Shown here in pieces: positions 1 to 64,000 of a stretch of DNA of 64,000 nt. The notes beneath the pieces were generated by a model. That model did no database searches. It saw only the letters and a program-made list of their open reading frames with translations, and was not told where the DNA came from. The stretch lies in NCBI GenBank assembly GCA_964482735.1, contig CAYZYV010000004.1, forward strand, positions 65,737 through 129,736, read 5' to 3'. The stretch comes from an uncultured Candidatus Saccharibacteria bacterium. Its GTDB lineage: Bacteria; Patescibacteriota; Minisyncoccia; Phycocordibacterales; UBA9973. The translations under genes and the position numbers were made by a program. Numbering within the stretch: the first letter of the stretch is position 1; each line of letters opens with the position of its first letter.

Positions 1-417
1 AATAAAGTTGCCAAAGAGCTTCTTTTAAAAGTTGCAAAAATAAAAACCGACAAGGCTAGAATTATAGCTATGTCAGGAGACTTAGGTGCAGGCAAAACTA
101 CCTTAACACAAGAAATATCAAGAGAACTAGGAATAAAAGAATCAGTTGTTTCTCCAACTTTCGTAATCATGAAGATATATAAAACTAATCCGAAAGATAA
201 TGCTTTGAAGAGTATAAAAAGGCTTGTCCACATAGATGCGTATCGTTTAGATGGATCAAAAGAATTAGAAAAGATAGGTTGGAAAAAGTTTTCTGAAGAT
301 AAAGAAAACCTAATTATTGTAGAGTGGCCAGAAAACGTAAAAGATAGCTTAAACAAAAAAACTCACTACATTTTCTTAAGGCACGTAGATGAAGAAACTC
401 GAATTTTTGAGTATTAA
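1..417 (+). CDS. tsaE: tRNA threonylcarbamoyladenosine biosynthesis ATPase TsaE (YjeE family); 5' end lies upstream of the window
   Basis: Frame is open from base 1 into ORF 70..417. Walker A GDLGAGKTT and TsaE-like downstream motifs are present. Confidence 0.65.
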   Translation, partial: NKVAKELLLKVAKIKTDKARIIAMSGDLGAGKTTLTQEISRELGIKESVVSPTFVIMKIYKTNPKDNALKSIKRLVHIDAYRLDGSKELEKIGWKKFSEDKENLIIVEWPENVKDSLNKKTHYIFLRHVDEETRIFEY

Positions 418-462
418 AATATGGAATTTGGGAAAATTCTGTTTATGATATAATTATCATAT

Positions 463-2877
463 ATGCCTAAAGTTAGCCCCAAAAAAGATAAGAAAAAGAT
501 AGTTTTACTTGATTCTCATGCAATAATTCATCGAGCTTATCATGCGTTGCCAGATTTCAATAATTCACAGGGGGAGCCAACAGGTGCAATCTATGGTTTG
601 GCTACGATGCTATTTAAAATAATTACAGAGTTAAAACCTAACTATGTAATTGCCTGTTTTGATTTACCCAAAAAAACTTTTCGACACGAAGCATATGATA
701 ACTACAAAGCTGGTCGTGCAAAAGCAGATGATGCTTTGGTTCATCAACTTTCTCGAGCTAGAGATCTGTTCAAAGCACTTTCTATTCCTATGTACGAGCA
801 AGAAGGTTTTGAAGCCGATGACCTTTTAGGGACAATTACTGAGCAACTAAAAAATAAAAAAGAAGAGTATGAAATAATTATAGCGTCTGGGGATATGGAT
901 ACTCTTCAGCTAGTCAAAAAAGATTTTGTTTACGTTTATACTTTAAAAAAGGGGATAAACGATACTATCCTTTATGATGAATCCAAGGTTGTTGATAGAT
1001 TTAATTTTCCACCTTCCAGCTTGCCGGATTACAAAGGATTAAGAGGTGACCCATCTGACAACATTATTGGTATAAAAGGTATCGGAGAAAAAACAGCTAT
1101 AACTTTAGTATCTAAATATCTGACGATTGAGAATCTTTATAAGAATATTAAAAAAAACGAATCTTCTCTTAAGGAGATAGGTATAACAGAAAGGATTCTA
1201 AATCTCTTAAAAGAAGGTGAAGACGAGGCTGTCTTTTCAAAAACTCTGGCCACTATTAGATTGGATGCACCTATTAAATTTGATGTTCCAAAAGAAGATT
1301 GGATTAAAGAAGTTGATAAAGAAAAAGTTGCGAATCTTTTTAGAGAATTAGAATTTAGAAGCCTGCAGAGTAGATTCCTAAAACTTTTTGACGGAGACGA
1401 TTCAAAAAAAGAAGACAAAAAAGAGGTGGCGGGTAGCAAAGATGAAATAGAAAAAGCAAAAATTGCTTTTTGGCTTTTAAATTCAGAAAGAACAAATCCC
1501 GACATTGATGAAATAGAACATTATAATGGAAGCCGTGATTTCAAAGAAGCTTTTTCTCGATTAGAAGAAGATATCAAAAAAGAAAAATTAGAGTTTGTTT
1601 ACAAAAACATAGAGGTTCCCATTATTCCAATAATTGACAAGATGGAGAAAAACGGAGTCCTGGTTGATCTCAAATACTTTACTAAAATTAGTGAAGAATA
1701 TCACAAAGATTTAAGCGAAATAGAAAATAAGATTTTTGAACTTGCTGGACAAGAATTTAACATCAACTCACCAAAACAAATAGGAGAAGTAATTTTTGGA
1801 AAACTTGGAATTTCTACTAAAGGTATCAAAAAAAGCGCAGGTGGTTCAATCTCTACAAGAGAAAGTGAACTTGAAAAATTGGCAGATACTCACCCTGTAA
1901 TTAAAGAAATTTTGAAATATCGAGAATTACAAAAATTATTATCAACCTACATAGATACGATACCTCTTTTAGTAGGGCAGGATGGACGATTGCACGCTAG
2001 TTTTGTACAGACTGGTACGACAACCGGCCGGTTTGCTTCAAATAATCCAAATCTTCAGAATATACCAACGAGATCAGAGAGGGGGAGAAATATCCGTAAT
2101 GCATTTATCGCAAAGAATGGTTACTCCCTAATTTCTTTTGACTATTCACAAGTTGAATTAAGGATAGCTGCACTTTTATCACAAGATTCTTACTTTATAA
2201 AATCATTCAAAGAAGGGAAGGATATTCACCAGGCTGTAGCCATGAAGGTTTTTGGAGTAGACGAAAAAGGATTAACAAAAGAGATGAGAAGGCGAGCAAA
2301 AATAATTAATTTTGGAATTTTATACGGTATGGGTGTTAATGCTCTCAAACAAAATCTTTCAACTGAAGATCCAGAGACTGGTCAAAAAATAGAAGTTGGA
2401 AGACAAGAGGCTCAAGATTTTTATGATAATTATTTTGCTCAATTTCCAAAAATTGGATCATACCTAGAGAGCATAAAAGACTTTGCAAAAAAATATGGAT
2501 ACACGGTAACCTTATTTGGTAGAAAAAGATATTTTTCAACTATAAAATCACCAATTCCGTTTATTAGAGCAATGGCAGAAAGGATGGCAGTTAATGCTCC
2601 GATTCAGGGGACAGCAACTGCTGATATTATAAAAATTGGTATGCAAAAAGCCGAAGAAGCACTCCTAAAAAATAAACTACTAGATAAAGCGAATATAATT
2701 TTACAGGTTCACGATGAATTAATTTATGAAGTAAAGGATGAATATTGTGAGGAAGTATCCAGAGTTATAAAGAACGCTCTAGAAGATATTATTCCCTCAT
2801 CTTTTTTGGATGGTAGGGAGGATGTTCCGCTTGTGGTATCTGTCTCAATTGGCAAAAAATGGGGGGACCTAAAGTAG
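463..2877 (+). CDS. polA: DNA polymerase I (5'-3' exonuclease plus polymerase domains)
   Basis: 804 aa with an N-terminal FEN/5'-exo region. Pol A motifs RFASNNPNLQNIP, LISFDYSQVELR and QVHDELIYEV are present. Confidence 0.9.
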   Translation: MPKVSPKKDKKKIVLLDSHAIIHRAYHALPDFNNSQGEPTGAIYGLATMLFKIITELKPNYVIACFDLPKKTFRHEAYDNYKAGRAKADDALVHQLSRARDLFKALSIPMYEQEGFEADDLLGTITEQLKNKKEEYEIIIASGDMDTLQLVKKDFVYVYTLKKGINDTILYDESKVVDRFNFPPSSLPDYKGLRGDPSDNIIGIKGIGEKTAITLVSKYLTIENLYKNIKKNESSLKEIGITERILNLLKEGEDEAVFSKTLATIRLDAPIKFDVPKEDWIKEVDKEKVANLFRELEFRSLQSRFLKLFDGDDSKKEDKKEVAGSKDEIEKAKIAFWLLNSERTNPDIDEIEHYNGSRDFKEAFSRLEEDIKKEKLEFVYKNIEVPIIPIIDKMEKNGVLVDLKYFTKISEEYHKDLSEIENKIFELAGQEFNINSPKQIGEVIFGKLGISTKGIKKSAGGSISTRESELEKLADTHPVIKEILKYRELQKLLSTYIDTIPLLVGQDGRLHASFVQTGTTTGRFASNNPNLQNIPTRSERGRNIRNAFIAKNGYSLISFDYSQVELRIAALLSQDSYFIKSFKEGKDIHQAVAMKVFGVDEKGLTKEMRRRAKIINFGILYGMGVNALKQNLSTEDPETGQKIEVGRQEAQDFYDNYFAQFPKIGSYLESIKDFAKKYGYTVTLFGRKRYFSTIKSPIPFIRAMAERMAVNAPIQGTATADIIKIGMQKAEEALLKNKLLDKANIILQVHDELIYEVKDEYCEEVSRVIKNALEDIIPSSFLDGREDVPLVVSVSIGKKWGDLK

Positions 2878-2895
2878 TGGTATTTTTTTCACAAG

Positions 2896-3411
2896 GTGGT
2901 ATCATTTATTGTAGTTATGGAAAAGACGTTAAAAGAAAAAACTGAAAATAGCACAAGTAGTAAAGAGGTTGTTCACACAATGCTTATATATGTGTATGTG
3001 ATTTTCTTTATTTCGATAGTTTTAGGAGTTTTGTTCGATTTAATTTTTAAACTAAATCTTTTGGCTGATTTTGAGTACTCACATTTTGGTTTTATTTTGA
3101 TCATATTTGGAACCCTTTTAATTTTCTTGGCTCAACAGGCATCTTCTAGGGCCAGTAAAATATCAAAGGAAAAAGAAAGCCTTGAAGGATTTATGTATGG
3201 ACCATACAAACACTTCAGACATCCAACTTATCTAGGAGTATTCTTTATGGTTTTAGGTTTTGGAATTGCAATAAAATCTATCTTCTCTATTTTGTTCATA
3301 ATGATCACTTATCTTATTGTGAAGCTAACTTTTGTAAGAAGAGAAGAAAATATTCTAGAGAAAAAATACGGAAAAATTTATTTAGACTATAAAAATAGGG
3401 TTAGGATGTAA
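2896..3411 (+). CDS. Isoprenylcysteine carboxyl methyltransferase / phospholipid methyltransferase family membrane protein
   Basis: Multi-TM protein with the C-terminal FRHPTYLGVFFMVLGFGI motif typical of ICMT/PEMT enzymes. Confidence 0.55.
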   Translation: MVSFIVVMEKTLKEKTENSTSSKEVVHTMLIYVYVIFFISIVLGVLFDLIFKLNLLADFEYSHFGFILIIFGTLLIFLAQQASSRASKISKEKESLEGFMYGPYKHFRHPTYLGVFFMVLGFGIAIKSIFSILFIMITYLIVKLTFVRREENILEKKYGKIYLDYKNRVRM

Positions 3412-3412
3412 T

Positions 3413-4066
3413 ATGATTTACCTTGTTTATGGTAATGATAATAAAAAAAAGAATGCCTTTGTCAAAAAAGTGTCAAAGGTTTTTTCTGTGGTTATCTTAG
3501 AGTCAGAAGATCTTGATAAAGAAAGCATTCTTTCCTATACATCAGCAAACAGTCTATTTGGTGAAAAAACCGCTGTAATTATAGAGGGGCTAACTAAAAC
3601 TAATATAGAATTTAAAAACAATGAATTAGACATGCTTTCTAAGTCTAGCAATGCTTTTATTTTAATTGAAGACAAACTCTTAGCGCCAGAAGTTAGTAAG
3701 TTTAAAAAGTTTGCAACCATAGAAGTATTCAACGAAGAGAAAGCCACCAGTAAGAGTGATTCAAAAGAAAATTTTGCAATAGCAGAAAGTTTTGGTTCCA
3801 GAAATAAATTTAAGACATGGTTGATATACAAAGACCTAATTTCAAAAAATACTACACCAGAAGAAATCAGCGGAATACTCTTTTGGAAAATAAAAATGTT
3901 AATGACTTATCAAAATAAAAATTTTACAAAAGAAGAACTAAAAAAGATTTCAAGCAACCTCGTTTCTTTATATCATGACGCCCATCTAGGGAAGAGGGAC
4001 TTTTCTATTGGTTTAGAGCAGTTTATACTATCGTCTCTTAATAAAAACCAAAAAGAAAAGGCCTAG
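3413..4066 (+). CDS. holA: Putative DNA polymerase III delta subunit (HolA-like)
   Basis: 217 aa with an N-terminal (M)IYLVYGND start typical of delta subunits, directly after polA. Weak similarity only. Confidence 0.4.
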   Translation: MIYLVYGNDNKKKNAFVKKVSKVFSVVILESEDLDKESILSYTSANSLFGEKTAVIIEGLTKTNIEFKNNELDMLSKSSNAFILIEDKLLAPEVSKFKKFATIEVFNEEKATSKSDSKENFAIAESFGSRNKFKTWLIYKDLISKNTTPEEISGILFWKIKMLMTYQNKNFTKEELKKISSNLVSLYHDAHLGKRDFSIGLEQFILSSLNKNQKEKA

Positions 4067-4388
4067 GAGTCAGCCCTCAATTCTTTGAGAAATGGCTCCT
4101 AAGCCTTTGCTTAATTTTTTAATGAAAGAACATGTCCTTAATCGGACAAAATATATAATGTACTGTTTGTTTGTGTTTAAATCTTCTCGATTTGTTTTTT
4201 GTGAACCCTATTATCGTCGGGTGAACGTTCTTGAAGATTTTTATTACAAATTACTCTTAAATATATTATAACATTATTAATATTTTAGTGCAACTAAATT
4301 ATTGGGACAAAAAGAATATATGCCCAAAGTTGTTGATTTTTGTTGCAGATTATGGTAATTTATAAGGGTTAATTCGTTAACAGAAAAC

Positions 4389-4402
4389 ATCCGCCCGTAG
4401 CT
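4389..4402 (+). repeat. 14-nt direct duplicate of the tRNA-Lys 5' end (atccgcccgtagct), 61 nt upstream of the real copy
   Basis: Identical 14-mer at 4389..4402 and 4464..4477; the second copy spans the tRNA start. Confidence 0.6.
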
Positions 4403-4465
4403 GTTTTGGTAGGTCTAAAGCTTCTACTGGTCACAGTGTTAGTTTTTGAAATAATGTTTATATAT

Positions 4466-4538
4466 CCGCCCGTAGCTCAGATGGTAGAGCAGCTCCCTTT
4501 TAAGGAGATGGTCGTAGGTTCGATTCCTACCGGGCGGA
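4466..4538 (+). tRNA. tRNA-Lys (anticodon TTT)
   Basis: Cloverleaf: acceptor CCGCCCG/CGGGCGG, D-arm GCTC-AGATGGTA-GAGC, anticodon loop CTTTTAA, T-arm GTAGG-TTCGATT-CCTAC, discriminator A. CCA is not encoded. Confidence 0.85.
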
Positions 4539-4544
4539 CTACAT

Positions 4545-4573
4545 AAAAAAACACCTTTAGTGGGTGTTTTTTT
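4545..4573. terminator. Rho-independent terminator hairpin (bidirectional)
   Basis: aaaaaaacacc-tttagt-gggtgttttttt: stem ACACC/GGTGT with flanking A and T runs. Confidence 0.6.
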
Positions 4574-4576
4574 ATG

Positions 4577-4738
4577 TGGTCCGCCCGAGCAAGCAAACTG
4601 TTTTGCTTGCGTGTAGGAATCGAACGGCGGAGTCATATTTTTTCACCAGAGAAAATAGACGAGCGGGTGACCAGACAAAACTTTTTGACGAAAAAGTTTT
4701 AGTCGAGGTCGATAAGCGTACTCGCGGTCCTACCGGGC
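4577..4738 (-). ncRNA. Candidate structured small RNA, copy A (paralog of 13083..13230); tRNA-like 3' end with encoded ACCA
   Basis: A 68-nt core (4667..4734) is about 95 percent identical to 13083..13150 in inverted orientation. The 5' GGTAGGA can pair with the 3' TCCTAC next to a GTTCGATTCC T-loop-like motif. The 3' tail is hairpin + CGGGCGG + ACCA. The locus sits between terminators. Confidence 0.35.
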
Positions 4739-4828
4739 TATTATCTCAAAAAACAGTGATCTTTAGGATAATTCTAGTTTGAGCAAGCAAATTTAAAAAA
4801 GGATAAATATAAATTATATTTATCCTTT

Positions 4829-5275
4829 TTACCACACAACACGTCCTGAAGCTTTCCCTTTGCTTCTTGTCTCAATTTCTTTCACTGTCTGAAGCCCAAG
4901 AGGAATAAGTTTAAACCCATTTAAACCCCTTGTCTTTTTATTATCGAAATCAATTATTGAATAATCGGTTCCTTTATATTTAAAAACATAACAGTTTACA
5001 GAGTCTGAGACGTTATCCTTAAAGGCATCAGCGACAATATTGGACACTTTTTTAACATGAGAGCTTTCTTCCCCATATATAACTATGGAATAGTAGCCCT
5101 TATCTCCTTCAATCCAGAATCTTATAGTGGATAATTTTTCTTTCTTGAAAGAAATTTTTCCTGCTATAAACACATCCTTGTTTGAGGGATCTACTTTGTC
5201 TCTTTTTCCCCAGGGAGAGAACCCTGTTAATATTAATTCTCCAAGAATCAACATTAAAAAAATTTTTTTACTCAC
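4829..5275 (-). CDS. Hypothetical secreted protein (N-terminal signal peptide)
   Basis: 148-aa ORF with a hydrophobic N-terminus, and a terminator hairpin at 4797..4832. Confidence 0.45.
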   Translation of the reverse strand: MSKKIFLMLILGELILTGFSPWGKRDKVDPSNKDVFIAGKISFKKEKLSTIRFWIEGDKGYYSIVIYGEESSHVKKVSNIVADAFKDNVSDSVNCYVFKYKGTDYSIIDFDNKKTRGLNGFKLIPLGLQTVKEIETRSKGKASGRVVW

Positions 5276-5367
5276 ACCTTTTCTTTTTTAAAAGTATAAT
5301 CATTTTTAGATGTGTTGTCAAAATTGTCTTTATTTATAAGCATTATTATGTGTGGTATAATCTAAAA

Positions 5368-5865
5368 ATGACAAAACTAATTATATTAATAGTGGTTATA
5401 CTTGTAGGGTACTGGTTAGTAACTAAGTATTTGAATAAAAACAAGTTAGAGGTTAAAAAAGAATTACCATACGAAAAGAAACCATATCTTTTTGATGCAA
5501 ATTCTGAGTTTAGTTTATACAAAGTATTAGTCGAATTATACGGTGATAAGTATTATATATTTCCTCAAATAAATTATAGCCACCTTATACAACTCAAAAA
5601 ATCTAATTTTGAAGAAGAAAGGAGATATAGAAGTAAGATAGACAGAAAATCCGCTGATTTTGTATTTTGCGACAAAGACAAAATAATTCCACAACTAATA
5701 ATTGAACTAGATGGTTATGTCCATAATTTCAAAAGCAAACAAGCGAGAGACCAATTCATAGATGAAATAACTGGAATAGCAGATTTACCAATATTACACC
5801 TAAAAGCAAGTAACCTAGATAAGGAGTTTATAAAAAAAGAAATTGATACCAAATTAATAAAATAA
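5368..5865 (+). CDS. Membrane-anchored DUF2726-like PD-(D/E)xK nuclease-fold protein
   Basis: ATG at 5368 follows a tggtataat -10 box, and the long N-terminal extension in the ORF track was rejected. An N-terminal TM helix is followed by D...ELDGY..K resembling DUF2726. Confidence 0.45.
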   Translation: MTKLIILIVVILVGYWLVTKYLNKNKLEVKKELPYEKKPYLFDANSEFSLYKVLVELYGDKYYIFPQINYSHLIQLKKSNFEEERRYRSKIDRKSADFVFCDKDKIIPQLIIELDGYVHNFKSKQARDQFIDEITGIADLPILHLKASNLDKEFIKKEIDTKLIK

Positions 5866-5951
5866 ATAAAAATTTTAAATAACTAAAGCGTCCACATTAT
5901 TAGATAAAAAATAACACCAGGCATTTTGCCTGGTGCTTACTTTATTAAATT

Positions 5952-6569
5952 TCAAGAAAATGTTTTCTTAACTTTTTCCCAAGAAGAACAAATATCATAA
6001 CCGAACCCCTCGCCTTTGTGCGCGTGGTAGGGGTCGAAAAGAACTGGGTAGATGATTGACATCTTTAGGGCGCTTTTAATTTCAGCTAAAGAATCATCAA
6101 GAAATCCTATGTTAGTCCCTTCTTGTCTCTTCATAAAAGATGTTTTGGAATCTTCCACGAAATGATTGTTTCCCCATTTCCAGACACAATGAATATCTTG
6201 GAAACACTCAAGAACGTTATTGAATTTTAATATATTCTTAAGATTCTCTTTTTCTTCCTCTTGTCTTGAAGTTACAATATACAAGTTGTATATTTCAGAC
6301 AATCTTTCTATCGCATCTTTTGCGCCTGGATAAAAGATAAAATCTTTTATCCCAAAATTGGGAAAAAAGTTTTTACCGAAGTCTAAGTAGACTTCGTTGT
6401 ATCCAACAGTAACCCCCTTATCTAAAATGGTTTTGTTGAAACCATTATTGTCTGTGAGGTCTTTTGTTTCAACGGGAACATTGTATTTATTGCTCAGGTA
6501 CTGAGCAACTAAATGTTTTGTGGGAACAATCGTGTCGTCAAAATCCACGAAGAAAGAATACCTTTTCAT
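5952..6569 (-). CDS. HAD-superfamily hydrolase (5'(3')-deoxyribonucleotidase-like)
   Basis: N-terminal DxDxT motif FVDFDDTIV, and 205 aa in length. Confidence 0.65.
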   Translation of the reverse strand: MKRYSFFVDFDDTIVPTKHLVAQYLSNKYNVPVETKDLTDNNGFNKTILDKGVTVGYNEVYLDFGKNFFPNFGIKDFIFYPGAKDAIERLSEIYNLYIVTSRQEEEKENLKNILKFNNVLECFQDIHCVWKWGNNHFVEDSKTSFMKRQEGTNIGFLDDSLAEIKSALKMSIIYPVLFDPYHAHKGEGFGYDICSSWEKVKKTFS

Positions 6570-6671
6570 TGTTAATATTTTAAGTTTTTAACAATTTACC
6601 ACTATTGGACGGCTATGTCAACAAAATTGCAAAAAATGAATTTTTTGTGATTTTATATTATAATTAAAAAC

Positions 6672-7238
6672 ATGAAACTTAAACACACAAGGGCTTATTT
6701 TAAAGAAAATGTTTTGAAAGGAAGAATAGACCACCTTATAGAGCATCGTATTCCATGGCTCGTCCTAGGGCTTCTAGGGGGTATAATTTCAACTGTTATC
6801 ATCTCAAACTATGAAGAGATACTATCCTCAGACATTAGAATAGCGTTTTTTATCACCGTGATTGTCTATTTAAGTGACGCTGTTGGTTCTCAGACAGAAT
6901 CTGTCTACGTCAGAGCTTTAGCCGGTGGTAAAAAAATAGACATTAAAAAATATCTTTTTAGAGAGAGCTTGATTGGTTCAGGACTTGGAATCCTTTCTGG
7001 TCTTGCTATGTTTGTTTTTGTTTTGTTTTGGATGAAGTCTCTTACCATCGCCACGACAGTTGGTTTAACAATGCTCATAAATCTTTCTATTGCTCCCGTC
7101 CTTGCTATTCTTATACCTAGCTTGATAAACAAAGAAAACATGGATCCCGCACTGGGGGCAGGCCCAATCTCAACTATTATTCAAGATATGATTAGTATTC
7201 TTGTTTACTTTTTAATCGCAAGCGTTATTGTTTTTTAG
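6672..7238 (+). CDS. MgtE-family divalent cation transporter, membrane domain only
   Basis: TM protein whose C-terminal DPALGAGPISTIIQDMISILVYF matches the MgtE transmembrane signature. Confidence 0.6.
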   Translation: MKLKHTRAYFKENVLKGRIDHLIEHRIPWLVLGLLGGIISTVIISNYEEILSSDIRIAFFITVIVYLSDAVGSQTESVYVRALAGGKKIDIKKYLFRESLIGSGLGILSGLAMFVFVLFWMKSLTIATTVGLTMLINLSIAPVLAILIPSLINKENMDPALGAGPISTIIQDMISILVYFLIASVIVF

Positions 7239-7736
7239 ATGGAAAAAATATTAAATTCAAAAAAAATAAAAGAATCAGTTTTGGTTCTGCTTGATATTCG
7301 TTCAGCCATAAACGTTGGAGCTATTTTTCGTACCGCAGATGCGGTTGGAATAAATAAAATCTTTCTAGTCGGTGTTACACCTCGACCAACAGACCAATTT
7401 GGGAGAATTCAAAAAGATATTGCGAAAAGTGCTCTCGGAGCAGAAAATTTTGTTAGCTGGGAATACGAAAAAGACGCTGTCTCACTTATAAAAAAGTTAA
7501 GAAAAAATAATTACGAAATTGTTGCGCTAGAACAAGATAAAAATTCTGTTGATTATCGTAATGTTAAGGTTGCACCTAAAATGGCCTTCCTTTTAGGGCA
7601 AGAGGTGAGTGGAATAGATAAGGATATATTAAAGAGATGCAACCAAATAGCAGAGATTCCGATGTCTGGCAAAAAAGAATCTTTAAATGTTTCTGTGGCT
7701 TGTGGAGTTTTTCTTTTCAGGGTATTCCAACAGTAA
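7239..7736 (+). CDS. SpoU/TrmH-family RNA 2'-O-methyltransferase
   Basis: 165 aa with SPOUT motifs AIFRTADAVG and the EIPMSG...SLNVSVA knot region. Confidence 0.75.
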   Translation: MEKILNSKKIKESVLVLLDIRSAINVGAIFRTADAVGINKIFLVGVTPRPTDQFGRIQKDIAKSALGAENFVSWEYEKDAVSLIKKLRKNNYEIVALEQDKNSVDYRNVKVAPKMAFLLGQEVSGIDKDILKRCNQIAEIPMSGKKESLNVSVACGVFLFRVFQQ

Positions 7737-7907
7737 TTATTGGTTTTCACTGATAGGAATAAATAGTCTTTTGTCTATAACTTCTTCCTGTCCTCCTCCC
7801 AACAAAATCCAAACAGCAAACAAGATAACCAAAAAGATTAAAATCTGAGCCCCAAAACTTAGTTCTCCTCTTTGGTCTTTTATTATTTTTTTATAAAGGT
7901 TTTTCAT
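7737..7907 (-). CDS. Possible small membrane protein translationally coupled to fpg (TAAATG junction)
   Basis: 56-codon ORF (MKNLYKKIIKDQRGELSFGAQILIFLVILFAVWILLGGGQEE...) that starts immediately after the fpg stop codon. It is below the ORF-track size cutoff. Confidence 0.25.
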   Translation of the reverse strand: MKNLYKKIIKDQRGELSFGAQILIFLVILFAVWILLGGGQEEVIDKRLFIPISENQ

Positions 7908-8843
7908 TTAGTTAAATAGTTTTTGGTGCTTATTACAAAAGTGAGCACTTCGACCATTAACGACCTTTCTTATTATACCACCATCGCAGTCTTTTTTCTT
8001 GCAAGTTGTTTTGTTGAGACGGTAGACATTGTGATGATGTTGAAAGCCACCTCTTTCTCCGTCGATATTCCGATAATCTGACATAGAATCACCGCCAAAA
8101 TTAATTCCTTTCTTAAGCACGATCTTCATGTTTTTATAAAGAAGCCCAAGTTCCTTATTCGGAATTTTAGAAACAATAGATTCTGGGTGAATACCTGATA
8201 GCCAAAGCATTTCATCTGAATATATATTTCCAATACCAACAATAACTGATTGATCCATCAGAACGGTTTTAATTTTGCCTCTTGGCTTGAGATTGAGCCT
8301 GTCTTTGAAAAGTCCAAGGTCTGTTTTTTCTTCTAGAGGTTCTGGACCAATGTTTTTTAAGTGAATAGTATTCCCCATATTTTTAGTTTCAAAAAAAGTA
8401 ATTTTACCAAATTTTCTAGAATCACAGAATGCAAGATATTTACCGTTTGATAGGCAAAAAACAAAATGAATAAATCTGTTGTAAGGATCTATAAGAGGGG
8501 ATTTAGAATCTTTTGGTTCCCAAACAATCTTCCTCCCAACAATCTTTTTAATATATTTTCCATATAGTAAATGCCCGGTCATTTTTAAATGAATAAGAAT
8601 AGTATATCCACCCGAAACATTTATTAAAATGTTTTTTGCCCTTCTCTCTACCGATAAAACCTTCTTCCCGACAATCTTCTTCCTGAATTCTTTAAAAAAA
8701 TTCTCGTCTTTAATGGTGCCTTGAAAATGTTTAATTGGCTGGTTTTTCTTAGCTAGATCAGTCCAGACATCAGTAAAACGAAGCTCAAGTAAGACTTTCT
8801 TCAATCCATTTACTGTTGTTGTTACTTCAGGTAGCTCTGGCAT
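7908..8843 (-). CDS. fpg: Formamidopyrimidine-DNA glycosylase (Fpg/MutM)
   Basis: The true start is MPELPEV at 8843 (catalytic Pro2, Glu3). A C-terminal CxxC...CxxC zinc finger is present. The ORF-track N-terminal extension was rejected. Confidence 0.85.
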   Translation of the reverse strand: MPELPEVTTTVNGLKKVLLELRFTDVWTDLAKKNQPIKHFQGTIKDENFFKEFRKKIVGKKVLSVERRAKNILINVSGGYTILIHLKMTGHLLYGKYIKKIVGRKIVWEPKDSKSPLIDPYNRFIHFVFCLSNGKYLAFCDSRKFGKITFFETKNMGNTIHLKNIGPEPLEEKTDLGLFKDRLNLKPRGKIKTVLMDQSVIVGIGNIYSDEMLWLSGIHPESIVSKIPNKELGLLYKNMKIVLKKGINFGGDSMSDYRNIDGERGGFQHHHNVYRLNKTTCKKKDCDGGIIRKVVNGRSAHFCNKHQKLFN

Positions 8844-8844
8844 G

Positions 8845-8940
8845 TATATAATATAAATATAGGTTATTAAAATTAAAAATAGCACTTCGCGTCCCGTAGT
8901 AAATTTTAAATGCATTCGATTTAAAATTTTACCTCTGGGG
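8845..8940 (+). mobile_element. 96-nt hairpin insertion element flanked by 29-bp direct duplication of the fpg 5' terminus
   Basis: ttgttgttacttcaggtagctctggcatg occurs identically at 8816..8844 and 8941..8969. The core agcacttcgcgtcccgtagtaaa...ctctgggg is about 80 percent identical to 57025..57117. Confidence 0.55.
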
Positions 8941-9010
8941 TTGTTGTTACTTCAGGTAGCTCTGGCATGGCTGATTTTTAAGGAACGAAGTGACTATAAA
9001 AATCGCCAAA

Positions 9011-9595
9011 TTACTTTCTTCCGCTACCTAGAATTTTTAGAGCCTCTTTAATACGAGCATTGGCTCCCTTTGTATCGCTTGGAATTTGTTTCAAAGCATC
9101 TCTAGCTTCATTTTGAGAATAGCCAAGAGATTTTAGCGCTTCTAGAATATCTTCTTCTTCCCTTATTTGACCATCAGAGAAACTATCGTCTTTGTATATT
9201 GCGAATTTGTCTTTAAGTTCCACAATAATTTTTTCTGCAGTTTTTCTTCCGATTCCAGAAACTTTATTAAGATAACTTGTGTCTCCTGTGGCTATTGCCC
9301 TTCTTAATATTTCTATAGGGGCTATTCCTAAAATTGCCAAAGCCGACTTGGGACCTATTCCGGAAACATCAAGCAATAATTCGTAGAAAGATAATTCGCT
9401 AGGATCTCTAAAACCATAAAGTTCAATTGCATTTTCTCGAACTGCCGTGTATGTCCAAAGAGATATTTCCTCATCTTTCTTTGAGATAGACAAAATGTCA
9501 GAAGTTGCAAAAACCTTGTAACCAACTCCGTTTACATCAACAACTAAAAATTTTTCTGATACATAATCTATGTTTCCTTTAAGTTTGGATATCAT
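9011..9595 (-). CDS. ruvA: Holliday junction DNA helicase RuvA
   Basis: 194 aa, MISKLKGNIDYVSEKFLVVDVNGVGYKV, with RuvA domains I-III. Confidence 0.85.
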   Translation of the reverse strand: MISKLKGNIDYVSEKFLVVDVNGVGYKVFATSDILSISKKDEEISLWTYTAVRENAIELYGFRDPSELSFYELLLDVSGIGPKSALAILGIAPIEILRRAIATGDTSYLNKVSGIGRKTAEKIIVELKDKFAIYKDDSFSDGQIREEEDILEALKSLGYSQNEARDALKQIPSDTKGANARIKEALKILGSGRK

Positions 9596-9734
9596 AAGTC
9601 TATTATACTAAAAATTTAGGTTTTTGCAGAGCCCTAACTTTTAACAGCCGATATTCTTCTTCTGTCCCTGAGATAAGGGAAGAGTAAGAAGAGAGAGTGC
9701 TGTGGTTTTATCTATATAAACAAGATTTTGCAAT

Positions 9735-9776
9735 TTACATATTTTGTAAGCTATCGCTTACAAAATATGTAAATGA
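9735..9776. promoter_or_regulatory. 42-bp perfect palindrome 30 bp upstream of pilin-like gene 1
   Basis: atttacatattttgtaagc-tatc-gcttacaaaatatgtaaat; a related palindrome lies at 43610..43646. Confidence 0.5.
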
Positions 9777-9807
9777 TTGCAATAACAGTTTTGGATAGGA
9801 ATTTTCT

Positions 9808-10620
9808 TTGATGAATACCAAAGGAGATTTCTGGACAAAAATATATTATAATAAAAAAGTGAAAAAGGAATCTCTAAAACCTAATAAAGCCAAAAAAGGA
9901 TTTACCCTCATTGAACTTCTTGTCGTCATCGCTATCATCGGAATACTTTCTGCTGTGGTTATTGCTTCGCTAAACAGTGCTCGAGAAAAGGGGAAGGTTG
10001 CAATGATCAAATCTACTCTCAAGAACATGCAGTCTCAAGCTGAATTAACTTACACAACAAACGGAGATTATTCTACTTTATATAACTCTTCTACCTATGA
10101 TTGTATTGGTTCATTAACTAAAATGGCAGAAAGTTTAACTAATCAAGGAGTAACGGTTAAATGCTATTCTCGTAACAGTTCGTCCCAAAACGATGTCTAC
10201 CTCCGTTTCGGTGCCACTGCTATCATATATAACACTAATAGTTTCAAAGCATGGTCTACAGACCAAAACGGAGTAGCAACTTGGGATCAAAAAGGGGTAG
10301 ACTCGACAGGTGCATATGTTGATGCAGATATTACCTCGGGTATGACATTAGCTATTTCAAACTCCGCTTGTGCTAAAGCAGGAGGAAGACTTCCATCTCT
10401 TGAACAATTGTTTACTCTTAGCAGGGCTTATTATACCGCTTCTGGAAATACATCTTACAAACCCACTAGTGTTGGTTTTAAAGCAAGTTATTACTGGTCT
10501 TCTGTGCTTTCTCCACTTCCATCTGATAATTCACAAGCATACTACGTTAACTTTGGTGCTGATACTAGTATTGGCACTAGTCCTGTTACAAATGGTGGTT
10601 ACGTTCGCTGTGTTAGATAA
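9808..10620 (+). CDS. Type IV pilin-like protein with C-terminal DGR-target-type lectin/FGE-like domain (paralog 1; no cognate TR in window)
   Basis: Prepilin motif KG-FTLIELLVVIAIIGILSAVV. The C-terminus GGRLPSLEQ...YYWSS...GGYVRCVR matches the tail of the DGR2 target. Confidence 0.7.
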   Translation: MMNTKGDFWTKIYYNKKVKKESLKPNKAKKGFTLIELLVVIAIIGILSAVVIASLNSAREKGKVAMIKSTLKNMQSQAELTYTTNGDYSTLYNSSTYDCIGSLTKMAESLTNQGVTVKCYSRNSSSQNDVYLRFGATAIIYNTNSFKAWSTDQNGVATWDQKGVDSTGAYVDADITSGMTLAISNSACAKAGGRLPSLEQLFTLSRAYYTASGNTSYKPTSVGFKASYYWSSVLSPLPSDNSQAYYVNFGADTSIGTSPVTNGGYVRCVR

Positions 10621-10762
10621 AAAATAGCGTTTACTTTAAAGTAAATTTCTGTTATTATCTATTTATTCAAAAACTGTCAGTGTCTCGACATTTTGGATTT
10701 CAAACGAAAAATCAAAAAAGTTTTATTTTATAAAGTTTAGTTAATAATATAATCACAACAAT

Positions 10763-11017
10763 ATGCCAATAACAAAATCAGCAAAAAAGGCTTTGAGAGG
10801 TTCTAAAACAAAAAAGACCAGAAATGATCGAAACAAAAAGAATATCAAAGAAGCAACAAAAAAGATCGAGAAACTTCTAAAAGATAAAAAAGTTTCAGAA
10901 GCCAAAAAGGTTTTACCAGAAGCTTACAAGGCTATCGACAAGGCAGCCAAGAGAGGAGTAATCAAGAAAAATACAGCATCTCGCAAGAAATCTCAACTTT
11001 CAAAAATAACAAAATAA
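10763..11017 (+). CDS. rpsT: 30S ribosomal protein S20
   Basis: 84-aa basic protein, MPITKSAKKALR...KAIDKAAKRGVIKKNTASRKKS. Confidence 0.85.
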   Translation: MPITKSAKKALRGSKTKKTRNDRNKKNIKEATKKIEKLLKDKKVSEAKKVLPEAYKAIDKAAKRGVIKKNTASRKKSQLSKITK

Positions 11018-11097
11018 TAACACTATAAAAACCCCTTAAACAAAGGGGTTTTTATAGTGTTTGGATATTCTGCGTTTATATAATAAAATAATCGAGT

Positions 11098-12318
11098 ATG
11101 AAAAAATTTTTAATTTTAGTTTTTACAATCTTCGTATTTTTGGGTTTCACCAATAATGCTTTTGCCGAGGACAATAGTGTCAAAGCCTATTTCTTTTATG
11201 GAGAGGGGTGTCCACACTGTGCAAAAGAAGAAGCCTTTTTTGAAAGTATAAAAGATAAATATCCTACCTTAGAAGTTAATAGCTTTGAAATTTATCACAA
11301 CAGAGAAAATGTCTCATTGATGAAAGATGTTTCAAATAGACTCAATGCTAATGCAAGCGGTGTCCCTTTTTTGATAATAGGGGATAAGTTTTTAGTTGGC
11401 TATGCAGAAGATGTAACCAACATAGAAATAGAAAATCAAATAAAATATGGGTTGTCTAACACCTTGCCTGATATTGTTGGAGAAATAATAAAAGAAAGAA
11501 ATACTGTTTCGGAAACTTCAAAAGACAACAGACAAGTAAACAGAGAATCAGAAGAAGGTAATATTAACGAGAAAATTCTAAAGTTACCTTTTATTGGGAA
11601 AGTTGATGTTTATAAAGTTTCGATTCCTGTCTTAGCTATCACCATGGGTGTACTAGACGGCTTTAATCCATGCGCAATGTGGGTTTTGATTTTCTTGATA
11701 AGTATGCTAATTGGTATGGGAAATAGAAAAAGAATGTGGGCCATTGGGACAACTTTTATTGTTGCATCTGCGGCGGTTTACTTTATATTCATGGCTGCGT
11801 GGCTAAATCTAATAATCTTTCTTGGCTTTGTAGCCATTATTAGGATTATTATTGGTCTACTTGCTCTCGTTGGTGGAGGTTATAACTTAAAAGAATTTTT
11901 TACAAAAAAGGATGCTACTTGTGAAGTAACGAATGAAAAACAAAAAGAAAAAATAATAGACAAACTAAAAAGGGTAACAAAAGAAAAAAATCTTTTATTG
12001 GCATTGCTTGGAGTAACCGTTTTGGCTTTCATGGTAAATCTCATAGAGCTCGTCTGTTCAGCAGGATTACCGGCTCTATTTGCTCAAGTCTTATCTATGA
12101 ATAATTTGTCCGAAGTAGGATATTATGGATACATCCTTCTCTACATATTCTTCTTTATGATAGACGATCTCATTGTCTTTATAATCGCTATGACAACTCT
12201 TAAAATCACGGGAATCACTACAAAATATTCGAGATACTCACATCTAATTGGAGGAACCCTAATGTTTATTATTGGGATATTGCTAATTTTTAAGCCGGAG
12301 GTTTTGATGTTTGGCTAA
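11098..12318 (+). CDS. Thioredoxin-fold (CPHC) domain fused to CcdA/DsbD-type transmembrane thiol-disulfide transporter
   Basis: N-terminal GEGCPHCAKEE thioredoxin motif. The C-terminal multi-TM region carries the conserved Cys pair NPCAMW / LVCSAGLP of the CcdA/DsbD core. Confidence 0.7.
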   Translation: MKKFLILVFTIFVFLGFTNNAFAEDNSVKAYFFYGEGCPHCAKEEAFFESIKDKYPTLEVNSFEIYHNRENVSLMKDVSNRLNANASGVPFLIIGDKFLVGYAEDVTNIEIENQIKYGLSNTLPDIVGEIIKERNTVSETSKDNRQVNRESEEGNINEKILKLPFIGKVDVYKVSIPVLAITMGVLDGFNPCAMWVLIFLISMLIGMGNRKRMWAIGTTFIVASAAVYFIFMAAWLNLIIFLGFVAIIRIIIGLLALVGGGYNLKEFFTKKDATCEVTNEKQKEKIIDKLKRVTKEKNLLLALLGVTVLAFMVNLIELVCSAGLPALFAQVLSMNNLSEVGYYGYILLYIFFFMIDDLIVFIIAMTTLKITGITTKYSRYSHLIGGTLMFIIGILLIFKPEVLMFG

Positions 12319-12455
12319 AACCTTTAATAATTAAAACCCCGAGCGTCGGGGTTTTAATTATTAGTAAATAAAGATTATTTGTAGTATACTCCGAGTGTCG
12401 TTTACTAATAGCTTATCTAGTAAAAACTAGATAATATAAAAAAGAATATATTTTT

Positions 12456-13037
12456 ATGGGTAATTTTAATGACAGGAGAGGTAAGGGTGGAAATTTCAGG
12501 GGCGAAAACAGAGGTGGTGGTCGTTCAAATTTTGGTGGGAACAGAAGAGGTGGAGATAGAAGGGAAGTCCAAATGCACCAAGCTATTTGTGACAAATGTC
12601 ACAAGAGTTGTGAAGTACCATTCCGTCCATCAAGCGATAAACCAATTTATTGCAATGATTGTTTTAGTGACAAGAGAGGCAATGAGGCTCCTCGTCGTGA
12701 TTTTAAAAACAGAGATTCAAATAGAGATTTTGGAAATAAACAAAACTTTTCTAAACCTTCATTTGAAAAGTCGTCCGGTGATGATATTAAAAAACAGTTA
12801 GCAGATATAAATGCAAAATTAGATAGATTAGCTTCTCTACTTGAAAAAGCTGAAAGCCCAAAAGTTCCTAACACTATCGTTTCTTCTGCAAAACCTGTTA
12901 CAAAAAAAGCAGAGAAAAAAGTTGTAGCTAAGGTTGCAGAAAAGAAAGAAGTGAAAGACAAGAAGCCTGTTGCAAAAAAAGTTTCTGCAGAGAAAAAATC
13001 AAAAGACAAAAAAGTTGTTTCTAAGAAAAAGAAATAA
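12456..13037 (+). CDS. RGG-rich zinc-ribbon (CxxC...CxxC) protein with lysine-rich tail
   Basis: N-terminal RGG/GGN repeats, CDKCHKSCEV...YCNDCF zinc ribbon, and a KK-rich C-terminus. Terminator at 13039..13068. Confidence 0.5.
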   Translation: MGNFNDRRGKGGNFRGENRGGGRSNFGGNRRGGDRREVQMHQAICDKCHKSCEVPFRPSSDKPIYCNDCFSDKRGNEAPRRDFKNRDSNRDFGNKQNFSKPSFEKSSGDDIKKQLADINAKLDRLASLLEKAESPKVPNTIVSSAKPVTKKAEKKVVAKVAEKKEVKDKKPVAKKVSAEKKSKDKKVVSKKKK

Positions 13038-13082
13038 TTAAAAGACTGGGTAGATCCCAGTCTTTTAAGTTAGGGGGATACT

Positions 13083-13230
13083 GGCAGGACCGCGAGTATA
13101 CTTATCGACCTCGACTAAAACTTTTTCGTCAAAAAGTTTTGTCTGGTCACTCTAAGCCGTGCTTGGCCAAGCAATAAGCCAGCTCCTCCGACCTGGGTCG
13201 GAGTCAGGTTCGATTCCTGCGGATATCAGT
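13083..13230 (+). ncRNA. Candidate structured small RNA, copy B (paralog of 4577..4738)
   Basis: The 68-nt core matches copy A. 5' GGCAGGA pairs with 3' TCCTGC next to GTTCGATTCC, a compensatory T/C-A/G change relative to copy A. It lies between the terminators at 13039..13068 and 13231..13279. Confidence 0.35.
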
Positions 13231-13279
13231 AAAACAGTAAGACCCAAATATCTTCATATCTGGGTCAAACTGTTTTATG
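13231..13279. terminator. Bidirectional terminator hairpin
   Basis: gtaaaacagtaa-gaccca-loop-tgggtc-aaactgtttta nested inverted repeats. Confidence 0.5.
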
Positions 13280-13280
13280 T

Positions 13281-13397
13281 GATCCCGGCAGGAATCGAAC
13301 CTGCATCATAACTTCCGCAAAGTTACGTCCTATCCCCGCCCGACTGGAACGACCACTAATCTTGTCCAGTCGTTCGGGCGGGCATTGAATGACAACG
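13281..13397 (-). pseudogene. Partial tRNA-Arg-like copy (D-arm to 3' end, lacks 5' acceptor strand) carrying a 48-nt GC hairpin insert in the D-loop
   Basis: Anticodon arm TAACT-TTGCGGA-AGTTA, T-arm GCAGG-TTCGATT-CCTGC, and 3' CGGGATC-A. Insert 13336..13383 ccgcccga...tcgttcgggcgggc. Confidence 0.5.
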
Positions 13398-13401
13398 CTT
13401 G

Positions 13402-13473
13402 TGCTCTCAGTAGGAATCGAACCTACATCATAACTTCCGCAAAGTTACGTTCTATCCATTGAACTATGAGAGC
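13402..13473 (-). tRNA. tRNA-Arg (anticodon GCG as read from the loop)
   Basis: Perfect cloverleaf on the minus strand: GCTCTCA-TA-GTTC-AATGGATA-GAAC-G-TAACT-TTGCGGA-AGTTA-TGAT-GTAGG-TTCGATT-CCTAC-TGAGAGC-A. Confidence 0.75.
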
Positions 13474-13706
13474 AACTTATTTTTTAAATATTTTCGACCA
13501 GAAGCGGTCTTCCAATATTTTTCTTTTTCTACTGCCTCTTTCAGGGTTGAACACTTTTCAAAATAAACTAAGTCAAACGGAGCATAATGCTTGTTGGACT
13601 TTGTTATTTTACTATTATGTTCAGACAGTCTCTTTTCTAGATTTGAACAGAAACCTTTATAGTAAAAGTCTAAAAATTTACTTTTTATGACATATACATA
13701 ATACAT
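13464..13706 (-). CDS. Mini GIY-YIG nuclease domain protein (80 aa)
   Basis: YVYVIKS...YYKGFCSNLEKRLSEHN is a GIY-YIG core. The start codon lies inside a partial tRNA copy and the stop overlaps the tRNA-Arg 5' end. Confidence 0.7.
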   Translation of the reverse strand: MYYVYVIKSKFLDFYYKGFCSNLEKRLSEHNSKITKSNKHYAPFDLVYFEKCSTLKEAVEKEKYWKTASGRKYLKNKLLS

Positions 13707-13783
13707 AAGTTACATCCTATTCCCGCCCGACTGGAACGACTACCAATCTCGTCCAGTCGTTCGGGCGGGCATTGAATGACTGG
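13700..13783 (-). repeat. Second partial tRNA-Arg-like fragment (D-arm to anticodon stem) with the same 48-nt hairpin insert
   Basis: agttacatcctattc + ccgcccgactggaacgactaccaatctcgtccagtcgttcgggcgggc + attgaatgac; the insert is at 13717..13764. Confidence 0.5.
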
Positions 13784-13868
13784 ACCATTGAAGTTAATTT
13801 ACACTATCAAACCAATTATCGCAAGCCGATAACAAAAAAGGCTGGCTTAAGCCAGTCTTTTTTGTTAT

Positions 13869-14345
13869 TTAGAATCCTATTTTTTCTGCGAACTGAACTG
13901 TTCTAGATTCATCAATTTCAGACTTTTTTATCATTTTACTTGCTTCTATTTTTACTAAATCCGTAATCTCTTTTGGTACAAAAAAGGTGTAAATTGGAAG
14001 AAACTTTTTATTAGTTTCCATCATGAGCTTATCGAACTCTCCACCCTCTACTTCTTTTATGTTAAAACTTTTTAAATCTTTCCAAGGGAATTCTTCTCTT
14101 CCAACCTTAAGTCCGTTATTGTTTATTACGAATTCAAAAATTCTTGGTTGCTTAACTGTAAACATTACTAATGATACTCCTGAAACGAAGATAAATATGG
14201 CAAAAACATAGCTTCCAAACCAAATGGCGGCTACTGTTCCCACAATTGCGATAAGCCCTATAGTCCAAAACCAGTCGTTTGAATGTTCCTTGTGTAAATA
14301 TTCTGGAGCTACCCAACTAATTGTTTCAACTTTTTTTTCTTTCAT
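13869..14345 (-). CDS. Hypothetical membrane protein (2 TM)
   Basis: 158-aa ORF with hydrophobic helices; no recognizable motif. Confidence 0.45.
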   Translation of the reverse strand: MKEKKVETISWVAPEYLHKEHSNDWFWTIGLIAIVGTVAAIWFGSYVFAIFIFVSGVSLVMFTVKQPRIFEFVINNNGLKVGREEFPWKDLKSFNIKEVEGGEFDKLMMETNKKFLPIYTFFVPKEITDLVKIEASKMIKKSEIDESRTVQFAEKIGF

Positions 14346-14405
14346 GTCTTCACAAATTATACCATAAATTGATATTAAAAAGCCATCATTTAGATGGCTT
14401 TTTAA

Positions 14406-14795
14406 TTATTTTTTTGAAGTTTTTGTAACTTTTTTGGTGGTTTTTGCTTTTGTTGCTTTTTTAGGAGCGTTTCCTTTTTGGATTGCTTTCCAGTTTTTCT
14501 TGATTTCTGCAATTGTAGCTTGTAGTTCTTCTTTGTCTATATTTTGTATTTTTGAGTATTTTTGTTGAACCTTATCTATGATTTCATTGTACACAGGTTC
14601 TGTAAGTTCTTTTGCTTCTTCAAATTTTTCAATTATTTCACCTTTCATTTTTACTGCCCAACCCTTGATGGTCTTTCTATTCTTCTTGCCATTTGGACCG
14701 AATAAAAGATATGCTGCTGCACTTAATGCTGCTACTCCGACACCAACTCCTATAACTTGTTTTGCACTAACTCCTTTTGTTTGTTTTTTTGCCAT
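14406..14795 (-). CDS. Hypothetical membrane-anchored lysine-rich protein
   Basis: 129-aa ORF with one TM segment near the N-terminus and a K-rich tail. Confidence 0.45.
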   Translation of the reverse strand: MAKKQTKGVSAKQVIGVGVGVAALSAAAYLLFGPNGKKNRKTIKGWAVKMKGEIIEKFEEAKELTEPVYNEIIDKVQQKYSKIQNIDKEELQATIAEIKKNWKAIQKGNAPKKATKAKTTKKVTKTSKK

Positions 14796-14845
14796 AAAAT
14801 ATATCTCTTTTAGAGATCGTTTATTAAAATTATTAATAATAAAAA

Positions 14846-15118
14846 CTAAATTTTCTTTGCCCGTGTATCTGCTTCTTTTTTAGGTTTTTCTTTCCCAAAA
14901 ATAAAAGTGAAAAGCGGACTTTTTCTAATCTGTTCTCCGAGGTCTCGAAGTCCAACCTCGGCACTTTCAGAATAGTTTCTCAAAATTTTAGATATTTTAT
15001 AAAAGTTTCTAAGGATTTTAAGAAAATAAATAAGCACAACTACTATAATTGCACTTATTACAATTACAGAAATTGAACTGATAAAGAAAAATATATCTGA
15101 CTTTAATACTGATTCCAT
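14846..15118 (-). CDS. Hypothetical small membrane protein
   Basis: 90-aa ORF with one TM helix. Confidence 0.35.
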   Translation of the reverse strand: MESVLKSDIFFFISSISVIVISAIIVVVLIYFLKILRNFYKISKILRNYSESAEVGLRDLGEQIRKSPLFTFIFGKEKPKKEADTRAKKI

Positions 15119-15231
15119 TCATATATTTTATCACTAATTGAAATTAAATAGAATAGCCATACTGGCTCATTTGTGTATAATAGATAATAGATAAGTAAAA
15201 CGTATTAATTATTAACTTTAAATTTACACAA

Positions 15232-15468
15232 ATGACCATAAAAGAATTTTCTAATAAAAACAGTGTTGCTTTATTATATTCAAACATAATATTACTTGCT
15301 TTGGTGGTGGTTCTCTTTTTCTCGCTAGCATACGAAGGGGGGAAGACAAGAGAAAAACTAAAAGTAGAGGATTATAGAATTAAAGAAAATCAAATGTTAA
15401 ATATAAACCAAGATGGCGCATCAAAAACAACCTCGATAACGGTTAATGTCGTTCCTGATAAAGAATAA
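15232..15468 (+). CDS. Hypothetical small membrane protein
   Basis: 78-aa ORF with one TM helix. Confidence 0.3.
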   Translation: MTIKEFSNKNSVALLYSNIILLALVVVLFFSLAYEGGKTREKLKVEDYRIKENQMLNINQDGASKTTSITVNVVPDKE

Positions 15469-15476
15469 AAATTAAA

Positions 15477-15917
15477 CTATTTGTTTTTAGTAATTAAATT
15501 CTGTACCAGTTTATAGATTTTTTCGTATGTTTCCTCTGCGATTTTTTGATCAACATGATTTGGGTTTTCTATGTTCCACCAAATTACCTTGCTGTTATTC
15601 TTTAGAAAATCTGGAATAAAAGGTTCTTCTGCCATAGAAATCATCACTTCATAATCATTAACCATAGAAGGTAATAGCTTTTTAGTGGTATTGTCTCGGA
15701 CATTCATACCGTTTCTCTCCATTATTTCAAAAAAATCTGGAGTTTTAAAAAGGCCTGATAACTTTTGACCCTCTGGTTCATCCGGAGCTCCGACGTAAGT
15801 GCCAACAGAATCAGCATCATTGGAGTTTGTGAGTTTATTATAAATAGCTGCAGCCATTTGGCTTCTAAACCAATTGCCTTTACATATAAATAGTACTTTT
15901 TTATTTTTGTAAATCAC
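15477..15917 (-). CDS. Low-molecular-weight protein-tyrosine phosphatase / ArsC-type arsenate reductase family
   Basis: CX5R P-loop VLFICKGNWFRSQMAAA near the N-terminus. Confidence 0.7.
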   Translation of the reverse strand: MIYKNKKVLFICKGNWFRSQMAAAIYNKLTNSNDADSVGTYVGAPDEPEGQKLSGLFKTPDFFEIMERNGMNVRDNTTKKLLPSMVNDYEVMISMAEEPFIPDFLKNNSKVIWWNIENPNHVDQKIAEETYEKIYKLVQNLITKNK

Positions 15918-15927
15918 CTGAATATTT

Positions 15928-16392
15928 TTATTTGTTTACAAGACCACCAATATAGCTTGCTTCGTAAATACATTTTTCATTTTTGAATATTTTCTCAGTT
16001 CCAGAAAATTTTTCTACACCACCAACTAATTTGTTCTCATATCTCCATTCGTCTTTTTTGTATTCGATAGGACCGCGATAGGGCATATCAACCGTTGTGT
16101 TTGAGAGCGACTCCGTAAGAAAACCGTACACCTCTTTATTTACCCCGTCGTAGACTAAACCGTAATAGACCATCATCCAAACGGGTTTGTTTTCAAAGAA
16201 AATAACTTCGCGACCTCCGTATGGTTCTCCTCCAAAAAAATTATCGTGGTATTTATATAGATCATTTTCGTATTCGATAGTTGTAGAACCGTCCGGTTGC
16301 TTTTTCCAGATATTTTCGTCTCCCGAAGCATATGTTGATCGGTTAGCTTCAAATATGAATTTTTTTAGATTTGCTGTATTAAATGTGTTCAT
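15928..16392 (-). CDS. Hypothetical protein
   Basis: 154-aa ORF with no motif recognized. Confidence 0.45.
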   Translation of the reverse strand: MNTFNTANLKKFIFEANRSTYASGDENIWKKQPDGSTTIEYENDLYKYHDNFFGGEPYGGREVIFFENKPVWMMVYYGLVYDGVNKEVYGFLTESLSNTTVDMPYRGPIEYKKDEWRYENKLVGGVEKFSGTEKIFKNEKCIYEASYIGGLVNK

Positions 16393-16644
16393 GTAAATAA
16401 TTATATTATAATTCTAGTTTTTTAGGTATTTGCATTGTAAGATTGTACAACTATTCTTTTTAACCCTATTGGTTGCTAGGGTATATAATCCAGTCTGTTT
16501 GTACAAAAAAGTCCTTATTTCCCATAATTGCTTTAGCTTTTTTGCTTTCTTTGATATCCAAACCGTATCTTTCTGTATATACATCAGAAAGATTATTAAT
16601 TATTTTCTCTTTTATTCTTTCAAATTTTATATTTTCTTCAGTCA

Positions 16645-17244
16645 TCATCCTTTCAATCTCATCCCTAGAAGAAAAAAGCGCTCACCCCTTTTCAATTTTG
16701 GTATTTCCCCACTGAATAGTAGATTAATTTTCTGTCTCCATATATTAGGATTTGTATTTTCGGATCCAGCATGTTCAATAAGTGCAAATTTTCTAGTAGT
16801 TCGAGCTATCTCTTTTATTATTTTTTTCTGTCTTTCAAAAAAGTTCCACTGAAGTACAAATCTTACAACTGATACGTCGATGCTATTATCTTTAAATGGC
16901 AAATTTTCGGCATTTGCAATTATTTTCTCATCGAGATTGTTTTCAGATAAGGCCCTCTCGTTTATATCAACTGCTATTGTGTGAAAATCATATTCCGGGG
17001 TAATCTGAAGTAATTTATTTACTAATTCTCCTTTAAAAGACTCGATATCACCAATGGTGTATTTTTTACCAGAAGGCAATCTCTTTCTAATTTCGTTTGA
17101 AAGCAAACCCGGGGTTTCATTGTAAGTCTCCTGAGATGCTTTTGTTTTTGCTTCCCCGTAAAAAACTTTTGAAGTATTTTTACCCATATCCTGAATCCCC
17201 ACAGCCTCACTTTTTTGATCTATTTTGTTTGGTTTTTCTTTCAC
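16645..17244 (-). CDS. Hypothetical protein, possibly degenerate SAM-methyltransferase-like
   Basis: ENLPFKDNSIDVSVVRFVLQW resembles methyltransferase motif IV-V regions, but no clear GxGxG motif is present. Confidence 0.4.
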   Translation of the reverse strand: MKEKPNKIDQKSEAVGIQDMGKNTSKVFYGEAKTKASQETYNETPGLLSNEIRKRLPSGKKYTIGDIESFKGELVNKLLQITPEYDFHTIAVDINERALSENNLDEKIIANAENLPFKDNSIDVSVVRFVLQWNFFERQKKIIKEIARTTRKFALIEHAGSENTNPNIWRQKINLLFSGEIPKLKRGERFFLLGMRLKG

Positions 17245-17345
17245 TTGTAAATTATACCTTAAATATATAATTTAAGGTATTTGAGTTTTCTGATACTTTA
17301 TTTCTTTGCGGGTCATGTGAGTTCAGTACCCACAATACTAATGTT
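17245..17345 (-). promoter_or_regulatory. Promoter/leader with near-perfect palindromic operator (accttaaatatataatttaaggt); paralog at 18156..18250
   Basis: A ~90-nt direct repeat lies upstream of two consecutive minus-strand genes and contains a TATAAT-like box overlapping a 23-bp palindrome. Confidence 0.45.
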
Positions 17346-17381
17346 AATAAGGATATCTTAGCACATTTTGAAGAATATAAA

Positions 17382-18155
17382 CTAGCCCTGTGAGTCTTGC
17401 TTATTTTCAATAAATTGTTTAAAACCCTCTATGTCTTGATTAGATCCTAATATATGAATTTGTTCTGATGAGTTAAATACTGCGATATCATCACCAAGAG
17501 TACCTTGTTCTACCACGTTTTTAATTATCGTACCATCAAACTCATTTTTTCTAGCATACTCTGCAATTTCATCAGTGGAAATATCTGACACAACAACCTC
17601 ATCAACTGTATAAAATTGTTTAGCATTCTGGTATTGTTTGGTTTTAAATATATCTGATTTTGATGAAAAATATTCTGACTTTATATCAAATTCATCAGTT
17701 GCATCTAATCCAGTTTCTTTATCAACAACCTTATACCCAACTCCCTGATAATTTGCCCCTTTAAAATCTACCTCGTAAGGATTTGTAATATCTATGATTA
17801 CTGAATATATTTTTTCACCCCCCTCATACGAAGTTCCAAGTGGAATACTTTTAAAATATTGTTTTGCTACTTCATAGTTTTTAGTAAAAAAGACAACATT
17901 ATCAGGAGTCCCATACGCTTTAGATTTTATGTCTTCAGATGTATTATCAAACTCATCAAATGTGCTAGCACTGCCATGATATACGATATCTTTTATCTTA
18001 CTCTCTGGGAAAATAGTATCTAAATATTCAGAATATTGTTCTTTTGTCCCAATTTGTACTAATTCTGGATTTTGTTCAAATACAAAATCCACACCCTCTC
18101 TAATGTTAGGTTTTTCTACTCTATTTTCTTGGGTTATTTTTGGCAATCCTTCCAT
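17382..18155 (-). CDS. Hypothetical protein
   Basis: 257-aa ORF with no confident family assignment. Confidence 0.45.
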   Translation of the reverse strand: MEGLPKITQENRVEKPNIREGVDFVFEQNPELVQIGTKEQYSEYLDTIFPESKIKDIVYHGSASTFDEFDNTSEDIKSKAYGTPDNVVFFTKNYEVAKQYFKSIPLGTSYEGGEKIYSVIIDITNPYEVDFKGANYQGVGYKVVDKETGLDATDEFDIKSEYFSSKSDIFKTKQYQNAKQFYTVDEVVVSDISTDEIAEYARKNEFDGTIIKNVVEQGTLGDDIAVFNSSEQIHILGSNQDIEGFKQFIENKQDSQG

Positions 18156-18250
18156 ATATGTAAATTATACCATAAATATATAATTTGAGATACTTGAGTC
18201 TTCCGATACTTTGTTTTTATTGCGGGGATACTCGTGTTAGGACTTTTCAC
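18156..18250 (-). promoter_or_regulatory. Second copy of the palindromic-operator promoter/leader
   Basis: About 75 percent identical to 17245..17345, including the palindrome and the -10 region. Confidence 0.45.
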
Positions 18251-18296
18251 TGACAAGCCCCATAAGGTTATTTTTAATAAATTTATTTTACCATAA

Positions 18297-18315
18297 CGAC
18301 GTATCTCGTGCGAAC
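18297..18315 (+). repeat. Putative att-like repeat L of the serine-integrase element (aacgacgtatctcgtgcga)
   Basis: It matches 21907..21925 (aacgacacatctcgtgcta) at 16 of 19 positions, and the pair bracket the integrase and its cargo. Confidence 0.4.
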
Positions 18316-18451
18316 CAAAAAAGTGACAAAAGTGACACTACTTAAGCATATAAAGTTACATATAAATGTCACTTTTTAACAATGATTATGAGACGAATCC
18401 ATAGTTCTGCATAGACTTAGCAAAACTATTGTTCTCTGACACCACTAGTAT

Positions 18452-19771
18452 ATGGAAACATATACAACAGCTAGGATTAATAAGGAAATATTGATTCAAG
18501 CACCAAAAATTAAATATGTATTGTATGCTCGTAAATCAACCGAATCAGAAGAAAGACAAGTGCTTTCTATTGATTCACAAGTTAAAGAAATGTTACAACT
18601 TGCTGAACGAGATGGTTTAGAAGTGGTTGAGATTAGAAGAGAATCACATAGTGCTAAAGAATCAGGTCAAAGACCTGTATACAGAGAAATATTAGAAGAT
18701 ATACGACGAGGTAGGTTTAATGGAATACTAACATGGGCACCAGATAGACTTTCAAGAAATGCAGGTGATTTAGGAAGTATAGTTGATTTAATGGATCAAC
18801 AATTGCTTTTAGAAATAAGAACATATGGGCAACATTTTAAGAATTCACCAAATGAAAAGTTTCTGTTAATGATTCTCTGTTCTCAGGCAAAACTTGAGAA
18901 TGATAACAAAAGTGTAAACGTAAAACGTGGATTAAGAACAAGGTGTGAAATGGGTTTGCGACCAGGAGTAGCACCAACTGGATACTTGAATGAAAAAAGA
19001 ACAGATAGGAAATGCCAAGCAATATTAGACCCAGAACGAGCACCAACTATCAAAAAGATGTTTGAGAAAGTAGCCTATGAACACTGGAGTGGGAGAAAAT
19101 TATATAACTGGCTTCGATTTGATTTAAACTTCAGAACATCTAATGGAAAGAAACATCTAAGTTTAGGCAATATATACAAGATACTAGATAATCCTTTCTA
19201 TTATGGAGTATTTGAATATCCTAAAAAATCTGGTAATTGGTATACAGGACAACACGAACCGTTAATAACAAAAGAATTATTTAACTTAGTCCAAGATCAA
19301 ATCAAAAGTAATGTGCTTCGAATTGAAAACAAAGAATTTGCCTTCACAAAAATGATGACTTGTGGACTTTGTGGATCTGGAATATCAGCCGACGAGAAGT
19401 TTAAGAAATACAAGAATGGAACTATTACAAGATATGTATATTATGGTTGTACTAAAGCTAGAGGTACCGACTGTAAATGTGGTTATACCGAAGAAAAAAA
19501 TATTCTCAAACAATTTGAGGAGTTAATTGAAAAAATAGATCTCAACGAGATCCAAATAAAAGAAAAAATAAAAGCTGATGTTGAAAAGTTCTCTAAAATG
19601 CAAAATTTCTTTTTAGGGACAAAAGAAAAACCCAAAATATCAAATATTGATATTCGAGGATATGCTAGATATGTATTGAAGGAAGGGAGTGATGTTGAGA
19701 AAAGAGAATTGTTGGGGTGTTTGAAAAGCAGGATATTGTTGAACAATAAGAAAATATCACTTTTGAGATAA
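18452..19771 (+). CDS. Large serine recombinase (phage-type integrase)
   Basis: N-terminal resolvase catalytic motif VLYARKSTESEERQVLSIDSQ, a recombinase domain, and a zinc ribbon CGLCGS...YYGCTKARGTDCKCGY. Confidence 0.85.
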   Translation: METYTTARINKEILIQAPKIKYVLYARKSTESEERQVLSIDSQVKEMLQLAERDGLEVVEIRRESHSAKESGQRPVYREILEDIRRGRFNGILTWAPDRLSRNAGDLGSIVDLMDQQLLLEIRTYGQHFKNSPNEKFLLMILCSQAKLENDNKSVNVKRGLRTRCEMGLRPGVAPTGYLNEKRTDRKCQAILDPERAPTIKKMFEKVAYEHWSGRKLYNWLRFDLNFRTSNGKKHLSLGNIYKILDNPFYYGVFEYPKKSGNWYTGQHEPLITKELFNLVQDQIKSNVLRIENKEFAFTKMMTCGLCGSGISADEKFKKYKNGTITRYVYYGCTKARGTDCKCGYTEEKNILKQFEELIEKIDLNEIQIKEKIKADVEKFSKMQNFFLGTKEKPKISNIDIRGYARYVLKEGSDVEKRELLGCLKSRILLNNKKISLLR

Positions 19772-19806
19772 TAGTAAAAATGATCATAAAATAGTATAAT
19801 CAGTAA

Positions 19807-19959
19807 ATGAGCCAGAGTATTACTAAGATTAAAAAAGAGATGGAAATAAAACTTGCAAAGCTTCGCTTGAAGCGTAAAAGTATCATTACTCAATTTAAAA
19901 AAAGAATTGAAAAAGAGAAAATTGATCAGATTAAAAATTCAATTTTAAATAAATAATTT
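19807..19959 (+). CDS. Possible small coiled-coil protein (50 aa)
   Basis: Open frame MSQSITKIKKEMEIKLAKLRLKRKSIITQFKKRIEKEKIDQIKNSILNK between the integrase and the cargo gene. It is below the ORF-track cutoff. Confidence 0.25.
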
Positions 19960-19960
19960 T

Positions 19961-21814
19961 ATGACAACACCAGAAGAACAAAATAAAATTGAAAATAATG
20001 AAATTCTAGCTACTGTTCCAGAAAATATAGAAGAAAAAGAAATCTCACCAGAGGAATTTTTAGAGATTGCAAATACAGAAGAACAAAATTTTAAACAAGA
20101 AACTACTAATGAAATAAGTAAACTTAATTCTGTTGAACTTGACCATCAAACTTTTGAAAATATTAAGAATGAAACGGGGGTAGAAATTGAATTAAATAAT
20201 CTTAATCAAGATGCAGTAATAGTTATAGAAGATTCTAAAAACCAAGTTGCTGGGACAGAAACTATAAACGAAGCAGAATATTCCACTGAAGATGATCCTC
20301 GTTTTCGTCAGATGTTAGAAAAAGAAGCATATTTTAGATTAAAAACGTATGATAAAGATTATTTTGATAAAAACTTTTCTGGGTTATCTGAGAAAGGATA
20401 TTTAATTGATCTTGATGGTAAAGAAACTATGTCTACCCCATTAATGAATATTGGAGGTAAAACAGGCGATTTAAATTATTCTGAATTTATTAATATTACG
20501 AAACAAAAGTTTTTTAACGAATATCCTGATGCTAAGGAAAAAGAAGATCAAAAATTAAAATTACAAGAAAGTGTAAAGAATGAAGAAATAAAAAAGATTT
20601 TTGAAAATCCAAACGAAGACCCATTCTTTAAAAACATCAGTGACGATGTAGATGCTTTAATGAAATACAAAAATAGTCCACGAGCATCTGTGTTTTATCA
20701 ACACATAGAGAAATTTGTAAAAGATAATCCAGAGAAAGCAAAAGCATATTTAAAATATGGAGAAGAAAATTATACTGATACAAATTCATATCAACCATCT
20801 TGGTATGAACAATTAAAACATGTAAGCCAATTTGTAAAATTAGATAATAAAAAAGAGGACAATACTTCCTCTAAGGAGGATATAAAAGAAACACAAAATA
20901 CTCCCGAGGTACAAGAAAAATATGAGAATAGAGAAGTTTCTGATGCTTTTAAAGAAGCTGGAATGCCCTTAGACTGGAAACTTGTTGGGATGTTAGAAGA
21001 ATCACAAGAACATCAAGGTGGTAGACGTGGCAGTGGTTTTACGCAAGCAAGTCGTTATATGGCAGATATTGTAAGAAGTGAACGTTCTAGTAAAGATTTT
21101 AAAATTTTTGATAATTCTTTTAGGGATGAAATTGAAGATGGATTTTTTAAAAATGGTAATCAAGATAAATTAAAAACCGTAGATTTTCGTGACTATGTTG
21201 ATAAAAACAAATTAAAAGAAATTTCTAGTAAAATAAAAGGACCAGGAAGTAAGATATTACTTGGAATGATTAGTGATATATTTAATTCTAATAATATAGA
21301 TACTAATTTATCACATCTTCCATCTTCAAAAGAAAAAATGGAAATAGGCACATGCACAACAGCAGAAAACTACTTTTTTGATTATATGAGAGGAAATACA
21401 ATGTATGGTGATAACTTTGAAAACAAAAGAGCAAAGATGAATATTTTTAAAGACGAAAAAGGAGAACCATTATTTATGGAAAAAATTGGATTAGGTGAAA
21501 ATCATTCAGCTATATCTTTAAAAGATTTTTATTTAAATGGCATTAAGATACCAGCAGGAAGTTTGGTTGCTTTGCAATATGACAAGCCAAGTGAAGGTAA
21601 ATTAACTAGTTCGGGAAATGGTAACATTTTAGATTCAAAAATATTACAAGCAGTTGAATTTTTAAGATTTACTACATTAGTAGTTAATCCAAAAGATCGT
21701 GAGCAAACTTTTGGAGAACATCTTAAATGGCAAAAAGAACAGGATATAAAGGGAGCAGAAGATTTAACCTTAAATGAAGTAATTGATAAATGTAAGAAAG
21801 AAGTGTCTGTTTAA
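19961..21814 (+). CDS. Large acidic hypothetical protein (cargo of the integrase element)
   Basis: 617 aa, E/D/K-rich, with no recognizable domain. Confidence 0.55.
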   Translation: MTTPEEQNKIENNEILATVPENIEEKEISPEEFLEIANTEEQNFKQETTNEISKLNSVELDHQTFENIKNETGVEIELNNLNQDAVIVIEDSKNQVAGTETINEAEYSTEDDPRFRQMLEKEAYFRLKTYDKDYFDKNFSGLSEKGYLIDLDGKETMSTPLMNIGGKTGDLNYSEFINITKQKFFNEYPDAKEKEDQKLKLQESVKNEEIKKIFENPNEDPFFKNISDDVDALMKYKNSPRASVFYQHIEKFVKDNPEKAKAYLKYGEENYTDTNSYQPSWYEQLKHVSQFVKLDNKKEDNTSSKEDIKETQNTPEVQEKYENREVSDAFKEAGMPLDWKLVGMLEESQEHQGGRRGSGFTQASRYMADIVRSERSSKDFKIFDNSFRDEIEDGFFKNGNQDKLKTVDFRDYVDKNKLKEISSKIKGPGSKILLGMISDIFNSNNIDTNLSHLPSSKEKMEIGTCTTAENYFFDYMRGNTMYGDNFENKRAKMNIFKDEKGEPLFMEKIGLGENHSAISLKDFYLNGIKIPAGSLVALQYDKPSEGKLTSSGNGNILDSKILQAVEFLRFTTLVVNPKDREQTFGEHLKWQKEQDIKGAEDLTLNEVIDKCKKEVSV

Positions 21815-21906
21815 TAAAAAATTGGTTAATTTTAAATAAATATCAATAAAACAAAAAAGAGTATTTAAAATACTCTTTTTTGTTTGCTAGTACATGTTTT
21901 TTATAA

Positions 21907-21925
21907 ACGACACATCTCGTGCTAT
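21907..21925 (+). repeat. Putative att-like repeat R of the serine-integrase element
   Basis: Paired with 18297..18315; it lies 10 nt beyond the 3' end of tRNA-Ser. Confidence 0.4.
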
Positions 21926-21935
21926 CACGACTCTG

Positions 21936-22022
21936 CGGAAGCGGTGAGATTCGAACTCACGAGGAGCTTTCACCCCTAACAGTTTTCAAGACTGTCTCGT
22001 TAGACCACTCCGACACGCTTCC
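21936..22022 (-). tRNA. tRNA-Ser (anticodon TGA)
   Basis: Acceptor GGAAGCG/CGCTTCC, anticodon loop CTTGAAA, long variable arm, T-arm GTGAG-TTCGAAT-CTCAC, discriminator G. Confidence 0.8.
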
Positions 22023-22037
22023 GCTACCAACATTACA

Positions 22038-22556
22038 CTATTTTGGTGTTTTTTTCAAGATACCCCTATTTTTTAATATATGTTCCTCGTAATGGCAGTT
22101 GGGGCAAAGAATTTCTAGATTTTCTTCTTTATTATCGTTTCTCTTCCTGTTTTTATGATGAATTTGTAGAATGCTTTGATTGCTGTATCCGCAACGTTCG
22201 CAAACCACCCCTCTCTTTTTAAACAATTTTATTTTTAGAGATCTTGCCTTTTTTGCGAGATCTTTTGGTCTACCAATTTTATAATTTATTCCTGTGCGAT
22301 ATATATTGGCGCACTTTCTACTACAAGTTTTCTTGTTTAAGCCAGACAAAATTGGGACACCACACACAAGACAGGGAATCTCTTTTCTACAATATATTCC
22401 ATAACATTTTTGACTACAGAATACAGTTCCATTTTTAATTTGGCCAGGTCTCCGATATATCTTCTTGTGACATATCTGACAAATGGTATTTGGTTTTCTA
22501 ATATATAATTCTTTCACTAATCCAGTATACCAAAAAAGTCTAGAATAATAAAACAC
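22038..22556 (-). CDS. HNH endonuclease (Cys-rich, probable homing-type) adjacent to tRNA-Ser
   Basis: C-terminal CERCGY...LQIHHKNRKRNDN...LEILCPNCH HNH motif, with multiple CxxC pairs upstream. Confidence 0.7.
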   Translation of the reverse strand: MFYYSRLFWYTGLVKELYIRKPNTICQICHKKIYRRPGQIKNGTVFCSQKCYGIYCRKEIPCLVCGVPILSGLNKKTCSRKCANIYRTGINYKIGRPKDLAKKARSLKIKLFKKRGVVCERCGYSNQSILQIHHKNRKRNDNKEENLEILCPNCHYEEHILKNRGILKKTPK

Positions 22557-22871
22557 CCTCGATTTGAATCGAAGGTGTTTTATTTATATTTTTGTTTTAA
22601 ATAATCCAAGCAACTCAGATGGTTTTTTCTTTGCGACAAGGAATATATAGATTATTTCAATAATACCGAAAGTATTTAATACTAATAATATTATAAACCA
22701 AAGTTTATGTCTTTTTTATGCAGCAATCCACAGACTAAGACCTTTCCAGGGAAGAACCCAAAAAATAGTTATAATTAAGAACCAAATACTGTTAGTTGAT
22801 ATAAAAGCTTCCATATAAATTACATTTTATCAAAAATGTTTTTTGCCTGCAATGTGTGATAATATATTGAT

Positions 22872-23318
22872 ATGAGATATCTAGGAATAGACTATGGAGA
22901 AAAAAGGGTGGGGCTTGCTATGTCTGATGACGATGGCAAGATTGCTTTTCCTTATAAAATTTTATTAAACAACCTAGAACTAAATGATGCCATCCATAAT
23001 ATTTGCGGACAGGAAGAAATTTCAGCGATCGTATTAGGGGAATCTTTTAACTCAAATGGGGAGAAAAATAAAATAATGGGCAGCATTGAAGAATTCAAGA
23101 AAAACATAGAAGGGGAGCTTGGTCTTCCTGTTTATTTAGAAAAAGAGTTTATGACTACTGTTTTTGCAAGAGAGTTGATGGGTGAGGCATCTGGCTTTTT
23201 GAAAAAAAACACAAAGATCGCAAAGAAGGTCGCTAAGAAAAAAATAGATAGCGCAGATGCTTCGGCAGCTACGCTAATTTTACAGAGATTTTTAGATAGA
23301 AAAAATATCAATAACTAG
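22872..23318 (+). CDS. ruvX: Holliday junction resolvase-like / pre-16S rRNA nuclease YqgF (RuvX)
   Basis: LGIDYGEKRVGLAMSD N-terminal RNase H-like motif; 148 aa. Confidence 0.8.
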   Translation: MRYLGIDYGEKRVGLAMSDDDGKIAFPYKILLNNLELNDAIHNICGQEEISAIVLGESFNSNGEKNKIMGSIEEFKKNIEGELGLPVYLEKEFMTTVFARELMGEASGFLKKNTKIAKKVAKKKIDSADASAATLILQRFLDRKNINN

Positions 23319-23355
23319 AAAAACAAAAAACTACGCAAGTCTGACCTTGTGTAGC

Positions 23356-23859
23356 TTAAAGTATTTCACCCAGATATCTCCACAGAGAAAATCCAGTATA
23401 TAGGAAAATGTGATAATAAATTTGTATTAGTAATATGTTTCTTAAGAAAGACCATTTGATATTCTTTCCTGAGAAGCCATTGTACAATCCATAACCATTC
23501 CTGTAACAAATCACCGGGAGACCTGGATTCTTAAAAGACAGCAATAATCCAAGGATAAACCTACCTTTATTTATCCACTTAAGAATAAAATGAATAAGTT
23601 TGTTTGCGTCCGGTATCTCTTCATTAAGAGACATAGCTTTTTTGAGCGTCTCTATAAATAAGAAATCTTTTTTATACTTATCGTACAAAGTTACAGACAT
23701 GACACCTATTACTAAGTAGATCAGAATTGTTGTCACTAAGCTGGTGATGTATCCAAATTTAATTATCAGGAAGGGGGTTAACCCTATATCTATAATCTCT
23801 TTAACTGCAAGGTTAAGGAGAAATATAGATCCAAAACGGACTATTTTTACGTTCTCCAT
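23356..23859 (-). CDS. Hypothetical membrane protein
   Basis: 167 aa with 3-4 TM segments; no motif recognized. Confidence 0.4.
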   Translation of the reverse strand: MENVKIVRFGSIFLLNLAVKEIIDIGLTPFLIIKFGYITSLVTTILIYLVIGVMSVTLYDKYKKDFLFIETLKKAMSLNEEIPDANKLIHFILKWINKGRFILGLLLSFKNPGLPVICYRNGYGLYNGFSGKNIKWSFLRNILLIQIYYHIFLYTGFSLWRYLGEIL

Positions 23860-23927
23860 AACCTTTAGTTTTTAATGATTTTTACCCATACTAGCACACT
23901 TTTAAAATTTTTGCTTTAGAGTAAATT

Positions 23928-24299
23928 TTGTCGTATATTATAAAAATGGAATACATATCTTATGAAGAATTTAAAAAAATGGATATCAGGGTTGGAACGA
24001 TTAAAGAAGTAAAGGAAGTTCCAGAAACAGACAAGCTTCTTTGTTTCCAAATAGACTTTGGAGAAGTTGACGAAGAGGGAAATAAGAAGCTTCGTCAAAT
24101 AGTTTCTGGCCTTCACGAATATTATCCTGATTTCGAGAAGTTGGTAGGTAAACAACTCTTATATATTATTAATCTAGAGCCAAGAAAAATAAAAGGTTAT
24201 GAATCGAACGGGATGCTCATGGCTGTAGATGGGGTAGATGGTCGTCCTATTTTCTTGGTCCCAGAGACCGAAGCACTTTCTGGAGCTCGGGTTCACTAA
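23928..24299 (+). CDS. tRNA-binding domain protein (Myf/EMAP/CsaA-like OB fold)
   Basis: MDIRVGTIKEVKE...KLLCFQIDFGE...NLEPRKIKGYESNGMLMA pattern. The start may instead be the internal Met at 23946. Confidence 0.65.
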   Translation: MSYIIKMEYISYEEFKKMDIRVGTIKEVKEVPETDKLLCFQIDFGEVDEEGNKKLRQIVSGLHEYYPDFEKLVGKQLLYIINLEPRKIKGYESNGMLMAVDGVDGRPIFLVPETEALSGARVH

Positions 24300-24372
24300 A
24301 TTTTGTGCAATTTTAAAAGAGCAACTTGTGTTGCTCTTTTAAAATATTTTTCTAATTATTTAAAATAAATAT

Positions 24373-24918
24373 CTATCCGATTTGTTCTTTCTTGTTTTTT
24401 AATAATCCTTTAGCACCTACCACACCCTCATATACACCAAGTGCGGTAATAATAGCCATAGCAACTCCTGTTCCCATTACTCCACCTGAAGTTTCGAAGA
24501 ATGTATCATTGTTCTGTGCAACCTCCAGTGCTTTTTCTAAAGCACCACCCGCAAGAGCTGTCACTGTGGCACTTCCTGTCAAAACCAAAAAACCATTCAT
24601 TAGTTTATCTAAATTGGTTTTAAGTTTTGATTGTTCATTATCTGTTAGTATTTCAAAATATTCTGGATTTTCAGAATATTCCTTTAATACTTCTTTTGCC
24701 CCATTAATATTTTTTTGAATATCTGGTAATTTTTCTATTTTTTGTTCAGGTTTAAAATTCTCCATAACCTTAGTTTTTTTCTTAGATATTAAAATAGACC
24801 TTACTTCTGACAGTGTGTTGTCTAGTTCTTTTAGAAAAGAAGAAACTTCTTCCTCGCTCGCTTGATTATCTCTAATCTTTTGGCTTAGTTTTTTAAATTC
24901 CTCTGTATTCATATACAA
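24373..24918 (-). CDS. Hypothetical protein with C-terminal glycine-zipper membrane segment
   Basis: 181 aa; the C-terminus LTGSATVTALAGGALE...TGVAMAIITALGVYEGVVGAKG is Gly/Ala-rich. Confidence 0.4.
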   Translation of the reverse strand: MYMNTEEFKKLSQKIRDNQASEEEVSSFLKELDNTLSEVRSILISKKKTKVMENFKPEQKIEKLPDIQKNINGAKEVLKEYSENPEYFEILTDNEQSKLKTNLDKLMNGFLVLTGSATVTALAGGALEKALEVAQNNDTFFETSGGVMGTGVAMAIITALGVYEGVVGAKGLLKNKKEQIG

Positions 24919-25111
24919 AGTATTATATACCCCCTACTTTTTTATACAAACACAGATAGAAAATTGATTTTTGCGTTTATTTTTTAAAATACAAATTTAT
25001 TTAGAATAAGCTCCACCATTCTTGTAAAAATCTACATCTTGCAATTTTATACAAAATGTGTTATTATATGATTTAATTAAGTTATATTTACAAATAAAAA
25101 AGGAGGTAAAA

Positions 25112-26362
25112 ATGAATGATCCGTATGCAGGATTTACCAAGTCCGTTCTTTCTAATGGGCTTGAGGTCCATTCTGTTTTTTGGGATCGTCCTTGGATAGT
25201 AGTGGAAATTGTTGTTCACAGTGGCGGGCGAGAGGATCCAATGACTATGCCAGGGCTTGCCCACTTTGTGGAACATGTTGTTTGCGAAAACATTCCTGGC
25301 CGAGAGTTTAATTTTGTCAAAGAGTTCTTCGAGAACTGTGGTGGGCGAGCCCATTTTGGAAGCACATGCTATCTCTCTACCCAATATAGATTTAGTATTC
25401 CTACTGACCACACTCTCTTTCGTGAAGCCCTTTCGATTTTTGGATCGATGCTTCTTGACGTTCATATTGATAAGAATGTGGAACGTGAACGCAATGTTAT
25501 CTTCCGCGAATTCAATGGACGATACCCATTTATTGAAAAACTGGATTGGGACATGTCTATTCGAAGATCACTGTTTAAAGGACACCGTCTTGAAACGTGG
25601 AATCGACCTCTTGGTCGCCCCGAGGGTTTTCTTTCGATTAAGGAATCAGACCTTCAGGAATTCTATGACAAACATTACGTTCCGGCGAACATTAGTTTGG
25701 TAATCGTCGGCGGTTTTAAAACCGAAGAGTTGATTGCTGAGCTAGAAACGAGTTCTTTTGGGATGGTAAAAGATGGTGTAAGAAATTCGATTCCACAACC
25801 ACCATATCAAATTCAAATTCCTACAGAAAAGTCAAAAACTGTGAAATTATCTGACCACTCTAGTTTTAAGACTGATCAGACAGAATACAGTGCGACATGG
25901 GCTTTTCCAGCTGATTTCCCGTGGCAGTCACGCAGAGTTTTTAACCAAATGCTTCGAGATGTTCTATTCCATGAGATTCGTGAAAAAAGAAGTCTCGCCT
26001 ACAGTATAGGAACGGACTATACAAACTTCCAGGATGTATATGAATATGTTATTGGAAGTAGAATTAACCCTGATGCCACTCCATACATTGATGAACTTGT
26101 TCGGAAATGTATTGAAATGGTTCCGTCGAGGCGTGATTTGTTCGAGCGTAAACTCAGGTCACTTAAACAGAGTTATCGGATGGTTGATCTTTCGGGGCGA
26201 GATTTAGCCAACCTCTCAGCTAGAGATTTGTCTTCGGACTATAGAATTGTTACCTTACAAGAAGAATTGGATGATTTAAACAAGGTAACGTTTGATCAGA
26301 TGACCGAAGTAGCTGCCATTCTCTGCCCAGAGAACCAATACACTTTCATCGTTTGTCCTTAA
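25112..26362 (+). CDS. M16 (pitrilysin/insulinase) family zinc peptidase
   Basis: Inverted zinc motif HFVEH (HxxEH). The start is set at ATG 25112, preceded by an AGGAGG RBS. About 416 aa. Confidence 0.65.
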   Translation: MNDPYAGFTKSVLSNGLEVHSVFWDRPWIVVEIVVHSGGREDPMTMPGLAHFVEHVVCENIPGREFNFVKEFFENCGGRAHFGSTCYLSTQYRFSIPTDHTLFREALSIFGSMLLDVHIDKNVERERNVIFREFNGRYPFIEKLDWDMSIRRSLFKGHRLETWNRPLGRPEGFLSIKESDLQEFYDKHYVPANISLVIVGGFKTEELIAELETSSFGMVKDGVRNSIPQPPYQIQIPTEKSKTVKLSDHSSFKTDQTEYSATWAFPADFPWQSRRVFNQMLRDVLFHEIREKRSLAYSIGTDYTNFQDVYEYVIGSRINPDATPYIDELVRKCIEMVPSRRDLFERKLRSLKQSYRMVDLSGRDLANLSARDLSSDYRIVTLQEELDDLNKVTFDQMTEVAAILCPENQYTFIVCP

Positions 26363-26579
26363 AACAAGGCAGAGACCGTTGAACCAAAAACTCAACGGTC
26401 TTTTTGTATCTAATTAACTTTTCGATTCCTTGGACCATAATTTGGTCAGGAATAATTTTGTTGTCGTCACAACAAAATTTTCACGACCCTGACTCGCGAT
26501 TTTGTCCGTTGACAAAATTATCGCTCCGTCTCACAAAAGCAAAAAAGAGCAAAGAAGTTTGCTCTTTTTAAATAGAACA

Positions 26580-26705
26580 GGGTGATCACGAGTCACTAAA
26601 TATTTTGCTTCAAGTATTCTCAAAATATGTAAGTGCTCGCGACCCCGGCTCATGGTTTCGTCTGCTGACGAAACATCACTGCGCCCGCACAAACTGCCCG
26701 CAGAT
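26580..26705. other. GC-enriched structured intergenic segment (possible ncRNA, unassigned)
   Basis: The local GC content is clearly above the flanks, with several stem-loops (gtttcgtctgctgacgaaac, gcagataaagaagtttatctgc). No family was identified. Confidence 0.2.
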
Positions 26706-26737
26706 AAAGAAGTTTATCTGCTTTTTGCAATTTGTGC

Positions 26738-26765
26738 CCCCGCGAGGAATCGAACATTACATGTT
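26738..26765 (-). repeat. Duplicated 3' fragment of tRNA-Arg(TCT) (T-loop plus acceptor 3' strand)
   Basis: gtgcccccgcgaggaatcgaac repeats 26879..26901 exactly, and no upstream tRNA body accompanies it. Confidence 0.5.
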
Positions 26766-26875
26766 CAGTGCAGGTTATTGATATTTTATTTCGCTAGCTC
26801 ATAAAATATCTAATTAACCTTTTCGATTCCTTGGACCACAAAAAAATTACCGGCATAAAACCGATAATTTTTTCA

Positions 26876-26950
26876 TGGTGCCCCCGCGAGGAATCGAACC
26901 TCGAATAACGGCTTAGAAGTCCGCAGTTATATCCATTTAACTACAGGGGC
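26876..26950 (-). tRNA. tRNA-Arg (anticodon TCT), CCA encoded
   Basis: Acceptor GCCCCTG/CGGGGGC, anticodon loop CTTCTAA, T-arm CGAGG-TTCGATT-CCTCG, 3' ACCA. Confidence 0.75.
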
Positions 26951-26967
26951 ATCTGTAAAACTTACTG

Positions 26968-27040
26968 TGCGCGGTAAGAGACTTGAACTCCTGACCTTCC
27001 CGGTGTAAACGGGTTGCTCTACCAACTGAGCTAACCGCGC
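26968..27040 (-). tRNA. tRNA-Val (anticodon TAC)
   Basis: GCGCGGT-TA-GCTC-AGTTGGTA-GAGC...TTTACAC...TTCAAGT...ACCGCGC-A cloverleaf. Confidence 0.85.
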
Positions 27041-27083
27041 ATTTTTTGTATTATTATTTAAACCAACGATATTATGTGTTTCT

Positions 27084-27115
27084 CACGGGTCGCTACAACT
27101 GAGCTAACCGCGCGT
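27084..27115 (-). repeat. Duplicated 5' fragment of tRNA-Val (acceptor plus D-arm)
   Basis: gggtcgctacaactgagctaaccgcgcg resembles tRNA-Val positions 1-30, with no matching 3' half. Confidence 0.45.
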
Positions 27116-27181
27116 TATTTTGTTGGTAATTGAATCATATCATATTTTCAAAAAAACTCAATAATGTGCTAGGATGTCGTT

Positions 27182-27976
27182 ATGAAGATAGATATTTTAT
27201 ACGAAGATAAAGATTTAATGGTTTTAGATAAACCTGCGGGAATTGCTGTACACGGAGACGGTAAGAATAAAAAAGAAAAGACTGTTGCTGATTGGATTTT
27301 AGAAAATTATCCTAAATTAGAAAAAGTAGGGGAGCCCATGGAAATAGAATACAAGGGAGAAAACATAAAACTTTCTCGCCCCGGGATAGTTCATCGTTTA
27401 GACAGAGAAACATCAGGAGCTTTGCTTGTAGCCAAAAATCAAAAAACATTTTTATTTCTTAAAAATCAATTTCAAAACCACGAAGTGAAAAAAACTTACC
27501 GTGCTTTTGTTTATGGTTTTGTTACTGACCCCAAAGCTTCTTTGGCGACAGGTAAGAAGGGTATTATAAATGCTCCTATCGGACGTTCGTCAAATGATAT
27601 TAGGGCTTACACTGCAGGACGAGGGGCAAAGGAACCTGTTCGTGATGCTATAACCGAGTACATAATTTTAAAAAAGTTTTCTGACACGAAAACCGAAGAA
27701 GGCAGGAAGAACCAAGAACATCAATTTACATATGTTGAGGCTTATCCTAAAACAGGACGCACCCATCAGATACGTGTTCATATGAGGTATATTAATCACC
27801 CTGTAGTTTCAGATCCTATTTACAGAGGTTCAAAAGAAAAATCCTTAGGTGTGAACAGACTAGCTCTTCATGCGTATTCAATAAATTTCATATTGCCAAA
27901 CGGTGAGCGAAAAACAGTCATTTCTCCTTTACCTGTAGATTTTGAGAAGGTTGTAAAGAAATACAGCCTAGAATAA
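27182..27976 (+). CDS. RluA-family pseudouridine synthase
   Basis: Catalytic [16 protein letters not shown] motif, with KPAGIAVHG upstream. Confidence 0.8.
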
Positions 27977-27983
27977 AGGGGGA

Positions 27984-28430
27984 TTGCATAAAATAGCTTT
28001 ATATGATAAAGTAGAGCCCATGGAAATAACAAAGTCAAAATTTACACCAGTAGAGTTAAATGAACGAAAAAACCTTGATTTTAAATCAGGAGATACTGTT
28101 CGTGTCTGGAGTAAAATCATAGAAAAAGGAAAGACTCGTCTGCAAGCTTTTGAAGGACTTGTTTTGTGCCGAAAGCATGGCAAAGAAGCAGGTGCGACTT
28201 TCACTGTGCGAAAAGTTTCAATGGGTGTTGGTGTAGAAAAAATATTTCCTCTTTTCTCTCCTAATATAGGAAAAATAGAAATATTAAAGAAAGCAAAGAC
28301 AGGACGAAGTAAACTATACTCAATTCGAAACAAAGCAGTTAAAGAAGTAAGGAAGAGACTAAAGAGTGTAACTATTGCTAAAGAACAAAACGCTGTAGTT
28401 GAAGAAGAAAATACAAAAGTAGAAGAATAA
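27984..28430 (+). CDS. rplS: 50S ribosomal protein L19
   Basis: [28 protein letters not shown]...[24 protein letters not shown] matches L19. Confidence 0.8.
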
Positions 28431-28509
28431 TAAAACCCCGACAAAAGTCGGGTTTTATTATTGAAAAAAACTAGTAGACGTTTTCTCTTTGAGGTGATAA
28501 AATGTTAAT

Positions 28510-29184
28510 ATGGTAAAGAGAGGACCAAAGCCAAAAGCAATAATAAGTACAAAATGGACTTCTGGTTTAGCCTATGCGATTGGGTTGCTTGCAACAGACG
28601 GTTACTTATCAAAAGATGGACTTCTTGTAGATTTGACCTCCAAAGACAAAGAACAGTTAATGAATTTTTCTAAATGTGTAGGTTTTAATTTTAAAATAGG
28701 GGAAAAAATAAACGGTAAAGGTAATAAGAATTTAAGAATTCAATTTAAAAATAGGATTTTCTATGATTTTCTTTTGTCTATTGGATTATCACCAAAAAAG
28801 TCTTTGACTATTAGTAAGGTAAAAGTACCAGATAAGTATTTCTTCGACTTTTTGAGGGGGTGTTTTGATGGTGATGGGTCATTTTATTCTTATTGGGACA
28901 AAAGGTGGTGCTCGAGTTATATGTTTTATCTAGAATTTACTTCTGGTAGTATTGAATACATTAATTGGCTAAGGGAAGAATTAAGAAAAAGACTTGGAGT
29001 AAAAGGACATATTACACATAGTAAACTAGGAAATACCCACAATTTAAAATACGCAAAAAAAGAATCCCTAGAAGTAATTAAAAATATGTATTATAATCCA
29101 AAGGTTGTTTGCTTGTCTCGGAAAAAAGAAAAAATAAAAAAGGTTCTTAAACAAGAAAAACAACAACAAAAAAATAATAAATAA
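28510..29184 (+). CDS. LAGLIDADG homing endonuclease (two-motif, free-standing) immediately upstream of tRNA-Leu
   Basis: Two LAGLIDADG-like motifs, AIGLLATDGYL and FLRGCFDGDGSF, and a basic C-terminus. Confidence 0.65.
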   Translation: MVKRGPKPKAIISTKWTSGLAYAIGLLATDGYLSKDGLLVDLTSKDKEQLMNFSKCVGFNFKIGEKINGKGNKNLRIQFKNRIFYDFLLSIGLSPKKSLTISKVKVPDKYFFDFLRGCFDGDGSFYSYWDKRWCSSYMFYLEFTSGSIEYINWLREELRKRLGVKGHITHSKLGNTHNLKYAKKESLEVIKNMYYNPKVVCLSRKKEKIKKVLKQEKQQQKNNK

Positions 29185-29188
29185 CAAT

Positions 29189-29270
29189 GCCCGGGTGGTG
29201 AAATTGGTAAACATGCTAGTATGAGGTGCTAGTGCCGCAAGGCTTGGAGGTTCAAGTCCTCTCCCGGGCA
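29189..29270 (+). tRNA. tRNA-Leu (anticodon GAG)
   Basis: Acceptor GCCCGGG/CCCGGGC, anticodon arm CTAGT-ATGAGGT-GCTAG, long variable arm, T-arm GGAGG-TTCAAGT-CCTCT. Confidence 0.75.
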
Positions 29271-29357
29271 CAAAGTGAAGCTTTGTGCAAAAACAGAAAC
29301 ATGTTATGTCTCTGTTTTTTATTTACTAAAATCTTTTAAGAATGTTATAATAAAATC

Positions 29358-32093
29358 ATGATAACAGCTGATCTTATTTCTTATATTAGAAAACAACAAG
29401 ATAATAATATATCTAATGATTTAATAACCTCTAATCTTGAGAGTGTAGGTTGGCACCCAGAAGACATAGAAGAAGGTTTTTATAAAGTTAATGAACTTCG
29501 AAGCAGAGAAAAAAATATATCTCGAGAAGAAGGTGATGACATTTCTAGTCCAGAAATTGATGAGAATGAACAATCCTTGGCAGATAGGTATCGAGAGCCT
29601 ATAGATTTAGATGCAGAGCCATTGGCGAAAAAGGATTTTCCAGTTGTTGCAAAAAAGAAAGAAATAGTTGAACCCAAGAAGGGAGAAGTAGAAATTAAAC
29701 CAGAGGTTGTTAGTCAGCCTGTAATTATAAAAACTAGAGATTATACTAAAGAACCAGAAGTTGAAGAAAAACCAGAATTCGACTTCAACGAGTATATAAG
29801 AGAAAATTCTTCACCTGCCAAAAAGGATCTTGTTGATGTTGTAAATCCATTTAATATTATTATAGAAAAAAATGAGAACGACGAGGACGGTCAAAATGAA
29901 TTTAATGCAAGCTTACAGCCTGAAGTTAAAGAGGAGATTAAGGTGGAAACAAAAGAAGAGTCTTTGGTTAAAGAGGAACCTGCTCTAATTGATCTAAACA
30001 AAGTAAACACAGAGCCGATAGTTGAAGAAATTAAAAATGTTGAACCTGTAATAGCTTTGAGTGAAGTAGCTGAATCAAAAACAGAACCAGATAAGGAAAA
30101 ACCTGAGGTAACGGTAGAAAATGAACCAGCCCCAATAAGTGATTTGTCTGAGCTTAAAAAGATGATAGAACAAAAGCTTAGTTCTCAAAACATACCAGTG
30201 TCAGAACCTATAAATATAGAAGGACTAGATGCTAGATCCACACCAGATGAAATTATTCCTAAGGAAAAAGTTGAACCAGAAGAAGAACCACTAGTTGATC
30301 CGATTTTGAATGCGAATGAATTAGAAAGCGGAGATGGTCAATCTAAAATTTGGTTACCCAAAGCTGTTCCTGTAAAAGAAATTGAAGCACCTGAAGTAGT
30401 AGAAGAAGAACCAAAAGTTGAAACCCCCGTAAGTGGTCCAGAAATTTTTGAAAAAATAAACGGTGGAGAAATTCCTCTAAAAGAAAACACACTTCTAGAA
30501 GAAGAGAAAGGATTTGCTATTGATGGATTACCAAAGATATCACCAGTCTCTACTTATTCAAAAGATATTGAAGAAGCTATTAACAAAGCAAAGAGTGAAG
30601 GTGGTTCAGTCCCAACAAAAAGTATAATTAGTAAAAAATTAGTTAAAATAATCGCTCTTGTATTATTGATTTTGGTAGTAGGTGGAGGATTTGCTTGGGC
30701 TCTAGTTACAGATAAGATTAATATCAGTAATTTAAACATTCCATTTATTAATAAAGACCCTAGGAATTTGATAGTTAAAAATTCTCAGCTTCTAGCATCC
30801 TTAAATTCTTATAAAGCTGAAACCGTACTTGAACTAAAAGTTCCTTCCTTTGCCAACATATCTGCAGGCCTTTTAACCGGTGAGGCAGTTCCTTCCTTGG
30901 ATAAAGATAATTTAGTTTTTGGATCAAATGCGATTTTTAATAAACAGGACGGAGTTATCACATCCGATAATTCAATTTCTATTAGTGGAACAGTTCTAGA
31001 AGAATTCATAAATGGAAGAATATATAATGATGGGAATGCTTTATATTTGAATTTCCCTGATTTATCAGGAGCATTAAAAGAGCCAACATCTTTGAAAGGT
31101 TCTGTGAAGGTGAACAACGAAGAATTTTACTTAGTCTCATCTTTGTTTGGACCTAAAACCAATAAAATTATTGAAAAGATTAATCTACAGAAAATTATCT
31201 CAAGTGGAGTTTCTTCTTATTTAGATCAAGAAACACTCGGGAATTATGATGATTTGATTAAGAATGTTCAAATAACCAAAAAAGGCGAGGAGATGATAAA
31301 AGGAATAAACACTTTACATTATAGTATTAATCCAGACAAAGAATTATTCAAAAACTTAATGAAAAAAATAGTTGAGAAATTTGCAGGAGATATTAATGAA
31401 AATGATTTAGCAAATATTGACTTACTCGTTAGCTCGACAAATGTTTCTTCTTTTGATGTGTGGGTAGGGAAGGGTAATAATGCAATTTACCAATATCGTA
31501 TAGTTTTGGATACTCCAATGACCAAGATATTAGGTTTCGAAGATAAAAGTATCGGTGATGGAACAATGAGTATCTCTCTAAAAGTAACTTATTTTGATTT
31601 CAACGTAGAAAATAAGATTGAAATGCCTTCTGGATATGCAGAGATAAGTGATTTTGTTAAAAATTCAAAAATAGAAAGTGTTAAAAACAAAGTAAAAGAA
31701 TTTAATACACTAGCCCTCAATCTTAAGAAGGTTGAGAAGAAGTATGGAAACAGTTCAAACTTGAAAGGAAGTTGTATGAACCCTGTTTCAGGTTCTCTCT
31801 TTTCTCCAACTGGTCATCCTAAATCTGCAATTACTCCAGTTAGTGAAATATCATCTTTCTTGAACTACGTTCTTGGGTTAACTAAAGGCACTGGATCTTG
31901 TTACTCAAACTTAACGGACTGGTCTTTTTCAATTCCGTTGGTGGATGATTATGAAAATATAGCAACCTCGGAAGAGTTTAATAGATATTATTGTATAGAC
32001 AGCAAAGGTGGGGATATAGAAATCAGCACTCTTCCAAAAGGAACAATCTGTGAACAAAACATAGTAGAAAAAACCCAAGCACAAGGGGTCTAG
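29358..32093 (+). CDS. Large single-pass membrane protein (acidic N-terminal half, extracellular C-terminal half)
   Basis: 911 aa with one TM helix (LVKIIALVLLILVVGGGFAWALV) around residue 430; no known domain recognized. Confidence 0.55.
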   Translation: MITADLISYIRKQQDNNISNDLITSNLESVGWHPEDIEEGFYKVNELRSREKNISREEGDDISSPEIDENEQSLADRYREPIDLDAEPLAKKDFPVVAKKKEIVEPKKGEVEIKPEVVSQPVIIKTRDYTKEPEVEEKPEFDFNEYIRENSSPAKKDLVDVVNPFNIIIEKNENDEDGQNEFNASLQPEVKEEIKVETKEESLVKEEPALIDLNKVNTEPIVEEIKNVEPVIALSEVAESKTEPDKEKPEVTVENEPAPISDLSELKKMIEQKLSSQNIPVSEPINIEGLDARSTPDEIIPKEKVEPEEEPLVDPILNANELESGDGQSKIWLPKAVPVKEIEAPEVVEEEPKVETPVSGPEIFEKINGGEIPLKENTLLEEEKGFAIDGLPKISPVSTYSKDIEEAINKAKSEGGSVPTKSIISKKLVKIIALVLLILVVGGGFAWALVTDKINISNLNIPFINKDPRNLIVKNSQLLASLNSYKAETVLELKVPSFANISAGLLTGEAVPSLDKDNLVFGSNAIFNKQDGVITSDNSISISGTVLEEFINGRIYNDGNALYLNFPDLSGALKEPTSLKGSVKVNNEEFYLVSSLFGPKTNKIIEKINLQKIISSGVSSYLDQETLGNYDDLIKNVQITKKGEEMIKGINTLHYSINPDKELFKNLMKKIVEKFAGDINENDLANIDLLVSSTNVSSFDVWVGKGNNAIYQYRIVLDTPMTKILGFEDKSIGDGTMSISLKVTYFDFNVENKIEMPSGYAEISDFVKNSKIESVKNKVKEFNTLALNLKKVEKKYGNSSNLKGSCMNPVSGSLFSPTGHPKSAITPVSEISSFLNYVLGLTKGTGSCYSNLTDWSFSIPLVDDYENIATSEEFNRYYCIDSKGGDIEISTLPKGTICEQNIVEKTQAQGV

Positions 32094-32143
32094 ATTTTTT
32101 AACGTTTTTTTGGTATAAATATAAAACCACAGAGTGGTTTTAT

Positions 32144-32216
32144 GGTGCCTATAGTGTAATGGTTAGCACAAGAGTCTGTGGATCTCTTAGTCAGAGTTCG
32201 AGTCTCTGTAGGCACC
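32144..32216 (+). tRNA. tRNA-His (anticodon GTG) with encoded G-1
   Basis: The extra 5' G pairs with discriminator C. Anticodon loop CTGTGGA, T-arm CAGAG-TTCGAGT-CTCTG. Confidence 0.8.
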
Positions 32217-32253
32217 CACACCTATATTTTTATAGTCGTAAATCATATATAAT

Positions 32254-32514
32254 ATGTATATGTTTTATTTCTATGTGTTAAAAAGTAAAAAAGATAATAA
32301 TTTGTATTTTGGCTCTACAAATAATTTACGACGCAGGCTTTTAGACCACAACAGTGGTAAAGTAAACTCTACTCGTCCTAGATTACCATTTGAGCTTAAA
32401 TATTATGAAGCTTATTCTAATGAAAATGATGCCAGAAAGAGAGAAGCTTCAATTAAGAAAGATGGTCGAGCTTTATCTGTGTTACGGAAAAGAATAAGCC
32501 AAAGCCTGCAATAA
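32254..32514 (+). CDS. Mini GIY-YIG nuclease domain protein (86 aa) inserted at the 3' flank of tRNA-His
   Basis: FYFYVLKS...YFGSTNNLRRRLLDHN GIY-YIG core. It is flanked by a 12-nt duplicate of the tRNA-His 3' end (tgtaggcaccca at 32205..32216 and 32530..32541) and by the inverted cccacacc/ggtgtggg motif. Confidence 0.7.
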   Translation: MYMFYFYVLKSKKDNNLYFGSTNNLRRRLLDHNSGKVNSTRPRLPFELKYYEAYSNENDARKREASIKKDGRALSVLRKRISQSLQ

Positions 32515-32610
32515 AAAAATGGGTGTGGGTGTAGGCACCCAGCGTGAAATTTCTAAATAATATCTTTGTGCAGCTTGGTAGATTTAGTTCTACTCTGATA
32601 TACTTTTTAT

Positions 32611-33024
32611 ATGAAAATAGAAAATTTTGCAGGGTGTTTAATTATTGAAAATGGAAAGGTTCTTTTAGTTCAAGAAAAACACAAAGAAGCTTATGGTCTT
32701 TGGTCACTACCCCTTGGACATAGTGAGGAAAATGAAAATGAAAAAGAAACAGCTATAAGAGAGACAAAAGAAGAAACAGGGTTAAATGTTTCTCTGGATA
32801 AAAATAAAACCTTAGAACTTCAAGGAAGAGAATTTAAGAGTACGAGTAATTTTGATGACAATATAATAAATTTAACTATTTTTCAAGCAAAAATCACTGG
32901 TGGTAGTTTATGTATAGGAAATGATATTCTGGATATAAAATGGTTTTCTGTAGATGAACTAAATCAAATTCAATTGAGAGGGGAATGGATTAAATATTTT
33001 GTTGATAAACTGGGATATAAATAG
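32611..33024 (+). CDS. NUDIX hydrolase
   Basis: Nudix box GHSEENENEKETAIRETKEETGL. Confidence 0.75.
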   Translation: MKIENFAGCLIIENGKVLLVQEKHKEAYGLWSLPLGHSEENENEKETAIRETKEETGLNVSLDKNKTLELQGREFKSTSNFDDNIINLTIFQAKITGGSLCIGNDILDIKWFSVDELNQIQLRGEWIKYFVDKLGYK

Positions 33025-33043
33025 TTGTATCATTTCTTTGTTC

Positions 33044-33090
33044 AAAAATAGTTCTAACATCCTCCACCACGGCACCAAAGAATAAAATAA
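33044..33090 (+). repeat. Left copy of a 46-47 nt direct repeat bracketing the DGR1 cassette
   Basis: aaaaatagttctaacatcctccaccacggcaccaaagaataaaataa versus 35905..35950, about 43 of 46 identical. Confidence 0.5.
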
Positions 33091-33309
33091 TGATAAAAAC
33101 CTTATAAAATAAGGTGTTTTTTGTCATACTAAAACATTGACTTTTCTGTCAAATATGATATACTATTAGGTAGTTCCTTGAAATCTACTTGCGTATAATG
33201 GTCATAGCCAAAAGGTGCTTATTTATAGGTATTTTCTGGCTATGACTGTTGTCTAGTCCCACTTACGGGAAGTAAGAAAAAAGAGCTATAAGCTCATAAT
33301 ACTTTTATT

Positions 33310-33909
33310 ATGAAATACAATGATTTTACCCTAGGACAAATTGAAGCAGTTTTAAACAAACTAGGTGGAATAGAAGGCGTAATGGACTTTCTTTCTGGCA
33401 AAACTATTGTGAAGGTTCCATCGGATGAAAAAACCTTGTTCAATGTATGGAAAACTATTAAACTCGGCAATTACAAAAATGCCGATGAGTTTCGTAAGGC
33501 ACTCAAAAAAAATGGTTTCAAAACCGGCGACTGGGCAAACGACATCCTCGACAAACCCGCATTTACAGTAGCTGGAGCAGAAGAAGAAATCCAGTTGGTG
33601 AATGTTTCAGTAGCTGACCTTGGTTTCAAAAACGGTGCCACTTACAAGGGTATCTGTGCTAAAGCCAAAGAACTTGGCTTGGAACTTTGTCCCAATGAAG
33701 TCGGTCCACAATTGCGTTTGCAATACAAAGACCAGCCCAAGGGCGAACACCTGTGTATTGCAATGGAACCAATTACCGACTCGTTTGGCAACCTCAGCAT
33801 CTTCCACGTTGGACACGATGACGATGTTTTGTGGCTCTATGGCTACTATGGCTATTCTGTCCCTTTCTGGAGTGCTTACTACCGTTTTGTTTTCCGTCTT
33901 CGCAAGTAG
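33310..33909 (+). CDS. DGR1 variable (target) protein; C-terminal variable region
   Basis: The last 136 nt (VR1, 33772..33907) match TR1 with about 17 mismatches, all but one of which lie at TR adenines. Confidence 0.75.
   Translation: MKYNDFTLGQIEAVLNKLGGIEGVMDFLSGKTIVKVPSDEKTLFNVWKTIKLGNYKNADEFRKALKKNGFKTGDWANDILDKPAFTVAGAEEEIQLVNVSVADLGFKNGATYKGICAKAKELGLELCPNEVGPQLRLQYKDQPKGEHLCIAMEPITDSFGNLSIFHVGHDDDVLWLYGYYGYSVPFWSAYYRFVFRLRK
33772..33907 (+). repeat. DGR1 variable repeat (VR1)
   Basis: Aligned to TR1 34267..34402. TR A maps to VR G/C/T at about 16 sites, including AAC-type codons. Confidence 0.8.
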
Positions 33910-34266
33910 CACTTGGACCTTGTTTACTTTGGTCTCTTTTGACCCTTTGGACTTTGTCCTTAAAAAAGTTTTTGAAGTATCACACAACCTCTATGACCCC
34001 TGTATAATTAAAAAAACAGGGGTTATTTTTTTGTGCTAAAATAAATATGGTAGTAGGTGAATATGTGGAAGATTAAGGTTTTCCGCTACCGAACCCAGTA
34101 TCCATACATCGAGAGTATTTGCGACCACGGTTTCAAATAGAGTGATGTATGTAGAAACTTCAAAAAATGAAGATACTTGGTGTAGAAAGCTGGGTGATTT
34201 TATATCACGAATAAGGTTCAACCCCGAGAGTATTCAAAGGGTGGTGGGTTAGATGGCTTACTATAC

Positions 34267-34402
34267 ATTACCGACTCGGATGGCAACCTCAACATCTTCA
34301 ACGTTGAACACGATGACGATGATTTGTGGCTCAATGGCAACAATGGCAATTCTGTCAATTTCTGGAATGCTAACAACCGTTTTGTTTTCCGTCTTCGCAA
34401 AT
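34267..34402 (+). repeat. DGR1 template repeat (TR1)
   Basis: Noncoding 136-nt copy of VR1 that keeps adenines where VR1 varies. Confidence 0.8.
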
Positions 34403-34424
34403 CTTTTCATTTCTCTCTCACTAT

Positions 34425-34748
34425 TTATTTGGGAGAGTTTTGTTTTATAAGTTGTCCATTCCAACCACCAAGTATTTTGCCTATCTCATCTATCCCTGCA
34501 GAAAGAGTAATATATTTTTTATCATCTAATGCTTTAATTTCCCATAGAACCATCAAAAGTATTTTTAAGGTGTCTGTTTTTCTTATCGCTAGTCGGACCC
34601 ACGGAGGTTTTTCTTCTCTAGATAAAAAACTAGCAATAGAAATTGCTTCTATAATTTCCACAAAGATAGTATCAATTTTTTGTCCTAGAGAGTGTTTGTG
34701 TATTTTAGGCAGAGTTTGGTAAAAAGTAATCCAAATTAGATAAGTCAT
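34425..34748 (-). CDS. avd: DGR accessory variability determinant (Avd-like four-helix-bundle protein), divergent from RT1
   Basis: 107 aa from the internal Met. The C-terminal GIDEIGKILGGW resembles the bAvd EVGRILGSW region. It lies between TR1 and RT1. Confidence 0.6.
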   Translation of the reverse strand: MTYLIWITFYQTLPKIHKHSLGQKIDTIFVEIIEAISIASFLSREEKPPWVRLAIRKTDTLKILLMVLWEIKALDDKKYITLSAGIDEIGKILGGWNGQLIKQNSPK

Positions 34749-34776
34749 TTTTGCTTTTGCCAGTAGGGGCAAAAGC

Positions 34777-34787
34777 GGGGGGGGGGG
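34777..34787. repeat. G11 homopolymer in the 52-nt avd1/RT1 divergent intergenic region
   Basis: ggggggggggg sits 14 nt upstream of the RT1 ATG and 29 nt upstream of the avd1 ATG, and it is unusual in an AT-rich genome. Confidence 0.7.
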
Positions 34788-34800
34788 TAAAATCATTACT

Positions 34801-35805
34801 ATGTCTCGTATACAATTTAGTCATACATATCAATATATCATTTCTACTGAAAATCTCCTCCTTGCTTGGAAGGAGTTTTTGAAAGGCAAAAAATCAAGGA
34901 AAGATGTTTTAGAGTTTGAAAGAAACTTGATGACTAATATCTTAAAACTTCACAGCGAACTCTCAAATAAAACATATAAACATTCTGATTACCAAGCATT
35001 TGATATATCTGACCCTAAACCACGAAGCATACATAAAGCAAAAGTGCGGGACAGATTACTTCATCACGCACTCTATCGCGAACTTTATCCATTTTTTGAT
35101 AGAACATTTATAGCCGACTCATATTCTTGTAGGAAAAATAAGGGAACGCATAAAGCAATGCGGAGGTTTCGGGTGTTTTCAAATAAAGTATCAAAAAACA
35201 ATACAAAAACTTGCTGGGTTTTGAAGGGTGATATACGAAAGTTTTTTGGGTCAATAGACCAGGAAATACTTGTTGAAATAATTAAAGAATATATTTATGA
35301 TAAAGATATAATTTCGTTATTATTTGAAATTATTGTAAGTTTCCAATCTACAAAAAAAGATGTTGGGTTACCTCTTGGCAATTTAACATCACAAATACTT
35401 GTGAACATTTATATGAATGAGTTTGACCAGTTTGTAAAACATAAACTAAAAGCAAAATACTATATTCGTTATGCCGATGATTTTGTTATTATGTCTGACA
35501 AAAAAGAATGGCTTGAAAACTTATTGCCACAAGTAGCAATTTTTCTTGAGATACGGCTCAAATTATTGCTTCATCCAGACAAGGTTTTTATAAAAACTCT
35601 TGTCTCTGGAGTTGATTTTCTCGGGTGGGTCCATTTTCCCGACCATCGGATAGTAAGAACCATAACTAAACGCAGAATGTTAAAACATATTAGACAAAGG
35701 GAAGGCAAAAAAGAAACGGTCCAGTCCTGTCTTGGGCTCTTAAGCCACGGTAATGCGAAGAAACTTTCTAACTCAATAACTATGAAATATGTAATTGAAA
35801 AATAA
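34801..35805 (+). CDS. DGR reverse transcriptase (RT1)
   Basis: RT motifs with the DGR-typical LPLGNLTSQ (SQ rather than QG) and YADD (RYADDFVI). Only 334 aa, with no maturase or endonuclease domains. Confidence 0.85.
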   Translation: MSRIQFSHTYQYIISTENLLLAWKEFLKGKKSRKDVLEFERNLMTNILKLHSELSNKTYKHSDYQAFDISDPKPRSIHKAKVRDRLLHHALYRELYPFFDRTFIADSYSCRKNKGTHKAMRRFRVFSNKVSKNNTKTCWVLKGDIRKFFGSIDQEILVEIIKEYIYDKDIISLLFEIIVSFQSTKKDVGLPLGNLTSQILVNIYMNEFDQFVKHKLKAKYYIRYADDFVIMSDKKEWLENLLPQVAIFLEIRLKLLLHPDKVFIKTLVSGVDFLGWVHFPDHRIVRTITKRRMLKHIRQREGKKETVQSCLGLLSHGNAKKLSNSITMKYVIEK

Positions 35806-35904
35806 AGGATTTATTAAAATAGTGAGAAGTAGAGCAGGGTAAAATTAGACCATTATAATAGGTTGGAACTCCGGAATATAAATTGCTGCATCGTTTCTTC
35901 TCTT

Positions 35905-35950
35905 AAAAATAGTTCTAACATCCTCTACTACGGCACCAAAGAATAAATAA
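35905..35950 (+). repeat. Right copy of the direct repeat bracketing the DGR1 cassette
   Basis: aaaaatagttctaacatcctctactacggcaccaaagaataaataa. Confidence 0.5.
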
Positions 35951-36050
35951 GTAAATGGTTACGTTTGCTTATTTTCTAATACGCTTGACAACCGTGTTAG
36001 AAAAATATAACATTGGAAGTGTGTTAATTATTTCTAACGTTTAAATTATT

Positions 36051-36596
36051 ATGTCAAATAAACAATATCAAAAAATAAGATTAATAATAGTTGTTATTAC
36101 AGCAATTGTCTTTGGACAAGCTATTGTTTTAGATAACTATTTAATTCCTATAATAACCCTAGACGTATCTTCACTTTTGCTTATCTACTTAAGAAGAAAA
36201 GTTAAAGAAATAATGGTAGATGAAAGAGACAAGGCTCTAGGTGGAAAAGCCGCTTTAATGGCAATACAGATTTATTCTTGGATTACTGTAATTGTAATGC
36301 TTGTTCTTTATGCTTCAAAAGACCTAAATCCTTTCTATGAACCGATAGGGATGACACTCGCGTATTCCACATGTCTTCTCATGTTTATATATTCTTTAAT
36401 CTTTCGTTTTTACAATAAAGAAACATTTTCCAAAAATAAAAGAAACTACATAATTGTTGTAGCTCTAGTGGCTATATTTGTTGGCTTTTTTAGTGTTAGG
36501 TTTTTTAGTGGGGAAGACAATTGGGTTTGTAAAAATGGACAGTGGATTAAACATGGTAATCCAAGTTTTGACGCTCCACAAGTTGAATGTAAATAA
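36051..36596 (+). CDS. Hypothetical membrane protein (4 TM), upstream partner of the XRE regulator
   Basis: 181 aa and hydrophobic. Its stop codon lies 3 nt before the start of the next gene. Confidence 0.45.
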   Translation: MSNKQYQKIRLIIVVITAIVFGQAIVLDNYLIPIITLDVSSLLLIYLRRKVKEIMVDERDKALGGKAALMAIQIYSWITVIVMLVLYASKDLNPFYEPIGMTLAYSTCLLMFIYSLIFRFYNKETFSKNKRNYIIVVALVAIFVGFFSVRFFSGEDNWVCKNGQWIKHGNPSFDAPQVECK

Positions 36597-36599
36597 AAT

Positions 36600-36788
36600 A
36601 TGAAAAACAATATAAAAGAATTAAGAAATAAATTAAATATAACTCAAGATGAACTTGCTAAAAAAGCCAAGGTTAGGAGAGAGACAATAATTTTTCTTGA
36701 GCAAAACAAATACAATCCATCTCTACAGTTGGCTCATGATGTAGCCGAAGCTTTAGGGACTACTATTGATAAGTTGTTCTTGTTTTAA
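36600..36788 (+). CDS. XRE-family helix-turn-helix transcriptional regulator (62 aa)
   Basis: LNITQDELAKKAKVRRETIIFLEQNKYNPSLQLAHDVAEALG is a canonical Cro/C1-type HTH. Confidence 0.75.
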   Translation: MKNNIKELRNKLNITQDELAKKAKVRRETIIFLEQNKYNPSLQLAHDVAEALGTTIDKLFLF

Positions 36789-36834
36789 TTTTTTGTCGTG
36801 ACAAAAAATTATTAGAGCATGATATAATGTCTCA

Positions 36835-37518
36835 ATGATGATGAGAAATTTAAAATTAAACAAAATAGATTTGCTTAAAGATGGGGCAGTGAAATCGGCT
36901 CTCTATTTACTAGTGATAGCGCTCGTCTTTAATCTTCTAAGAATAATTATTTGGGGGAAGTATTCTTTTGTTTATATTTTGTGGAATTTATTTTTAGCTT
37001 TCATTCCTCTCTTTGTTAGTTTTATTATGCTCAAAATACACAAGAGTAAATATTTGAAATTAGTCTTTATCCCTGGTTTTTTGTTGTGGCTTCTTTTTAT
37101 TCCGAATGCTCCGTATTTAGTCACTGATCTTATCCATTTAGGGGAGTCAAGAACAGTCCCAATACTATTTGATACAATCCTTCTATTTAGCTCCGCTTAT
37201 CTTGGTATGATTTTCTTTTTCTATTCATTATTTCATATGGAAGAAATAATCAGGAAATTTCTTTCTAAGAAATGGACGACAGTAGTAATTGCTGGGCTTA
37301 TTCTGTTGATAAGCCTTGGTATTTATATAGGACGTTTCTTACGATTTAACAGTTGGGATATTTTCATTAACCACTACTCTTTATTTAAGAACATTTGGAA
37401 GATATTTGTGGAAAATTCGTTCAATAATTGGAATGTGTACTGGTTTACTCTAATGTTCTCGTTTTTCCTATTCTTTAGCTATTTTTCCTGGAAAAGCTCT
37501 AAAACAAAACATATTTAA
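36835..37518 (+). CDS. Polytopic membrane protein (DUF1361-like)
   Basis: 227 aa and multi-TM, with WNLFLAFIP...IPNAPYLVTDLIHL...RFNSWD motifs. Confidence 0.45.
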   Translation: MMMRNLKLNKIDLLKDGAVKSALYLLVIALVFNLLRIIIWGKYSFVYILWNLFLAFIPLFVSFIMLKIHKSKYLKLVFIPGFLLWLLFIPNAPYLVTDLIHLGESRTVPILFDTILLFSSAYLGMIFFFYSLFHMEEIIRKFLSKKWTTVVIAGLILLISLGIYIGRFLRFNSWDIFINHYSLFKNIWKIFVENSFNNWNVYWFTLMFSFFLFFSYFSWKSSKTKHI

Positions 37519-37806
37519 AGGCTCTTTTATTTAAGAAAATTGGTTCAAAAAATGCTATTTTTTGAAGACCATTGAGCATTTCTGTTTATTTTTTAAAACT
37601 TAAAAATATTGTAAAAAAAACTCAAAAAAGACTATATTTTGTAGGTGTTTTTTGGAGTTAAAAAAAACTTTATTGACGAAATGCTGATAGTTTTTTCTAG
37701 TGTCTTTTTTGGCAAGAATAGCTTGGTCTTATTTTTGAGAAGAATGTATAATGATAACTACAAGTTCGTTTTTTAGAATTTTTATTAGTTAATTTTTATA
37801 AAAGAT

Positions 37807-40128
37807 ATGCCTTCAAAAAAGAAAAATCCTACAGCAAAAAAGGTCGCAACTAAAAAAACAAATAAAAAACCTGACAAGAATATTTTTATTAAGAGTATTG
37901 AGAAGAGAGATGGTTCTATCGTGCCATTTGAGATAGAAAAAATTGCTAATGCTATTAATAAAGCGATGCTTGCCAGCCAAGAAGGCTCAGTGGAAGAGGC
38001 AATGAATGTTGCCAAGAGAGTTTTGTCTGTGCTTAGTAAGAAAGCAAAAGAAGAAAAAGGATTTGTTCCAAAAATTGAGTACATTCAAGATATTGTTGAG
38101 CAAGAATTAATGCTTTCGGACTATGTGAAGGCTTCGAAGGAGTACATCCTTTATCGTGAAGAGAGAGCAAGACTAAGAGAACAAGGTCTACTTGTTCCAG
38201 AAAAAGTAAAAAAGCTAGCAGAAGAGAGTAAAAAATATTTTAGAAACCCTCTTTCAGAATTTGTTTACTATCGTTCATACGCAAAGTGGATAGATGCAGA
38301 AAGTAGACGAGAAACATGGGTAGAAACAGTCGATCGATATATAAATTTCATGAAAGGAAAAATCGGAGACAAACTAAAAGAGAGTGAATACAAAGAAATT
38401 AGAGAAACGATTTTGAAACAAGAGGCGATGCCTTCTATGAGATTGATGCAATTCGCTGGTCCTGCAGCTGACCGCACAAATGTTTGTGCATATAACTGTT
38501 CTTTCGTAGCACCATCTTCAATTCAAGATTTTGCAGAGATATTATACATATTAATGTGCGGAACAGGAGTTGGTTTTTCTGTTGAGAGTAACAACATCCA
38601 ATCCCTTCCTCAAATCAAAGTTCAATCCGGTAAAAAAATCCCAACTTATGTGGTGCCTGATAGTAAAGAAGGGTGGGCAGATGCTCTATCATTTGGTATG
38701 AAGACATGGTTTTCTGGTGAAGATGTAGAATTTGATTTTTCACAATTAAGACCAGCTGGTGCTAGACTAAAAACTTTTGGTGGAAAGAGTTCTGGTCCTA
38801 AACCTCTCATAGAATTATTGGGATTTACCAGAGAAAGAATCATCAAAAGACAAGGCAGACACCTTAGAAATATCGATGCCCATGACATTATTTGTAAAAT
38901 AGGGGAATGTGTAGTATCTGGAGGAGTTCGACGAAGTGCCCTCATATCACTATCTGATTTGGACGATACCGAAATGAGAGATGCAAAAATCGGGCAATTT
39001 TGGATTAATGAAGGACAACGAATGCTTGCGAATAACTCAGCTGTTTACAACACAAAACCATCAGAAACAGAATTTTTGCGAGAATGGATCGCATTGATGG
39101 AGTCAGGAGCAGGGGAAAGAGGAATCTTTAATAGAGGATCACTATACAAATCTTTGCCAGCAAGACGATTAGAAGTTTCAAAGAATTATATAGGAGAGAT
39201 GGGGACAAATCCTTGTGGAGAAATAATTTTGAGATCAAAACAATTTTGTAACTTATCAGAAGTTGTAGCACGTGCCGAAGATAAAGAAGAAGATTTGATG
39301 AGGAAGATTAAGGTGGCAACTATCTTAGGTACATATCAGTCCACTCTTACCAAGTTTGAATACCTATCAAAAGAATGGAAAGAGAATTGTCAGGCTGAAA
39401 GATTGCTCGGAGTTTCAATTACCGGTCAATGGGATAGTAAATTTGCAAGAGACGAGAAGGTTCTTCAAAAATTAAAAAAGGAGGCAATCCGTTTGAATAA
39501 AATATATGCAAAAAGATTTGGAATAAGTGAATCAACCTGTATAACATGTGTTAAACCATCTGGTACAGTTTCTCAGACAGTAGATTGTTCTTCAGGAATG
39601 CATCCAAGACATGCCCCATACTACATCAGACGAGTTCGAATTTCTGCAACAGATGCACTATTTAAAATGCTTAAAGATCAAGGAGTACCTTATTATCCAG
39701 AAGTAGGTCAGAGCTATGAGAATGCAACAACTTTTGTTTTGGAATTTCCTATAAAAGCACCTAATGGAGCAATTTGTAAAGACGATATCAGTGCCATCGA
39801 ACAACTAGAACATTGGAAAGTTGTTAAAATTAATTATACCGAGCATAATCCTTCCGTAACTATTTCTGTTGGAGACGATGAATGGATCAAGGTGGCACAC
39901 TGGTTGTATCAAAATTGGGACATTATCGGTGGTCTATCTTTCCTTCCAAGATCAAATTATGTTTATCAGCTTGCTCCTTATGAGACAATAGATGAAAAAA
40001 GATACAAAGAGTTAATTGGTAAAATGCCAGAAATAGATTTTTCTAAAATTGTTATTTATGAAAAAATAGACGAGACTGAGGTTAAGAAAGAACTAGCTTG
40101 TGTTTCAGGAACTTGCGATATCTTATAA
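37807..40128 (+). CDS. nrdJ: Ribonucleotide reductase, class II (adenosylcobalamin-dependent) with N-terminal ATP-cone
   Basis: ATP-cone (KRDGSIVPFEIEKIANAI), catalytic NPCGEI and CNLSEV motifs; 773 aa. Confidence 0.8.
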   Translation: MPSKKKNPTAKKVATKKTNKKPDKNIFIKSIEKRDGSIVPFEIEKIANAINKAMLASQEGSVEEAMNVAKRVLSVLSKKAKEEKGFVPKIEYIQDIVEQELMLSDYVKASKEYILYREERARLREQGLLVPEKVKKLAEESKKYFRNPLSEFVYYRSYAKWIDAESRRETWVETVDRYINFMKGKIGDKLKESEYKEIRETILKQEAMPSMRLMQFAGPAADRTNVCAYNCSFVAPSSIQDFAEILYILMCGTGVGFSVESNNIQSLPQIKVQSGKKIPTYVVPDSKEGWADALSFGMKTWFSGEDVEFDFSQLRPAGARLKTFGGKSSGPKPLIELLGFTRERIIKRQGRHLRNIDAHDIICKIGECVVSGGVRRSALISLSDLDDTEMRDAKIGQFWINEGQRMLANNSAVYNTKPSETEFLREWIALMESGAGERGIFNRGSLYKSLPARRLEVSKNYIGEMGTNPCGEIILRSKQFCNLSEVVARAEDKEEDLMRKIKVATILGTYQSTLTKFEYLSKEWKENCQAERLLGVSITGQWDSKFARDEKVLQKLKKEAIRLNKIYAKRFGISESTCITCVKPSGTVSQTVDCSSGMHPRHAPYYIRRVRISATDALFKMLKDQGVPYYPEVGQSYENATTFVLEFPIKAPNGAICKDDISAIEQLEHWKVVKINYTEHNPSVTISVGDDEWIKVAHWLYQNWDIIGGLSFLPRSNYVYQLAPYETIDEKRYKELIGKMPEIDFSKIVIYEKIDETEVKKELACVSGTCDIL

Positions 40129-40185
40129 GAATAAAAACTAAAAAGCCACTTGCCAGTGGTTTTTTAGTTGCTATAATTAAATCCT

Positions 40186-40599
40186 ATGGATAAAAAATCA
40201 AAATTAAAAATAGTTAAGCTTTTAGCCTTTATTATATTATTAGTAGCAATAGTGTTGGTGATTGGAACAATAACAAAACCAAAGACAGAAGAGGGTAAAT
40301 ACTCCAATCTTGATGGCTTTGCCCAATGTATTAGTGATTCTGGAGCAAGGTTTTATGGTGCTTTCTGGTGTTCACATTGTGGAGAACAAAAACAAATGTT
40401 TGGTTCAGCTAAACAGTATTTACCGTATGTTGAATGTTCAAGCGCCGATGGTAGAAGCCAATTAGAAGTTTGTAGCAAAGAGGGCATAGAAGGATTTCCT
40501 ACTTGGAAATTTGCTGATGGATCCGAGCTTTCTGGACGACAAGAATTAGAAACTCTAGCAGCAAAAACATCGTGTAACCTACCAGAAATAGACAAATAA
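40186..40599 (+). CDS. Membrane-anchored thioredoxin-like thiol-disulfide oxidoreductase
   Basis: N-terminal TM helix followed by an FWCSHCGEQ CxxC motif. Confidence 0.55.
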   Translation: MDKKSKLKIVKLLAFIILLVAIVLVIGTITKPKTEEGKYSNLDGFAQCISDSGARFYGAFWCSHCGEQKQMFGSAKQYLPYVECSSADGRSQLEVCSKEGIEGFPTWKFADGSELSGRQELETLAAKTSCNLPEIDK

Positions 40600-40643
40600 C
40601 TCCTAATTTTAGAAAAATACGAAGTATGATATAATGAGCTTAT

Positions 40644-41393
40644 ATGAATAAGCTCATTATTGCTAATTGGAAAATGAATCCAGCTTCAGAGAAAGAAGCT
40701 GAGAAACTTTTAATAGAAACATCAAAAAAGATTAAAACCTTAAAAGGTATTGATTTGATAATTTGTCCACCTTTCCCTTACTTATTTCTATTTAAGAAAA
40801 ATAAAACTACAAAGATTGTATTAGGTGCTCAAAATGTTCACAAGGAATTAGAGGGATCTTACACTGGAGAAGTTTCTGTTAAAATGCTTTCAAGTCTAGG
40901 AGTGAAGAATGTGATTTTGGGACACGGAGAAAGAAGAAAGCTTGGAGAAACTGACGAATTTATAAATCAAAAAGTTTTAACTTCGATAAAGAACAAAGTT
41001 AATCCTATTTTCTGTATAGGGGAAAGCAGTAGAGACAGGGATGGCAACTTCCTTTCTTTCTTAGAAGATCAAATTAAAAAAGGATTGAACGGAGTAACTA
41101 AATCTCAGATAAAAAATGTTGTAATTGCTTATGAACCACTTTGGGCTATTGGTAAAAATGCACAAAGGGAAGCCACCAGAGAAGAGTTTGTTGAAGTTAA
41201 GATTTTTATAAAAAAAGTAATTTCAGATTTGTATGATTCAAAGTCTGCACATGGAATCAAAATAATATACGGGGGATCAATCAATTCAAACAACGCAAAA
41301 TCTTTCTTAGATGCTGGAGCTGACGGTTTGCTCGTCGGTCGAGATAGTATCAATTTTAAAAAGTTTGAAGCATTGTTAGATGCTATAAAATAA
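40644..41393 (+). CDS. tpiA: Triosephosphate isomerase
   Basis: IANWKMN, GHGERR (GHSERR-like), AYEPLWAIG and GGSI motifs. Confidence 0.9.
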   Translation: MNKLIIANWKMNPASEKEAEKLLIETSKKIKTLKGIDLIICPPFPYLFLFKKNKTTKIVLGAQNVHKELEGSYTGEVSVKMLSSLGVKNVILGHGERRKLGETDEFINQKVLTSIKNKVNPIFCIGESSRDRDGNFLSFLEDQIKKGLNGVTKSQIKNVVIAYEPLWAIGKNAQREATREEFVEVKIFIKKVISDLYDSKSAHGIKIIYGGSINSNNAKSFLDAGADGLLVGRDSINFKKFEALLDAIK

Positions 41394-41394
41394 A

Positions 41395-42516
41395 ATGAAA
41401 TCTCTTAGAGAAATTAAAAATTTATCAAACAAAAAAGTCATTATTCGTGCTGATTTGAATGTGCCAATCAAAAATGATGAAATTGTTGATGATTTTAGAA
41501 TAAAAAAAGTTATTCCAACTTTACAGTTTTTGCAGAAAAAAGGTGCTAAAACAATCATTATTTCTCACCTGGGAGAGGATGGAAGTCAAAGTTTAGCAAT
41601 TGTGGCTAAGCGGATGAAAAAGTATATAAAGGAAGTTGAATTTATCGATCACCCAATCTTGTCTGATGAAACTGAACGTAAAATAAATGAAATGAAAAAG
41701 GGTGGCATTGTCATGCTTCGAAACTTAAGAAGCGAAGAAGGAGAGAAGAAAAATTCACCATCTTTTGCTAGAGGTCTTTCACGATATGGAGAAATTTATG
41801 TGAATGATGCCTTCTCCGTGTCACACAGAGAACACGCGTCTGTTGTTGGGATAGCAAAACACTTGCCTAGCTATGCGGGGTTACAGTTAGAAATAGAAGT
41901 TCAAAACCTTTCAAAAGCTTTTGATCCTAAACATCCATTTTTATTTATTTTAGGAGGGGCAAAATTTGATACCAAGATACCTCTTATTAGAAGATTCTTA
42001 AGAAAAGCTGATAATATATTTATCGGTGGAGCAATCGCAAATGATTTTCTAAAAGCAAAAGGATACGAAATTGGTGTTTCTCTCTGTGGTGGCCCAAATC
42101 CTGATATTAAATCATTTTTGAAAAGTAAAAATTTAACATTACCAATAGACGTCATAGTTAAAAGAAAAAATAAAGATATCAATGTAAAACTAGAAGAGGT
42201 TTTGCCAGATGATTGTATTTTGGATGTTGGTAAAGAGACAACAGAAAATTTAAAAAAATTAGTTTCAGAATCAAAATTTATTCTTTGGAATGGACCTCTC
42301 GGTAAATACGAAAATGGTTTTGGTGGCTCGACGGAAGAAGTATTAAAAGCTATTACCAAGAGTAAGGCTATTAGCATGATTGGTGGGGGAGATACTACCG
42401 CTATTATATCTAAACTAAAAATTGAGAATAAAATTAGCTTCGTTTCAACAGGAGGTGGGGCTACACTAGACTTTCTTGCTAAAGGTACTCTTCCTGGAAT
42501 TCGAGCATTGAAATAA
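41395..42516 (+). CDS. pgk: Phosphoglycerate kinase
   Basis: RADLNVP N-terminal motif; the C-terminal GGGATLDFL region is present. Confidence 0.9.
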   Translation: MKSLREIKNLSNKKVIIRADLNVPIKNDEIVDDFRIKKVIPTLQFLQKKGAKTIIISHLGEDGSQSLAIVAKRMKKYIKEVEFIDHPILSDETERKINEMKKGGIVMLRNLRSEEGEKKNSPSFARGLSRYGEIYVNDAFSVSHREHASVVGIAKHLPSYAGLQLEIEVQNLSKAFDPKHPFLFILGGAKFDTKIPLIRRFLRKADNIFIGGAIANDFLKAKGYEIGVSLCGGPNPDIKSFLKSKNLTLPIDVIVKRKNKDINVKLEEVLPDDCILDVGKETTENLKKLVSESKFILWNGPLGKYENGFGGSTEEVLKAITKSKAISMIGGGDTTAIISKLKIENKISFVSTGGGATLDFLAKGTLPGIRALK

Positions 42517-42591
42517 TACCACTCTATAAAAATAGTTTGACCATGAGCCTTTTAGACCACACAGCTTGGATTCTAGAAGGTTTTTTGTATT

Positions 42592-42645
42592 AACAGCCGA
42601 GGTCGGACCTCGTACGAGGTCCGACCTCGGCTGTTATCCACAGGT
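42592..42645. repeat. GC-rich REP-like perfect palindrome (44 bp) plus conserved atccacaggt tail; second copy at 62584..62654
   Basis: aacagccgaggtcggacctcgtacgaggtccgacctcggctgtt is a perfect inverted repeat. Confidence 0.6.
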
Positions 42646-42781
42646 ACACCCCCACACCCATATTTTTATCATTCTGTTTACAGAATTTAATCACATAGCT
42701 TTTACCTTATTTAAACATACAGTTTTTTGTATCTTGTTTTAATATGTTTTTTAAAAACAATAAAAATATAGGTGTGGGGGT
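42646..42781. mobile_element. Miniature inverted-repeat element (no ORF) related to the GIY-YIG/tRNA-His insertion, directly upstream of pilin-like gene 2
   Basis: IRs acacccccacacccatat / atataggtgtgggggt flank a ~100-bp AT-rich segment. The IR matches the cacccacacctatat motif at the tRNA-His/GIY-YIG junction. Confidence 0.4.
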
Positions 42782-42804
42782 AAAGATTATGTTATAATAA
42801 AAAA

Positions 42805-43593
42805 GTGAAAAACAAACTCTTAAAATCAGATAATAAAACTACAGGGTTCACTTTAATTGAACTCTTAGTCGTTATCGCAATCATTGGAATTTTATCAGCC
42901 GTAGTTGTCGCTTCGCTAAACAGTGCAAGAGAGAAAGGAAAGATTGCTTCTATTAAATCCACCTTAAAACAACTATATAACCAAGCAGCCATCAATCAAG
43001 CAGAATATGGTAGTTTTGCAAACTCTAATACATCATATTCAGATTTAACTTGTACAGGCCCAGGAGGTAATCTAGCTAAAATAGCTCAACCACTCATTGA
43101 TCAAGGAATTATAGTTAAATGCTTTAGTTTTAATAGTCCGGCATCTGGAGATTTGTCCCTTCGCTTTGCTGCAACCGCTCTTATATATGATACAAATGAA
43201 CTCAAAGCATGGTCAGTAGATGAAAACGGTGTAGTTAAATGGGATACTCATGGAGTTAATACTGATGGGACAACAAGATCAACAGATATAACCATGGCAT
43301 GGAAGGACCTAAATGATATCACTATAGCTATGAACGCTTGTGCGAAAAATGGTGGTCGTCTTCCTTCTGTGGAACAATTTCGAACCCTGTTTCATTCATG
43401 GTACTCATCTACTGGCAATGTGTCATATCTTCCAATACCAACAGAAGGTTCTTTTTCAAATGGTTACTACTGGTCATCAACTTCTGTACCGCTTTGGCCA
43501 GAGACTAGATCATATTCTTTGATCACAGAGAGCTCAAATATAGGATTCTCTGGTTCGTTGAGTTCTGGTTATTATGTCCGTTGTGTTAGATAA
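42805..43593 (+). CDS. Type IV pilin-like protein with C-terminal lectin/FGE-like DGR-target-type domain (paralog 2; no cognate TR found)
   Basis: GFTLIELLVVIAIIGILSAVV prepilin motif; C-terminal GGRLPSVEQ...YYWSS...GYYVRCVR. Confidence 0.7.
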   Translation: MKNKLLKSDNKTTGFTLIELLVVIAIIGILSAVVVASLNSAREKGKIASIKSTLKQLYNQAAINQAEYGSFANSNTSYSDLTCTGPGGNLAKIAQPLIDQGIIVKCFSFNSPASGDLSLRFAATALIYDTNELKAWSVDENGVVKWDTHGVNTDGTTRSTDITMAWKDLNDITIAMNACAKNGGRLPSVEQFRTLFHSWYSSTGNVSYLPIPTEGSFSNGYYWSSTSVPLWPETRSYSLITESSNIGFSGSLSSGYYVRCVR

Positions 43594-43609
43594 AAACATG
43601 CTTACATAT

Positions 43610-43646
43610 TTGTGTGCTATCGCTTACAAATATGTAACCTAAAAAA
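43610..43646. promoter_or_regulatory. Imperfect 36-bp palindrome just downstream of pilin-like gene 2, related to 9735..9776
   Basis: cttacatatttgtgtgctatcgcttacaaatatgtaac shares the ttacatattt...gctatcgc...aaatatgtaa core with the pilin-1 upstream palindrome. Confidence 0.45.
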
Positions 43647-43673
43647 CTTCGATCAATGTCGAAGTTTTTTAGG

Positions 43674-43979
43674 TTAGTATTCTGGGACTAGATGAATATG
43701 AAAATGAGGGACATCTTTACCTATGACTTTAACTTTTACAAATTCGCATTTTTTATCATTGATTAGTTTTTGCATTAGTTTTTTTGCAACAACAAAAGCT
43801 TCACCCAGTAATTCATCTGGAGCATCTTGCATCCAAACGTAATGATCTTTGGGAATGATTAGCGTGTGTCCATCGCTCTCGGGATTGATATCAAGAAAAG
43901 CGAAGAATTTCTCATCCTCATAAACCTTTGTGCTAGGAATTTCTCCTTGTGCAATTTTACAAAAAATACATTTATCCAT
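43674..43979 (-). CDS. HIT-family (histidine triad) hydrolase
   Basis: Start at the internal Met MDKCIFCKI; histidine triad HFHIHLVP. Confidence 0.75.
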   Translation of the reverse strand: MDKCIFCKIAQGEIPSTKVYEDEKFFAFLDINPESDGHTLIIPKDHYVWMQDAPDELLGEAFVVAKKLMQKLINDKKCEFVKVKVIGKDVPHFHIHLVPEY

Positions 43980-44007
43980 ATTTCTATTATATGTTACAAT
44001 CAAGAAT

Positions 44008-45726
44008 ATGCCAAACCACGAAGAACTACTTGAAATACTTTTGAACAATCGAGGTATTGAAATTAAAGACCGAGAAAAATTCCTTAATCCATCATATGAG
44101 GATCACTTGAATGACCCTTTTTTGTTGAAGGGAATGGAAACTTCTGTAGTTAGATTTTTCGAAGCTGTTTCCAATAATCAAAAAATAGTGATTTACAGTG
44201 ACTATGATGCCGATGGTATACCAGCAGCGGTTATTCTTCATGACTTCTTGAAAAAGATTAATTACGAAAATTTTTCTGTCTATATTCCACATCGTCATGA
44301 CGAAGGGTATGGTCTTCACGCTGATGCGATAGAGGAATTTGTGAAAGATAAAGTCAATTTATTAATCACTTTAGACTTAGGCATTACCGCCAAAGATGAA
44401 ATAGCTCAAGCGAAGATAGGCGAGATAGACACTATTGTCATTGATCACCATTTACCACAAGAAAGTTTGCCGAGCGCTTTTGCAATTATTGATCCCAAGA
44501 TTGAATTGGATGAAAATCTAAATCGTAATCAAAATAAAATTCCTACAGATACGGAAGATAAAAATTCTTCAGCTATGCTTTGTGGGGCAGGGTTGGCTTA
44601 CAAATTTATACAAGCCACAATTTCAAAATATGGAGAATATTGGGATATAAAAAATGGATGGGAGAAGTGGCTTCTAGATATGGCTGGAGTGGCAACGATT
44701 GCAGATCAGGTTCCTTTGTTAGAAGAGAATCGTACCCTTGCGTACTATGGATTGAAAGTTTTAAAAAAAACGAAAAGAGAAGGTTTGAAAGAATTGTTTA
44801 TTAAATCTGGAGTCTCTATCTCTAATATAACTGAAGAAGATATCTCTTTTACTTTAGCACCAAGAATAAACGTGGCTTCTAGAATGGCAAATCCTATGTT
44901 GGCTTTTGATTTACTGTCGACAGATGACAGTGTAAAAGCAAAAACACTGGCCGGATTGCTTGATAAAATAAATACTGACAGAAAATACACTGTGGCTCAA
45001 ATAATGAAAGAGGTTAAATCAGTTTTAAACAAGAGATTAGAGAATGAGGACTTTATAAATCAACCATTTATTGTTATTGGAAATCCAAAATGGCATGTCG
45101 GGGTTTTGGGATTAATAGCCTCAAAGATTACAGAAGAATACAAGAAGACTGTTTTTGTTTGGGGTGGGGAAGAAGACATGATCCGAGGTTCTTGCCGTTC
45201 ATACGGGGAAATTAATCTTGTAGAGATAATGTCTCGTTTACCAGAAGGATCGTTGTCTTTATTTGGAGGACATAAAGGAGCTGGTGGCTTTTCAGCAGAT
45301 AGAGAAGAAATTGTTTTACTAGAAGAAAGACTAAAACCAATTTTTGAAGAAGTAGAAGATATCAAAGGCCAAGATGATTTTATAATAGATGCAAAAATTT
45401 CAATAGATGATGTTAATGAAGATAACTATAAAGTTATAGAAAAGATGGCCCCTTTTGGCATGGGGAATCCTAAACCAGTTTTCAAGCTCGACAATTTGGA
45501 AATTTTTGAAGTTAAAGAATTTGGAAAAGAAAAAAATCATCTCGAACTATCTTTTAAAAACACTAAGAATAAAACAATTAAAGCTATTTCGTTTTTTAAA
45601 ACTAGAAATGATTTTAATGGTATTGATTTAACACCAGGAAATAAGATTAACTTGATCGCCAATTTAGAGAAAAATAACTTTGCCGGCAGAGAAGAACTAA
45701 GACTTAGAATCGTAGGCATAATGTAA
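44008..45726 (+). CDS. recJ: Single-stranded-DNA-specific exonuclease RecJ
   Basis: DHH motifs (IVIYSDYDADGI, TLDLGI, IVIDHH) and a DHHA1 region (GGHKGAGG). Start is set at the internal ATG 44008. Confidence 0.8.
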   Translation: MPNHEELLEILLNNRGIEIKDREKFLNPSYEDHLNDPFLLKGMETSVVRFFEAVSNNQKIVIYSDYDADGIPAAVILHDFLKKINYENFSVYIPHRHDEGYGLHADAIEEFVKDKVNLLITLDLGITAKDEIAQAKIGEIDTIVIDHHLPQESLPSAFAIIDPKIELDENLNRNQNKIPTDTEDKNSSAMLCGAGLAYKFIQATISKYGEYWDIKNGWEKWLLDMAGVATIADQVPLLEENRTLAYYGLKVLKKTKREGLKELFIKSGVSISNITEEDISFTLAPRINVASRMANPMLAFDLLSTDDSVKAKTLAGLLDKINTDRKYTVAQIMKEVKSVLNKRLENEDFINQPFIVIGNPKWHVGVLGLIASKITEEYKKTVFVWGGEEDMIRGSCRSYGEINLVEIMSRLPEGSLSLFGGHKGAGGFSADREEIVLLEERLKPIFEEVEDIKGQDDFIIDAKISIDDVNEDNYKVIEKMAPFGMGNPKPVFKLDNLEIFEVKEFGKEKNHLELSFKNTKNKTIKAISFFKTRNDFNGIDLTPGNKINLIANLEKNNFAGREELRLRIVGIM

Positions 45727-45756
45727 CGATCAGTTCTTTTAATTTGGTTAATTCTA

Positions 45757-46536
45757 TTGTATAATAAAACTATGATTAAGAATTATAAAAACACTAATAA
45801 TGCCTTTACTCTCATCGAACTCCTCGTCGTCGTCGCAATCATCGGAATACTCTCCTCAGTAGTCATCACATCACTAAACTCTGCAAGAGAAAAGAGCAAG
45901 ATTGCTTCTATTAAATCCACCTTAAAACAACTATACAACCAAGCTGCCATCAATCAAGTAGAAAATGGTAGTTTTACTGGATCTAATCCTTCATATTCAA
46001 ACTTAACCTGTTCTGGCAACTTAGCTCCAATAATTAAACCACTAGAAGACCAGGGAATAATAGTTAAATGCTTTAGTTTCTATGGAAGTCCCTATGGAGG
46101 AAATTATACAGGAGACGATTATAACAGATTCGCCGCCACGGCCCTCATCTACGACACAGGAGAACTCAAAGCATGGTCTGTAGATGAAAACGGTGTAGTT
46201 AAATGGGATACACAAGGAGTAAACTCAACAGGAGCTTTTGTTACCCCTGACATTACAGCCTCATGGACTAATGCTCAAAACAGATGTGCTTTATCTGGTG
46301 GACGTCTCCCTTCTATTGAACAATTGAGAACTCTATCTCATGCATGGTATTCTAAAGCTAATACTGATGGAGATGTAGACCCTTGGGCACCTCTTGGTTT
46401 CGTAGCAAGCATCTACTGGTCTTCTACCCCCGTTCCGTCGTCGCCTACTACGCTCGCTTACGGCCAGATCATGGCCTATGGTAGCTTGACCTCCTACAGT
46501 CAGACTCTCGGGTACTATGTTCGCTGTGTTAGGTAG
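45757..46536 (+). CDS. DGR2 variable (target) protein: type IV pilin-like N-terminus plus C-terminal lectin/FGE-like domain carrying VR2
   Basis: AFTLIELLVVVAIIGILSSVV prepilin motif, and a C-terminal ...YWSSTPVPSSPTTLAYGQIMAYGSLTSYSQTLGYYVRCVR encoded by VR2. Confidence 0.8.
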   Translation: MYNKTMIKNYKNTNNAFTLIELLVVVAIIGILSSVVITSLNSAREKSKIASIKSTLKQLYNQAAINQVENGSFTGSNPSYSNLTCSGNLAPIIKPLEDQGIIVKCFSFYGSPYGGNYTGDDYNRFAATALIYDTGELKAWSVDENGVVKWDTQGVNSTGAFVTPDITASWTNAQNRCALSGGRLPSIEQLRTLSHAWYSKANTDGDVDPWAPLGFVASIYWSSTPVPSSPTTLAYGQIMAYGSLTSYSQTLGYYVRCVR

Positions 46537-46556
46537 TAGTGTGTTCGCCTAGAATT
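46391..46556 (+). repeat. DGR2 variable repeat (VR2), which extends 20 nt past the stop codon (IMH-like region)
   Basis: The 166-nt alignment to TR2 has 19 mismatches, and every one of them is at a TR adenine. Confidence 0.85.
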
Positions 46557-46565
46557 CATTATTAC

Positions 46566-46630
46566 ATCCCGACTTTATGTCGGGACATTCTCTCTCGAAT
46601 GACTCCGACGTAAGGAGGAGCATTCGAGAG
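46566..46630. promoter_or_regulatory. Two GC hairpins immediately 3' of VR2 (DGR homing-associated stem-loops)
   Basis: tcccgac-tttat-gtcggga, and the 12-bp stem ctctctcgaatg...cattcgagagag. Confidence 0.5.
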
Positions 46631-46635
46631 AGGGC

Positions 46636-47076
46636 TTGTCGTTTATGTCTATTTATTCTAATCTTCCAATATACAACAATACATTTTCATTGTTAAAAGA
46701 ACTATACATAAGAGTTCCTAAATTTAGTAAAGAATATAAATATCTTCTAGGGGAGAAAATGATTAAATGCTGTGTGGACAGTCTTGTGTTAATTAATCAA
46801 ATTAGTTCAAGTAAAGAAAGGGTCGAAAGAATAAATCTTTTGATGAGATTAGAAGATAACATGAATGTACTAATGGTGCATGTCCGAATAGCTAATGAAC
46901 TCAATCAATTAGTTAAAAAGGATAATTATTTCTTTTTATCTCAAAAAATAATAGAAATTTTAAATCAAGCAGAAAATTGGAAAAAGTTTCTTCAGAAGAA
47001 GAAATGTTCCCAGAATTGCACCTCTGATGGTAGTGCAAGTGTGGATAAAAAAATTCCTCTCCCCACCCCTTGTTAA
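46636..47076 (+). CDS. avd: DGR accessory variability determinant (Avd-like) of DGR2
   Basis: 146-aa helical protein located between the target gene and TR2-RT2. The C-terminal IEILNQAENW aligns with the bAvd EVGRILGSW region. Confidence 0.6.
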   Translation: MSFMSIYSNLPIYNNTFSLLKELYIRVPKFSKEYKYLLGEKMIKCCVDSLVLINQISSSKERVERINLLMRLEDNMNVLMVHVRIANELNQLVKKDNYFFLSQKIIEILNQAENWKKFLQKKKCSQNCTSDGSASVDKKIPLPTPC

Positions 47077-47135
47077 AAGATCTATCACTTTAGACAAGGG
47101 ATAAGAGGTTATCATGATTGAGTTGGGGAGACTAG

Positions 47136-47301
47136 CTCTTGGTTTCGTAGCAAACAACTACTGGTCTTCTACCCCCGTTCCGTCGTCGCCTACTACGCTC
47201 GCTTACAACCAGAACATGAACAATGGTAACTTGAACAACAACAGTCAGACTAACGGGAACTATGTTCGCTGTGTTAGGTAGAAGTGTGTTCGCCTAGAAT
47301 T
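47136..47301 (+). repeat. DGR2 template repeat (TR2)
   Basis: Intergenic between avd2 and RT2. It is rich in AAC codons (NNQNMNNGNLNNNSQTNGN) that appear mutated in VR2. Confidence 0.85.
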
Positions 47302-47337
47302 TTGTTTCCAATTTTCTGCTTGATTTAATATTTTAGA

Positions 47338-48411
47338 ATGACAATTTTCACAATTAAAAATATATATAAAGCATATAATGATTGCTTAAAACACAAGAAA
47401 AACACAACTAATGCTTTAAAATTTGAGCTAAACAGAGAGAAGAATTTGTATTCATTACTCAAAGATTTACAAAACAGAACTTACAAAATATCAAGACATA
47501 TATGCTTCGTGGTAACAGTGCCAACGGCTAGGGAAATATTTGCAGCTGATTTTCGAGATAGAATAATTCACCATGTACTATATAATGAGATAAGAGATTT
47601 ATTTGAAAGTAATTTCATTGAAGAATCATATGCTAATAGATTAGGCAAAGGGACTCATATGGCTGTTCGAAAATTAAGATATCATATAGCAAGAGGAGGA
47701 AAGGATGGTAGAAGATTATATTATTTAAAGATGGATATCAAGGGATTTTTCAGAAATATAGACAAAAATATTCTATACGAAGAAATGAAAATGATTATTG
47801 TGAGAAGTGACAAAGATAAATCGTGGAAAGACGAAATACTGTGGCTAACAAAAATGATTATTTTTCATGATCCAACATCTAATTATGTTTTCAAAGGGGC
47901 GAATAATACAAGAGGCGTTGTCCCTAAGCACAAATCTTTGTTTTATGGAGATAGAAATAAAGGTTTACCAATAGGGAATTTAACTAGCCAATTTTTTGCA
48001 AATATTTATTTAGACAAACTTGATCATTTTGTAAAAGAGGAATTAAAATTTTATCGCTATCTTAGATATGTTGATGATTTTATTATCCTAGATGAAGACA
48101 AAGAAAGGTTAGAAGAAACGATAAAAAAAATTGATCTATTTCTTAACCAGAAGTTAAATTTAAAATTGGCCCCCGATAAGATATTTCTAAGGCAGGTTAA
48201 TCATGGAATAGACTTTCTTGGTTATTATATTAAACCGACTCATACTCTAGTAAGAAGAAAGGTGGTTCGGAGGTTTAAAGACAAAATGTATAAAAATAAA
48301 AACAAAGAAGATGGCTTATACTCTATAAAATTTCTGTCTGTTATAAGATCTTATTTTGGACATTTCGAGCATGCAAATAGTTATAATTTGAGGAAAAAAT
48401 TAATAGGTTAG
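47338..48411 (+). CDS. DGR reverse transcriptase (RT2)
   Basis: 357 aa, with GLPIGNLTSQ and YVDD (RYVDDFIIL) motifs, and about 40 percent identical to RT1 across the finger/palm region. Confidence 0.85.
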   Translation: MTIFTIKNIYKAYNDCLKHKKNTTNALKFELNREKNLYSLLKDLQNRTYKISRHICFVVTVPTAREIFAADFRDRIIHHVLYNEIRDLFESNFIEESYANRLGKGTHMAVRKLRYHIARGGKDGRRLYYLKMDIKGFFRNIDKNILYEEMKMIIVRSDKDKSWKDEILWLTKMIIFHDPTSNYVFKGANNTRGVVPKHKSLFYGDRNKGLPIGNLTSQFFANIYLDKLDHFVKEELKFYRYLRYVDDFIILDEDKERLEETIKKIDLFLNQKLNLKLAPDKIFLRQVNHGIDFLGYYIKPTHTLVRRKVVRRFKDKMYKNKNKEDGLYSIKFLSVIRSYFGHFEHANSYNLRKKLIG

Positions 48412-48479
48412 TAATAAGGTATTAGATTTAATATTAGTAAATAAATTTTTATAGGATATAATATAAAATAACAAATATT

Positions 48480-48935
48480 ATGAATAAAAAAATAGAAATC
48501 TACACAGACGGATCTTCTCTCGGTAATCCTGGCCCCGGAGGATGGGGGACTGTTGTGGTTGAAAATGAAAAAATCGTCTTTGAGCTTGGGGGCTTTGATA
48601 AAAACACGACAAATAATCGCATGGAAATAAAAGCGGTTATTGAAGCGTTGAGATATGTAAATAAAAAATACGGAGGTCTAGAAGTCTCGATCGTCGCAGA
48701 CTCCAATTATGTTCTTTTGGGGATTACTGAATGGATTCACAACTGGCAACGAAATGGATGGAAAACTGCCGGCAAAAAACCAGTTCTTAACCAAGAACTC
48801 TGGCAAGAACTCTGGCAACTAAAAGAAGAATCAACTTCAAAGATTTTATGGCATAAAGTTAAAGGTCACTCAGGCCACGTTTTCAACGAGCGAGCAGATG
48901 AGATAGCGACAACAAAAGCCTCACTACAAAAGTAG
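48480..48935 (+). CDS. rnhA: Ribonuclease HI
   Basis: IYTDGSSLGNPGPGGWG, MEIKAVIEAL and HSGHVFNERADEIA catalytic motifs. Confidence 0.8.
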   Translation: MNKKIEIYTDGSSLGNPGPGGWGTVVVENEKIVFELGGFDKNTTNNRMEIKAVIEALRYVNKKYGGLEVSIVADSNYVLLGITEWIHNWQRNGWKTAGKKPVLNQELWQELWQLKEESTSKILWHKVKGHSGHVFNERADEIATTKASLQK

Positions 48936-49103
48936 GGGGCTTAATTGTTTTACAAGGTTTTTGTGTAAACAGAAAAGTTTTTCCTCTATAATTATTTTGT
49001 GGAGCACGGATATTTTTCTACTGAAAAATTCCTCGAGCTCGCGCCGTCGCGCTCGCTAGTCTCCACAAAATAACTATAGATGGAAAAATCATGGTAAGAG
49101 TTT

Positions 49104-50396
49104 ATGTCGAAAAAGGAAATTATTTTAATAATCTTTTTGGCAATAATAGCGGGAGTTCGCTATTTGTTTTTTATCCCCCAAGCTCCTAATTTTGATTATT
49201 TAGTAGGGGAAAATATAGGATTCGTTGGGCAAATTGTAGAAAATCCAGATGAGAGATTGAACAGTCAGCAATTAAAAGTAAAAATTAATAATCAAAAAAT
49301 TTATTTACTTGTTTCAACTAGCAAAGCAACAGAATACAAGTATGGTGATAAGATTTATGCAGAAGGGAAGCTCTCAAAACCAGAAAATTTTATCACTGCC
49401 CAAGGAAAAGAATTTAATTATATAAAATATCTTGCAAATCAAGATATTTATTTTTTGCTTAAATATCCCAAAATAGAAATCATTACCCGAGATAACGGGA
49501 ATTCGGTTTATGCTTTTCTGTATAAAATAAAAAATTCTTTTATAAAAAGTATAAACAAAGTTATCGACTTACCAGAGAGTAGTTTGGCCGGAGGTTTGGT
49601 TTTAGGATTAAAAGGCGGTTTTGATGAAGAAATGAGAAATAACCTTATAGAAACAGGTACTATCCACATTGTGGCGTTGTCTGGTTATAACGTTTCAATT
49701 GTAGCAGAGGGTGTGATGAAGGCTTTTAAGCAAGTATTTTCTCAAAACATCTCTATCGTTTTAGGTATGGTGACTATTTTGCTTTTTGTAATTTTAACAG
49801 GAGCAGAAGCGACTGCTGTTAGAGCAGGAATTATGGCAACCATTATGCTCGTAGGACGAATGACTGGTCGAAAATATTTAGCTGGTCGTGGACTGGTGAT
49901 TGCTGCACTTTTAATGATCACATATGATCCGAGAATTGTGACCGACATGTCTTTTCAGTTATCTTTTATTGCTACAGCGGGAGTTTTATTTTTACCAACA
50001 AAAATTTTGAAATATTTTTCTTTCTTACCGGTTCGCTTTGGAGTCAGAGAAATGGTGGTGTCGACAGTTTCAGCAACTATCTCTGTTTTGCCTATTGTTT
50101 TATATAGCACAGGAGTGTTATCGATAGTTTCTATTCTTGTTAATTTGTTAATACTTTTATTTATTCCTTATGCTATGCTTTTTGTTTTTATCGCTGGAGC
50201 TTTGGGACTAATTTCTAAGGCGATAGCTATACCTTTTGGTTTTATCGCATTTATTATTCTTCACTATATTTTATCTGCAATAAATATCTTTGGCTCGTTT
50301 AGATTTTCGAGTTTTACAATTCAATCCTTCCCACTTATTATTGTTATTTTATTATATGCAGGTATTCTTTGGTGGGTTTTTATAAAAAAGAAATAA
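49104..50396 (+). CDS. comEC: DNA internalization competence protein ComEC/Rec2, N-terminal DUF4131 plus competence channel domain
   Basis: 430-aa polytopic membrane protein with a ComEC-type core (HIVALSGYNVSIV). Confidence 0.7.
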   Translation: MSKKEIILIIFLAIIAGVRYLFFIPQAPNFDYLVGENIGFVGQIVENPDERLNSQQLKVKINNQKIYLLVSTSKATEYKYGDKIYAEGKLSKPENFITAQGKEFNYIKYLANQDIYFLLKYPKIEIITRDNGNSVYAFLYKIKNSFIKSINKVIDLPESSLAGGLVLGLKGGFDEEMRNNLIETGTIHIVALSGYNVSIVAEGVMKAFKQVFSQNISIVLGMVTILLFVILTGAEATAVRAGIMATIMLVGRMTGRKYLAGRGLVIAALLMITYDPRIVTDMSFQLSFIATAGVLFLPTKILKYFSFLPVRFGVREMVVSTVSATISVLPIVLYSTGVLSIVSILVNLLILLFIPYAMLFVFIAGALGLISKAIAIPFGFIAFIILHYILSAINIFGSFRFSSFTIQSFPLIIVILLYAGILWWVFIKKK

Positions 50397-50415
50397 TGTT
50401 TATTAACATCTCTGT

Positions 50416-51306
50416 TTGATAAATGTTATTATAAAAAGGAAAATGAAAAAATATAAAAAATATCTACCATATCTTTTGATTCTAGTTATTCTCGGTGTAA
50501 CTATTTTTGTTTGGCAGTCCGTTTTAAGTAATAAAAATCCGAGAATGCTCAAGGTCGCATTCCTGGATGTGGGGCAGGGGGATGCTATATACATTGAGGC
50601 TCCAAATAAAAAACAGGTCTTGATAGACGGAGGAAAAGATTCAAAACTTTTGTACAGCTTATCGAAAGTAATGCCTTTCGCTGATCGATCTTTGGACTTG
50701 TTAATTATTACTCATCGAGATATGGATCATATCGGAGGTTTACCAATGCTTCTAGACGGGTATCGTGTTGAAAAAGTTATTGATAATGGAATTAAAGATG
50801 AAACAGAAATATCAAAATCTGTGGATGAAAAAATTAAAAGTCGATCTATAGAAAGTGAAGTGGCTCAAAAAGATATGCGAGTTTTTCTTGATAAAGAAAA
50901 TGATATTTATTTAGATGTTATTTATCCCAATAGAGATGTTTCAGATATTGATTCAAATGATGGTTCTGTTGTGGTTAAATTGGTTCATGGAGAAAATTCA
51001 TTTTTGTTTACAGGAGATGCAAGTATTTATGCTGAAAGTTTAATAATGTGGGAAGAAGGCGAGAACGATTTAGATATCGATGTGCTTAAATTGGGTCACC
51101 ATGGAGCAAGGTCGTCATCAAGTTTACTCTGGCTCGAGAAGACCAGTCCAGAGTTGGCCATAGTTTCTGCCGGTAAAAATAATTCTTATGGGCATCCGCA
51201 CAAAGAGACACTGGAGAGATTGGAAAATTTAAAAATTCCATTTTTATCAACTGCAGAGATTGGAACAATTTTAATAAAAAGTGATGGTCAAAAATTGGAG
51301 TACTAA
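50416..51306 (+). CDS. comEC: ComEC C-terminal metallo-beta-lactamase-fold domain encoded as a separate ORF
   Basis: VAFLDVGQGDAIYIE, ITHRDMDHIGG and LKLGHHGARSSSS motifs. It lies 19 nt downstream of the ComEC channel ORF, in a different frame. Confidence 0.7.
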   Translation: MINVIIKRKMKKYKKYLPYLLILVILGVTIFVWQSVLSNKNPRMLKVAFLDVGQGDAIYIEAPNKKQVLIDGGKDSKLLYSLSKVMPFADRSLDLLIITHRDMDHIGGLPMLLDGYRVEKVIDNGIKDETEISKSVDEKIKSRSIESEVAQKDMRVFLDKENDIYLDVIYPNRDVSDIDSNDGSVVVKLVHGENSFLFTGDASIYAESLIMWEEGENDLDIDVLKLGHHGARSSSSLLWLEKTSPELAIVSAGKNNSYGHPHKETLERLENLKIPFLSTAEIGTILIKSDGQKLEY

Positions 51307-51528
51307 AAATCTTGTGATCTCAAGCAAAAATAATTCTCTTCAAAAAAGACTAGCGAGCACGACGGTGCGAACTTGCTTGAAAGCAAACTGCTTTGCTTTC
51401 AAGGTGTTCACGAAGTGATGTGCCGATGTCTTTAGACAGGCATAAACGGGCATTTTTCGAGAGAATTATATCCGTGCTTTTTTGAAGAGAATTATTTTTT
51501 GCTAAGTGCGTGAATCAAATAAAAAACA

Positions 51529-51562
51529 CCCCGATTTTTTCGGGGTGTTTTTTATTTTATGA
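51529..51562. terminator. Bidirectional rho-independent terminator
   Basis: aaaaaacaccccgattttttcggggtgtttttt. Confidence 0.7.
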
Positions 51563-51797
51563 TTCCTGCCTCTTTCAATACTGTGTAAGCTCCTTTTTTG
51601 TTAATTGTTTTAATTGCTTGTGTGGATATAGTAAGTGAGAAATATTTCTTGAGCTCAGGGACATATATTCTCTTTTTCTGTAGGTTAGGGTACTTTCTTA
51701 CCATTCCTGTAGGGTTAAATTTGGTAGCACGAACAACGTTGGAGTATCCTCCAGCTACTTTTGAACCCTTTTTTGTTATTGGACAGACTTTTGCCAT
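51552..51797 (-). CDS. rpmB: 50S ribosomal protein L28
   Basis: MAKVCPITKKGSKVAGGYSNVVRATKFNPTG... matches L28. Confidence 0.85.
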   Translation of the reverse strand: MAKVCPITKKGSKVAGGYSNVVRATKFNPTGMVRKYPNLQKKRIYVPELKKYFSLTISTQAIKTINKKGAYTVLKEAGIIK

Positions 51798-51861
51798 ATG
51801 TGAAAGCTATGTTATCATATAAGTCTTAGAAAAGCAATCCCGCAAGGGAAGTATAAAAATT

Positions 51862-52509
51862 ATGAACATAGGAATTACAGATGGAATATTTTATGTCGCC
51901 GTACTCATCATGTCGGTAGTGATCCACGAAGTGGCTCATGGTTATTCAGCCTATTTGCTTGGTGATGACACGGCTAAACTTAGCGGACGGTTAACTCTTA
52001 ATCCTCTCAAACATTTAGACCCGTTCGGATCTGTCTTTTTGCCTTTGCTTTTGGTTTTAACAAATTCCGGTTTTATTATTGGATGGGCAAAGCCAGTACC
52101 TTATAACCCTAGAAACTTGAAGGGGGGAAGGAAAGCTGATTTTATCGTTTCTATTTCTGGAATTGCGGCCAATTTGATCGTAGCTCTAATATTTGGTCTT
52201 ATCTTGAGGTTCTTACCGTTTATTGGTTTGCCTCTCGATTCAGAAGCTTTATTCGCCTTTGTTAAGATTGCCTCAATAATAGTTGTAACAAATTTGGTTT
52301 TAGCACTATTCAACCTAATTCCAATATCACCCCTAGATGGATCAAAAGTTCTTTTCTCGATTCTCCCAGTTCGTTTAAGAAATATTGAAATCTTTATGGA
52401 AAAATGGGGATTATTCTTAATGATTTTCTTCATAGTCTTTGTTTGGCAGTATGTTTCTCCAGTCATCTATTTAGCTTTTAAACTTTTGACGGGCATAAAT
52501 CTGATATAG
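51862..52509 (+). CDS. Site-2 protease (M50) family membrane metalloprotease
   Basis: HExxH zinc motif VIHEVAHG in the first TM helix; 215 aa and polytopic. Confidence 0.6.
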   Translation: MNIGITDGIFYVAVLIMSVVIHEVAHGYSAYLLGDDTAKLSGRLTLNPLKHLDPFGSVFLPLLLVLTNSGFIIGWAKPVPYNPRNLKGGRKADFIVSISGIAANLIVALIFGLILRFLPFIGLPLDSEALFAFVKIASIIVVTNLVLALFNLIPISPLDGSKVLFSILPVRLRNIEIFMEKWGLFLMIFFIVFVWQYVSPVIYLAFKLLTGINLI

Positions 52510-52667
52510 AAACACCCCTATTGCATTTTAGCTAATTCTGTAGTAAAGTAATTCCACTAGTCTTTATGACTATTTGTTTTATATGTCTGGCCTATTTGAG
52601 AGAATCAAATAGGAATTACTAAAATAATTAAAGAGTTAAATAAAAATTAATTATTTATTTTTTAAGA

Positions 52668-53093
52668 ATGCCTACAATTAATCAATTGGTTCGAAAGAGC
52701 CGCAAATCAATAAAAAAGAAATCAAAAGCAGTAGCACTTGCTCGTGGTTTTAATACGAACAAAAACAAGCCGGTGTTTTATCCTGCTCCATTTAAACGTG
52801 GTGTGTGTACTAAAGTTTCAACTACAACCCCTAAGAAACCTAACTCAGCTTTACGAAAAATTGCCAGAGTTCGTCTAACAAACGGTATGGAAGTAACAGC
52901 TTATATTCCAGGAGAAGGACACAATTTGCAAGAACACTCAGTGGTTATGATCCGAGGAGGCCGTGTGAAAGACCTTATTGGAGTTCGTTATCACGTCGTT
53001 CGAGGTCGTCTAGATACACAAGGAGTAGAGAAGCGTCGACAATCAAGAAGTCTCTATGGTGCTAAAACTCCTAAGAAAGACACTAAGAAATAA
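52668..53093 (+). CDS. rpsL: 30S ribosomal protein S12
   Basis: [10 protein letters not shown]...[10 protein letters not shown] conserved S12 sequence. Confidence 0.9.
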
Positions 53094-53111
53094 TTTTTTG
53101 AATAAAAAACT

Positions 53112-53582
53112 ATGAGAAAGAAGATAAAAGATAAAAAAGTAGTAGAGCCTGATATCGTTTACAAATCTCAAAAACTTGCTAAGTTTATCAACAATGTGAT
53201 GTTGGATGGCAAGAAAGAGACAGCTCGTAAATCAGTTTATAAGGCCTTCGAAATTATAAAAGAGAAGACAGGAAACCCTAATCCTCTTGAAGTGTTCGAT
53301 ACAGCTATCAAAAATGCAGGACCTCTAGTAGAAGTACGATCACGAAGAATTGGAGGAGCCAACTATCAAGTTCCTAGAGAAGTAAGACCAGAAAGAAGAG
53401 TAGCTTTAGCAATGAGATGGATAATAGGAGCAGCAAGAACCAAAAAAGGAGCACCTATTCATGAAAAACTTGCTGAGGAATTAATTCTAGCTTCAAAAAA
53501 CGAAGGTGCAGCATGCAAGAAGAGAGACGATACTCACAAAATGGCAGAAGCCAACAAAGCATTTGCTCACTTCGCTTGGTAA
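53112..53582 (+). CDS. rpsG: 30S ribosomal protein S7
   Basis: 156 aa with the S7 signature ...VRSRRIGGANYQVP. Confidence 0.9.
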   Translation: MRKKIKDKKVVEPDIVYKSQKLAKFINNVMLDGKKETARKSVYKAFEIIKEKTGNPNPLEVFDTAIKNAGPLVEVRSRRIGGANYQVPREVRPERRVALAMRWIIGAARTKKGAPIHEKLAEELILASKNEGAACKKRDDTHKMAEANKAFAHFAW

Positions 53583-53701
53583 TTCAAACAAATACTCAAT
53601 TTTAAAACCCCCGAAAGGGGGTTTTAAAATTGTTTGATAGGTTGTTGTGTTTTTGCTGAATTTAAATATAATAGGGACAAAACTGTTTAAAAACTATTGC
53701 G

Positions 53702-54070
53702 ATGAAGACTTCGAATTTTTTAAAAGAAGTCAGAAAAATCTGCAGATTATCTGACTTAGATCCGGACAAGGTGGGGGACAACCCACAAGTTGAAGAGGTC
53801 CCAAAAAATCTCAATTCTACTCCTGTGAACCTTACTGAAATAAGGGGATTCAAACAGATGTTTGTTGAGGAGCTTACGTATTTAGGGCAGATAACAAGAA
53901 ACTTGTTATCTCAACTTGGGGACAATAAAAAAGAGGAAAAAATCCTCGACATTTCCCAAAACATAACTAGGTATATGGAACTAATCCTTCAAATCGAAGT
54001 GATGGTTTCAAAGACCCACAGAAAATTTGTTATCTATAACGGTTTCATCTATGAAGAAAAAACCGCTTAG
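53702..54070 (+). CDS. Hypothetical protein inserted between rpsG and fusA
   Basis: 122-aa ORF with its own terminator upstream (53600..53640); no motif recognized. Confidence 0.4.
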   Translation: MKTSNFLKEVRKICRLSDLDPDKVGDNPQVEEVPKNLNSTPVNLTEIRGFKQMFVEELTYLGQITRNLLSQLGDNKKEEKILDISQNITRYMELILQIEVMVSKTHRKFVIYNGFIYEEKTA

Positions 54071-54178
54071 TATTTTTTAGTAGAAAGGCCTCTTTTTAGA
54101 GGTCTTCTATTTTTTAAACTTGCTTTTATAACAAAAGGGAATATAATGCGGACAAATAAAATTCTTTAACTAAAACAT

Positions 54179-54670
54179 TTGACTATGAAGTATTATCCTC
54201 TTCTCTTGGCTTTGTGCCAGGATATAGAAATTAATTTGTTAGAAGATGTTGAAACCATCTTTAGAAACAAAGAAGAAAGGATCGTTCTCGGTCCAAAGAT
54301 CAATATCAAGGATACCATCTTTGGTGAAGATGCAACTGAGATTGAAAAAATTTCAAGTGTAGTGAGTAATATGTTTCTTCGAGCAAGAAATTATGTAGGG
54401 CCGTCGGGTGGAGAAAAAGGACATTTGGAAAATGTTAAAAACGAAATCATTACCCAAATTGCTGAAACTTATCAAGATGTTATCATTTATCTTTTTAATA
54501 ATCAGGTTTGTCCGGATTCAAGACTTATAGTTGACCAGGGTTTTTTTTACAAAACCATTGGTCAGGAAGAGTTTGAAGCTAAACTCAAAAAGGCGAATCA
54601 AAAAATTCGTGATAAGGCCAAGTTCTACCATGAGGCTTGTGCAGCCTATAGAAAAATAGCAAACCAATAA
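54179..54670 (+). CDS. Hypothetical protein inserted between rpsG and fusA
   Basis: 163-aa ORF, and a terminator hairpin at about 54695..54745. Confidence 0.4.
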   Translation: MTMKYYPLLLALCQDIEINLLEDVETIFRNKEERIVLGPKINIKDTIFGEDATEIEKISSVVSNMFLRARNYVGPSGGEKGHLENVKNEIITQIAETYQDVIIYLFNNQVCPDSRLIVDQGFFYKTIGQEEFEAKLKKANQKIRDKAKFYHEACAAYRKIANQ

Positions 54671-54882
54671 CTTTATTGATGTAGAGATGTTAAGGAGTCC
54701 AACCGGCTCCTTTTTTGTTGCAAAAAAAGGCTTTTTATTGTATATTGCAGAGATATTAGGGTCTTTAAGACTTTATATTTTTAATTAAAGCTTATCTTCT
54801 AGCAGTTGAGCTTTAACATTATTTTTTTAATTTTAATTTTTAGGCTAGTTGCTAGAACCTAGGCCCTAGAAACTAAATATAT

Positions 54883-57024
54883 ATGGAAAGAGATTATCCC
54901 TTAGAAAAAGTAAGAAATTTTGGAATTATTGCTCACATTGATGCTGGTAAAACCACTACAAGTGAAAGAGTTCTTTACTATACAGGAATGTCCCACAAGG
55001 TTGGTGAAGTTCACGATGGTGAAGCAACTACAGACTGGATGGAGCAAGAGCGTGAAAGAGGTATTACAATTACTTCTGCTGCTGTTACGTGTTTTTGGAC
55101 ACCTACATATGCAAATGGTGATAAAAATAAAAAGCATCGTTTTAATATTATTGACACTCCAGGTCACATTGACTTTACTGTTGAAGTTAAGAGATCACTT
55201 CGTGTGCTAGACGGAGCGGTTGTTGTTTTCGATGGAGTAGCTGGAGTAGAACCTCAATCAGAAACAAACTGGCGTTATGCTGACGAAGCTATGGTTCCTC
55301 GAATTTGTTTTGTTAACAAAATGGATAGAACAGGAGCTTCTTTTGAACACTCATACAAAACAATTTTGGATAGATTAAACAAAAATGCAGTCAGGATGCA
55401 ATTACCTATCGGGGCAGAAGAAAATTTTGAAGGGGTTGTTGATTTGCTTAAAATGAAAGCCTATTATTTTGAAGGTAATATGGGGGATCAAGTTGTTGAA
55501 AAAGAAATCCCAGAAAATCTAAAAGCGGACGCAGAGAAATATCATGGTGAATTAATCGAAAAAATTGTTGAACAAGATGATACTTTAATGTCTGATTATC
55601 TTGAAGGAAAAATTCCTAGTATCGAAGTTTTAAAAGCAACAATGAGAAAGGCTGTTATCGCAAACAAAATCTTTCCAGTGTTTACAGGAACTGCCTTGAA
55701 AAACAAAGGGGTTCAACTAGTTCTAGACGCTGTTATCGATTATCTTCCAAGCCCAATTGATATTCCTGCAATCAAAGGAGTTAACCCAGATAACGGAGAT
55801 GAAATGGAAAGACATGCTTCAGATTCAGAACCATTTTCAGCTCTTGCTTTCAAAGTTGCTACTGACCCGTTCGTTGGACAATTAATTTTCTTCCGTGTTT
55901 ATTCCGGATCTCTTTCTGCTGGAAGTTATGTTTATAATCCGAGAACAAGAAACAAAGAAAGAATTGGACGTATCTTGAGAATGCATGCTAATGACCGAGA
56001 AGAAGTCAAGAAAGTTTTTGCTGGAGAAATAGCAGCCGCTGTTGGATTAAAAGACACTATTACTTCAGACACTCTCTGTGATGAGGCTAGTCCTATAGAA
56101 CTATATAAAATTATATTCCCAGAACCAGTTATTCAACTTAGAGTTGAACCAAAGACAAAGGCTGACCAAGAAAAAATGGGTATGGCTTTAAATCGTTTAG
56201 CACAAGAAGATCCAACCTTTAGAGTCTCGACAGATAGTGAGACTAATGAGACAATCATTTCTGGAATGGGAGAACTTCACCTTGAAATTATTGTTGATCG
56301 TATGAAGAGAGAATTTAGTGTTGAAACTAATGTTGGAAATCCTCAGGTAGCCTACAGAGAAACTATTACTGGTACCGCAGACGCAGAAGGTAAATACATC
56401 AAACAATCTGGAGGAAGAGGTAACTACGGTCACGTTAAGATTAAAGTTAAGCCTATGGACTTTTCTATTAATCCAGAAGACCTTCCAAGAAATGTTAAGA
56501 GAGATAAAGAATTTGAATTCATTAACAATATCAAAGGAGGTGTTATTCCACTAGAATACATTCCAGCTTGTGAAAAAGGATTCAAAGAAGGATTGGATAG
56601 AGGAATACTAGCAGGGTTCAAGATGGTTAATGTTTCAGTAGATCTATGGGATGGTTCTTACCACGAAGTTGACTCTAACGAAATGGCTTTCAAGATTGCA
56701 GCTTCTATGGCTGTTCAAGATGCATGTAAGATGGCTCGTCCAGTTATTCTTGAGCCAATGATGAAGGTTGAAGTTGTAACCCCAGAGAAATTCATGGGAG
56801 ATGTTACTGGAAGTTTATCTTCAAAGAGAGGAATCATTGAAGGAATGGAAGCAAGAGGGTTGAATCAAGCCATCAAGGCAGTTGTTCCACTATCTGAGAT
56901 GTTTGGATATATGACAACCCTTCGTTCAATGACCGAAGGACGTGCTGGATTCGTAATGGAATTCTTAAGATACGATATAGTTCCACAAAACGTCGCTACA
57001 GCTATCATTGAAAAAAGGAAATAG
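54883..57024 (+). CDS. fusA: Elongation factor G
   Basis: GTPase G1-G4 motifs ([18 protein letters not shown]); 713 aa. Confidence 0.9.
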
Positions 57025-57117
57025 AATATAGTTTGTTTAAGAGATGTGCTTTAAAAAAACACTTCCCGCCCCGTAGTAAAATTTAAGAGCATTCGTTTTA
57101 AATTTTTACTTCTGGGG
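57025..57117 (+). mobile_element. 93-nt hairpin insertion element flanked by 32-bp direct duplication of the fusA 3' terminus (including the stop codon)
   Basis: tcgctacagctatcattgaaaaaaggaaatag is identical at 56993..57024 and 57118..57149. The core acttcccgccccgtagtaaaattt...ttcgtttt...acttctgggg is related to 8845..8940. Confidence 0.55.
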
Positions 57118-57232
57118 TCGCTACAGCTATCATTGAAAAAAGGAAATAGTATACTTAAAATTAAACCCCCTTTTGGCTTTCGCCAAAAGGGGGTTTAATG
57201 ATATAATATAAACCTATTAATCAAAAAACATT

Positions 57233-57715
57233 ATGAAAAAATTAAAAGCTAAAACAGATATTATAGTTCCTTTTGTTTTTGTTGGTGCGGTAGTGGTATT
57301 AGTAGTATTTTTGTTAATTAAAAACAATGCAAAGATTTCTACTCCTGTAACTATTCCCACTACATTAGATAACACAAAAGAAGAAACAAATAATATCGAA
57401 ACAAATAATATGCAAGAAAAAATTTCAAAAGAAGGAGATGTTTTAACAATGAATTACACAGGTCGCTTAGAGAATGGTACAGTTTTTGATTCAAATGTTT
57501 TACCACAGTTTGGACATGTTGAACCATTTGAATTTACTCTAGGGGCAGGACAAGTTATTGCTGGTTGGGACGAAGGACTAGTTGGGATGAAAATTGGTGA
57601 TAAAAAAACCTTAGTTATTCCTCCAGAAAAAGGTTATGGTAATAGAGAAATTGGGGGTGTAATTCCAGCCAATTCAACTCTTATTTTTGAGGTTGAACTT
57701 GTTGGTATAAAATAA
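57233..57715 (+). CDS. FKBP-type peptidyl-prolyl cis-trans isomerase (membrane-anchored)
   Basis: N-terminal TM helix and an FKBP domain, FDSNV...FEFTLGAGQVIAGWDEGLVGMKIGDKKTLVIPPEKGYG. Confidence 0.8.
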   Translation: MKKLKAKTDIIVPFVFVGAVVVLVVFLLIKNNAKISTPVTIPTTLDNTKEETNNIETNNMQEKISKEGDVLTMNYTGRLENGTVFDSNVLPQFGHVEPFEFTLGAGQVIAGWDEGLVGMKIGDKKTLVIPPEKGYGNREIGGVIPANSTLIFEVELVGIK

Positions 57716-57718
57716 TAT

Positions 57719-59260
57719 ATGACAAAATTTAAACTATTTTTACACAAAAATATAAAGCGAAAAAGATTTTGGATTATTGGTGCTGTTGTTTTGCTTGTTG
57801 TTATTCCAATTATTTTTAGACCAAGTAAGAATGTTCAAAACACAACTACCGATACAGTAAAACTAGTTGATCTTAAACAAACAATCTTGGCAACAGGACA
57901 GGTTGTTTCAAATACCGATATTGAACTATCTTTCCGTTCAAGCGGAACTGTTCGAGACATTAAAGTTAAGGTAGGAGATAAGGTAAAGAAGGGAGATATG
58001 ATAGCTAGCCTAGGTGGTGACACAGAGAAGGCTAGTTTAACAACAGCCAAAGGTGTTTTGCTCGCCGCTCAAGCTAGATACAAAAGAGTAATAGAAGGCG
58101 CTTCCAACGAAGAAATAAATCTTTCGAGAGTAGCTTTAGAGAATGCAAAAATAGAATTAGAAAATACAAAAAAATCTCAGGATATAATTTTACAAAATGC
58201 ATACCACAATTTATTAAATTCCACGCCTGAAGCAATTCCTTCTGATGGTGATGATGATTACACTGCCCCTACGATAAGTGGTAATTATTCTCTTGGTAAA
58301 GAGGGGGTTATTAAGCTTAAACTGTATTCAAGTGCTGGGGGTATTAGCTATGAAGCTTCTGGTTTAACTACAGGCACTGGTATCAGCAATACGATAACCG
58401 CTCAACCAGTAGGTAATTCTGGGTTGTTTATTAAGTTTCCAGAAAATTATGGTTTAGATGTAAAAGAATGGATTATCGAAATTCCAAACAAAAAAGCTTC
58501 TAATTATCTTACCAATTACAACGCATATCAAGCTGCTCTAAAATCAAAAGATAACGCTATTGCGAGTGCCGAAGCAATGGTTGCTCAAAGACAAGCAGAG
58601 TATAATTTGAAAATTGCAGGAGCTAGAGGAACAGATATAGACATGGCAAATGCCGAAGTTCTCCAGGCAGAAGGAAGTTATGAACAAGCTCTAGCGAAGT
58701 ATAACGATACTTTGATAACAGCCCCTGTTGATGGGACTATTACTAGTATTGATACAAAAATAGGGGAATTAGCAACTCCGAATAAGAGAGCTTTTCTTCT
58801 TGAAGATGTTTCTAATATGTATGTTGAAGCTTATATCAACGAAGCCAATGTCTCGATGCTTACATCTGGCCTTCCTGTAGATATTTCGTTTGATGCCTTC
58901 GGTACAGATAAAATTTGGAACGGAGCAATAACTTTTATTGATCCAAGTTTTAATCTTATCTCTGGTGTAGTTAATTACAAAGTTAAAGCAAGTATTCCTC
59001 TTGTAGAAGGTTTGAAGCCAGGCATGACAGCTAACATGACGATCAAGGCAGAAGAAAAAAACGGCGTTCTTGTTGTGCCAACCAGAGCAATCATTACAGA
59101 TAAAACAGGAGATAAAACTATTCGTCTAATAACCAATACAAAGAAAAAGAAATGGAAAGAAATTCCTATCGTAACAGGTATGGAAGGGGATGGAGGTATG
59201 ACGGAGATAACAAACGGACTTAACGAAGGAGATGAAATTGTTGTCCTAATTAAAAAATAA
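57719..59260 (+). CDS. HlyD/MacA-family periplasmic adaptor (membrane fusion) protein
   Basis: N-terminal TM helix, a coiled-coil hairpin and beta-barrel regions. It is the first gene of an ABC efflux operon. Confidence 0.7.
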   Translation: MTKFKLFLHKNIKRKRFWIIGAVVLLVVIPIIFRPSKNVQNTTTDTVKLVDLKQTILATGQVVSNTDIELSFRSSGTVRDIKVKVGDKVKKGDMIASLGGDTEKASLTTAKGVLLAAQARYKRVIEGASNEEINLSRVALENAKIELENTKKSQDIILQNAYHNLLNSTPEAIPSDGDDDYTAPTISGNYSLGKEGVIKLKLYSSAGGISYEASGLTTGTGISNTITAQPVGNSGLFIKFPENYGLDVKEWIIEIPNKKASNYLTNYNAYQAALKSKDNAIASAEAMVAQRQAEYNLKIAGARGTDIDMANAEVLQAEGSYEQALAKYNDTLITAPVDGTITSIDTKIGELATPNKRAFLLEDVSNMYVEAYINEANVSMLTSGLPVDISFDAFGTDKIWNGAITFIDPSFNLISGVVNYKVKASIPLVEGLKPGMTANMTIKAEEKNGVLVVPTRAIITDKTGDKTIRLITNTKKKKWKEIPIVTGMEGDGGMTEITNGLNEGDEIVVLIKK

Positions 59261-59261
59261 A

Positions 59262-59975
59262 ATGCTTATAGAGTTAAAAAATATTTTTAAAAGTTATGAT
59301 AACGGTGGCGTTGTCACTCGTGTTTTACACGGTATAAATCTAGAAGTAGAAGAAGGAGAATTTATCGCAATCATGGGACCATCTGGTTCCGGTAAATCAA
59401 CATTGATGCACATAATTGGTTTTCTAGATAGAGCAACAAAAGGAAAATATTTTTTTGACGGCCAAGACACTGCGCACTTAACTGACGATGAATTGGCTCA
59501 TATTAGAAATGAGCGTATTGGTTTTGTCTTCCAATCTTTTAATCTCTTACCCAGAACCACAGTTTTAGACAATGTTATTTTGCCTTTATTTTATAGTAAA
59601 ACAAAAACAGGTCTAGAAGCGAAAGCTAAAGAAGCTCTCAGAGCGGTTGATTTGGAAGATAGAATGCAACATTTGAGTAATCAAATTTCTGGAGGACAAA
59701 AGCAAAGAGTTGCGATAGCAAGAGCTCTGATCTGTGATCCGAAAGTAATTTTTGCCGATGAGCCGACTGGTAATTTGGATTCAAAAAGCGGAAGTACTGT
59801 TATGCACATTCTAGAAAAATTAAACGATGAAGGTCGTACAATTATTCTCGTGACTCATGATGAAGATGTTGCCATGCACGCAAAGAGAATAGTTACTATC
59901 CGTGACGGTGAAATTGTCAGTGATGAAAAAGTTCCAGAGAAAATGAGGGTGCACTCGAAAGTTTTGGAAGAATAA
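59262..59975 (+). CDS. ABC transporter ATP-binding protein (MacB/LolD type)
   Basis: Walker [10 protein letters not shown], signature [15 protein letters not shown], and Walker B IFADEPT. Confidence 0.85.
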
Positions 59976-59978
59976 AAT

Positions 59979-61241
59979 ATGAAAAATTTAATAAGAGATA
60001 TAAAACTTACAATAAAGGGCCTACTCACAAGAAAGGGGAGATCTTTTTTGACAATTCTCGGTATTATTATCGGGGTTGCAGGAGTGATAGTTATTATCTC
60101 TTTGGGAGCGGGTGCTCAGTCTCTAGTTGTTGGACAGATTAGTAAACTTGGTACGAATCTAGTTGGTGTTTTGCCAGGTAAGGGAAACGAAAAAGGTCCT
60201 CCCGCTTCTGTTTTTGGAGTTCAGATAAAAACACTTTCTTCCTATGATCTAGAATCAATTAAAAATAAAAATAACGTTCCTAATGCGACAGCCGTTGCCC
60301 CTTTTGTTCGTGGAAGTGTGACGATTGTTGCCGGTAAGGAGAGTGTAGATACCACGTTTAATGCCACTAGTGGAGAATACCCCCTAGTTCAAAGTGTGTC
60401 TCTCGAAGAAGGATATTTTTTTAGCGAGGAGGAGTCCCGCTCTGGATCAAATGTCATTGTTATTGGTTATGATATAGCAGAGGCCCTTTTCCCTGACGGC
60501 AAGTCTTTAGGAAAAGTTGTAAAACTAAAAATGAACAATGATTCAAACGGCGTACCTTTTCGTGTTGTTGGCGTTCAGAAAAAGATGGGGACTGTCGCTT
60601 TTGAAAACCAAGACGATTTAGTCTATGTTCCTTTTATCGTTGGACAAAGACAATTACTTGGTATTGATTACATTCAATTCATTCGCATCAAGGTAGATCA
60701 AGAAATAAATATAGATAAAACAATGGAAGATATCAGAAGAGTTATCAGAGAAAATCATCGAATCAAAGATCCGACCAACGATGATTTTGATGTTAGAAAC
60801 CTTTCCGAGGCACTCGAAATGATTACGAGTATTACGGATGTTCTAAGAGTGTTTCTAGGTTTGATGGCCGGAATATCTTTGATTGTTGGAGGTATTGGAA
60901 TTATGAATATAATGCTTGTGACAGTTTCTGAGAGAACGAGAGAAATAGGTCTTAGAAAAGCGATTGGGGCAACAAGTAAAAAAATAATGAATCAATTTCT
61001 CCTTGAAGCTATTGTGATTACTTCTCTCGGTGGCGTATTTGGAATTATTTTAGGTGTAATCATTTCATATTTAATAGCAGTTGGAGTACGCTTTGCCGGG
61101 TATGATTGGGAGTTTATAATTTCTCCTTTTGCTATTATTTTAGCTGTATCTGTCTCTGTCCTAACAGGTATTATCTTTGGACTTTATCCTGCTAGAAAAG
61201 CGTCAAAATTAGATCCTATAGAAGCTTTAAGATATGAATAA
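59979..61241 (+). CDS. ABC transporter permease, FtsX/MacB family
   Basis: N-terminal TM helix, a large periplasmic domain, and a C-terminal FtsX 3-TM bundle. Confidence 0.75.
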   Translation: MKNLIRDIKLTIKGLLTRKGRSFLTILGIIIGVAGVIVIISLGAGAQSLVVGQISKLGTNLVGVLPGKGNEKGPPASVFGVQIKTLSSYDLESIKNKNNVPNATAVAPFVRGSVTIVAGKESVDTTFNATSGEYPLVQSVSLEEGYFFSEEESRSGSNVIVIGYDIAEALFPDGKSLGKVVKLKMNNDSNGVPFRVVGVQKKMGTVAFENQDDLVYVPFIVGQRQLLGIDYIQFIRIKVDQEINIDKTMEDIRRVIRENHRIKDPTNDDFDVRNLSEALEMITSITDVLRVFLGLMAGISLIVGGIGIMNIMLVTVSERTREIGLRKAIGATSKKIMNQFLLEAIVITSLGGVFGIILGVIISYLIAVGVRFAGYDWEFIISPFAIILAVSVSVLTGIIFGLYPARKASKLDPIEALRYE

Positions 61242-62532
61242 CTTAAAAAAAATAAAAAATTCTATATTTGGAAATCCATACCTTCTCCAAGCTATACGAG
61301 GGGTTCGTTCTAGTGGATCGAGGACGATTCTAACTACGATAAGTATTATGATCGGAATAGGAACTGTGGTTTTTGTTCTCTCGGCCGGTGAGGGGTTTAA
61401 AAGTTATATCAATGCTCAAGTTGAAGCTTTTGGAACAAACACGATATTTATAGAAACCGCCGTGCCTTCTTCTACTAAAGCTCGTTCAGCTGGCGATTCT
61501 GAAAATTCTCAAGCGAACAATCAAGCAACTAATGCTGTTCAAATAACAAGTCTTAAATACAGAGATGTTGAAGATGTTAAAACTTTACCTAATGTAAAAA
61601 ATGGTTATGGGGTTGCAATGGCACAACAAATATCTTCTTACAAAGATGTCTCGAAAAATGCTTTTATTTTCGGCTCTGATTCTTCTCGTTTTGAAATAGA
61701 AAGTACTGTGATAGAGAATGGTAGACCATATACAAGAGAAGAAGATCGCTCGTTAGCCCAAGTTGCAATTTTAGGAAGTAAAATCGCCGAAGATTTTTTT
61801 GGGCTAGATGATCCAATTGGAAAATTTATTAGAATTGGAAGTTACAATTTTGAAGTTGTAGGTGTATATGAACCAAAGGGAAACGCAAGCTTCATGAATG
61901 AAGATGAACAGATCTATGTTCCACTTTCTACTCTTCAGAAAAAAATACTAGGCATTGATTATCTTTTTTATGCTGTTTTAGAACTAGAAGACAACAACAA
62001 GGATGATGTAACTGCTCTAGCTGTTGCTGACCTATTGAGGAATAATCACAATATTTCTGATCCGTTAAAAGATGATTTCAAGGTTACAACCCAGGAAGAA
62101 AATCTTGCAACTTTTGAAACTATTTTGTCTGTTATAAAACTTCTTCTGATTGCAATAGCCTCTATCTCTCTTATTGTCGGTGGGGTAGGAGTTATGAATA
62201 TAATGTATGTGGCAGTTACCGAGAGGGTTTCTGAAATTGGACTTAAAAAAGCAATAGGGGCTACAAATAAAAATATTCTTTATGAGTTTGTTACCGAGGC
62301 TATTATTCTGACATTGATAGGTGGAGTAGTAGGAGTTCTGTTCGGATCTATTTTAGGACTCGCTACTTCCGTCGTAGCCAACAATCTGGGATTAACTTGG
62401 AAATTTGTAGTTCCGGTTTCGGGAATTATCTCTTCTCTTTTGGTATCAATGTCTATAGGTCTAGTTTTTGGTGTCTTTCCAGCTAAAAACGCTTCAAAAT
62501 TGAACCCTATAGAAGCTTTAAACAAAGAGTAA
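61234..62532 (+). CDS. ABC transporter permease, FtsX/MacB family (second copy)
   Basis: Same architecture as the preceding gene, and the start overlaps it by 8 nt. Confidence 0.75.
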   Translation: MNNLKKIKNSIFGNPYLLQAIRGVRSSGSRTILTTISIMIGIGTVVFVLSAGEGFKSYINAQVEAFGTNTIFIETAVPSSTKARSAGDSENSQANNQATNAVQITSLKYRDVEDVKTLPNVKNGYGVAMAQQISSYKDVSKNAFIFGSDSSRFEIESTVIENGRPYTREEDRSLAQVAILGSKIAEDFFGLDDPIGKFIRIGSYNFEVVGVYEPKGNASFMNEDEQIYVPLSTLQKKILGIDYLFYAVLELEDNNKDDVTALAVADLLRNNHNISDPLKDDFKVTTQEENLATFETILSVIKLLLIAIASISLIVGGVGVMNIMYVAVTERVSEIGLKKAIGATNKNILYEFVTEAIILTLIGGVVGVLFGSILGLATSVVANNLGLTWKFVVPVSGIISSLLVSMSIGLVFGVFPAKNASKLNPIEALNKE

Positions 62533-62583
62533 AAGATCTCAAACACGACACAAATACACAAATGGGTGCGAATGACACGAATA

Positions 62584-62654
62584 AACAGCCGAGGTCTTTC
62601 CTCGTACGAGGTCGGACCTAGTACGAGGTCCGACCTCGGCTGTTATCCACAGGT
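62584..62654. repeat. Second copy of the GC-rich REP-like palindrome, with an internal expansion
   Basis: aacagccgaggtc-[tttcctcgtacgaggtcggacctagtacgaggtccgac]-ctcggctgttatccacagg. Confidence 0.6.
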
Positions 62655-62831
62655 GGTCCGAGAAAACTTGTTTTGGAGCATTAAAAACAGTAGGGCCTAG
62701 ATTTTTCTTGGTTTGACAATACCATATAAATATGCTATACTATATATAGTGTAAGTTCTTTACAAAGAAGGTATTAAATTGTTCTCACAGGTTCTTTTTA
62801 GAGGTTGTGAAAACAATTTAATACTGATGTT

Positions 62832-63455
62832 ATGGAAAGTTTTGTAGAAATTCAGAATTGGGGATTCAATGCTCTAATTCTTTCTGCCCTTATGACTGTG
62901 GTTTTTTCGATTTTTCAATGTTATGGTTTTGTGATGCAGGGCCGTAAGATATTTAAAGAAAAATCAGTAGAAGCAATTTCGCCAGCTATGTTCTTCTTGT
63001 TTCTTTTCTATTTTATAGCCTTTGCTTATTATGGAGTAGAAAAAAGGAGTTTGGCTATGACACTTAACGGATTGTTGTTTATTCCAGTAATTCCTATTGT
63101 TTTCGGAATCTTCAAGTTTAAAGACAAGATTGTATTTACAGATATAATTTTATTTGTCTTGACTATGATGATTGTTCCGGCAATGGTATTAATTGAAAAT
63201 AAAGATATTCTTTTGAGTTTATTGCTGGTGATTAATTTGGGAGCACTAGTGTCTCAACTATTGGCTATTATCAAAAACAAAGGAGCTGGAGCTGTGGAGA
63301 TAAAATTTATAATTATTTTCACGGTCACATCGTTTTTCTGGTTGATATATGCAATAGGTATACAGAATTATCCATTAATATGTTTCAATTCTGCAGCTCT
63401 TGTAGTGTATTTGATAATTATCTTGCTCTACAGAAAATATCTGCCGAAAAAATAG
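62832..63455 (+). CDS. Hypothetical polytopic membrane protein
   Basis: 207 aa with 6 predicted TM helices; terminator at 63461..63530. Confidence 0.45.
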   Translation: MESFVEIQNWGFNALILSALMTVVFSIFQCYGFVMQGRKIFKEKSVEAISPAMFFLFLFYFIAFAYYGVEKRSLAMTLNGLLFIPVIPIVFGIFKFKDKIVFTDIILFVLTMMIVPAMVLIENKDILLSLLLVINLGALVSQLLAIIKNKGAGAVEIKFIIIFTVTSFFWLIYAIGIQNYPLICFNSAALVVYLIIILLYRKYLPKK

Positions 63456-63560
63456 TAAAATCTTAGGAGGCTCTATAAACCATTGTGGTTTATAGAGCCT
63501 TTCTTGTTTTTTTTTGGGGGGTGTCTTCTTAAGAGGGAGGTTTTAGTGTATAATGGACCT

Positions 63561-64000
63561 ATGCAAGAATTATTAAAAGACAAAAAGGTTAGTATAACCA
63601 TTCTTATATTATTAGTAGTTTTGGGTTTGTTTTTATTCGTTCAATTTATAAACAGTATTAAAGCCAATCGATATATCGGCCGAGAATACAGTGTAAACAC
63701 TATTTATGTAACAGGGGAAGGGGAAGTAAGTGCTGTTTCAGATATTGCTACTTTGAATATCAATCTAAGTAAAGAAGCTGTCACTGCAAAAGAGGCTCAA
63801 AGTCTTCTAAATGAATCAATTACAAAAGTTCTTGATTATCTAAAAGAACAAAAGATTGCTGATGAAGATATCAAATCAGAGTACGGTGGAATTTCTCCTA
63901 AGTACACTTATGAGACGAAACCTTGCTATATATATCCTTGTCCTCCAAGAGAAGAAAAAATTGTTGGATATACAGCAAATCAATCTATCACAGTTAAAGT
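63561..64000 (+). CDS. SIMPL-domain (DUF541) protein, 3' end outside window
   Basis: N-terminal TM anchor followed by a SIMPL-like region, YVTGEGEVSAVSDIATLNINL. Confidence 0.6.
   Translation, partial: MQELLKDKKVSITILILLVVLGLFLFVQFINSIKANRYIGREYSVNTIYVTGEGEVSAVSDIATLNINLSKEAVTAKEAQSLLNESITKVLDYLKEQKIADEDIKSEYGGISPKYTYETKPCYIYPCPPREEKIVGYTANQSITVK

Follow-up and report, generated by a model that had tools for sequence, protein, structure and literature searches.

The locus at positions 45757-48411 of the window, by which we mean the whole 64,000-nucleotide stretch of DNA that was analysed, is best explained as a genuine and complete chromosomal diversity-generating retroelement (DGR) of an uncultivated, ultra-small Patescibacterium, with the order target gene, avd, template repeat (TR) and reverse transcriptase (RT), that diversifies 12 codons in the lectin-like tail of a type IV pilin-like protein. 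We place the probability of this reading at roughly 0.8. An initial annotation had described a complete cassette of these components, and target, Avd-like gene, TR and RT were each recovered at the ORF coordinates it gave; the start codons that we consider likely lie inside two of those ORFs, the target beginning at ATG 45772 and avd at ATG 46645.

Re-alignment of the variable repeat (VR; 46391-46556, + strand) with the TR (47136-47301, + strand) gave 166 gap-free nt at 90% identity, reproducing the earlier alignment. The initial annotation had counted 19 mismatches; our count is 17, with 16 in coding sequence (46409, 46412, 46462, 46463, 46469, 46474, 46475, 46477, 46484, 46490, 46492, 46493, 46495, 46507, 46508 and 46513) and one after the stop codon (46537). 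Its assertion that all mismatches sit at TR adenines holds for 17 of these 17 (the TR contains 44 A; hypergeometric P = 1.0e-11), and mismatches at non-adenine TR positions, which it had named as contrary evidence, were looked for and numbered 0 over the 166 nt. The TR lies 59 nt downstream of avd and 36 nt upstream of the RT gene, is A-rich and has a single 55-aa remnant ORF across it as its coding content. Read in the target frame, it contains 11 AAC codons and one AAT codon. All 12 of these AAY codons are altered in the VR, every one of the 16 coding changes falls at codon position 1 or 2, and the AAC codons appear there as AGC, ATC, GGC, GCC, ACC, TCC, TAC and CTC, in agreement with the replacements listed earlier (GGC, ATC, GCC, TAC and others). 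The VR spans target residues 207-254 and the stop codon, and the variable codons are those of residues 213, 214, 231, 233, 235, 236, 238, 240, 241, 242, 246 and 248. Because the TR adenines lie almost wholly in the 12 AAY codons, only these 12 residues of the lectin module vary. The target stop codon (TAG, 46534-46536) is followed by 20 nt of further homology ending at 46556, as had been described. At the position of the 46537 substitution three related TRs carry T, and this difference is equally explicable as a T>A change in the window TR. Two paralogues of the target within the window (9808-10620 and 42805-43593) were considered as remote targets and rejected, as they have no TR match and their mismatches fall at all bases.

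The RT gene (47338-48411, + strand) encodes a compact protein of 357 aa, without maturase, endonuclease or RNase H domain, that matches Pfam RVT_1 at 71 bits and belongs to a large clade of Patescibacteria RTs, for which a homology search gave 7597 hits. It carries the motifs LPIGNLTSQFF, which includes the IGNLTSQ noted in the initial annotation, and RYVDDF; IGNLTSQ aligns with IGSLTSQ of the Bordetella DGR enzyme bRT, and YVDD with its YMDD. DGR RTs follow the rule [ILV]GxxxSQ where intron RTs have ...SP. The best PDB match is bRT itself (8ub7, E 6.2e-41), and the best group II intron RT is LtrA (E 4.5e-12).

One alternative combines an RT of the group II intron, retron or defence type with an unrelated duplication or gene conversion at the repeats. 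The top NCBIfam name for the RT is group_II_RT_mat (107.7 bits), and source labels of its relatives read 'group II intron' or 'retron-type' RT. That score is, however, far under the cut-off of 300, the NCBIfam group II, retron and Drt models all stay far below their cut-offs (no DGR RT family was returned), and bRT beats every PDB intron RT by ~29 orders of magnitude. At Rfam thresholds, which only tRNAs reach in the window, we found no intron or msr-msd RNA. Duplication or gene conversion does not give adenine-only mismatches (P 1e-11), and the true paralogues have no TR match. The initial annotation had named a group II intron or retron RT with its associated RNA as the finding that would speak against a DGR; with bRT closest and no Rfam intron RNA, sequence comparison instead supports grouping the RT with bRT and apart from group II intron and retron RTs, and we give the alternative a negligible chance.

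The gene between target and TR, avd (accessory variability determinant; 46645-47076, + strand), has an alternative TTG start at 46636, just after the second hairpin described below; the likely start, ATG 46645, matches the gene-caller start in the related locus L003. Its product matches Pfam bAvd at 44 bits (cut-off 40), bearing out the earlier call of an Avd-like gene. As the NCBIfam DivGenRetAVD score (36 bits) is below its cut-off of 80 and comparison with PDB sequences gave no meaningful match, we regard the product as a divergent Avd. The position of avd is the same in the L003, L015 and P0164 loci. A search for a duplex between avd and spacer, using inverted repeats and RNAduplex on the avd 3' end against the 110-200 nt after the TR, gave no significant pairing; for most loci the duplexes were no better than those of ~7% of the shuffled sequences.

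The 3' end of the VR (46514-46556, + strand) is a constant segment encoding ...YVRCVR* and continuing 20 nt past the stop. Across five related VRs, its A-site variation consists only of 46537 and one A>G in L004, and wherever its non-A bases differ between loci the cognate TR carries the matching change. We infer that this segment acts as the IMH. Over its 43 nt, VR and TR differ at one base only, and no IMH/IMH* distinction is visible; DGRs without distinct IMH and IMH* occur, according to Wu et al. (PMC5758913). Because the two 3' ends are identical bar this one base, directionality must rest on downstream sequence.

Downstream of the VR, the region folds with z-scores of -5.6 as DNA and -6.6 as RNA. 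Of the two hairpins that the initial annotation placed here, both are real and only the second is conserved. The first (46567-46585, + strand; a 7-bp stem with 5 G-C pairs and a 5-nt loop, TTTAT) starts 10 nt past the VR/TR homology and is invariant in four loci; its absence from L011 and L015 rules it out as a conserved cruciform. The second (46590-46632, + strand) forms a 12+4 bp stem, in which a single A is bulged, capped by a 10-nt loop, and ends 12 nt before the avd ATG. In eight sequences its 16 pairs are 100% paired, with nine compensatory pairs in which both sides have changed; 0 of 500 shuffles match this conservation, and slid controls pair at 42-61%. The same hairpin stands 3' of a relic VR in L004, without avd behind it. 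The second hairpin is the conserved element downstream of the VR, with a putative role in recognition. Phage DGR hairpins have a consensus 4-nt GRNA loop (PMC3240598), from which the window loops, at 5 and 10 nt, depart.

The target gene (45772-46536, + strand; alternative start TTG 45757) encodes the 254-aa database protein P0001, which is bimodular, with a type IV pilin-like part and a C-terminal Lcl_C/DUF1566 C-type-lectin-fold module. Its N-terminal region (45772-45966, + strand) comprises a prepilin leader followed by the FTLIE motif and by alpha-1, a hydrophobic helix, and the sequence MIKNYKNTNNA|FTLIELLVVVAIIGIL (leader MIKNYKNTNNA, 45772-45804) fits a class III signal, with a short basic leader, F+1, E+5 and a hydrophobic alpha-1. 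The N-terminus scores 30.2 bits against the NCBIfam model TIGR02532 IV_pilin_GFxxxE (cut-off 16.3) and 31 bits, above cut-off, against Pfam N_methyl; PDB mature pilin chains begin exactly at Phe12, and cleavage by prepilin peptidase is predicted before that residue. The earlier assignment of a prepilin N-terminus is upheld by these matches, except that the -1 residue is Ala (NNA|FTLIELLVV) and not the canonical Gly. Ala at the prepilin -1 position is non-canonical and partly tolerated. The paralogue at 42805 has G|FTLIELL. In the structure model, alpha-1 comprises residues 14-65, and the protein shows the pilin fold, in which an alpha-1 of ~53 residues packs on an antiparallel beta-sheet.

The tail had been called lectin/FGE-like. 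The C-type-lectin fold is borne out, and the family is Lcl_C/DUF1566: residues 150-259 of the TTG-start ORF match Pfam PF07603 at 34.9 bits, exactly the cut-off of 34.9, PF07603 is precomputed for most homologues, and the top structural match of the module is Lcl-CTD 8q4e. A Pfam search found no PF03781 (FGE-sulfatase) match at E<=0.01, and FGE structures appear only at Foldseek E ~1e-3, via the shared lectin-like fold. The target thus joins a type IV pilin-like protein to a module with the C-type-lectin fold.

Where this protein resides is less firmly indicated. The initial annotation suggested the tip of a pilus-like fibre; a tip or minor pilin, a major pilin and a mere membrane anchor would all be compatible with the data. 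The same DGR might accordingly display its variable lectin at the cell surface on a membrane anchor or on a short pseudopilus or competence-type stalk. Besides the Ala at -1, this alternative is favoured by NCBIfam matches of the N-terminus that are as good to the T2SS pseudopilins GspG/GspH and the competence pilins ComGC/ComGE as to PilA, all below family cut-offs, by ComEC just downstream of the cassette, and by the scan of window ORFs, among which no pilus assembly or prepilin peptidase gene was found. We consider it rather unlikely.

Under the preferred reading, a DGR acting on a type IV pilus-like adhesin, the TR would be transcribed within a longer RNA, and an RT-Avd complex would copy this TR RNA into cDNA, placing random nucleotides opposite template adenines. 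The cDNA would then replace the VR at the target 3' end, where the constant 3' segment, and probably the conserved hairpin too, would direct it. In this way up to ~15^12, or ~1e14, variants could arise with no change to the scaffold or to the C-terminal Cys. Most likely, a prepilin peptidase would process the target, and the product would become part of, or be attached to, a type IV pilus-like fibre. The cell would thereby have an adhesin whose specificity can be adjusted, and host cells or particles are plausible objects of its attachment.

Related cassettes show the same mutational signature. VR/TR mismatches fall at adenines in 13 of 13 cases in each of L003 and L004 and in 10 of 10 in L018; L015-17, where the gene calls were in error and start codons needed correction, have 17 A mismatches and one non-A mismatch at the alignment edge. 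In L012 the alignment overruns the repeat end, and it contains 14 A-site substitutions, a single non-A change and indels. When we compared three related cassettes with the window cassette, their VRs differed at 13-19 of ~41 shared TR-A sites and at 1-8 of ~120 non-A sites, and the two TRs mirrored the non-A VR differences in 25 of 25 cases. Because all 25 are mirrored in the cognate TR, TR-to-VR transfer went on after the lineages split, and these sequences point to continued retrohoming over that time. The L003 target is itself a mosaic, one block being 98% identical to a window paralogue and the rest 97-100% to the window target.

The cassette could instead be a recently inactivated relic in which retrohoming has ended. 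A single VR allele was found for the window strain, the target's 90% cluster has one member, and the L004 lineage keeps a pseudogenised former VR (26 of 38 TR mismatches at A, gene with a stop and an indel), so that DGR targets do fall out of use. Against a relic at the window locus, every ORF is intact, the catalytic YVDD is present, VR and TR have zero non-A mismatches over 166 nt, and at every related locus the VR has received the TR changes specific to its lineage. We consider inactivation improbable, and the DGR may be active at present, for which the comparison between lineages gives indirect support. Searches for further alleles of the strain gave no direct sign of current activity. An exact look-up of the RT protein returned two short Logan contigs, which end at the repeats or skip across them and are uninformative, and the only contig recovered by a metagenome scan with the VR/TR pattern, 1.2 kb long, belongs to another species. 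L002 was rejected as a variant allele: within an identical block of 32 nt it passes from the second paralogue into the target, and from there into the TR, and it is most likely an assembly chimera.

The neighbours of the cassette are housekeeping genes (RecJ, RNase H, ComEC, TIM and PGK), and non-DGR paralogues of the target are scattered in the chromosome. Among related genomes the cassette occurs in two different neighbourhoods, with homology confined to 45799-48400. These two settings, the viral origin of many DGRs and the DUF1566 targets of Bacteroides phages (PMC8143477) speak for an alternative in which the element is phage-borne and the 'pilin' a phage receptor-binding protein. Both neighbourhoods, however, consist of housekeeping genes, the best viral-contig RT is only 37% identical and leaves no close viral relative, and a class III signal peptide on the target, with paralogues elsewhere in the chromosome outside any DGR, also speaks against it; we judge a phage origin very remote. 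An rnhA-like gene directly after the RT (48480-48935) was discarded as an accessory, as it is absent from the L003 and L012 cassettes, which have DUF4015 there instead; its adjacency to the RT is probably coincidental.

A broader picture of the chromosomal DGR is possible, which we offer tentatively and at well under even odds. Patescibacteria of this RT clade would use a DGR-programmable type IV pilus adhesin for host or particle recognition, combining 12-codon hypermutation of the lectin face with paralogue segment swapping and the retirement of targets as relics; the 12+4-bp hairpin with its 10-nt loop would be a lineage-specific target-recognition structure, and the RT coding region would hold the functions of the spacer RNA in compressed form. 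The pilin-lectin target itself yields a testable hypothesis: that these ultra-small cells, which probably depend on hosts, adjust the binding preferences of their pili. The compact cassette of ~2.6 kb, with its 36-nt TR-RT gap and covarying hairpin, is also material for comparative work on DGR target recognition.

The window cassette is a well-supported further example of a known system, constitutes no new kind, and leaves the picture of what DGRs are unchanged. Modular type IV pilins such as Streptococcus sanguinis PilB and PilC likewise join a pilin module to an extra C-terminal binding module, but their grafted modules are not known to be hypermutated by a retroelement. Bordetella phage BPP-1 (mtd-avd-TR-brt) shares the gene order, an Avd with a compact RT carrying IGxLTSQ and YxDD, a VR at the target 3' end with a constant tail, an inverted repeat downstream of the VR, and AAY-codon mutagenesis of a C-type-lectin fold. 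It differs in that its target is a phage tail-fibre tip rather than a cellular pilin-like protein and its VR is of the Mtd rather than the DUF1566/Lcl_C class; the window VR and TR, unlike those of BPP-1, have virtually identical 3' ends, and the BPP-1 hairpin has 8 bp and a GAAA loop (PMC3240598) in place of 12+4 bp and a 10-nt loop. The Bordetella element also requires a 140-nt spacer RNA (bioRxiv 10.1101/2023.10.23.563531), in contrast to the 36-nt TR-RT gap found here.

The Legionella pneumophila LdtA DGR ('CLec2'/category d; Wu et al. 2018, PMC5758913) is likewise chromosomal, has the order avd-TR-RT and places its VR in the DUF1566-type C-type-lectin domain of a surface-exposed protein; LdtA, however, is an outer-membrane lipoprotein (PMC5758913), whereas the window target would be exported and anchored through a prepilin (class III) signal and alpha-1 helix and its host is a Patescibacterium. 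The DGRs of Bacteroides type V pilus adhesins (bioRxiv 10.1101/2024.11.15.621889) also vary the lectin-fold adhesive end of a pilus protein, but these Mfa/Fim-like Bacteroidota pili are built from lipoprotein precursors and share no evolutionary origin with type IV pilins. Treponema denticola TvpA differs in being of the FGE-sulfatase type with no pilin module, and its DGR serves as the example of architecture C, which contains HRDC (PMC5758913).

The DGRs of Patescibacteria (CPR) surveyed by Paul et al. 2017 come from the same host radiation. PMC6642488, citing that survey, speaks of 'putative pilin structures' in connection with DUF1566 targets, so a link between pilins and DUF1566 DGR targets in CPR has already been mentioned in print. 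The pilin-Lcl_C, avd, TR and RT cassette is itself present in Nomurabacteria genomes public since 2015-16, and near-identical cassettes with GG|FTLIELL...Lcl_C targets occur in GCA_000998465.1 and GCA_001786215.1. Among CPR DGRs, 90% have architecture 'B3' and their VRs are mostly unclassifiable (Wu et al., PMC5758913), and their targets are typically without recognisable domains (Roux et al., PMC8144416), for which reason their purpose has been unclear (PMC8144416, PMC5758913). Unlike that majority, the window lineage combines a Bordetella-like gene order with a fully assignable target, and is an exception: its target is readable as a pilin with a variable lectin module attached.

The diversity-generating retroelement DGR2 contains a 166-nt ungapped direct repeat (90% identity) formed by the variable repeat (VR, 46391-46556) at the 3' end of the target gene and the template repeat (TR, 47136-47301). 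We counted 17 VR/TR mismatches rather than the 19 listed in the initial annotation, and all 17 fall at TR adenines (44 A per 166 nt; hypergeometric P = 1.0e-11), in agreement with its claim that changes are confined to these positions. When read in the frame of the target gene, the TR contains 11 AAC codons and one AAT codon, all 12 of which are changed in the VR (to S, I, G, I, A, Y, S, T, S, Y, L and Y); the 13 further codons that carry A at positions 1-2 are unaffected. The 16 coding substitutions are all at codon position 1 or 2. Homology ends 20 nt beyond the target stop codon, as had been proposed, and the remaining mismatch is at 46537, the base immediately 3' of this codon. As three related TRs carry a T at the matching position, this mismatch may be a T-to-A change in the window TR and not a product of mutagenesis.

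Closely related cassettes were compared from three places (loci L003/L006, L004 and L012), together with a contig containing only a VR (L011). The RT of L003/L006 is 96% identical to that of DGR2 in a neighbourhood different from the window's, and L004 is syntenic with the window. VR/TR mismatches are at adenine in 13 of 13 cases in L003 and 13 of 13 in L004. Between loci, pairs of VRs differ at 13-19 of ~41 shared TR adenine sites and at just 1-8 of ~120 non-A sites. For all 25 non-A differences between VRs, the cognate TRs differ from each other in the same way, so the TR of each locus has continued to overwrite its VR since the lineages separated. These mirrored differences point to real mutagenic retrohoming, for which this between-locus comparison is the strongest evidence available here. 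In the L012 VR (L012 5620-5795), one nucleotide is missing opposite an AAC codon of the TR, which alters the last ~10 target residues (ending in ...NGSMFDVSGSSFLA versus ...YVRCVR before the stop); either the DGR made this indel or it is a mistake in a contig of 2.6x coverage.

The RT (47338-48411; 357 aa, Pfam RVT_1) has as its best relative among all solved structures the Bordetella DGR enzyme bRT (8ub7, E 6.2e-41), compared with E 4.5e-12 for the best group II intron RT structure and ~1e-7 for retron-type RTs. The motifs IGNLTSQ and RYVDDF align with IGSLTSQ and RYMDDI of bRT, supporting the earlier assignment of a DGR-type enzyme. NCBIfam returned no DGR RT family for this protein, its scores against the NCBIfam group II, retron and Drt models are all far under the cut-offs, and an Rfam search of the whole window matched only tRNAs. 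Two observations that the initial annotation had named as counting against a DGR, mismatches at non-A positions and a group II intron or retron RT, were thus both sought and neither was found, which favours a DGR. The proposed Avd-like gene between target and TR (46645-47076, start probably ATG 46645) exceeds the Pfam bAvd cut-off (44 bits vs 40). The ORF is divergent (36 bits against an NCBIfam cut-off of 80), and a PDB sequence search with its product gave no match. Whereas the Bordetella element requires a 140-nt spacer RNA (bioRxiv 10.1101/2023.10.23.563531), the gap between TR and RT start in DGR2 is only 36 nt; any spacer-RNA equivalent must sit within the RT ORF. A search for an avd:spacer duplex gave no significant result.

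An identical database protein places the target start at ATG 45772 (45772-46536, 254 aa). Its N-terminus (MIKNYKNTNNA/FTLIELLVVVAIIGIL) scores above the cut-offs of Pfam N_methyl and TIGR02532, and alignment to mature pilin chains in the PDB begins exactly at Phe12. The residue at -1 is Ala, not Gly as first described; related targets have Ala (L003, L004) or Gly (L012, L015, L018). Of the suggested fusion of a prepilin N-terminus to a lectin/FGE-like tail, the prepilin part is upheld and the FGE part is not, as Pfam found no PF03781 match in the C-terminal part, which instead reaches exactly the gathering score of Lcl_C/DUF1566 (PF07603). Intimin and invasin, along with many C-type lectins, are named under this part. 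Because Cys 80, 100, 172 and 252 are invariant or nearly so, they suggest a pair of disulfide bonds, and one of these would hold the constant ...RCVR tail in place.

Both hairpins predicted 3' of the VR are present. Hairpin 1 (46567-46585) is phage-type-like in stem length and VR distance, and is absent in L011 and L015. The conserved hairpin is hairpin 2 (46590-46632), in which standard pairs occupy 128 of 128 pair cells across eight sequences; 0 of 500 shuffles were as good and slid controls were 42-61% paired. Changes on both sides affect 9 of 16 pairs, in a small sample where some changes stem from a one-base register shift in the L015 CT tract. At the matching position L018 has a different, perfect 27-bp hairpin. 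As hairpin 2 also lies 3' of a decayed former VR in L004 with no avd behind it, it is tied to the target 3' end and not to avd expression. Five of its pair cells are G-U, and the hairpin may thus also act at the RNA level, as a terminator, for instance, or a processing site.

The pilin-Lcl_C family has more than 1284 matches, with several copies per genome and Candidatus Moranbacteria as the members' source labels; some homologues elsewhere have no adjoining DGR. Two intact paralogues in the window (9808-10620 and 42805-43593, the latter paralogue 2; with 50% and 65% identity to the target) have neither a TR match nor hairpin 2, and a terminator-like hairpin is instead found 3' of paralogue 2. 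The L003 target (L003 6001-6786) is a mosaic with respect to window 45944-46054 and paralogue 2: one 110-nt block matches paralogue 2 at 98% identity and the window target at just 55-82%, and over the following 340 nt identity to the window target is 97-100%. Segments thus appear to be exchanged between pilin paralogues. The paralogue 2 counterpart in L004 (L004 2877-3875) contains an in-frame stop and a 1-nt deletion, differs from the L004 TR at 38 positions (26 of 38 at A) and has a hairpin-2 copy downstream; it looks like a retired DGR target in a contig of ~1.2x coverage, where sequencing errors are possible. A Logan contig (SRR10083308; 1-700) that passes from paralogue 2 to target to TR, with its first switch within a 32-nt identical block, is most probably a chimera created by k-mer assembly, a caution that short-read assemblies misjoin pilin paralogues and DGR repeats. 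A GC-rich palindromic element (CGAGGTCGGACCTCGTACGAGGTCCGACCTCGGCTGTTATCCACAGGT) occurs at distant intergenic sites, 42598-42645, just 5' of paralogue 2, and 62590-62654, where it is tandemly reiterated.

DGR2 is flanked by housekeeping genes (upstream PGK, TIM, HIT and RecJ; downstream RNase H and ComEC, the last at 49104-51306 as two ORFs, DUF4131+Competence then Lactamase_B). The RNase H gene (48480-48935), directly 3' of the RT, was rejected as a cassette component, being absent from the cassette in the L003/L012 neighbourhood. Since the L003 and L012 cassettes are homologous to the window only over 45799-48400 and have different flanks, the four-part unit has been relocated, or rearranged, in one piece. 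IMG/VR held no close viral relative. Relatives of the RT number in the thousands in Patescibacteria. At 64% RT identity (L015-17, Nomurabacteria genomes GCA_001786215.1 and GCA_000998465.1) and 58% (L018), the order Lcl_C target, avd, TR, RT is retained, VR/TR differences are A-specific and targets start GG/FTLIELL or QG/FTLIELL; gene callers missed the true starts in L015-17, hiding the motif in annotation. The pilin-lectin target is thus conserved across the DGR2 lineage and present in long-public genomes.

A second, unrelated element, DGR1 (33310-35805), comprises a 199-aa target without a Pfam match (33310-33909), a VR (33772-33905) and TR (34267-34400) with 15 mismatches (14 at TR adenines, one T/G), a minus-strand gene that is probably avd (34425-34796) and an RT (34801-35805) just 34% identical to that of DGR2. 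The same divergent arrangement of avd and RT precedes the pilin-type cassette in L015-17. The entire cassette is bracketed by 93-nt direct repeats (32994-33086 and 35855-35947, 80% identical), which may reflect the edge of an insertion or a duplication. Elsewhere in the window, 13278-13780 holds a cluster of repeated tRNA-like segments, with tRNAs called at 13280-13350 and 13402-13473 and a 74-nt repeat pair without a tRNA call (13320-13393 and 13707-13780, 93% identical); tRNA introns have been reported in Patescibacteria (PMC13011429). Mobile-element-like genes lie within 17382-19771, where 17382-18155 of the minus strand encodes an ART-PolyVal ADP-ribosyltransferase and 18452-19771 encodes a large serine recombinase, and at 28510-29184, where a LAGLIDADG protein ends 5 nt 5' of a tRNA (29189-29270). 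The distant sites 8873-8941 and 57050-57118 share a 69-nt repeat at 84% identity.

DGRs are abundant in the Patescibacteria radiation (PMC8144416, PMC5758913), and DUF1566, with its C-type-lectin fold, is a standard DGR target domain (PMC4159848, PMC5758913). Paul et al. 2017 are credited, as cited in PMC6642488, with 'putative pilin structures' linked to DUF1566 targets, the rare domains listed with a VR in a 2024 survey include a pilin domain of GspG type (PMC11661182), and Bacteroides type V pilus adhesins are diversified by a DGR (bioRxiv 10.1101/2024.11.15.621889); our literature search found no paper analysing a type IV pilin-lectin target as such. Unlike the Bordetella prototype, DGR2 has essentially identical VR and TR 3' ends without a visible IMH/IMH* distinction, as in other DGRs described by Wu et al. 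(PMC5758913). The hairpin findings fit what has been shown for BPP-1, which needs a hairpin/cruciform 3' of its VR, although the DGR2 loops depart from the 4-nt GRNA rule of phage DGRs (PMC3240598). We conclude that DGR2 is a well-documented further example of an already known type of system, valuable for its covarying hairpin and for an unusually interpretable target in a group whose targets are mostly opaque.

Follow-up and report, generated by a model that had tools for sequence, protein, structure and literature searches.

The window analysed here, a stretch of 64,000 nt, carries the 3' end of fusA, the gene for EF-G, in two copies that flank an insert of 92-93 nt (Table 1). A 32-nt repeat had been reported at this position in a first-pass annotation, and it is exact and its coordinates are correct; with one further G on the left, which is also the last G of the motif CTGGGG, it amounts to 33 nt (GTCGCTACAGCTATCATTGAAAAAAGGAAATAG, exact at 56992-57024 and 57117-57149), and the match grows to 37 nt with one mismatch. 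The left copy (T), which serves the gene, consists of the last two bases of one codon, the last nine sense codons and TAG, and begins with the base T, as it does at every locus described below; the right copy (T') is orphaned. Between them lie a private AT-rich spacer (V), which is without relation to the native downstream flank, and a conserved hairpin module (M). The native terminator hairpin is also found in two empty alleles (L032 and L044), in the first of which T reads straight into the flank that follows T' in the window. The insertion had been placed at the stop codon of fusA; the insert is real, but the stop codon is one of ~33 equivalent placements, because the junction can equally sit 32 nt inside the gene. 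Pfam EF-G domains are recorded on the identical fusA gene of a filled allele, L029.

A related insert (8844-8940) occupies the start of the minus-strand gene fpg, between repeats of 28-31 nt (8814/6-8843/4 and 8939/41-8968/9). The mechanically called ORF (7908..8915) overruns the true start of fpg into the element; the Pfam domains Fapy_DNA_glyco and H2TH are recorded on a protein identical to the Fpg of the window. The spacer at fpg recurs in conserved form upstream of this gene in L040 and L055, and the flank beyond T' has a homologue immediately upstream of fpg in L058, where no intact unit adjoins the gene. As had been annotated, the inserts at fusA and fpg are related, have the same plus-strand orientation and end in CTGGGG against the outer repeat copy: they have a gap-free module of 58 nt in common. 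A 17-mer from this module, with up to three mismatches, matches the window twice against 0.01 matches expected, and 30 further copies of identical layout were found elsewhere, so that the likeness of the two modules is not due to chance.

Table 1. Features of the fusA and fpg loci (window coordinates; T, working gene terminus; V, spacer; M, hairpin module; T', orphaned native terminus)
Feature	Position	Strand	Remarks
fusA (EF-G), intact functional gene	54883..57024	+	713-aa ORF; 3' end is the left repeat copy
T, working terminus of fusA	56993..57024	+	exact repeat; first 32 nt of the 67-nt arm
V, private AT-rich spacer at fusA	57025..57059	+	35 nt; T (32) + V (35) = 67
M, conserved 58-nt hairpin module at fusA, CACTTCCCGCCCCGTAG...TTACTTCTGGGG	57060..57117	+	87.5 bits (covariance model); covariation
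T', native fusA terminus, now orphan	57118..57149	+	exact repeat; contiguous with the native terminator
Native fusA terminator hairpin (flank), outside the element	57160..57199	+	18-nt perfect inverted repeat
fpg, functional gene	7908..8843	-	true start is ATG 8843-8841 (MPELPEVTTT...)
T, working start copy of fpg	8816..8843	+	minus-strand reading: ATG, 8 full codons and one base
V, private AT-rich spacer at fpg	8844..8882	+	39 nt; T (28) + V (39) = 67
M, 58-nt hairpin module at fpg	8883..8940	+	84.8 bits (covariance model)
T', orphaned native fpg start	8941..8968	+	contiguous with the native upstream region and ruvA

The module folds as an AT-rich hairpin of ~45-50 nt (97.8% paired), with compensatory changes in seven of the eight distal pairs and a level of covariation that was reached by none of 500 shuffles; the structure is thus under selection. 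The base of the stem is invariant, the distal stem covaries freely, and the 3' end CTGGGG is always directly followed by a T. A GTAG motif, likewise invariant, lies within the 5' strand of the stem, where most of its bases are paired (G-C, T.T, A-T, G-C) behind CCCC/GGGG. Between loci M is 75-96% identical, while the arms, i.e. T plus V, are private to each locus. No terminal inverted repeats were found among 24 aligned copies, the left end being private and AT-rich and the right end reading ...TTACTTCTGGGG. The seeming invariance of the loop GCATTCG is an artefact of search patterns that demanded it, and a type-B hairpin with another loop exists. When the window was compared with Rfam 15, the gathering score was reached by tRNAs only, and near fusA the sub-threshold hits fell on the terminator only. 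A search for copies of M in viral contigs found none.

In metagenomes and MAGs of Paceibacteria, which are CPR bacteria, more than 30 copies were found at 16 interpretable gene termini, within the first or last few codons of genes that all have housekeeping roles. Thirteen of these termini are gene starts and three are gene ends (fusA, L002 and L014), and fusA thus belongs to the minority class. The idea that only the two copies of the window exist and resemble each other through a terminator-like motif fails on these numbers, and the annotated picture of one family with one architecture that leaves an intact end on conserved genes extends to all 16 termini. Every interpretable copy has the order gene body, T, V, M, T' and native flank, in which T' runs from the T right after CTGGGG to the start or stop codon of the ORF plus 0-4 nt, and T is the second copy of the terminus, used by an intact functional ORF. 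As to the question whether the duplications always include a start or stop codon, their outer end lies at most 4 nt from such a codon at every locus; at the 13 gene starts the repeat stops 0-3 nt upstream of ATG. In 16 of 16 targets the arm marks the side on which the ORF lies; among the loci found no repeat is purely intergenic and no ORF lies on the other side.

The repeat varies between 8 and ~65 nt in length, as a census of duplication lengths was to reveal, but this is not an ordinary variable duplication: T plus V always measures ~67 nt, so that the whole unit comprises ~125 nt. The observed period is 121-128 nt, and indels in the hairpin move it while the arm stays at ~67 nt. At L002 and L014 T is ~63-65 nt long, i.e. 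the whole arm is repeated. The gene tsaD was struck independently at T=17 and at T=35, in two genomes whose native upstream regions are 78% identical. Two copies each in L005 and L014 lie 4 kb apart in opposite orientation, so orientation follows the gene end and not the replication strand. The reading frame opened by an orphaned start is short and ends within the hairpin (e.g. ...TPEVKF*); such ORFs run into it in at least two frames, so that no frame rule holds. Full-text literature searches for a published equivalent of the element returned nothing relevant, and we know of no described family of bacterial repeats or transposons that carries a second working gene end in this way.

Identical copies of T and T' at fusA, fpg, xth, efp and rpsT, together with the polymorphic presence of the insert, might suggest the ordinary transposition of V plus M with a target-site duplication of variable length, a reading not far from that of the first-pass annotation, in which selection alone would keep the sum constant and make the repeats coincide with ORF ends. 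This is very unlikely, and it is already contradicted by the constant period: element plus duplication are constant within 2 nt over the range from T=8 to T=65, which selection cannot yield. In addition, V is not conserved between targets and hence is no part of a defined element, and ordinary transposition would leave unexplained the nearness of the outer repeat end to a start or stop codon at every locus, the lack of intergenic repeats and of ORFs on the other side, and orphan copies without neutral decay.

Indeed, where T and T' differ, 38 of 50 differing codons (76%) are synonymous and 12 non-synonymous, against an expectation of 20% (p=3e-17), and the switches include the Ser codons TCT/AGT and AGT/TCG. 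Both copies of the terminus are hence constrained at the protein level, and the orphans do not decay neutrally; in several lineages (L019, L055 and L061) the orphan T' is deleted or decayed. At fusA, T differs from the T' of its own species by 0 and 1 positions in two species, and between the species by ~6 synonymous sites. The spacer is no more similar to the native flank than a cross-locus control (17.4 against 16.9), even where T and T' are identical, and blastn-short searches for its source over the window and all loci gave AT-rich chance matches only. The signal for V as a remnant of donor arms is weak: in-register identity is 0.41 versus ~0.37, and matches of at least 7 nt are about twice as frequent at shifts of -1 to +1, with two 11-mers among them. 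The notion of V as a palimpsest of old gene ends is argued against by its composition, which is far more AT-rich than coding sequence.

The differences between T and T' also bear on the suggestion that the elements are linked to the reverse transcriptases (RT) of the diversity-generating kind (DGR) in the window. According to such a route, a DGR or another RT would copy the RNA of the hairpin together with the end of a (possibly leaderless) mRNA, and the cDNA would be integrated. Two DGRs are indeed present, with genuine repeat pairs at 33772-33905/34267-34400 and 46391-46556/47136-47301 and with bAvd accompanying one of the RTs, and the repeats at the 13 gene starts end where a leaderless mRNA would begin. 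The link nevertheless has no support: neither modules nor related hairpins occur near either DGR, the distance from fusA and fpg to the nearest RT is 9-22 kb, and T and T' do not behave as a TR/VR pair, given that their differences involve all bases and have no adenine specificity. Neither a poly-A tail nor a series of 5' truncations was found, and a constant unit of 125 nt is not predicted. Moreover, in the three gene-end cases the hairpin points the other way with respect to transcription, so that one RNA-level mechanism cannot serve starts and ends alike. We therefore regard an RT-dependent origin as highly improbable.

Closely related strains possess zero, one or two units. The filled allele L029 and the empty allele L032, the latter known from a single Logan contig whose assembly k-mer was shorter than the repeat, have 27 of 28 fusA SNPs in common and represent the same haplotype, which agrees with the polymorphic presence that had been anticipated. 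A clustered SNP tract in fusA shows allelic recombination. The fusA unit also occurs in a species with 79% FKBP identity, where its spacer is homologous in register (23/35 positions match), and the site is empty in sister species at 94% and 75% FKBP identity; the fpg units of sister species range from pristine to decayed. Both units are old, since they are shared with sister species, and the view of them as two independent insertions cannot be upheld if recent events are meant. Two fpg units are present in L040 and L042, with arms that are ~90-97% alike (V 36/40, T 27/28) and distal stem-loops that are entirely different, and L028 likewise has two units. The fpg unit of the window corresponds to the left part of the first and the right part of the second unit of such an array.

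Such variation weighs heavily against a non-mobile origin, i.e. a cis-regulatory device (a leader with a short upstream ORF, or a translational-bypass cassette) or an assembly artefact, to which we attach the least credence. The protein-level constraint on both terminus copies, the fixed spacing and the short ORF of the orphan start, which stops inside the hairpin, would suit a regulatory device. However, 16 unrelated gene termini, some of them starts and others stops, have one 58-nt module in common, which may run with or against transcription; among close relatives there are alleles that are empty, decayed or doubled; the orphan has been lost or has decayed in the three lineages mentioned; and the same structure recurs in JGI, ENA, NCBI and Logan assemblies.

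The reading that we favour, with a probability of roughly 0.4, is that M is a 58-nt non-autonomous hairpin that is mobilised in trans, generates a fixed target duplication of ~67 nt and is remodelled later by re-insertion, crossover and recombination. Judging from its conservation across loci, the private arms and the two hits on tsaD, M appears to behave as the mobile part. Its 3' end would be attached to the 5' side of a T, the other strand would be cut at a fixed distance of ~67 nt, and repair would copy these 67 nt onto both sides of M. The insertion would persist only if the 67 nt span the terminus of an ORF, in which case, the genomes being compact, one complete gene end would stay attached to the gene. 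New hairpins may then re-insert at the same site, with duplication of the whole arm, and build tandem arrays, unequal crossover may remove or add units and so produce alleles with 0, 1 or 2 of them, and the flanks may recombine independently with the alleles of other strains, empty ones included; each of these later steps is in part documented. For example, the fpg unit of the window could be derived from a two-unit array by one crossover inside M, and the similar arms with different hairpins of L040 and L042 are the expected outcome if a further hairpin inserted and duplicated 67 nt. Remodelling would explain why V is unlike the native flank and why T and T' are often identical and otherwise differ like functional alleles.

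Several observations count against a fixed duplication. The virgin state that it predicts, with V equal to the native flank, was seen at none of the single-unit loci, so that every sampled unit would have to be old or remodelled, which was checked at fusA and fpg only. We know of no precedent for a fixed stagger of 67 nt among transposases. A symmetric duplication alone leaves unexplained the position of the ORF next to the arm in all 16 targets; a promoter-like TGnTAATAT at the arm-facing end of M is, as a conjecture, one possible reason. Miniature relatives of the hairpin (30-50 nt) were inserted without any 67-nt duplication. Finally, the two-unit arrays could also stem from unequal crossover combined with replacement of the distal stem.

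Alternatively, the whole 125-nt sequence of T, V and M could be a mobile or exchangeable cassette that is inserted 5' of a T without target duplication and brings its own replacement gene end and private flank, as a miniature of the phages and islands that carry gene ends; it might pass from one related genome to another, either through site-specific cleavage or, once DNA has been taken up, through homologous recombination. This is possible, if unlikely. The constant unit length would follow directly, the ORF would be on the arm side by construction, V would be unrelated to the native flank, and T and T' would differ as orthologous functional alleles do, Ser codon switches included. The second fpg unit of L040 has a homologous arm, and at clpP the segment T-V-M-T' is 81-89% identical between L005 and L023, whereas the gene body and the outer flank are at background (~59%). 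ComEC, which bears on DNA uptake under this reading as under the favoured one, is encoded in the window. On the other hand, the origin of arms for at least 16 gene termini, among them two positions in tsaD, would be unexplained and a founding mechanism still required; the match of fusA T with the T' of its own species in two species argues that T was copied anew or converted locally, and not carried along; conservation across targets is far higher for M than for the arms; and at its left end the unit lacks any conserved sequence as a cleavage site for an enzyme.

If the fixed duplication of ~67 nt proposed above is real, it would imply an integration enzyme with a molecular ruler outside of CRISPR-Cas, and it would be the longest fixed target duplication known. 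In a broader formulation, to which we give slightly less credence, the units may represent a novel mode of transposition in CPR bacteria, in which a ruler-type enzyme carries out strand transfers ~67 nt apart for a gene-less 58-nt hairpin, which could in this way settle within the first or last 3-21 codons of essential genes and leave the cell viable, both duplicated ends being kept functional and turnover proceeding in units of 125 nt. A sizeable share of the intergenic DNA in these minimal genomes would then consist of decayed units. The family presents a selfish repeat that lives inside essential genes of very small genomes, where its units rewire the promoters and 3' ends of host genes and create variation between 0, 1 and 2 copies. 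For annotation, the units break contigs and mislead the calling of start codons, e.g. several assemblies give fpg a length of 325-335 aa, where 311 would be correct; orphaned gene ends are useful markers of strain history.

Among known systems, REP/REPIN elements and their RAYT proteins resemble M in several respects: both are short, non-coding palindromic repeats conserved in structure, with mobilisation in trans, both lie near or overlap ORF ends, and a GTAG motif is shared (PMC3733652, PMC2817692). REPs and RPEs have been reported in frame inside genes, where the miniature relatives of M also lie. However, REPs are defined as palindromes of 20-40 nt, one end of which bears an unpaired tag, GTAG or CGTC (PMC3733652), whereas the GTAG of M is inside the stem behind a CCCC/GGGG clamp; unlike M, REPs are GC-rich, exceed 100 copies per genome and are mostly located downstream of genes. 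The word 'duplication' is absent from the text of the paper on GTAG-REPs. No RAYT (Y1 HUH) gene was found among the window ORFs of at least 130 aa.

With the ends of IS200/IS605 elements, PATEs and the attC sites of integrons, M has in common an imperfect hairpin of the single-strand type with a conserved foot, bulges and mismatches, and a fixed cleavage spot next to it, and the G^T junction of M recalls the G^TT of attC. Yet IS200/IS605 elements have a hairpin at each end and insert 3' of a fixed tetra- or pentanucleotide without duplication; the unit has one hairpin, the sole common target base T and long repeats, and so does not fit a miniature derived from them. In attC, RYYYAAC/GTTRRRY cores occur in integron arrays next to intI/attI, whereas in M CTGGGG^T is followed by variable sequence and not by GTTRRRY; neither group is associated with duplicated gene ends, and no tyrosine recombinase was found in the window. 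MITEs and elements of the IS1634/IS1549 type, the latter being IS families with long variable duplications, resemble the unit as small non-autonomous repeats with direct repeats of target DNA at their flanks. Unlike MITEs, M has no terminal inverted repeats that could match a parent IS, and in place of their fixed duplication of 2-10 bp, its repeat ranges from 8 to ~65 nt, complementary to the length of the spacer.

To our knowledge, Cas1-type integrations are the only prokaryotic ones with strand transfers set by a ruler tens of nucleotides apart. They yield a long duplication of fixed length, i.e. the duplicated CRISPR repeat, and casposons target the 3' end of the archaeal EF-2 gene; one target of the unit is EF-G, the bacterial homologue of EF-2. 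The differences are that casposons have terminal inverted repeats, duplications of 14-15 bp and cas1, while the unit has no terminal inverted repeats and a putative duplication of ~67 nt, and that CRISPR repeats are sequence-specific and 23-50 bp long, while the ~67-nt arm is of arbitrary target sequence. A Cas1 domain was not found in the window ORFs.

Integrative elements that supply a replacement gene end include phage 21 and e14 in icd, SXT in prfC, and islands in the 3' ends of tRNA and tmRNA genes. Like these, the unit sits inside a conserved gene that a substitute terminus keeps intact, and its orphan differs mainly synonymously (38 versus 12 codon differences). Elements of the icd/prfC type, however, are kilobases long, encode their own integrase and use one specific att core, whereas the unit comprises 125 nt without an ORF and is found at no fewer than 16 gene termini, which have a single junction base, T, in common.

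The last 33 nt of fusA (EF-G, 713 aa) recur exactly 125 nt downstream, and the repeat lengthens to 37 nt if one mismatch is allowed. An identical build is found at the start of fpg on the minus strand, where a repeat of 28-31 nt includes the ATG and the first codons (MPELPEVTT). Both inserts share a gap-free 58-nt hairpin module (M), whose CTGGGG end abuts the outer repeat copy at both loci; a 17-mer from it has two matches in the window against 0.01 expected. The first-pass annotation had described the duplicated fusA terminus as well as related elements at the two genes, each with CTGGGG against the duplicated copy, and both observations hold. Such units disturb annotation and assembly: mechanical gene calls for fpg run past the true start into the unit or its flank (335, 328 and 325 aa against 311, in the window and on contigs L058 and L061), and Logan contigs often end at the repeat.

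In an exact-pattern scan, 27 metagenome contigs yielded 28 copies and a Candidatus Paceibacteria MAG (the genome type of the window is likewise Paceibacteria) one, with none in viral contigs; the family thus greatly exceeds the two copies in the window. All copies were found again by a covariance model trained on 24 distinct ones, which added one more full copy and some relatives of smaller or greater length. Read with CTGGGG to the right, every interpretable copy has the order gene body, T, V, M, T', flank, where T is the gene-attached working copy of the ORF terminus, V a spacer and T' the orphan native terminus. The first base of T', directly after CTGGGG, is a thymine in 24 of 24 distinct copies, and T' extends to the start or stop codon plus 0-4 nt, which answers whether the duplications include such a codon, a question left by the first-pass annotation. 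The ORF lies on the V side in all 16 targets, namely 13 gene starts (AtpG, an Xth-like nuclease, a TypA/BipA-like GTPase, ClpB/C, TsaD at two positions, RecO, EF-P, S20, NusB, ClpP, Fpg, and UvrB, identified by motif only) and three gene ends (EF-G and unnamed ORFs on contigs L002 and L014).

The duplication lengths, which had likewise been marked for measurement, range from 8 to ~65 nt across loci at which the start-to-start distance from T to T' is 121-128 nt, mostly 124-126 nt. The few deviations in spacing follow hairpin indels; what stays constant is therefore the T+V arm of ~67 nt (T+V+M being 32+35+58 at fusA and 28+39+58 at fpg). On L002 and L014, T reaches ~63-65 nt, V is almost nil and the arm is filled by the repeat. 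Each target has a private, AT-rich V; in-register similarity between targets is only faint, and V resembles the native flank beyond T' no more than in a cross-locus control (self 17.4, cross 16.9). A plain target-site duplication of variable length fits poorly and is, in our opinion, quite unlikely.

The structure of M is constrained. Pairing holds for 97.8% of cells across the 24 aligned copies, with double (compensatory) changes at seven of eight distal pairs; this covariation was reached by 0 of 500 shuffles, and pairing falls to 62-66% when partners are slid by one column. The 11 proximal pairs, which include CCCC/GGGG and a GTAG motif, are near-constant (seven invariant, four differing in one of 24 copies each); the apparent invariance of the loop reflects a requirement of the search pattern. 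No Rfam family matches. A type-B hairpin with a different distal stem and loop occurs at fpg on two contigs (L040, L042). Mini relatives of 30-50 nt (CCCCG..GGGG) are inserted without any arm, two of them in frame, within clpP (adding DPEGKITSYGAG) and within a tgt-like gene (DPEGKNTSYGA), and one within an orphan repeat; the clpP reading frame of L005 ends after 25 codons. A 94-nt relative on L024, with the same stem base and a much longer distal part, adjoins the tsaD unit back-to-back and precedes a cytidylate-kinase-like gene by ~30 nt, and no repeat is recognisable at it. The native fpg upstream region (GATTTTTATAGTCACTTCGTTCC..AAAAATC) itself resembles a module, facing the ruvA end, that has decayed and suffered an internal deletion, and intergenic DNA here may consist of layered remnants of older units.

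Loci carry zero, one or two units. At fusA the unit is present on three JGI contigs, and precisely these 125 nt are missing from one Logan contig (L032); 27 of its 28 fusA SNPs relative to the window are common to the filled contigs L029 and L030, so that filled and empty alleles share one haplotype. The presence/absence polymorphism envisaged in the first-pass annotation is thus found, the empty allele being that of L032, for which an artefact of assembly collapse keeps a small probability; several Logan contigs end at the fusA repeat, as expected of filled alleles. Of 27 fusA SNPs distinguishing the window from L029, L030 and L032, 24 fall within 410 nt, a stretch that looks like an imported recombination tract. 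Among sister species fusA is empty at 94% and 75% FKBP identity and filled, at the same position, at 79%; there the 35-nt spacer has 23 of 35 in-register matches to that of the window, and the loop of M itself contains a 35-nt mini-hairpin, which likewise lies 5' of a T. The two filled species show ~6 synonymous-site differences in T, and T and T' within each genome differ by 0 and 1. Both units of the window are old.

Among strains with identical RuvA protein, fpg carries one unit in the window, L039, L041 and L043, and two tandem units in L040 and L042 (127 and 126 nt), with arms ~90-97% alike and different hairpin types. The window's unit matches the left part of array unit 1 and the right part of unit 2, and is therefore derivable by one unequal crossover inside M. 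In other relatives the hairpin is intact and the orphan decayed (RuvA 81%), the spacer is conserved and hairpin and orphan are decayed (93%), or fpg immediately follows sequence homologous to the flank on the orphan side in the window (83%), and that flank is thus the native upstream region. At tsaD units stand at two positions: T measures 17 nt in L016 and 35 nt in L011, L024 and L025. Between L011 and L016 the native upstream regions share 78% identity, while the spacers are unrelated. A non-mobile device or an artefact fits poorly and is scarcely credible.

Both termini are under constraint. Across 15 loci, T and T' differ at 50 codons, six-fold serine switches included; 38 of these differences are synonymous, where random change would give 20% (binomial p=3e-17). 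Neutral decay would give ~1/3 synonymous for the orphan, even with the working copy contributing silent changes only; T' was therefore a functional terminus until recently, or has been repeatedly overwritten by functional alleles. Orphan decay does occur, T' being cut short in L019 and no longer recognisable in L055 or L061.

We infer that M alone is the mobile part, because it is conserved across targets while arms are private, because two hairpin types occupy one arm lineage, and because mini-hairpins insert on their own. Our main reading, to which we give a probability of about 0.4, is integration of the hairpin with a fixed ~67-nt duplication and later remodelling. Integration would join the 3' end of M 5' of a T, and a second cut at a fixed distance would duplicate the ~67 nt between, leaving the gene intact only where they span the ORF end; re-insertion, unequal crossover and allelic recombination, the last acting on each flank independently, would afterwards yield a V unlike the flank, a T equal to T' and allelic-type differences. 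Relevant to such exchange, the window encodes ComEC, and fusA shows the recombination tract noted above. Against this stand a stagger without precedent, mini-hairpins inserting without duplication, and the sampled units, none of which is virgin in the sense that V and flank are equal. The 16/16 orientation rule requires an extra assumption, for which TGnTAATAT at the arm-facing end of M is a candidate promoter. The main rival, in which the 125-nt unit moves entire and brings its own terminus, accounts naturally for orientation and V, but leaves the origin of 16 specificities and the within-species tracking of the host T' by T unexplained, and we regard it as possible though doubtful.

The two DGRs in the window have VR/TR-type repeat pairs of ~134 and 166 nt (89-90% identity), and one of three target-like pilin genes adjoins ruvA without a nearby RT. 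The speculative link of the DGR RTs to the element found no support: nothing connects them to M, and an RT route, which fits poorly, is very improbable. Nothing connects the large serine recombinase to M either, and the window ORFs of at least 130 aa include no HUH/Y1 transposase, tyrosine recombinase or Cas1. The recombinase region, probably an integrated element, contains an ART-PolyVal protein and ends near a tRNA-Ser. Elsewhere, a LAGLIDADG-like ORF ends 5 nt before a tRNA-Leu(GAG), and a 163-aa ORF without Pfam match interrupts the otherwise conserved str operon between rpsG and fusA. A GC-rich palindromic repeat (CGAGGTCGGACCTCGTACGAGGTCCGACCTCGGCTGTTATCCACAGGT) is unrelated to M. Two other short motifs, one CTAG-rich (CTAGTGACTAGAAAC...) and the other TAATTATTAATT(C), recur shortly before the native start codons of unrelated genes and may be promoters or further small repeats.

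Coordinates of units, hairpin relatives and neighbouring features (window unless a contig is named)
Feature	Position	Remark
fusA	54883-57024	
fusA terminus repeat	56992-57024 / 57117-57149	
fpg start repeat	8814/6-8843/4 and 8939/41-8968/9	
M at fusA, fpg	57060-57117, 8883-8940	
fpg gene call	7908-8915	overextended
Native fpg upstream region	8970-9010; L058 about 1605-1655	
fusA SNP cluster	56007-56416	
Mini hairpins	L005 4358-4407 (= L014 4381-4430); L028 3304-3353; L004 about 3051-3080; L048 about 695-729	L004: right of module
94-nt hairpin relative	L024 5347-5440	minus strand
DGR 1	33772-33905 / 34267-34400; 34801-35805	repeat pair; RT
DGR 2	46391-46556 / 47136-47301; 46636-47076; 47338-48411	repeat pair; bAvd; RT
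Pilin-like (N_methyl) proteins	9808-10620, 42805-43593, 45757-46536	paralogous; Lcl_C (C-type-lectin-like) ends
Serine recombinase	18452-19771	Resolvase + Recombinase domains
tRNA-Arg(GCG), two in tandem	13279-13473	one weak-scoring
Direct repeats, recombinase region	13320-13393 / 13707-13780; 17246-17303 / 18159-18216	74 nt; 58 nt
tRNA-Ser	21935-22022	
LAGLIDADG-like ORF; tRNA-Leu(GAG)	28510-29184; 29189-29271	
163-aa ORF	54179-54670	
Palindromic repeat	42598-42645, 62590-62654	latter partly tandem
ComEC	49104-50396	
Start-codon motif sites	L001 2944-2980; L005/L014; L008, L010, L020, L023	L005/L014: right of clpP orphan; last four: right flanks

We found no published account of a repeat whose constant 125-nt unit carries a duplicated gene terminus. 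The module and unit lack the defining features of MITEs, IS200/IS605-derived miniature elements, integron attC sites and cassettes, DGR repeat pairs, casposons and Cas1 integration, and self-encoded integrative elements. REP/REPIN sequences are closest in working mode, as a trans-mobilised hairpin, and gene-targeting integrative elements are alike in preserving the gene via a substitute terminus. M has an invariant GTAG, as in GTAG-tagged REPs, but the motif lies inside the stem, largely paired behind CCCC/GGGG, where the REP tag is unpaired and at one end. We therefore class the element among small non-autonomous hairpin repeats; its underlying integration chemistry stands a substantial chance of being new.
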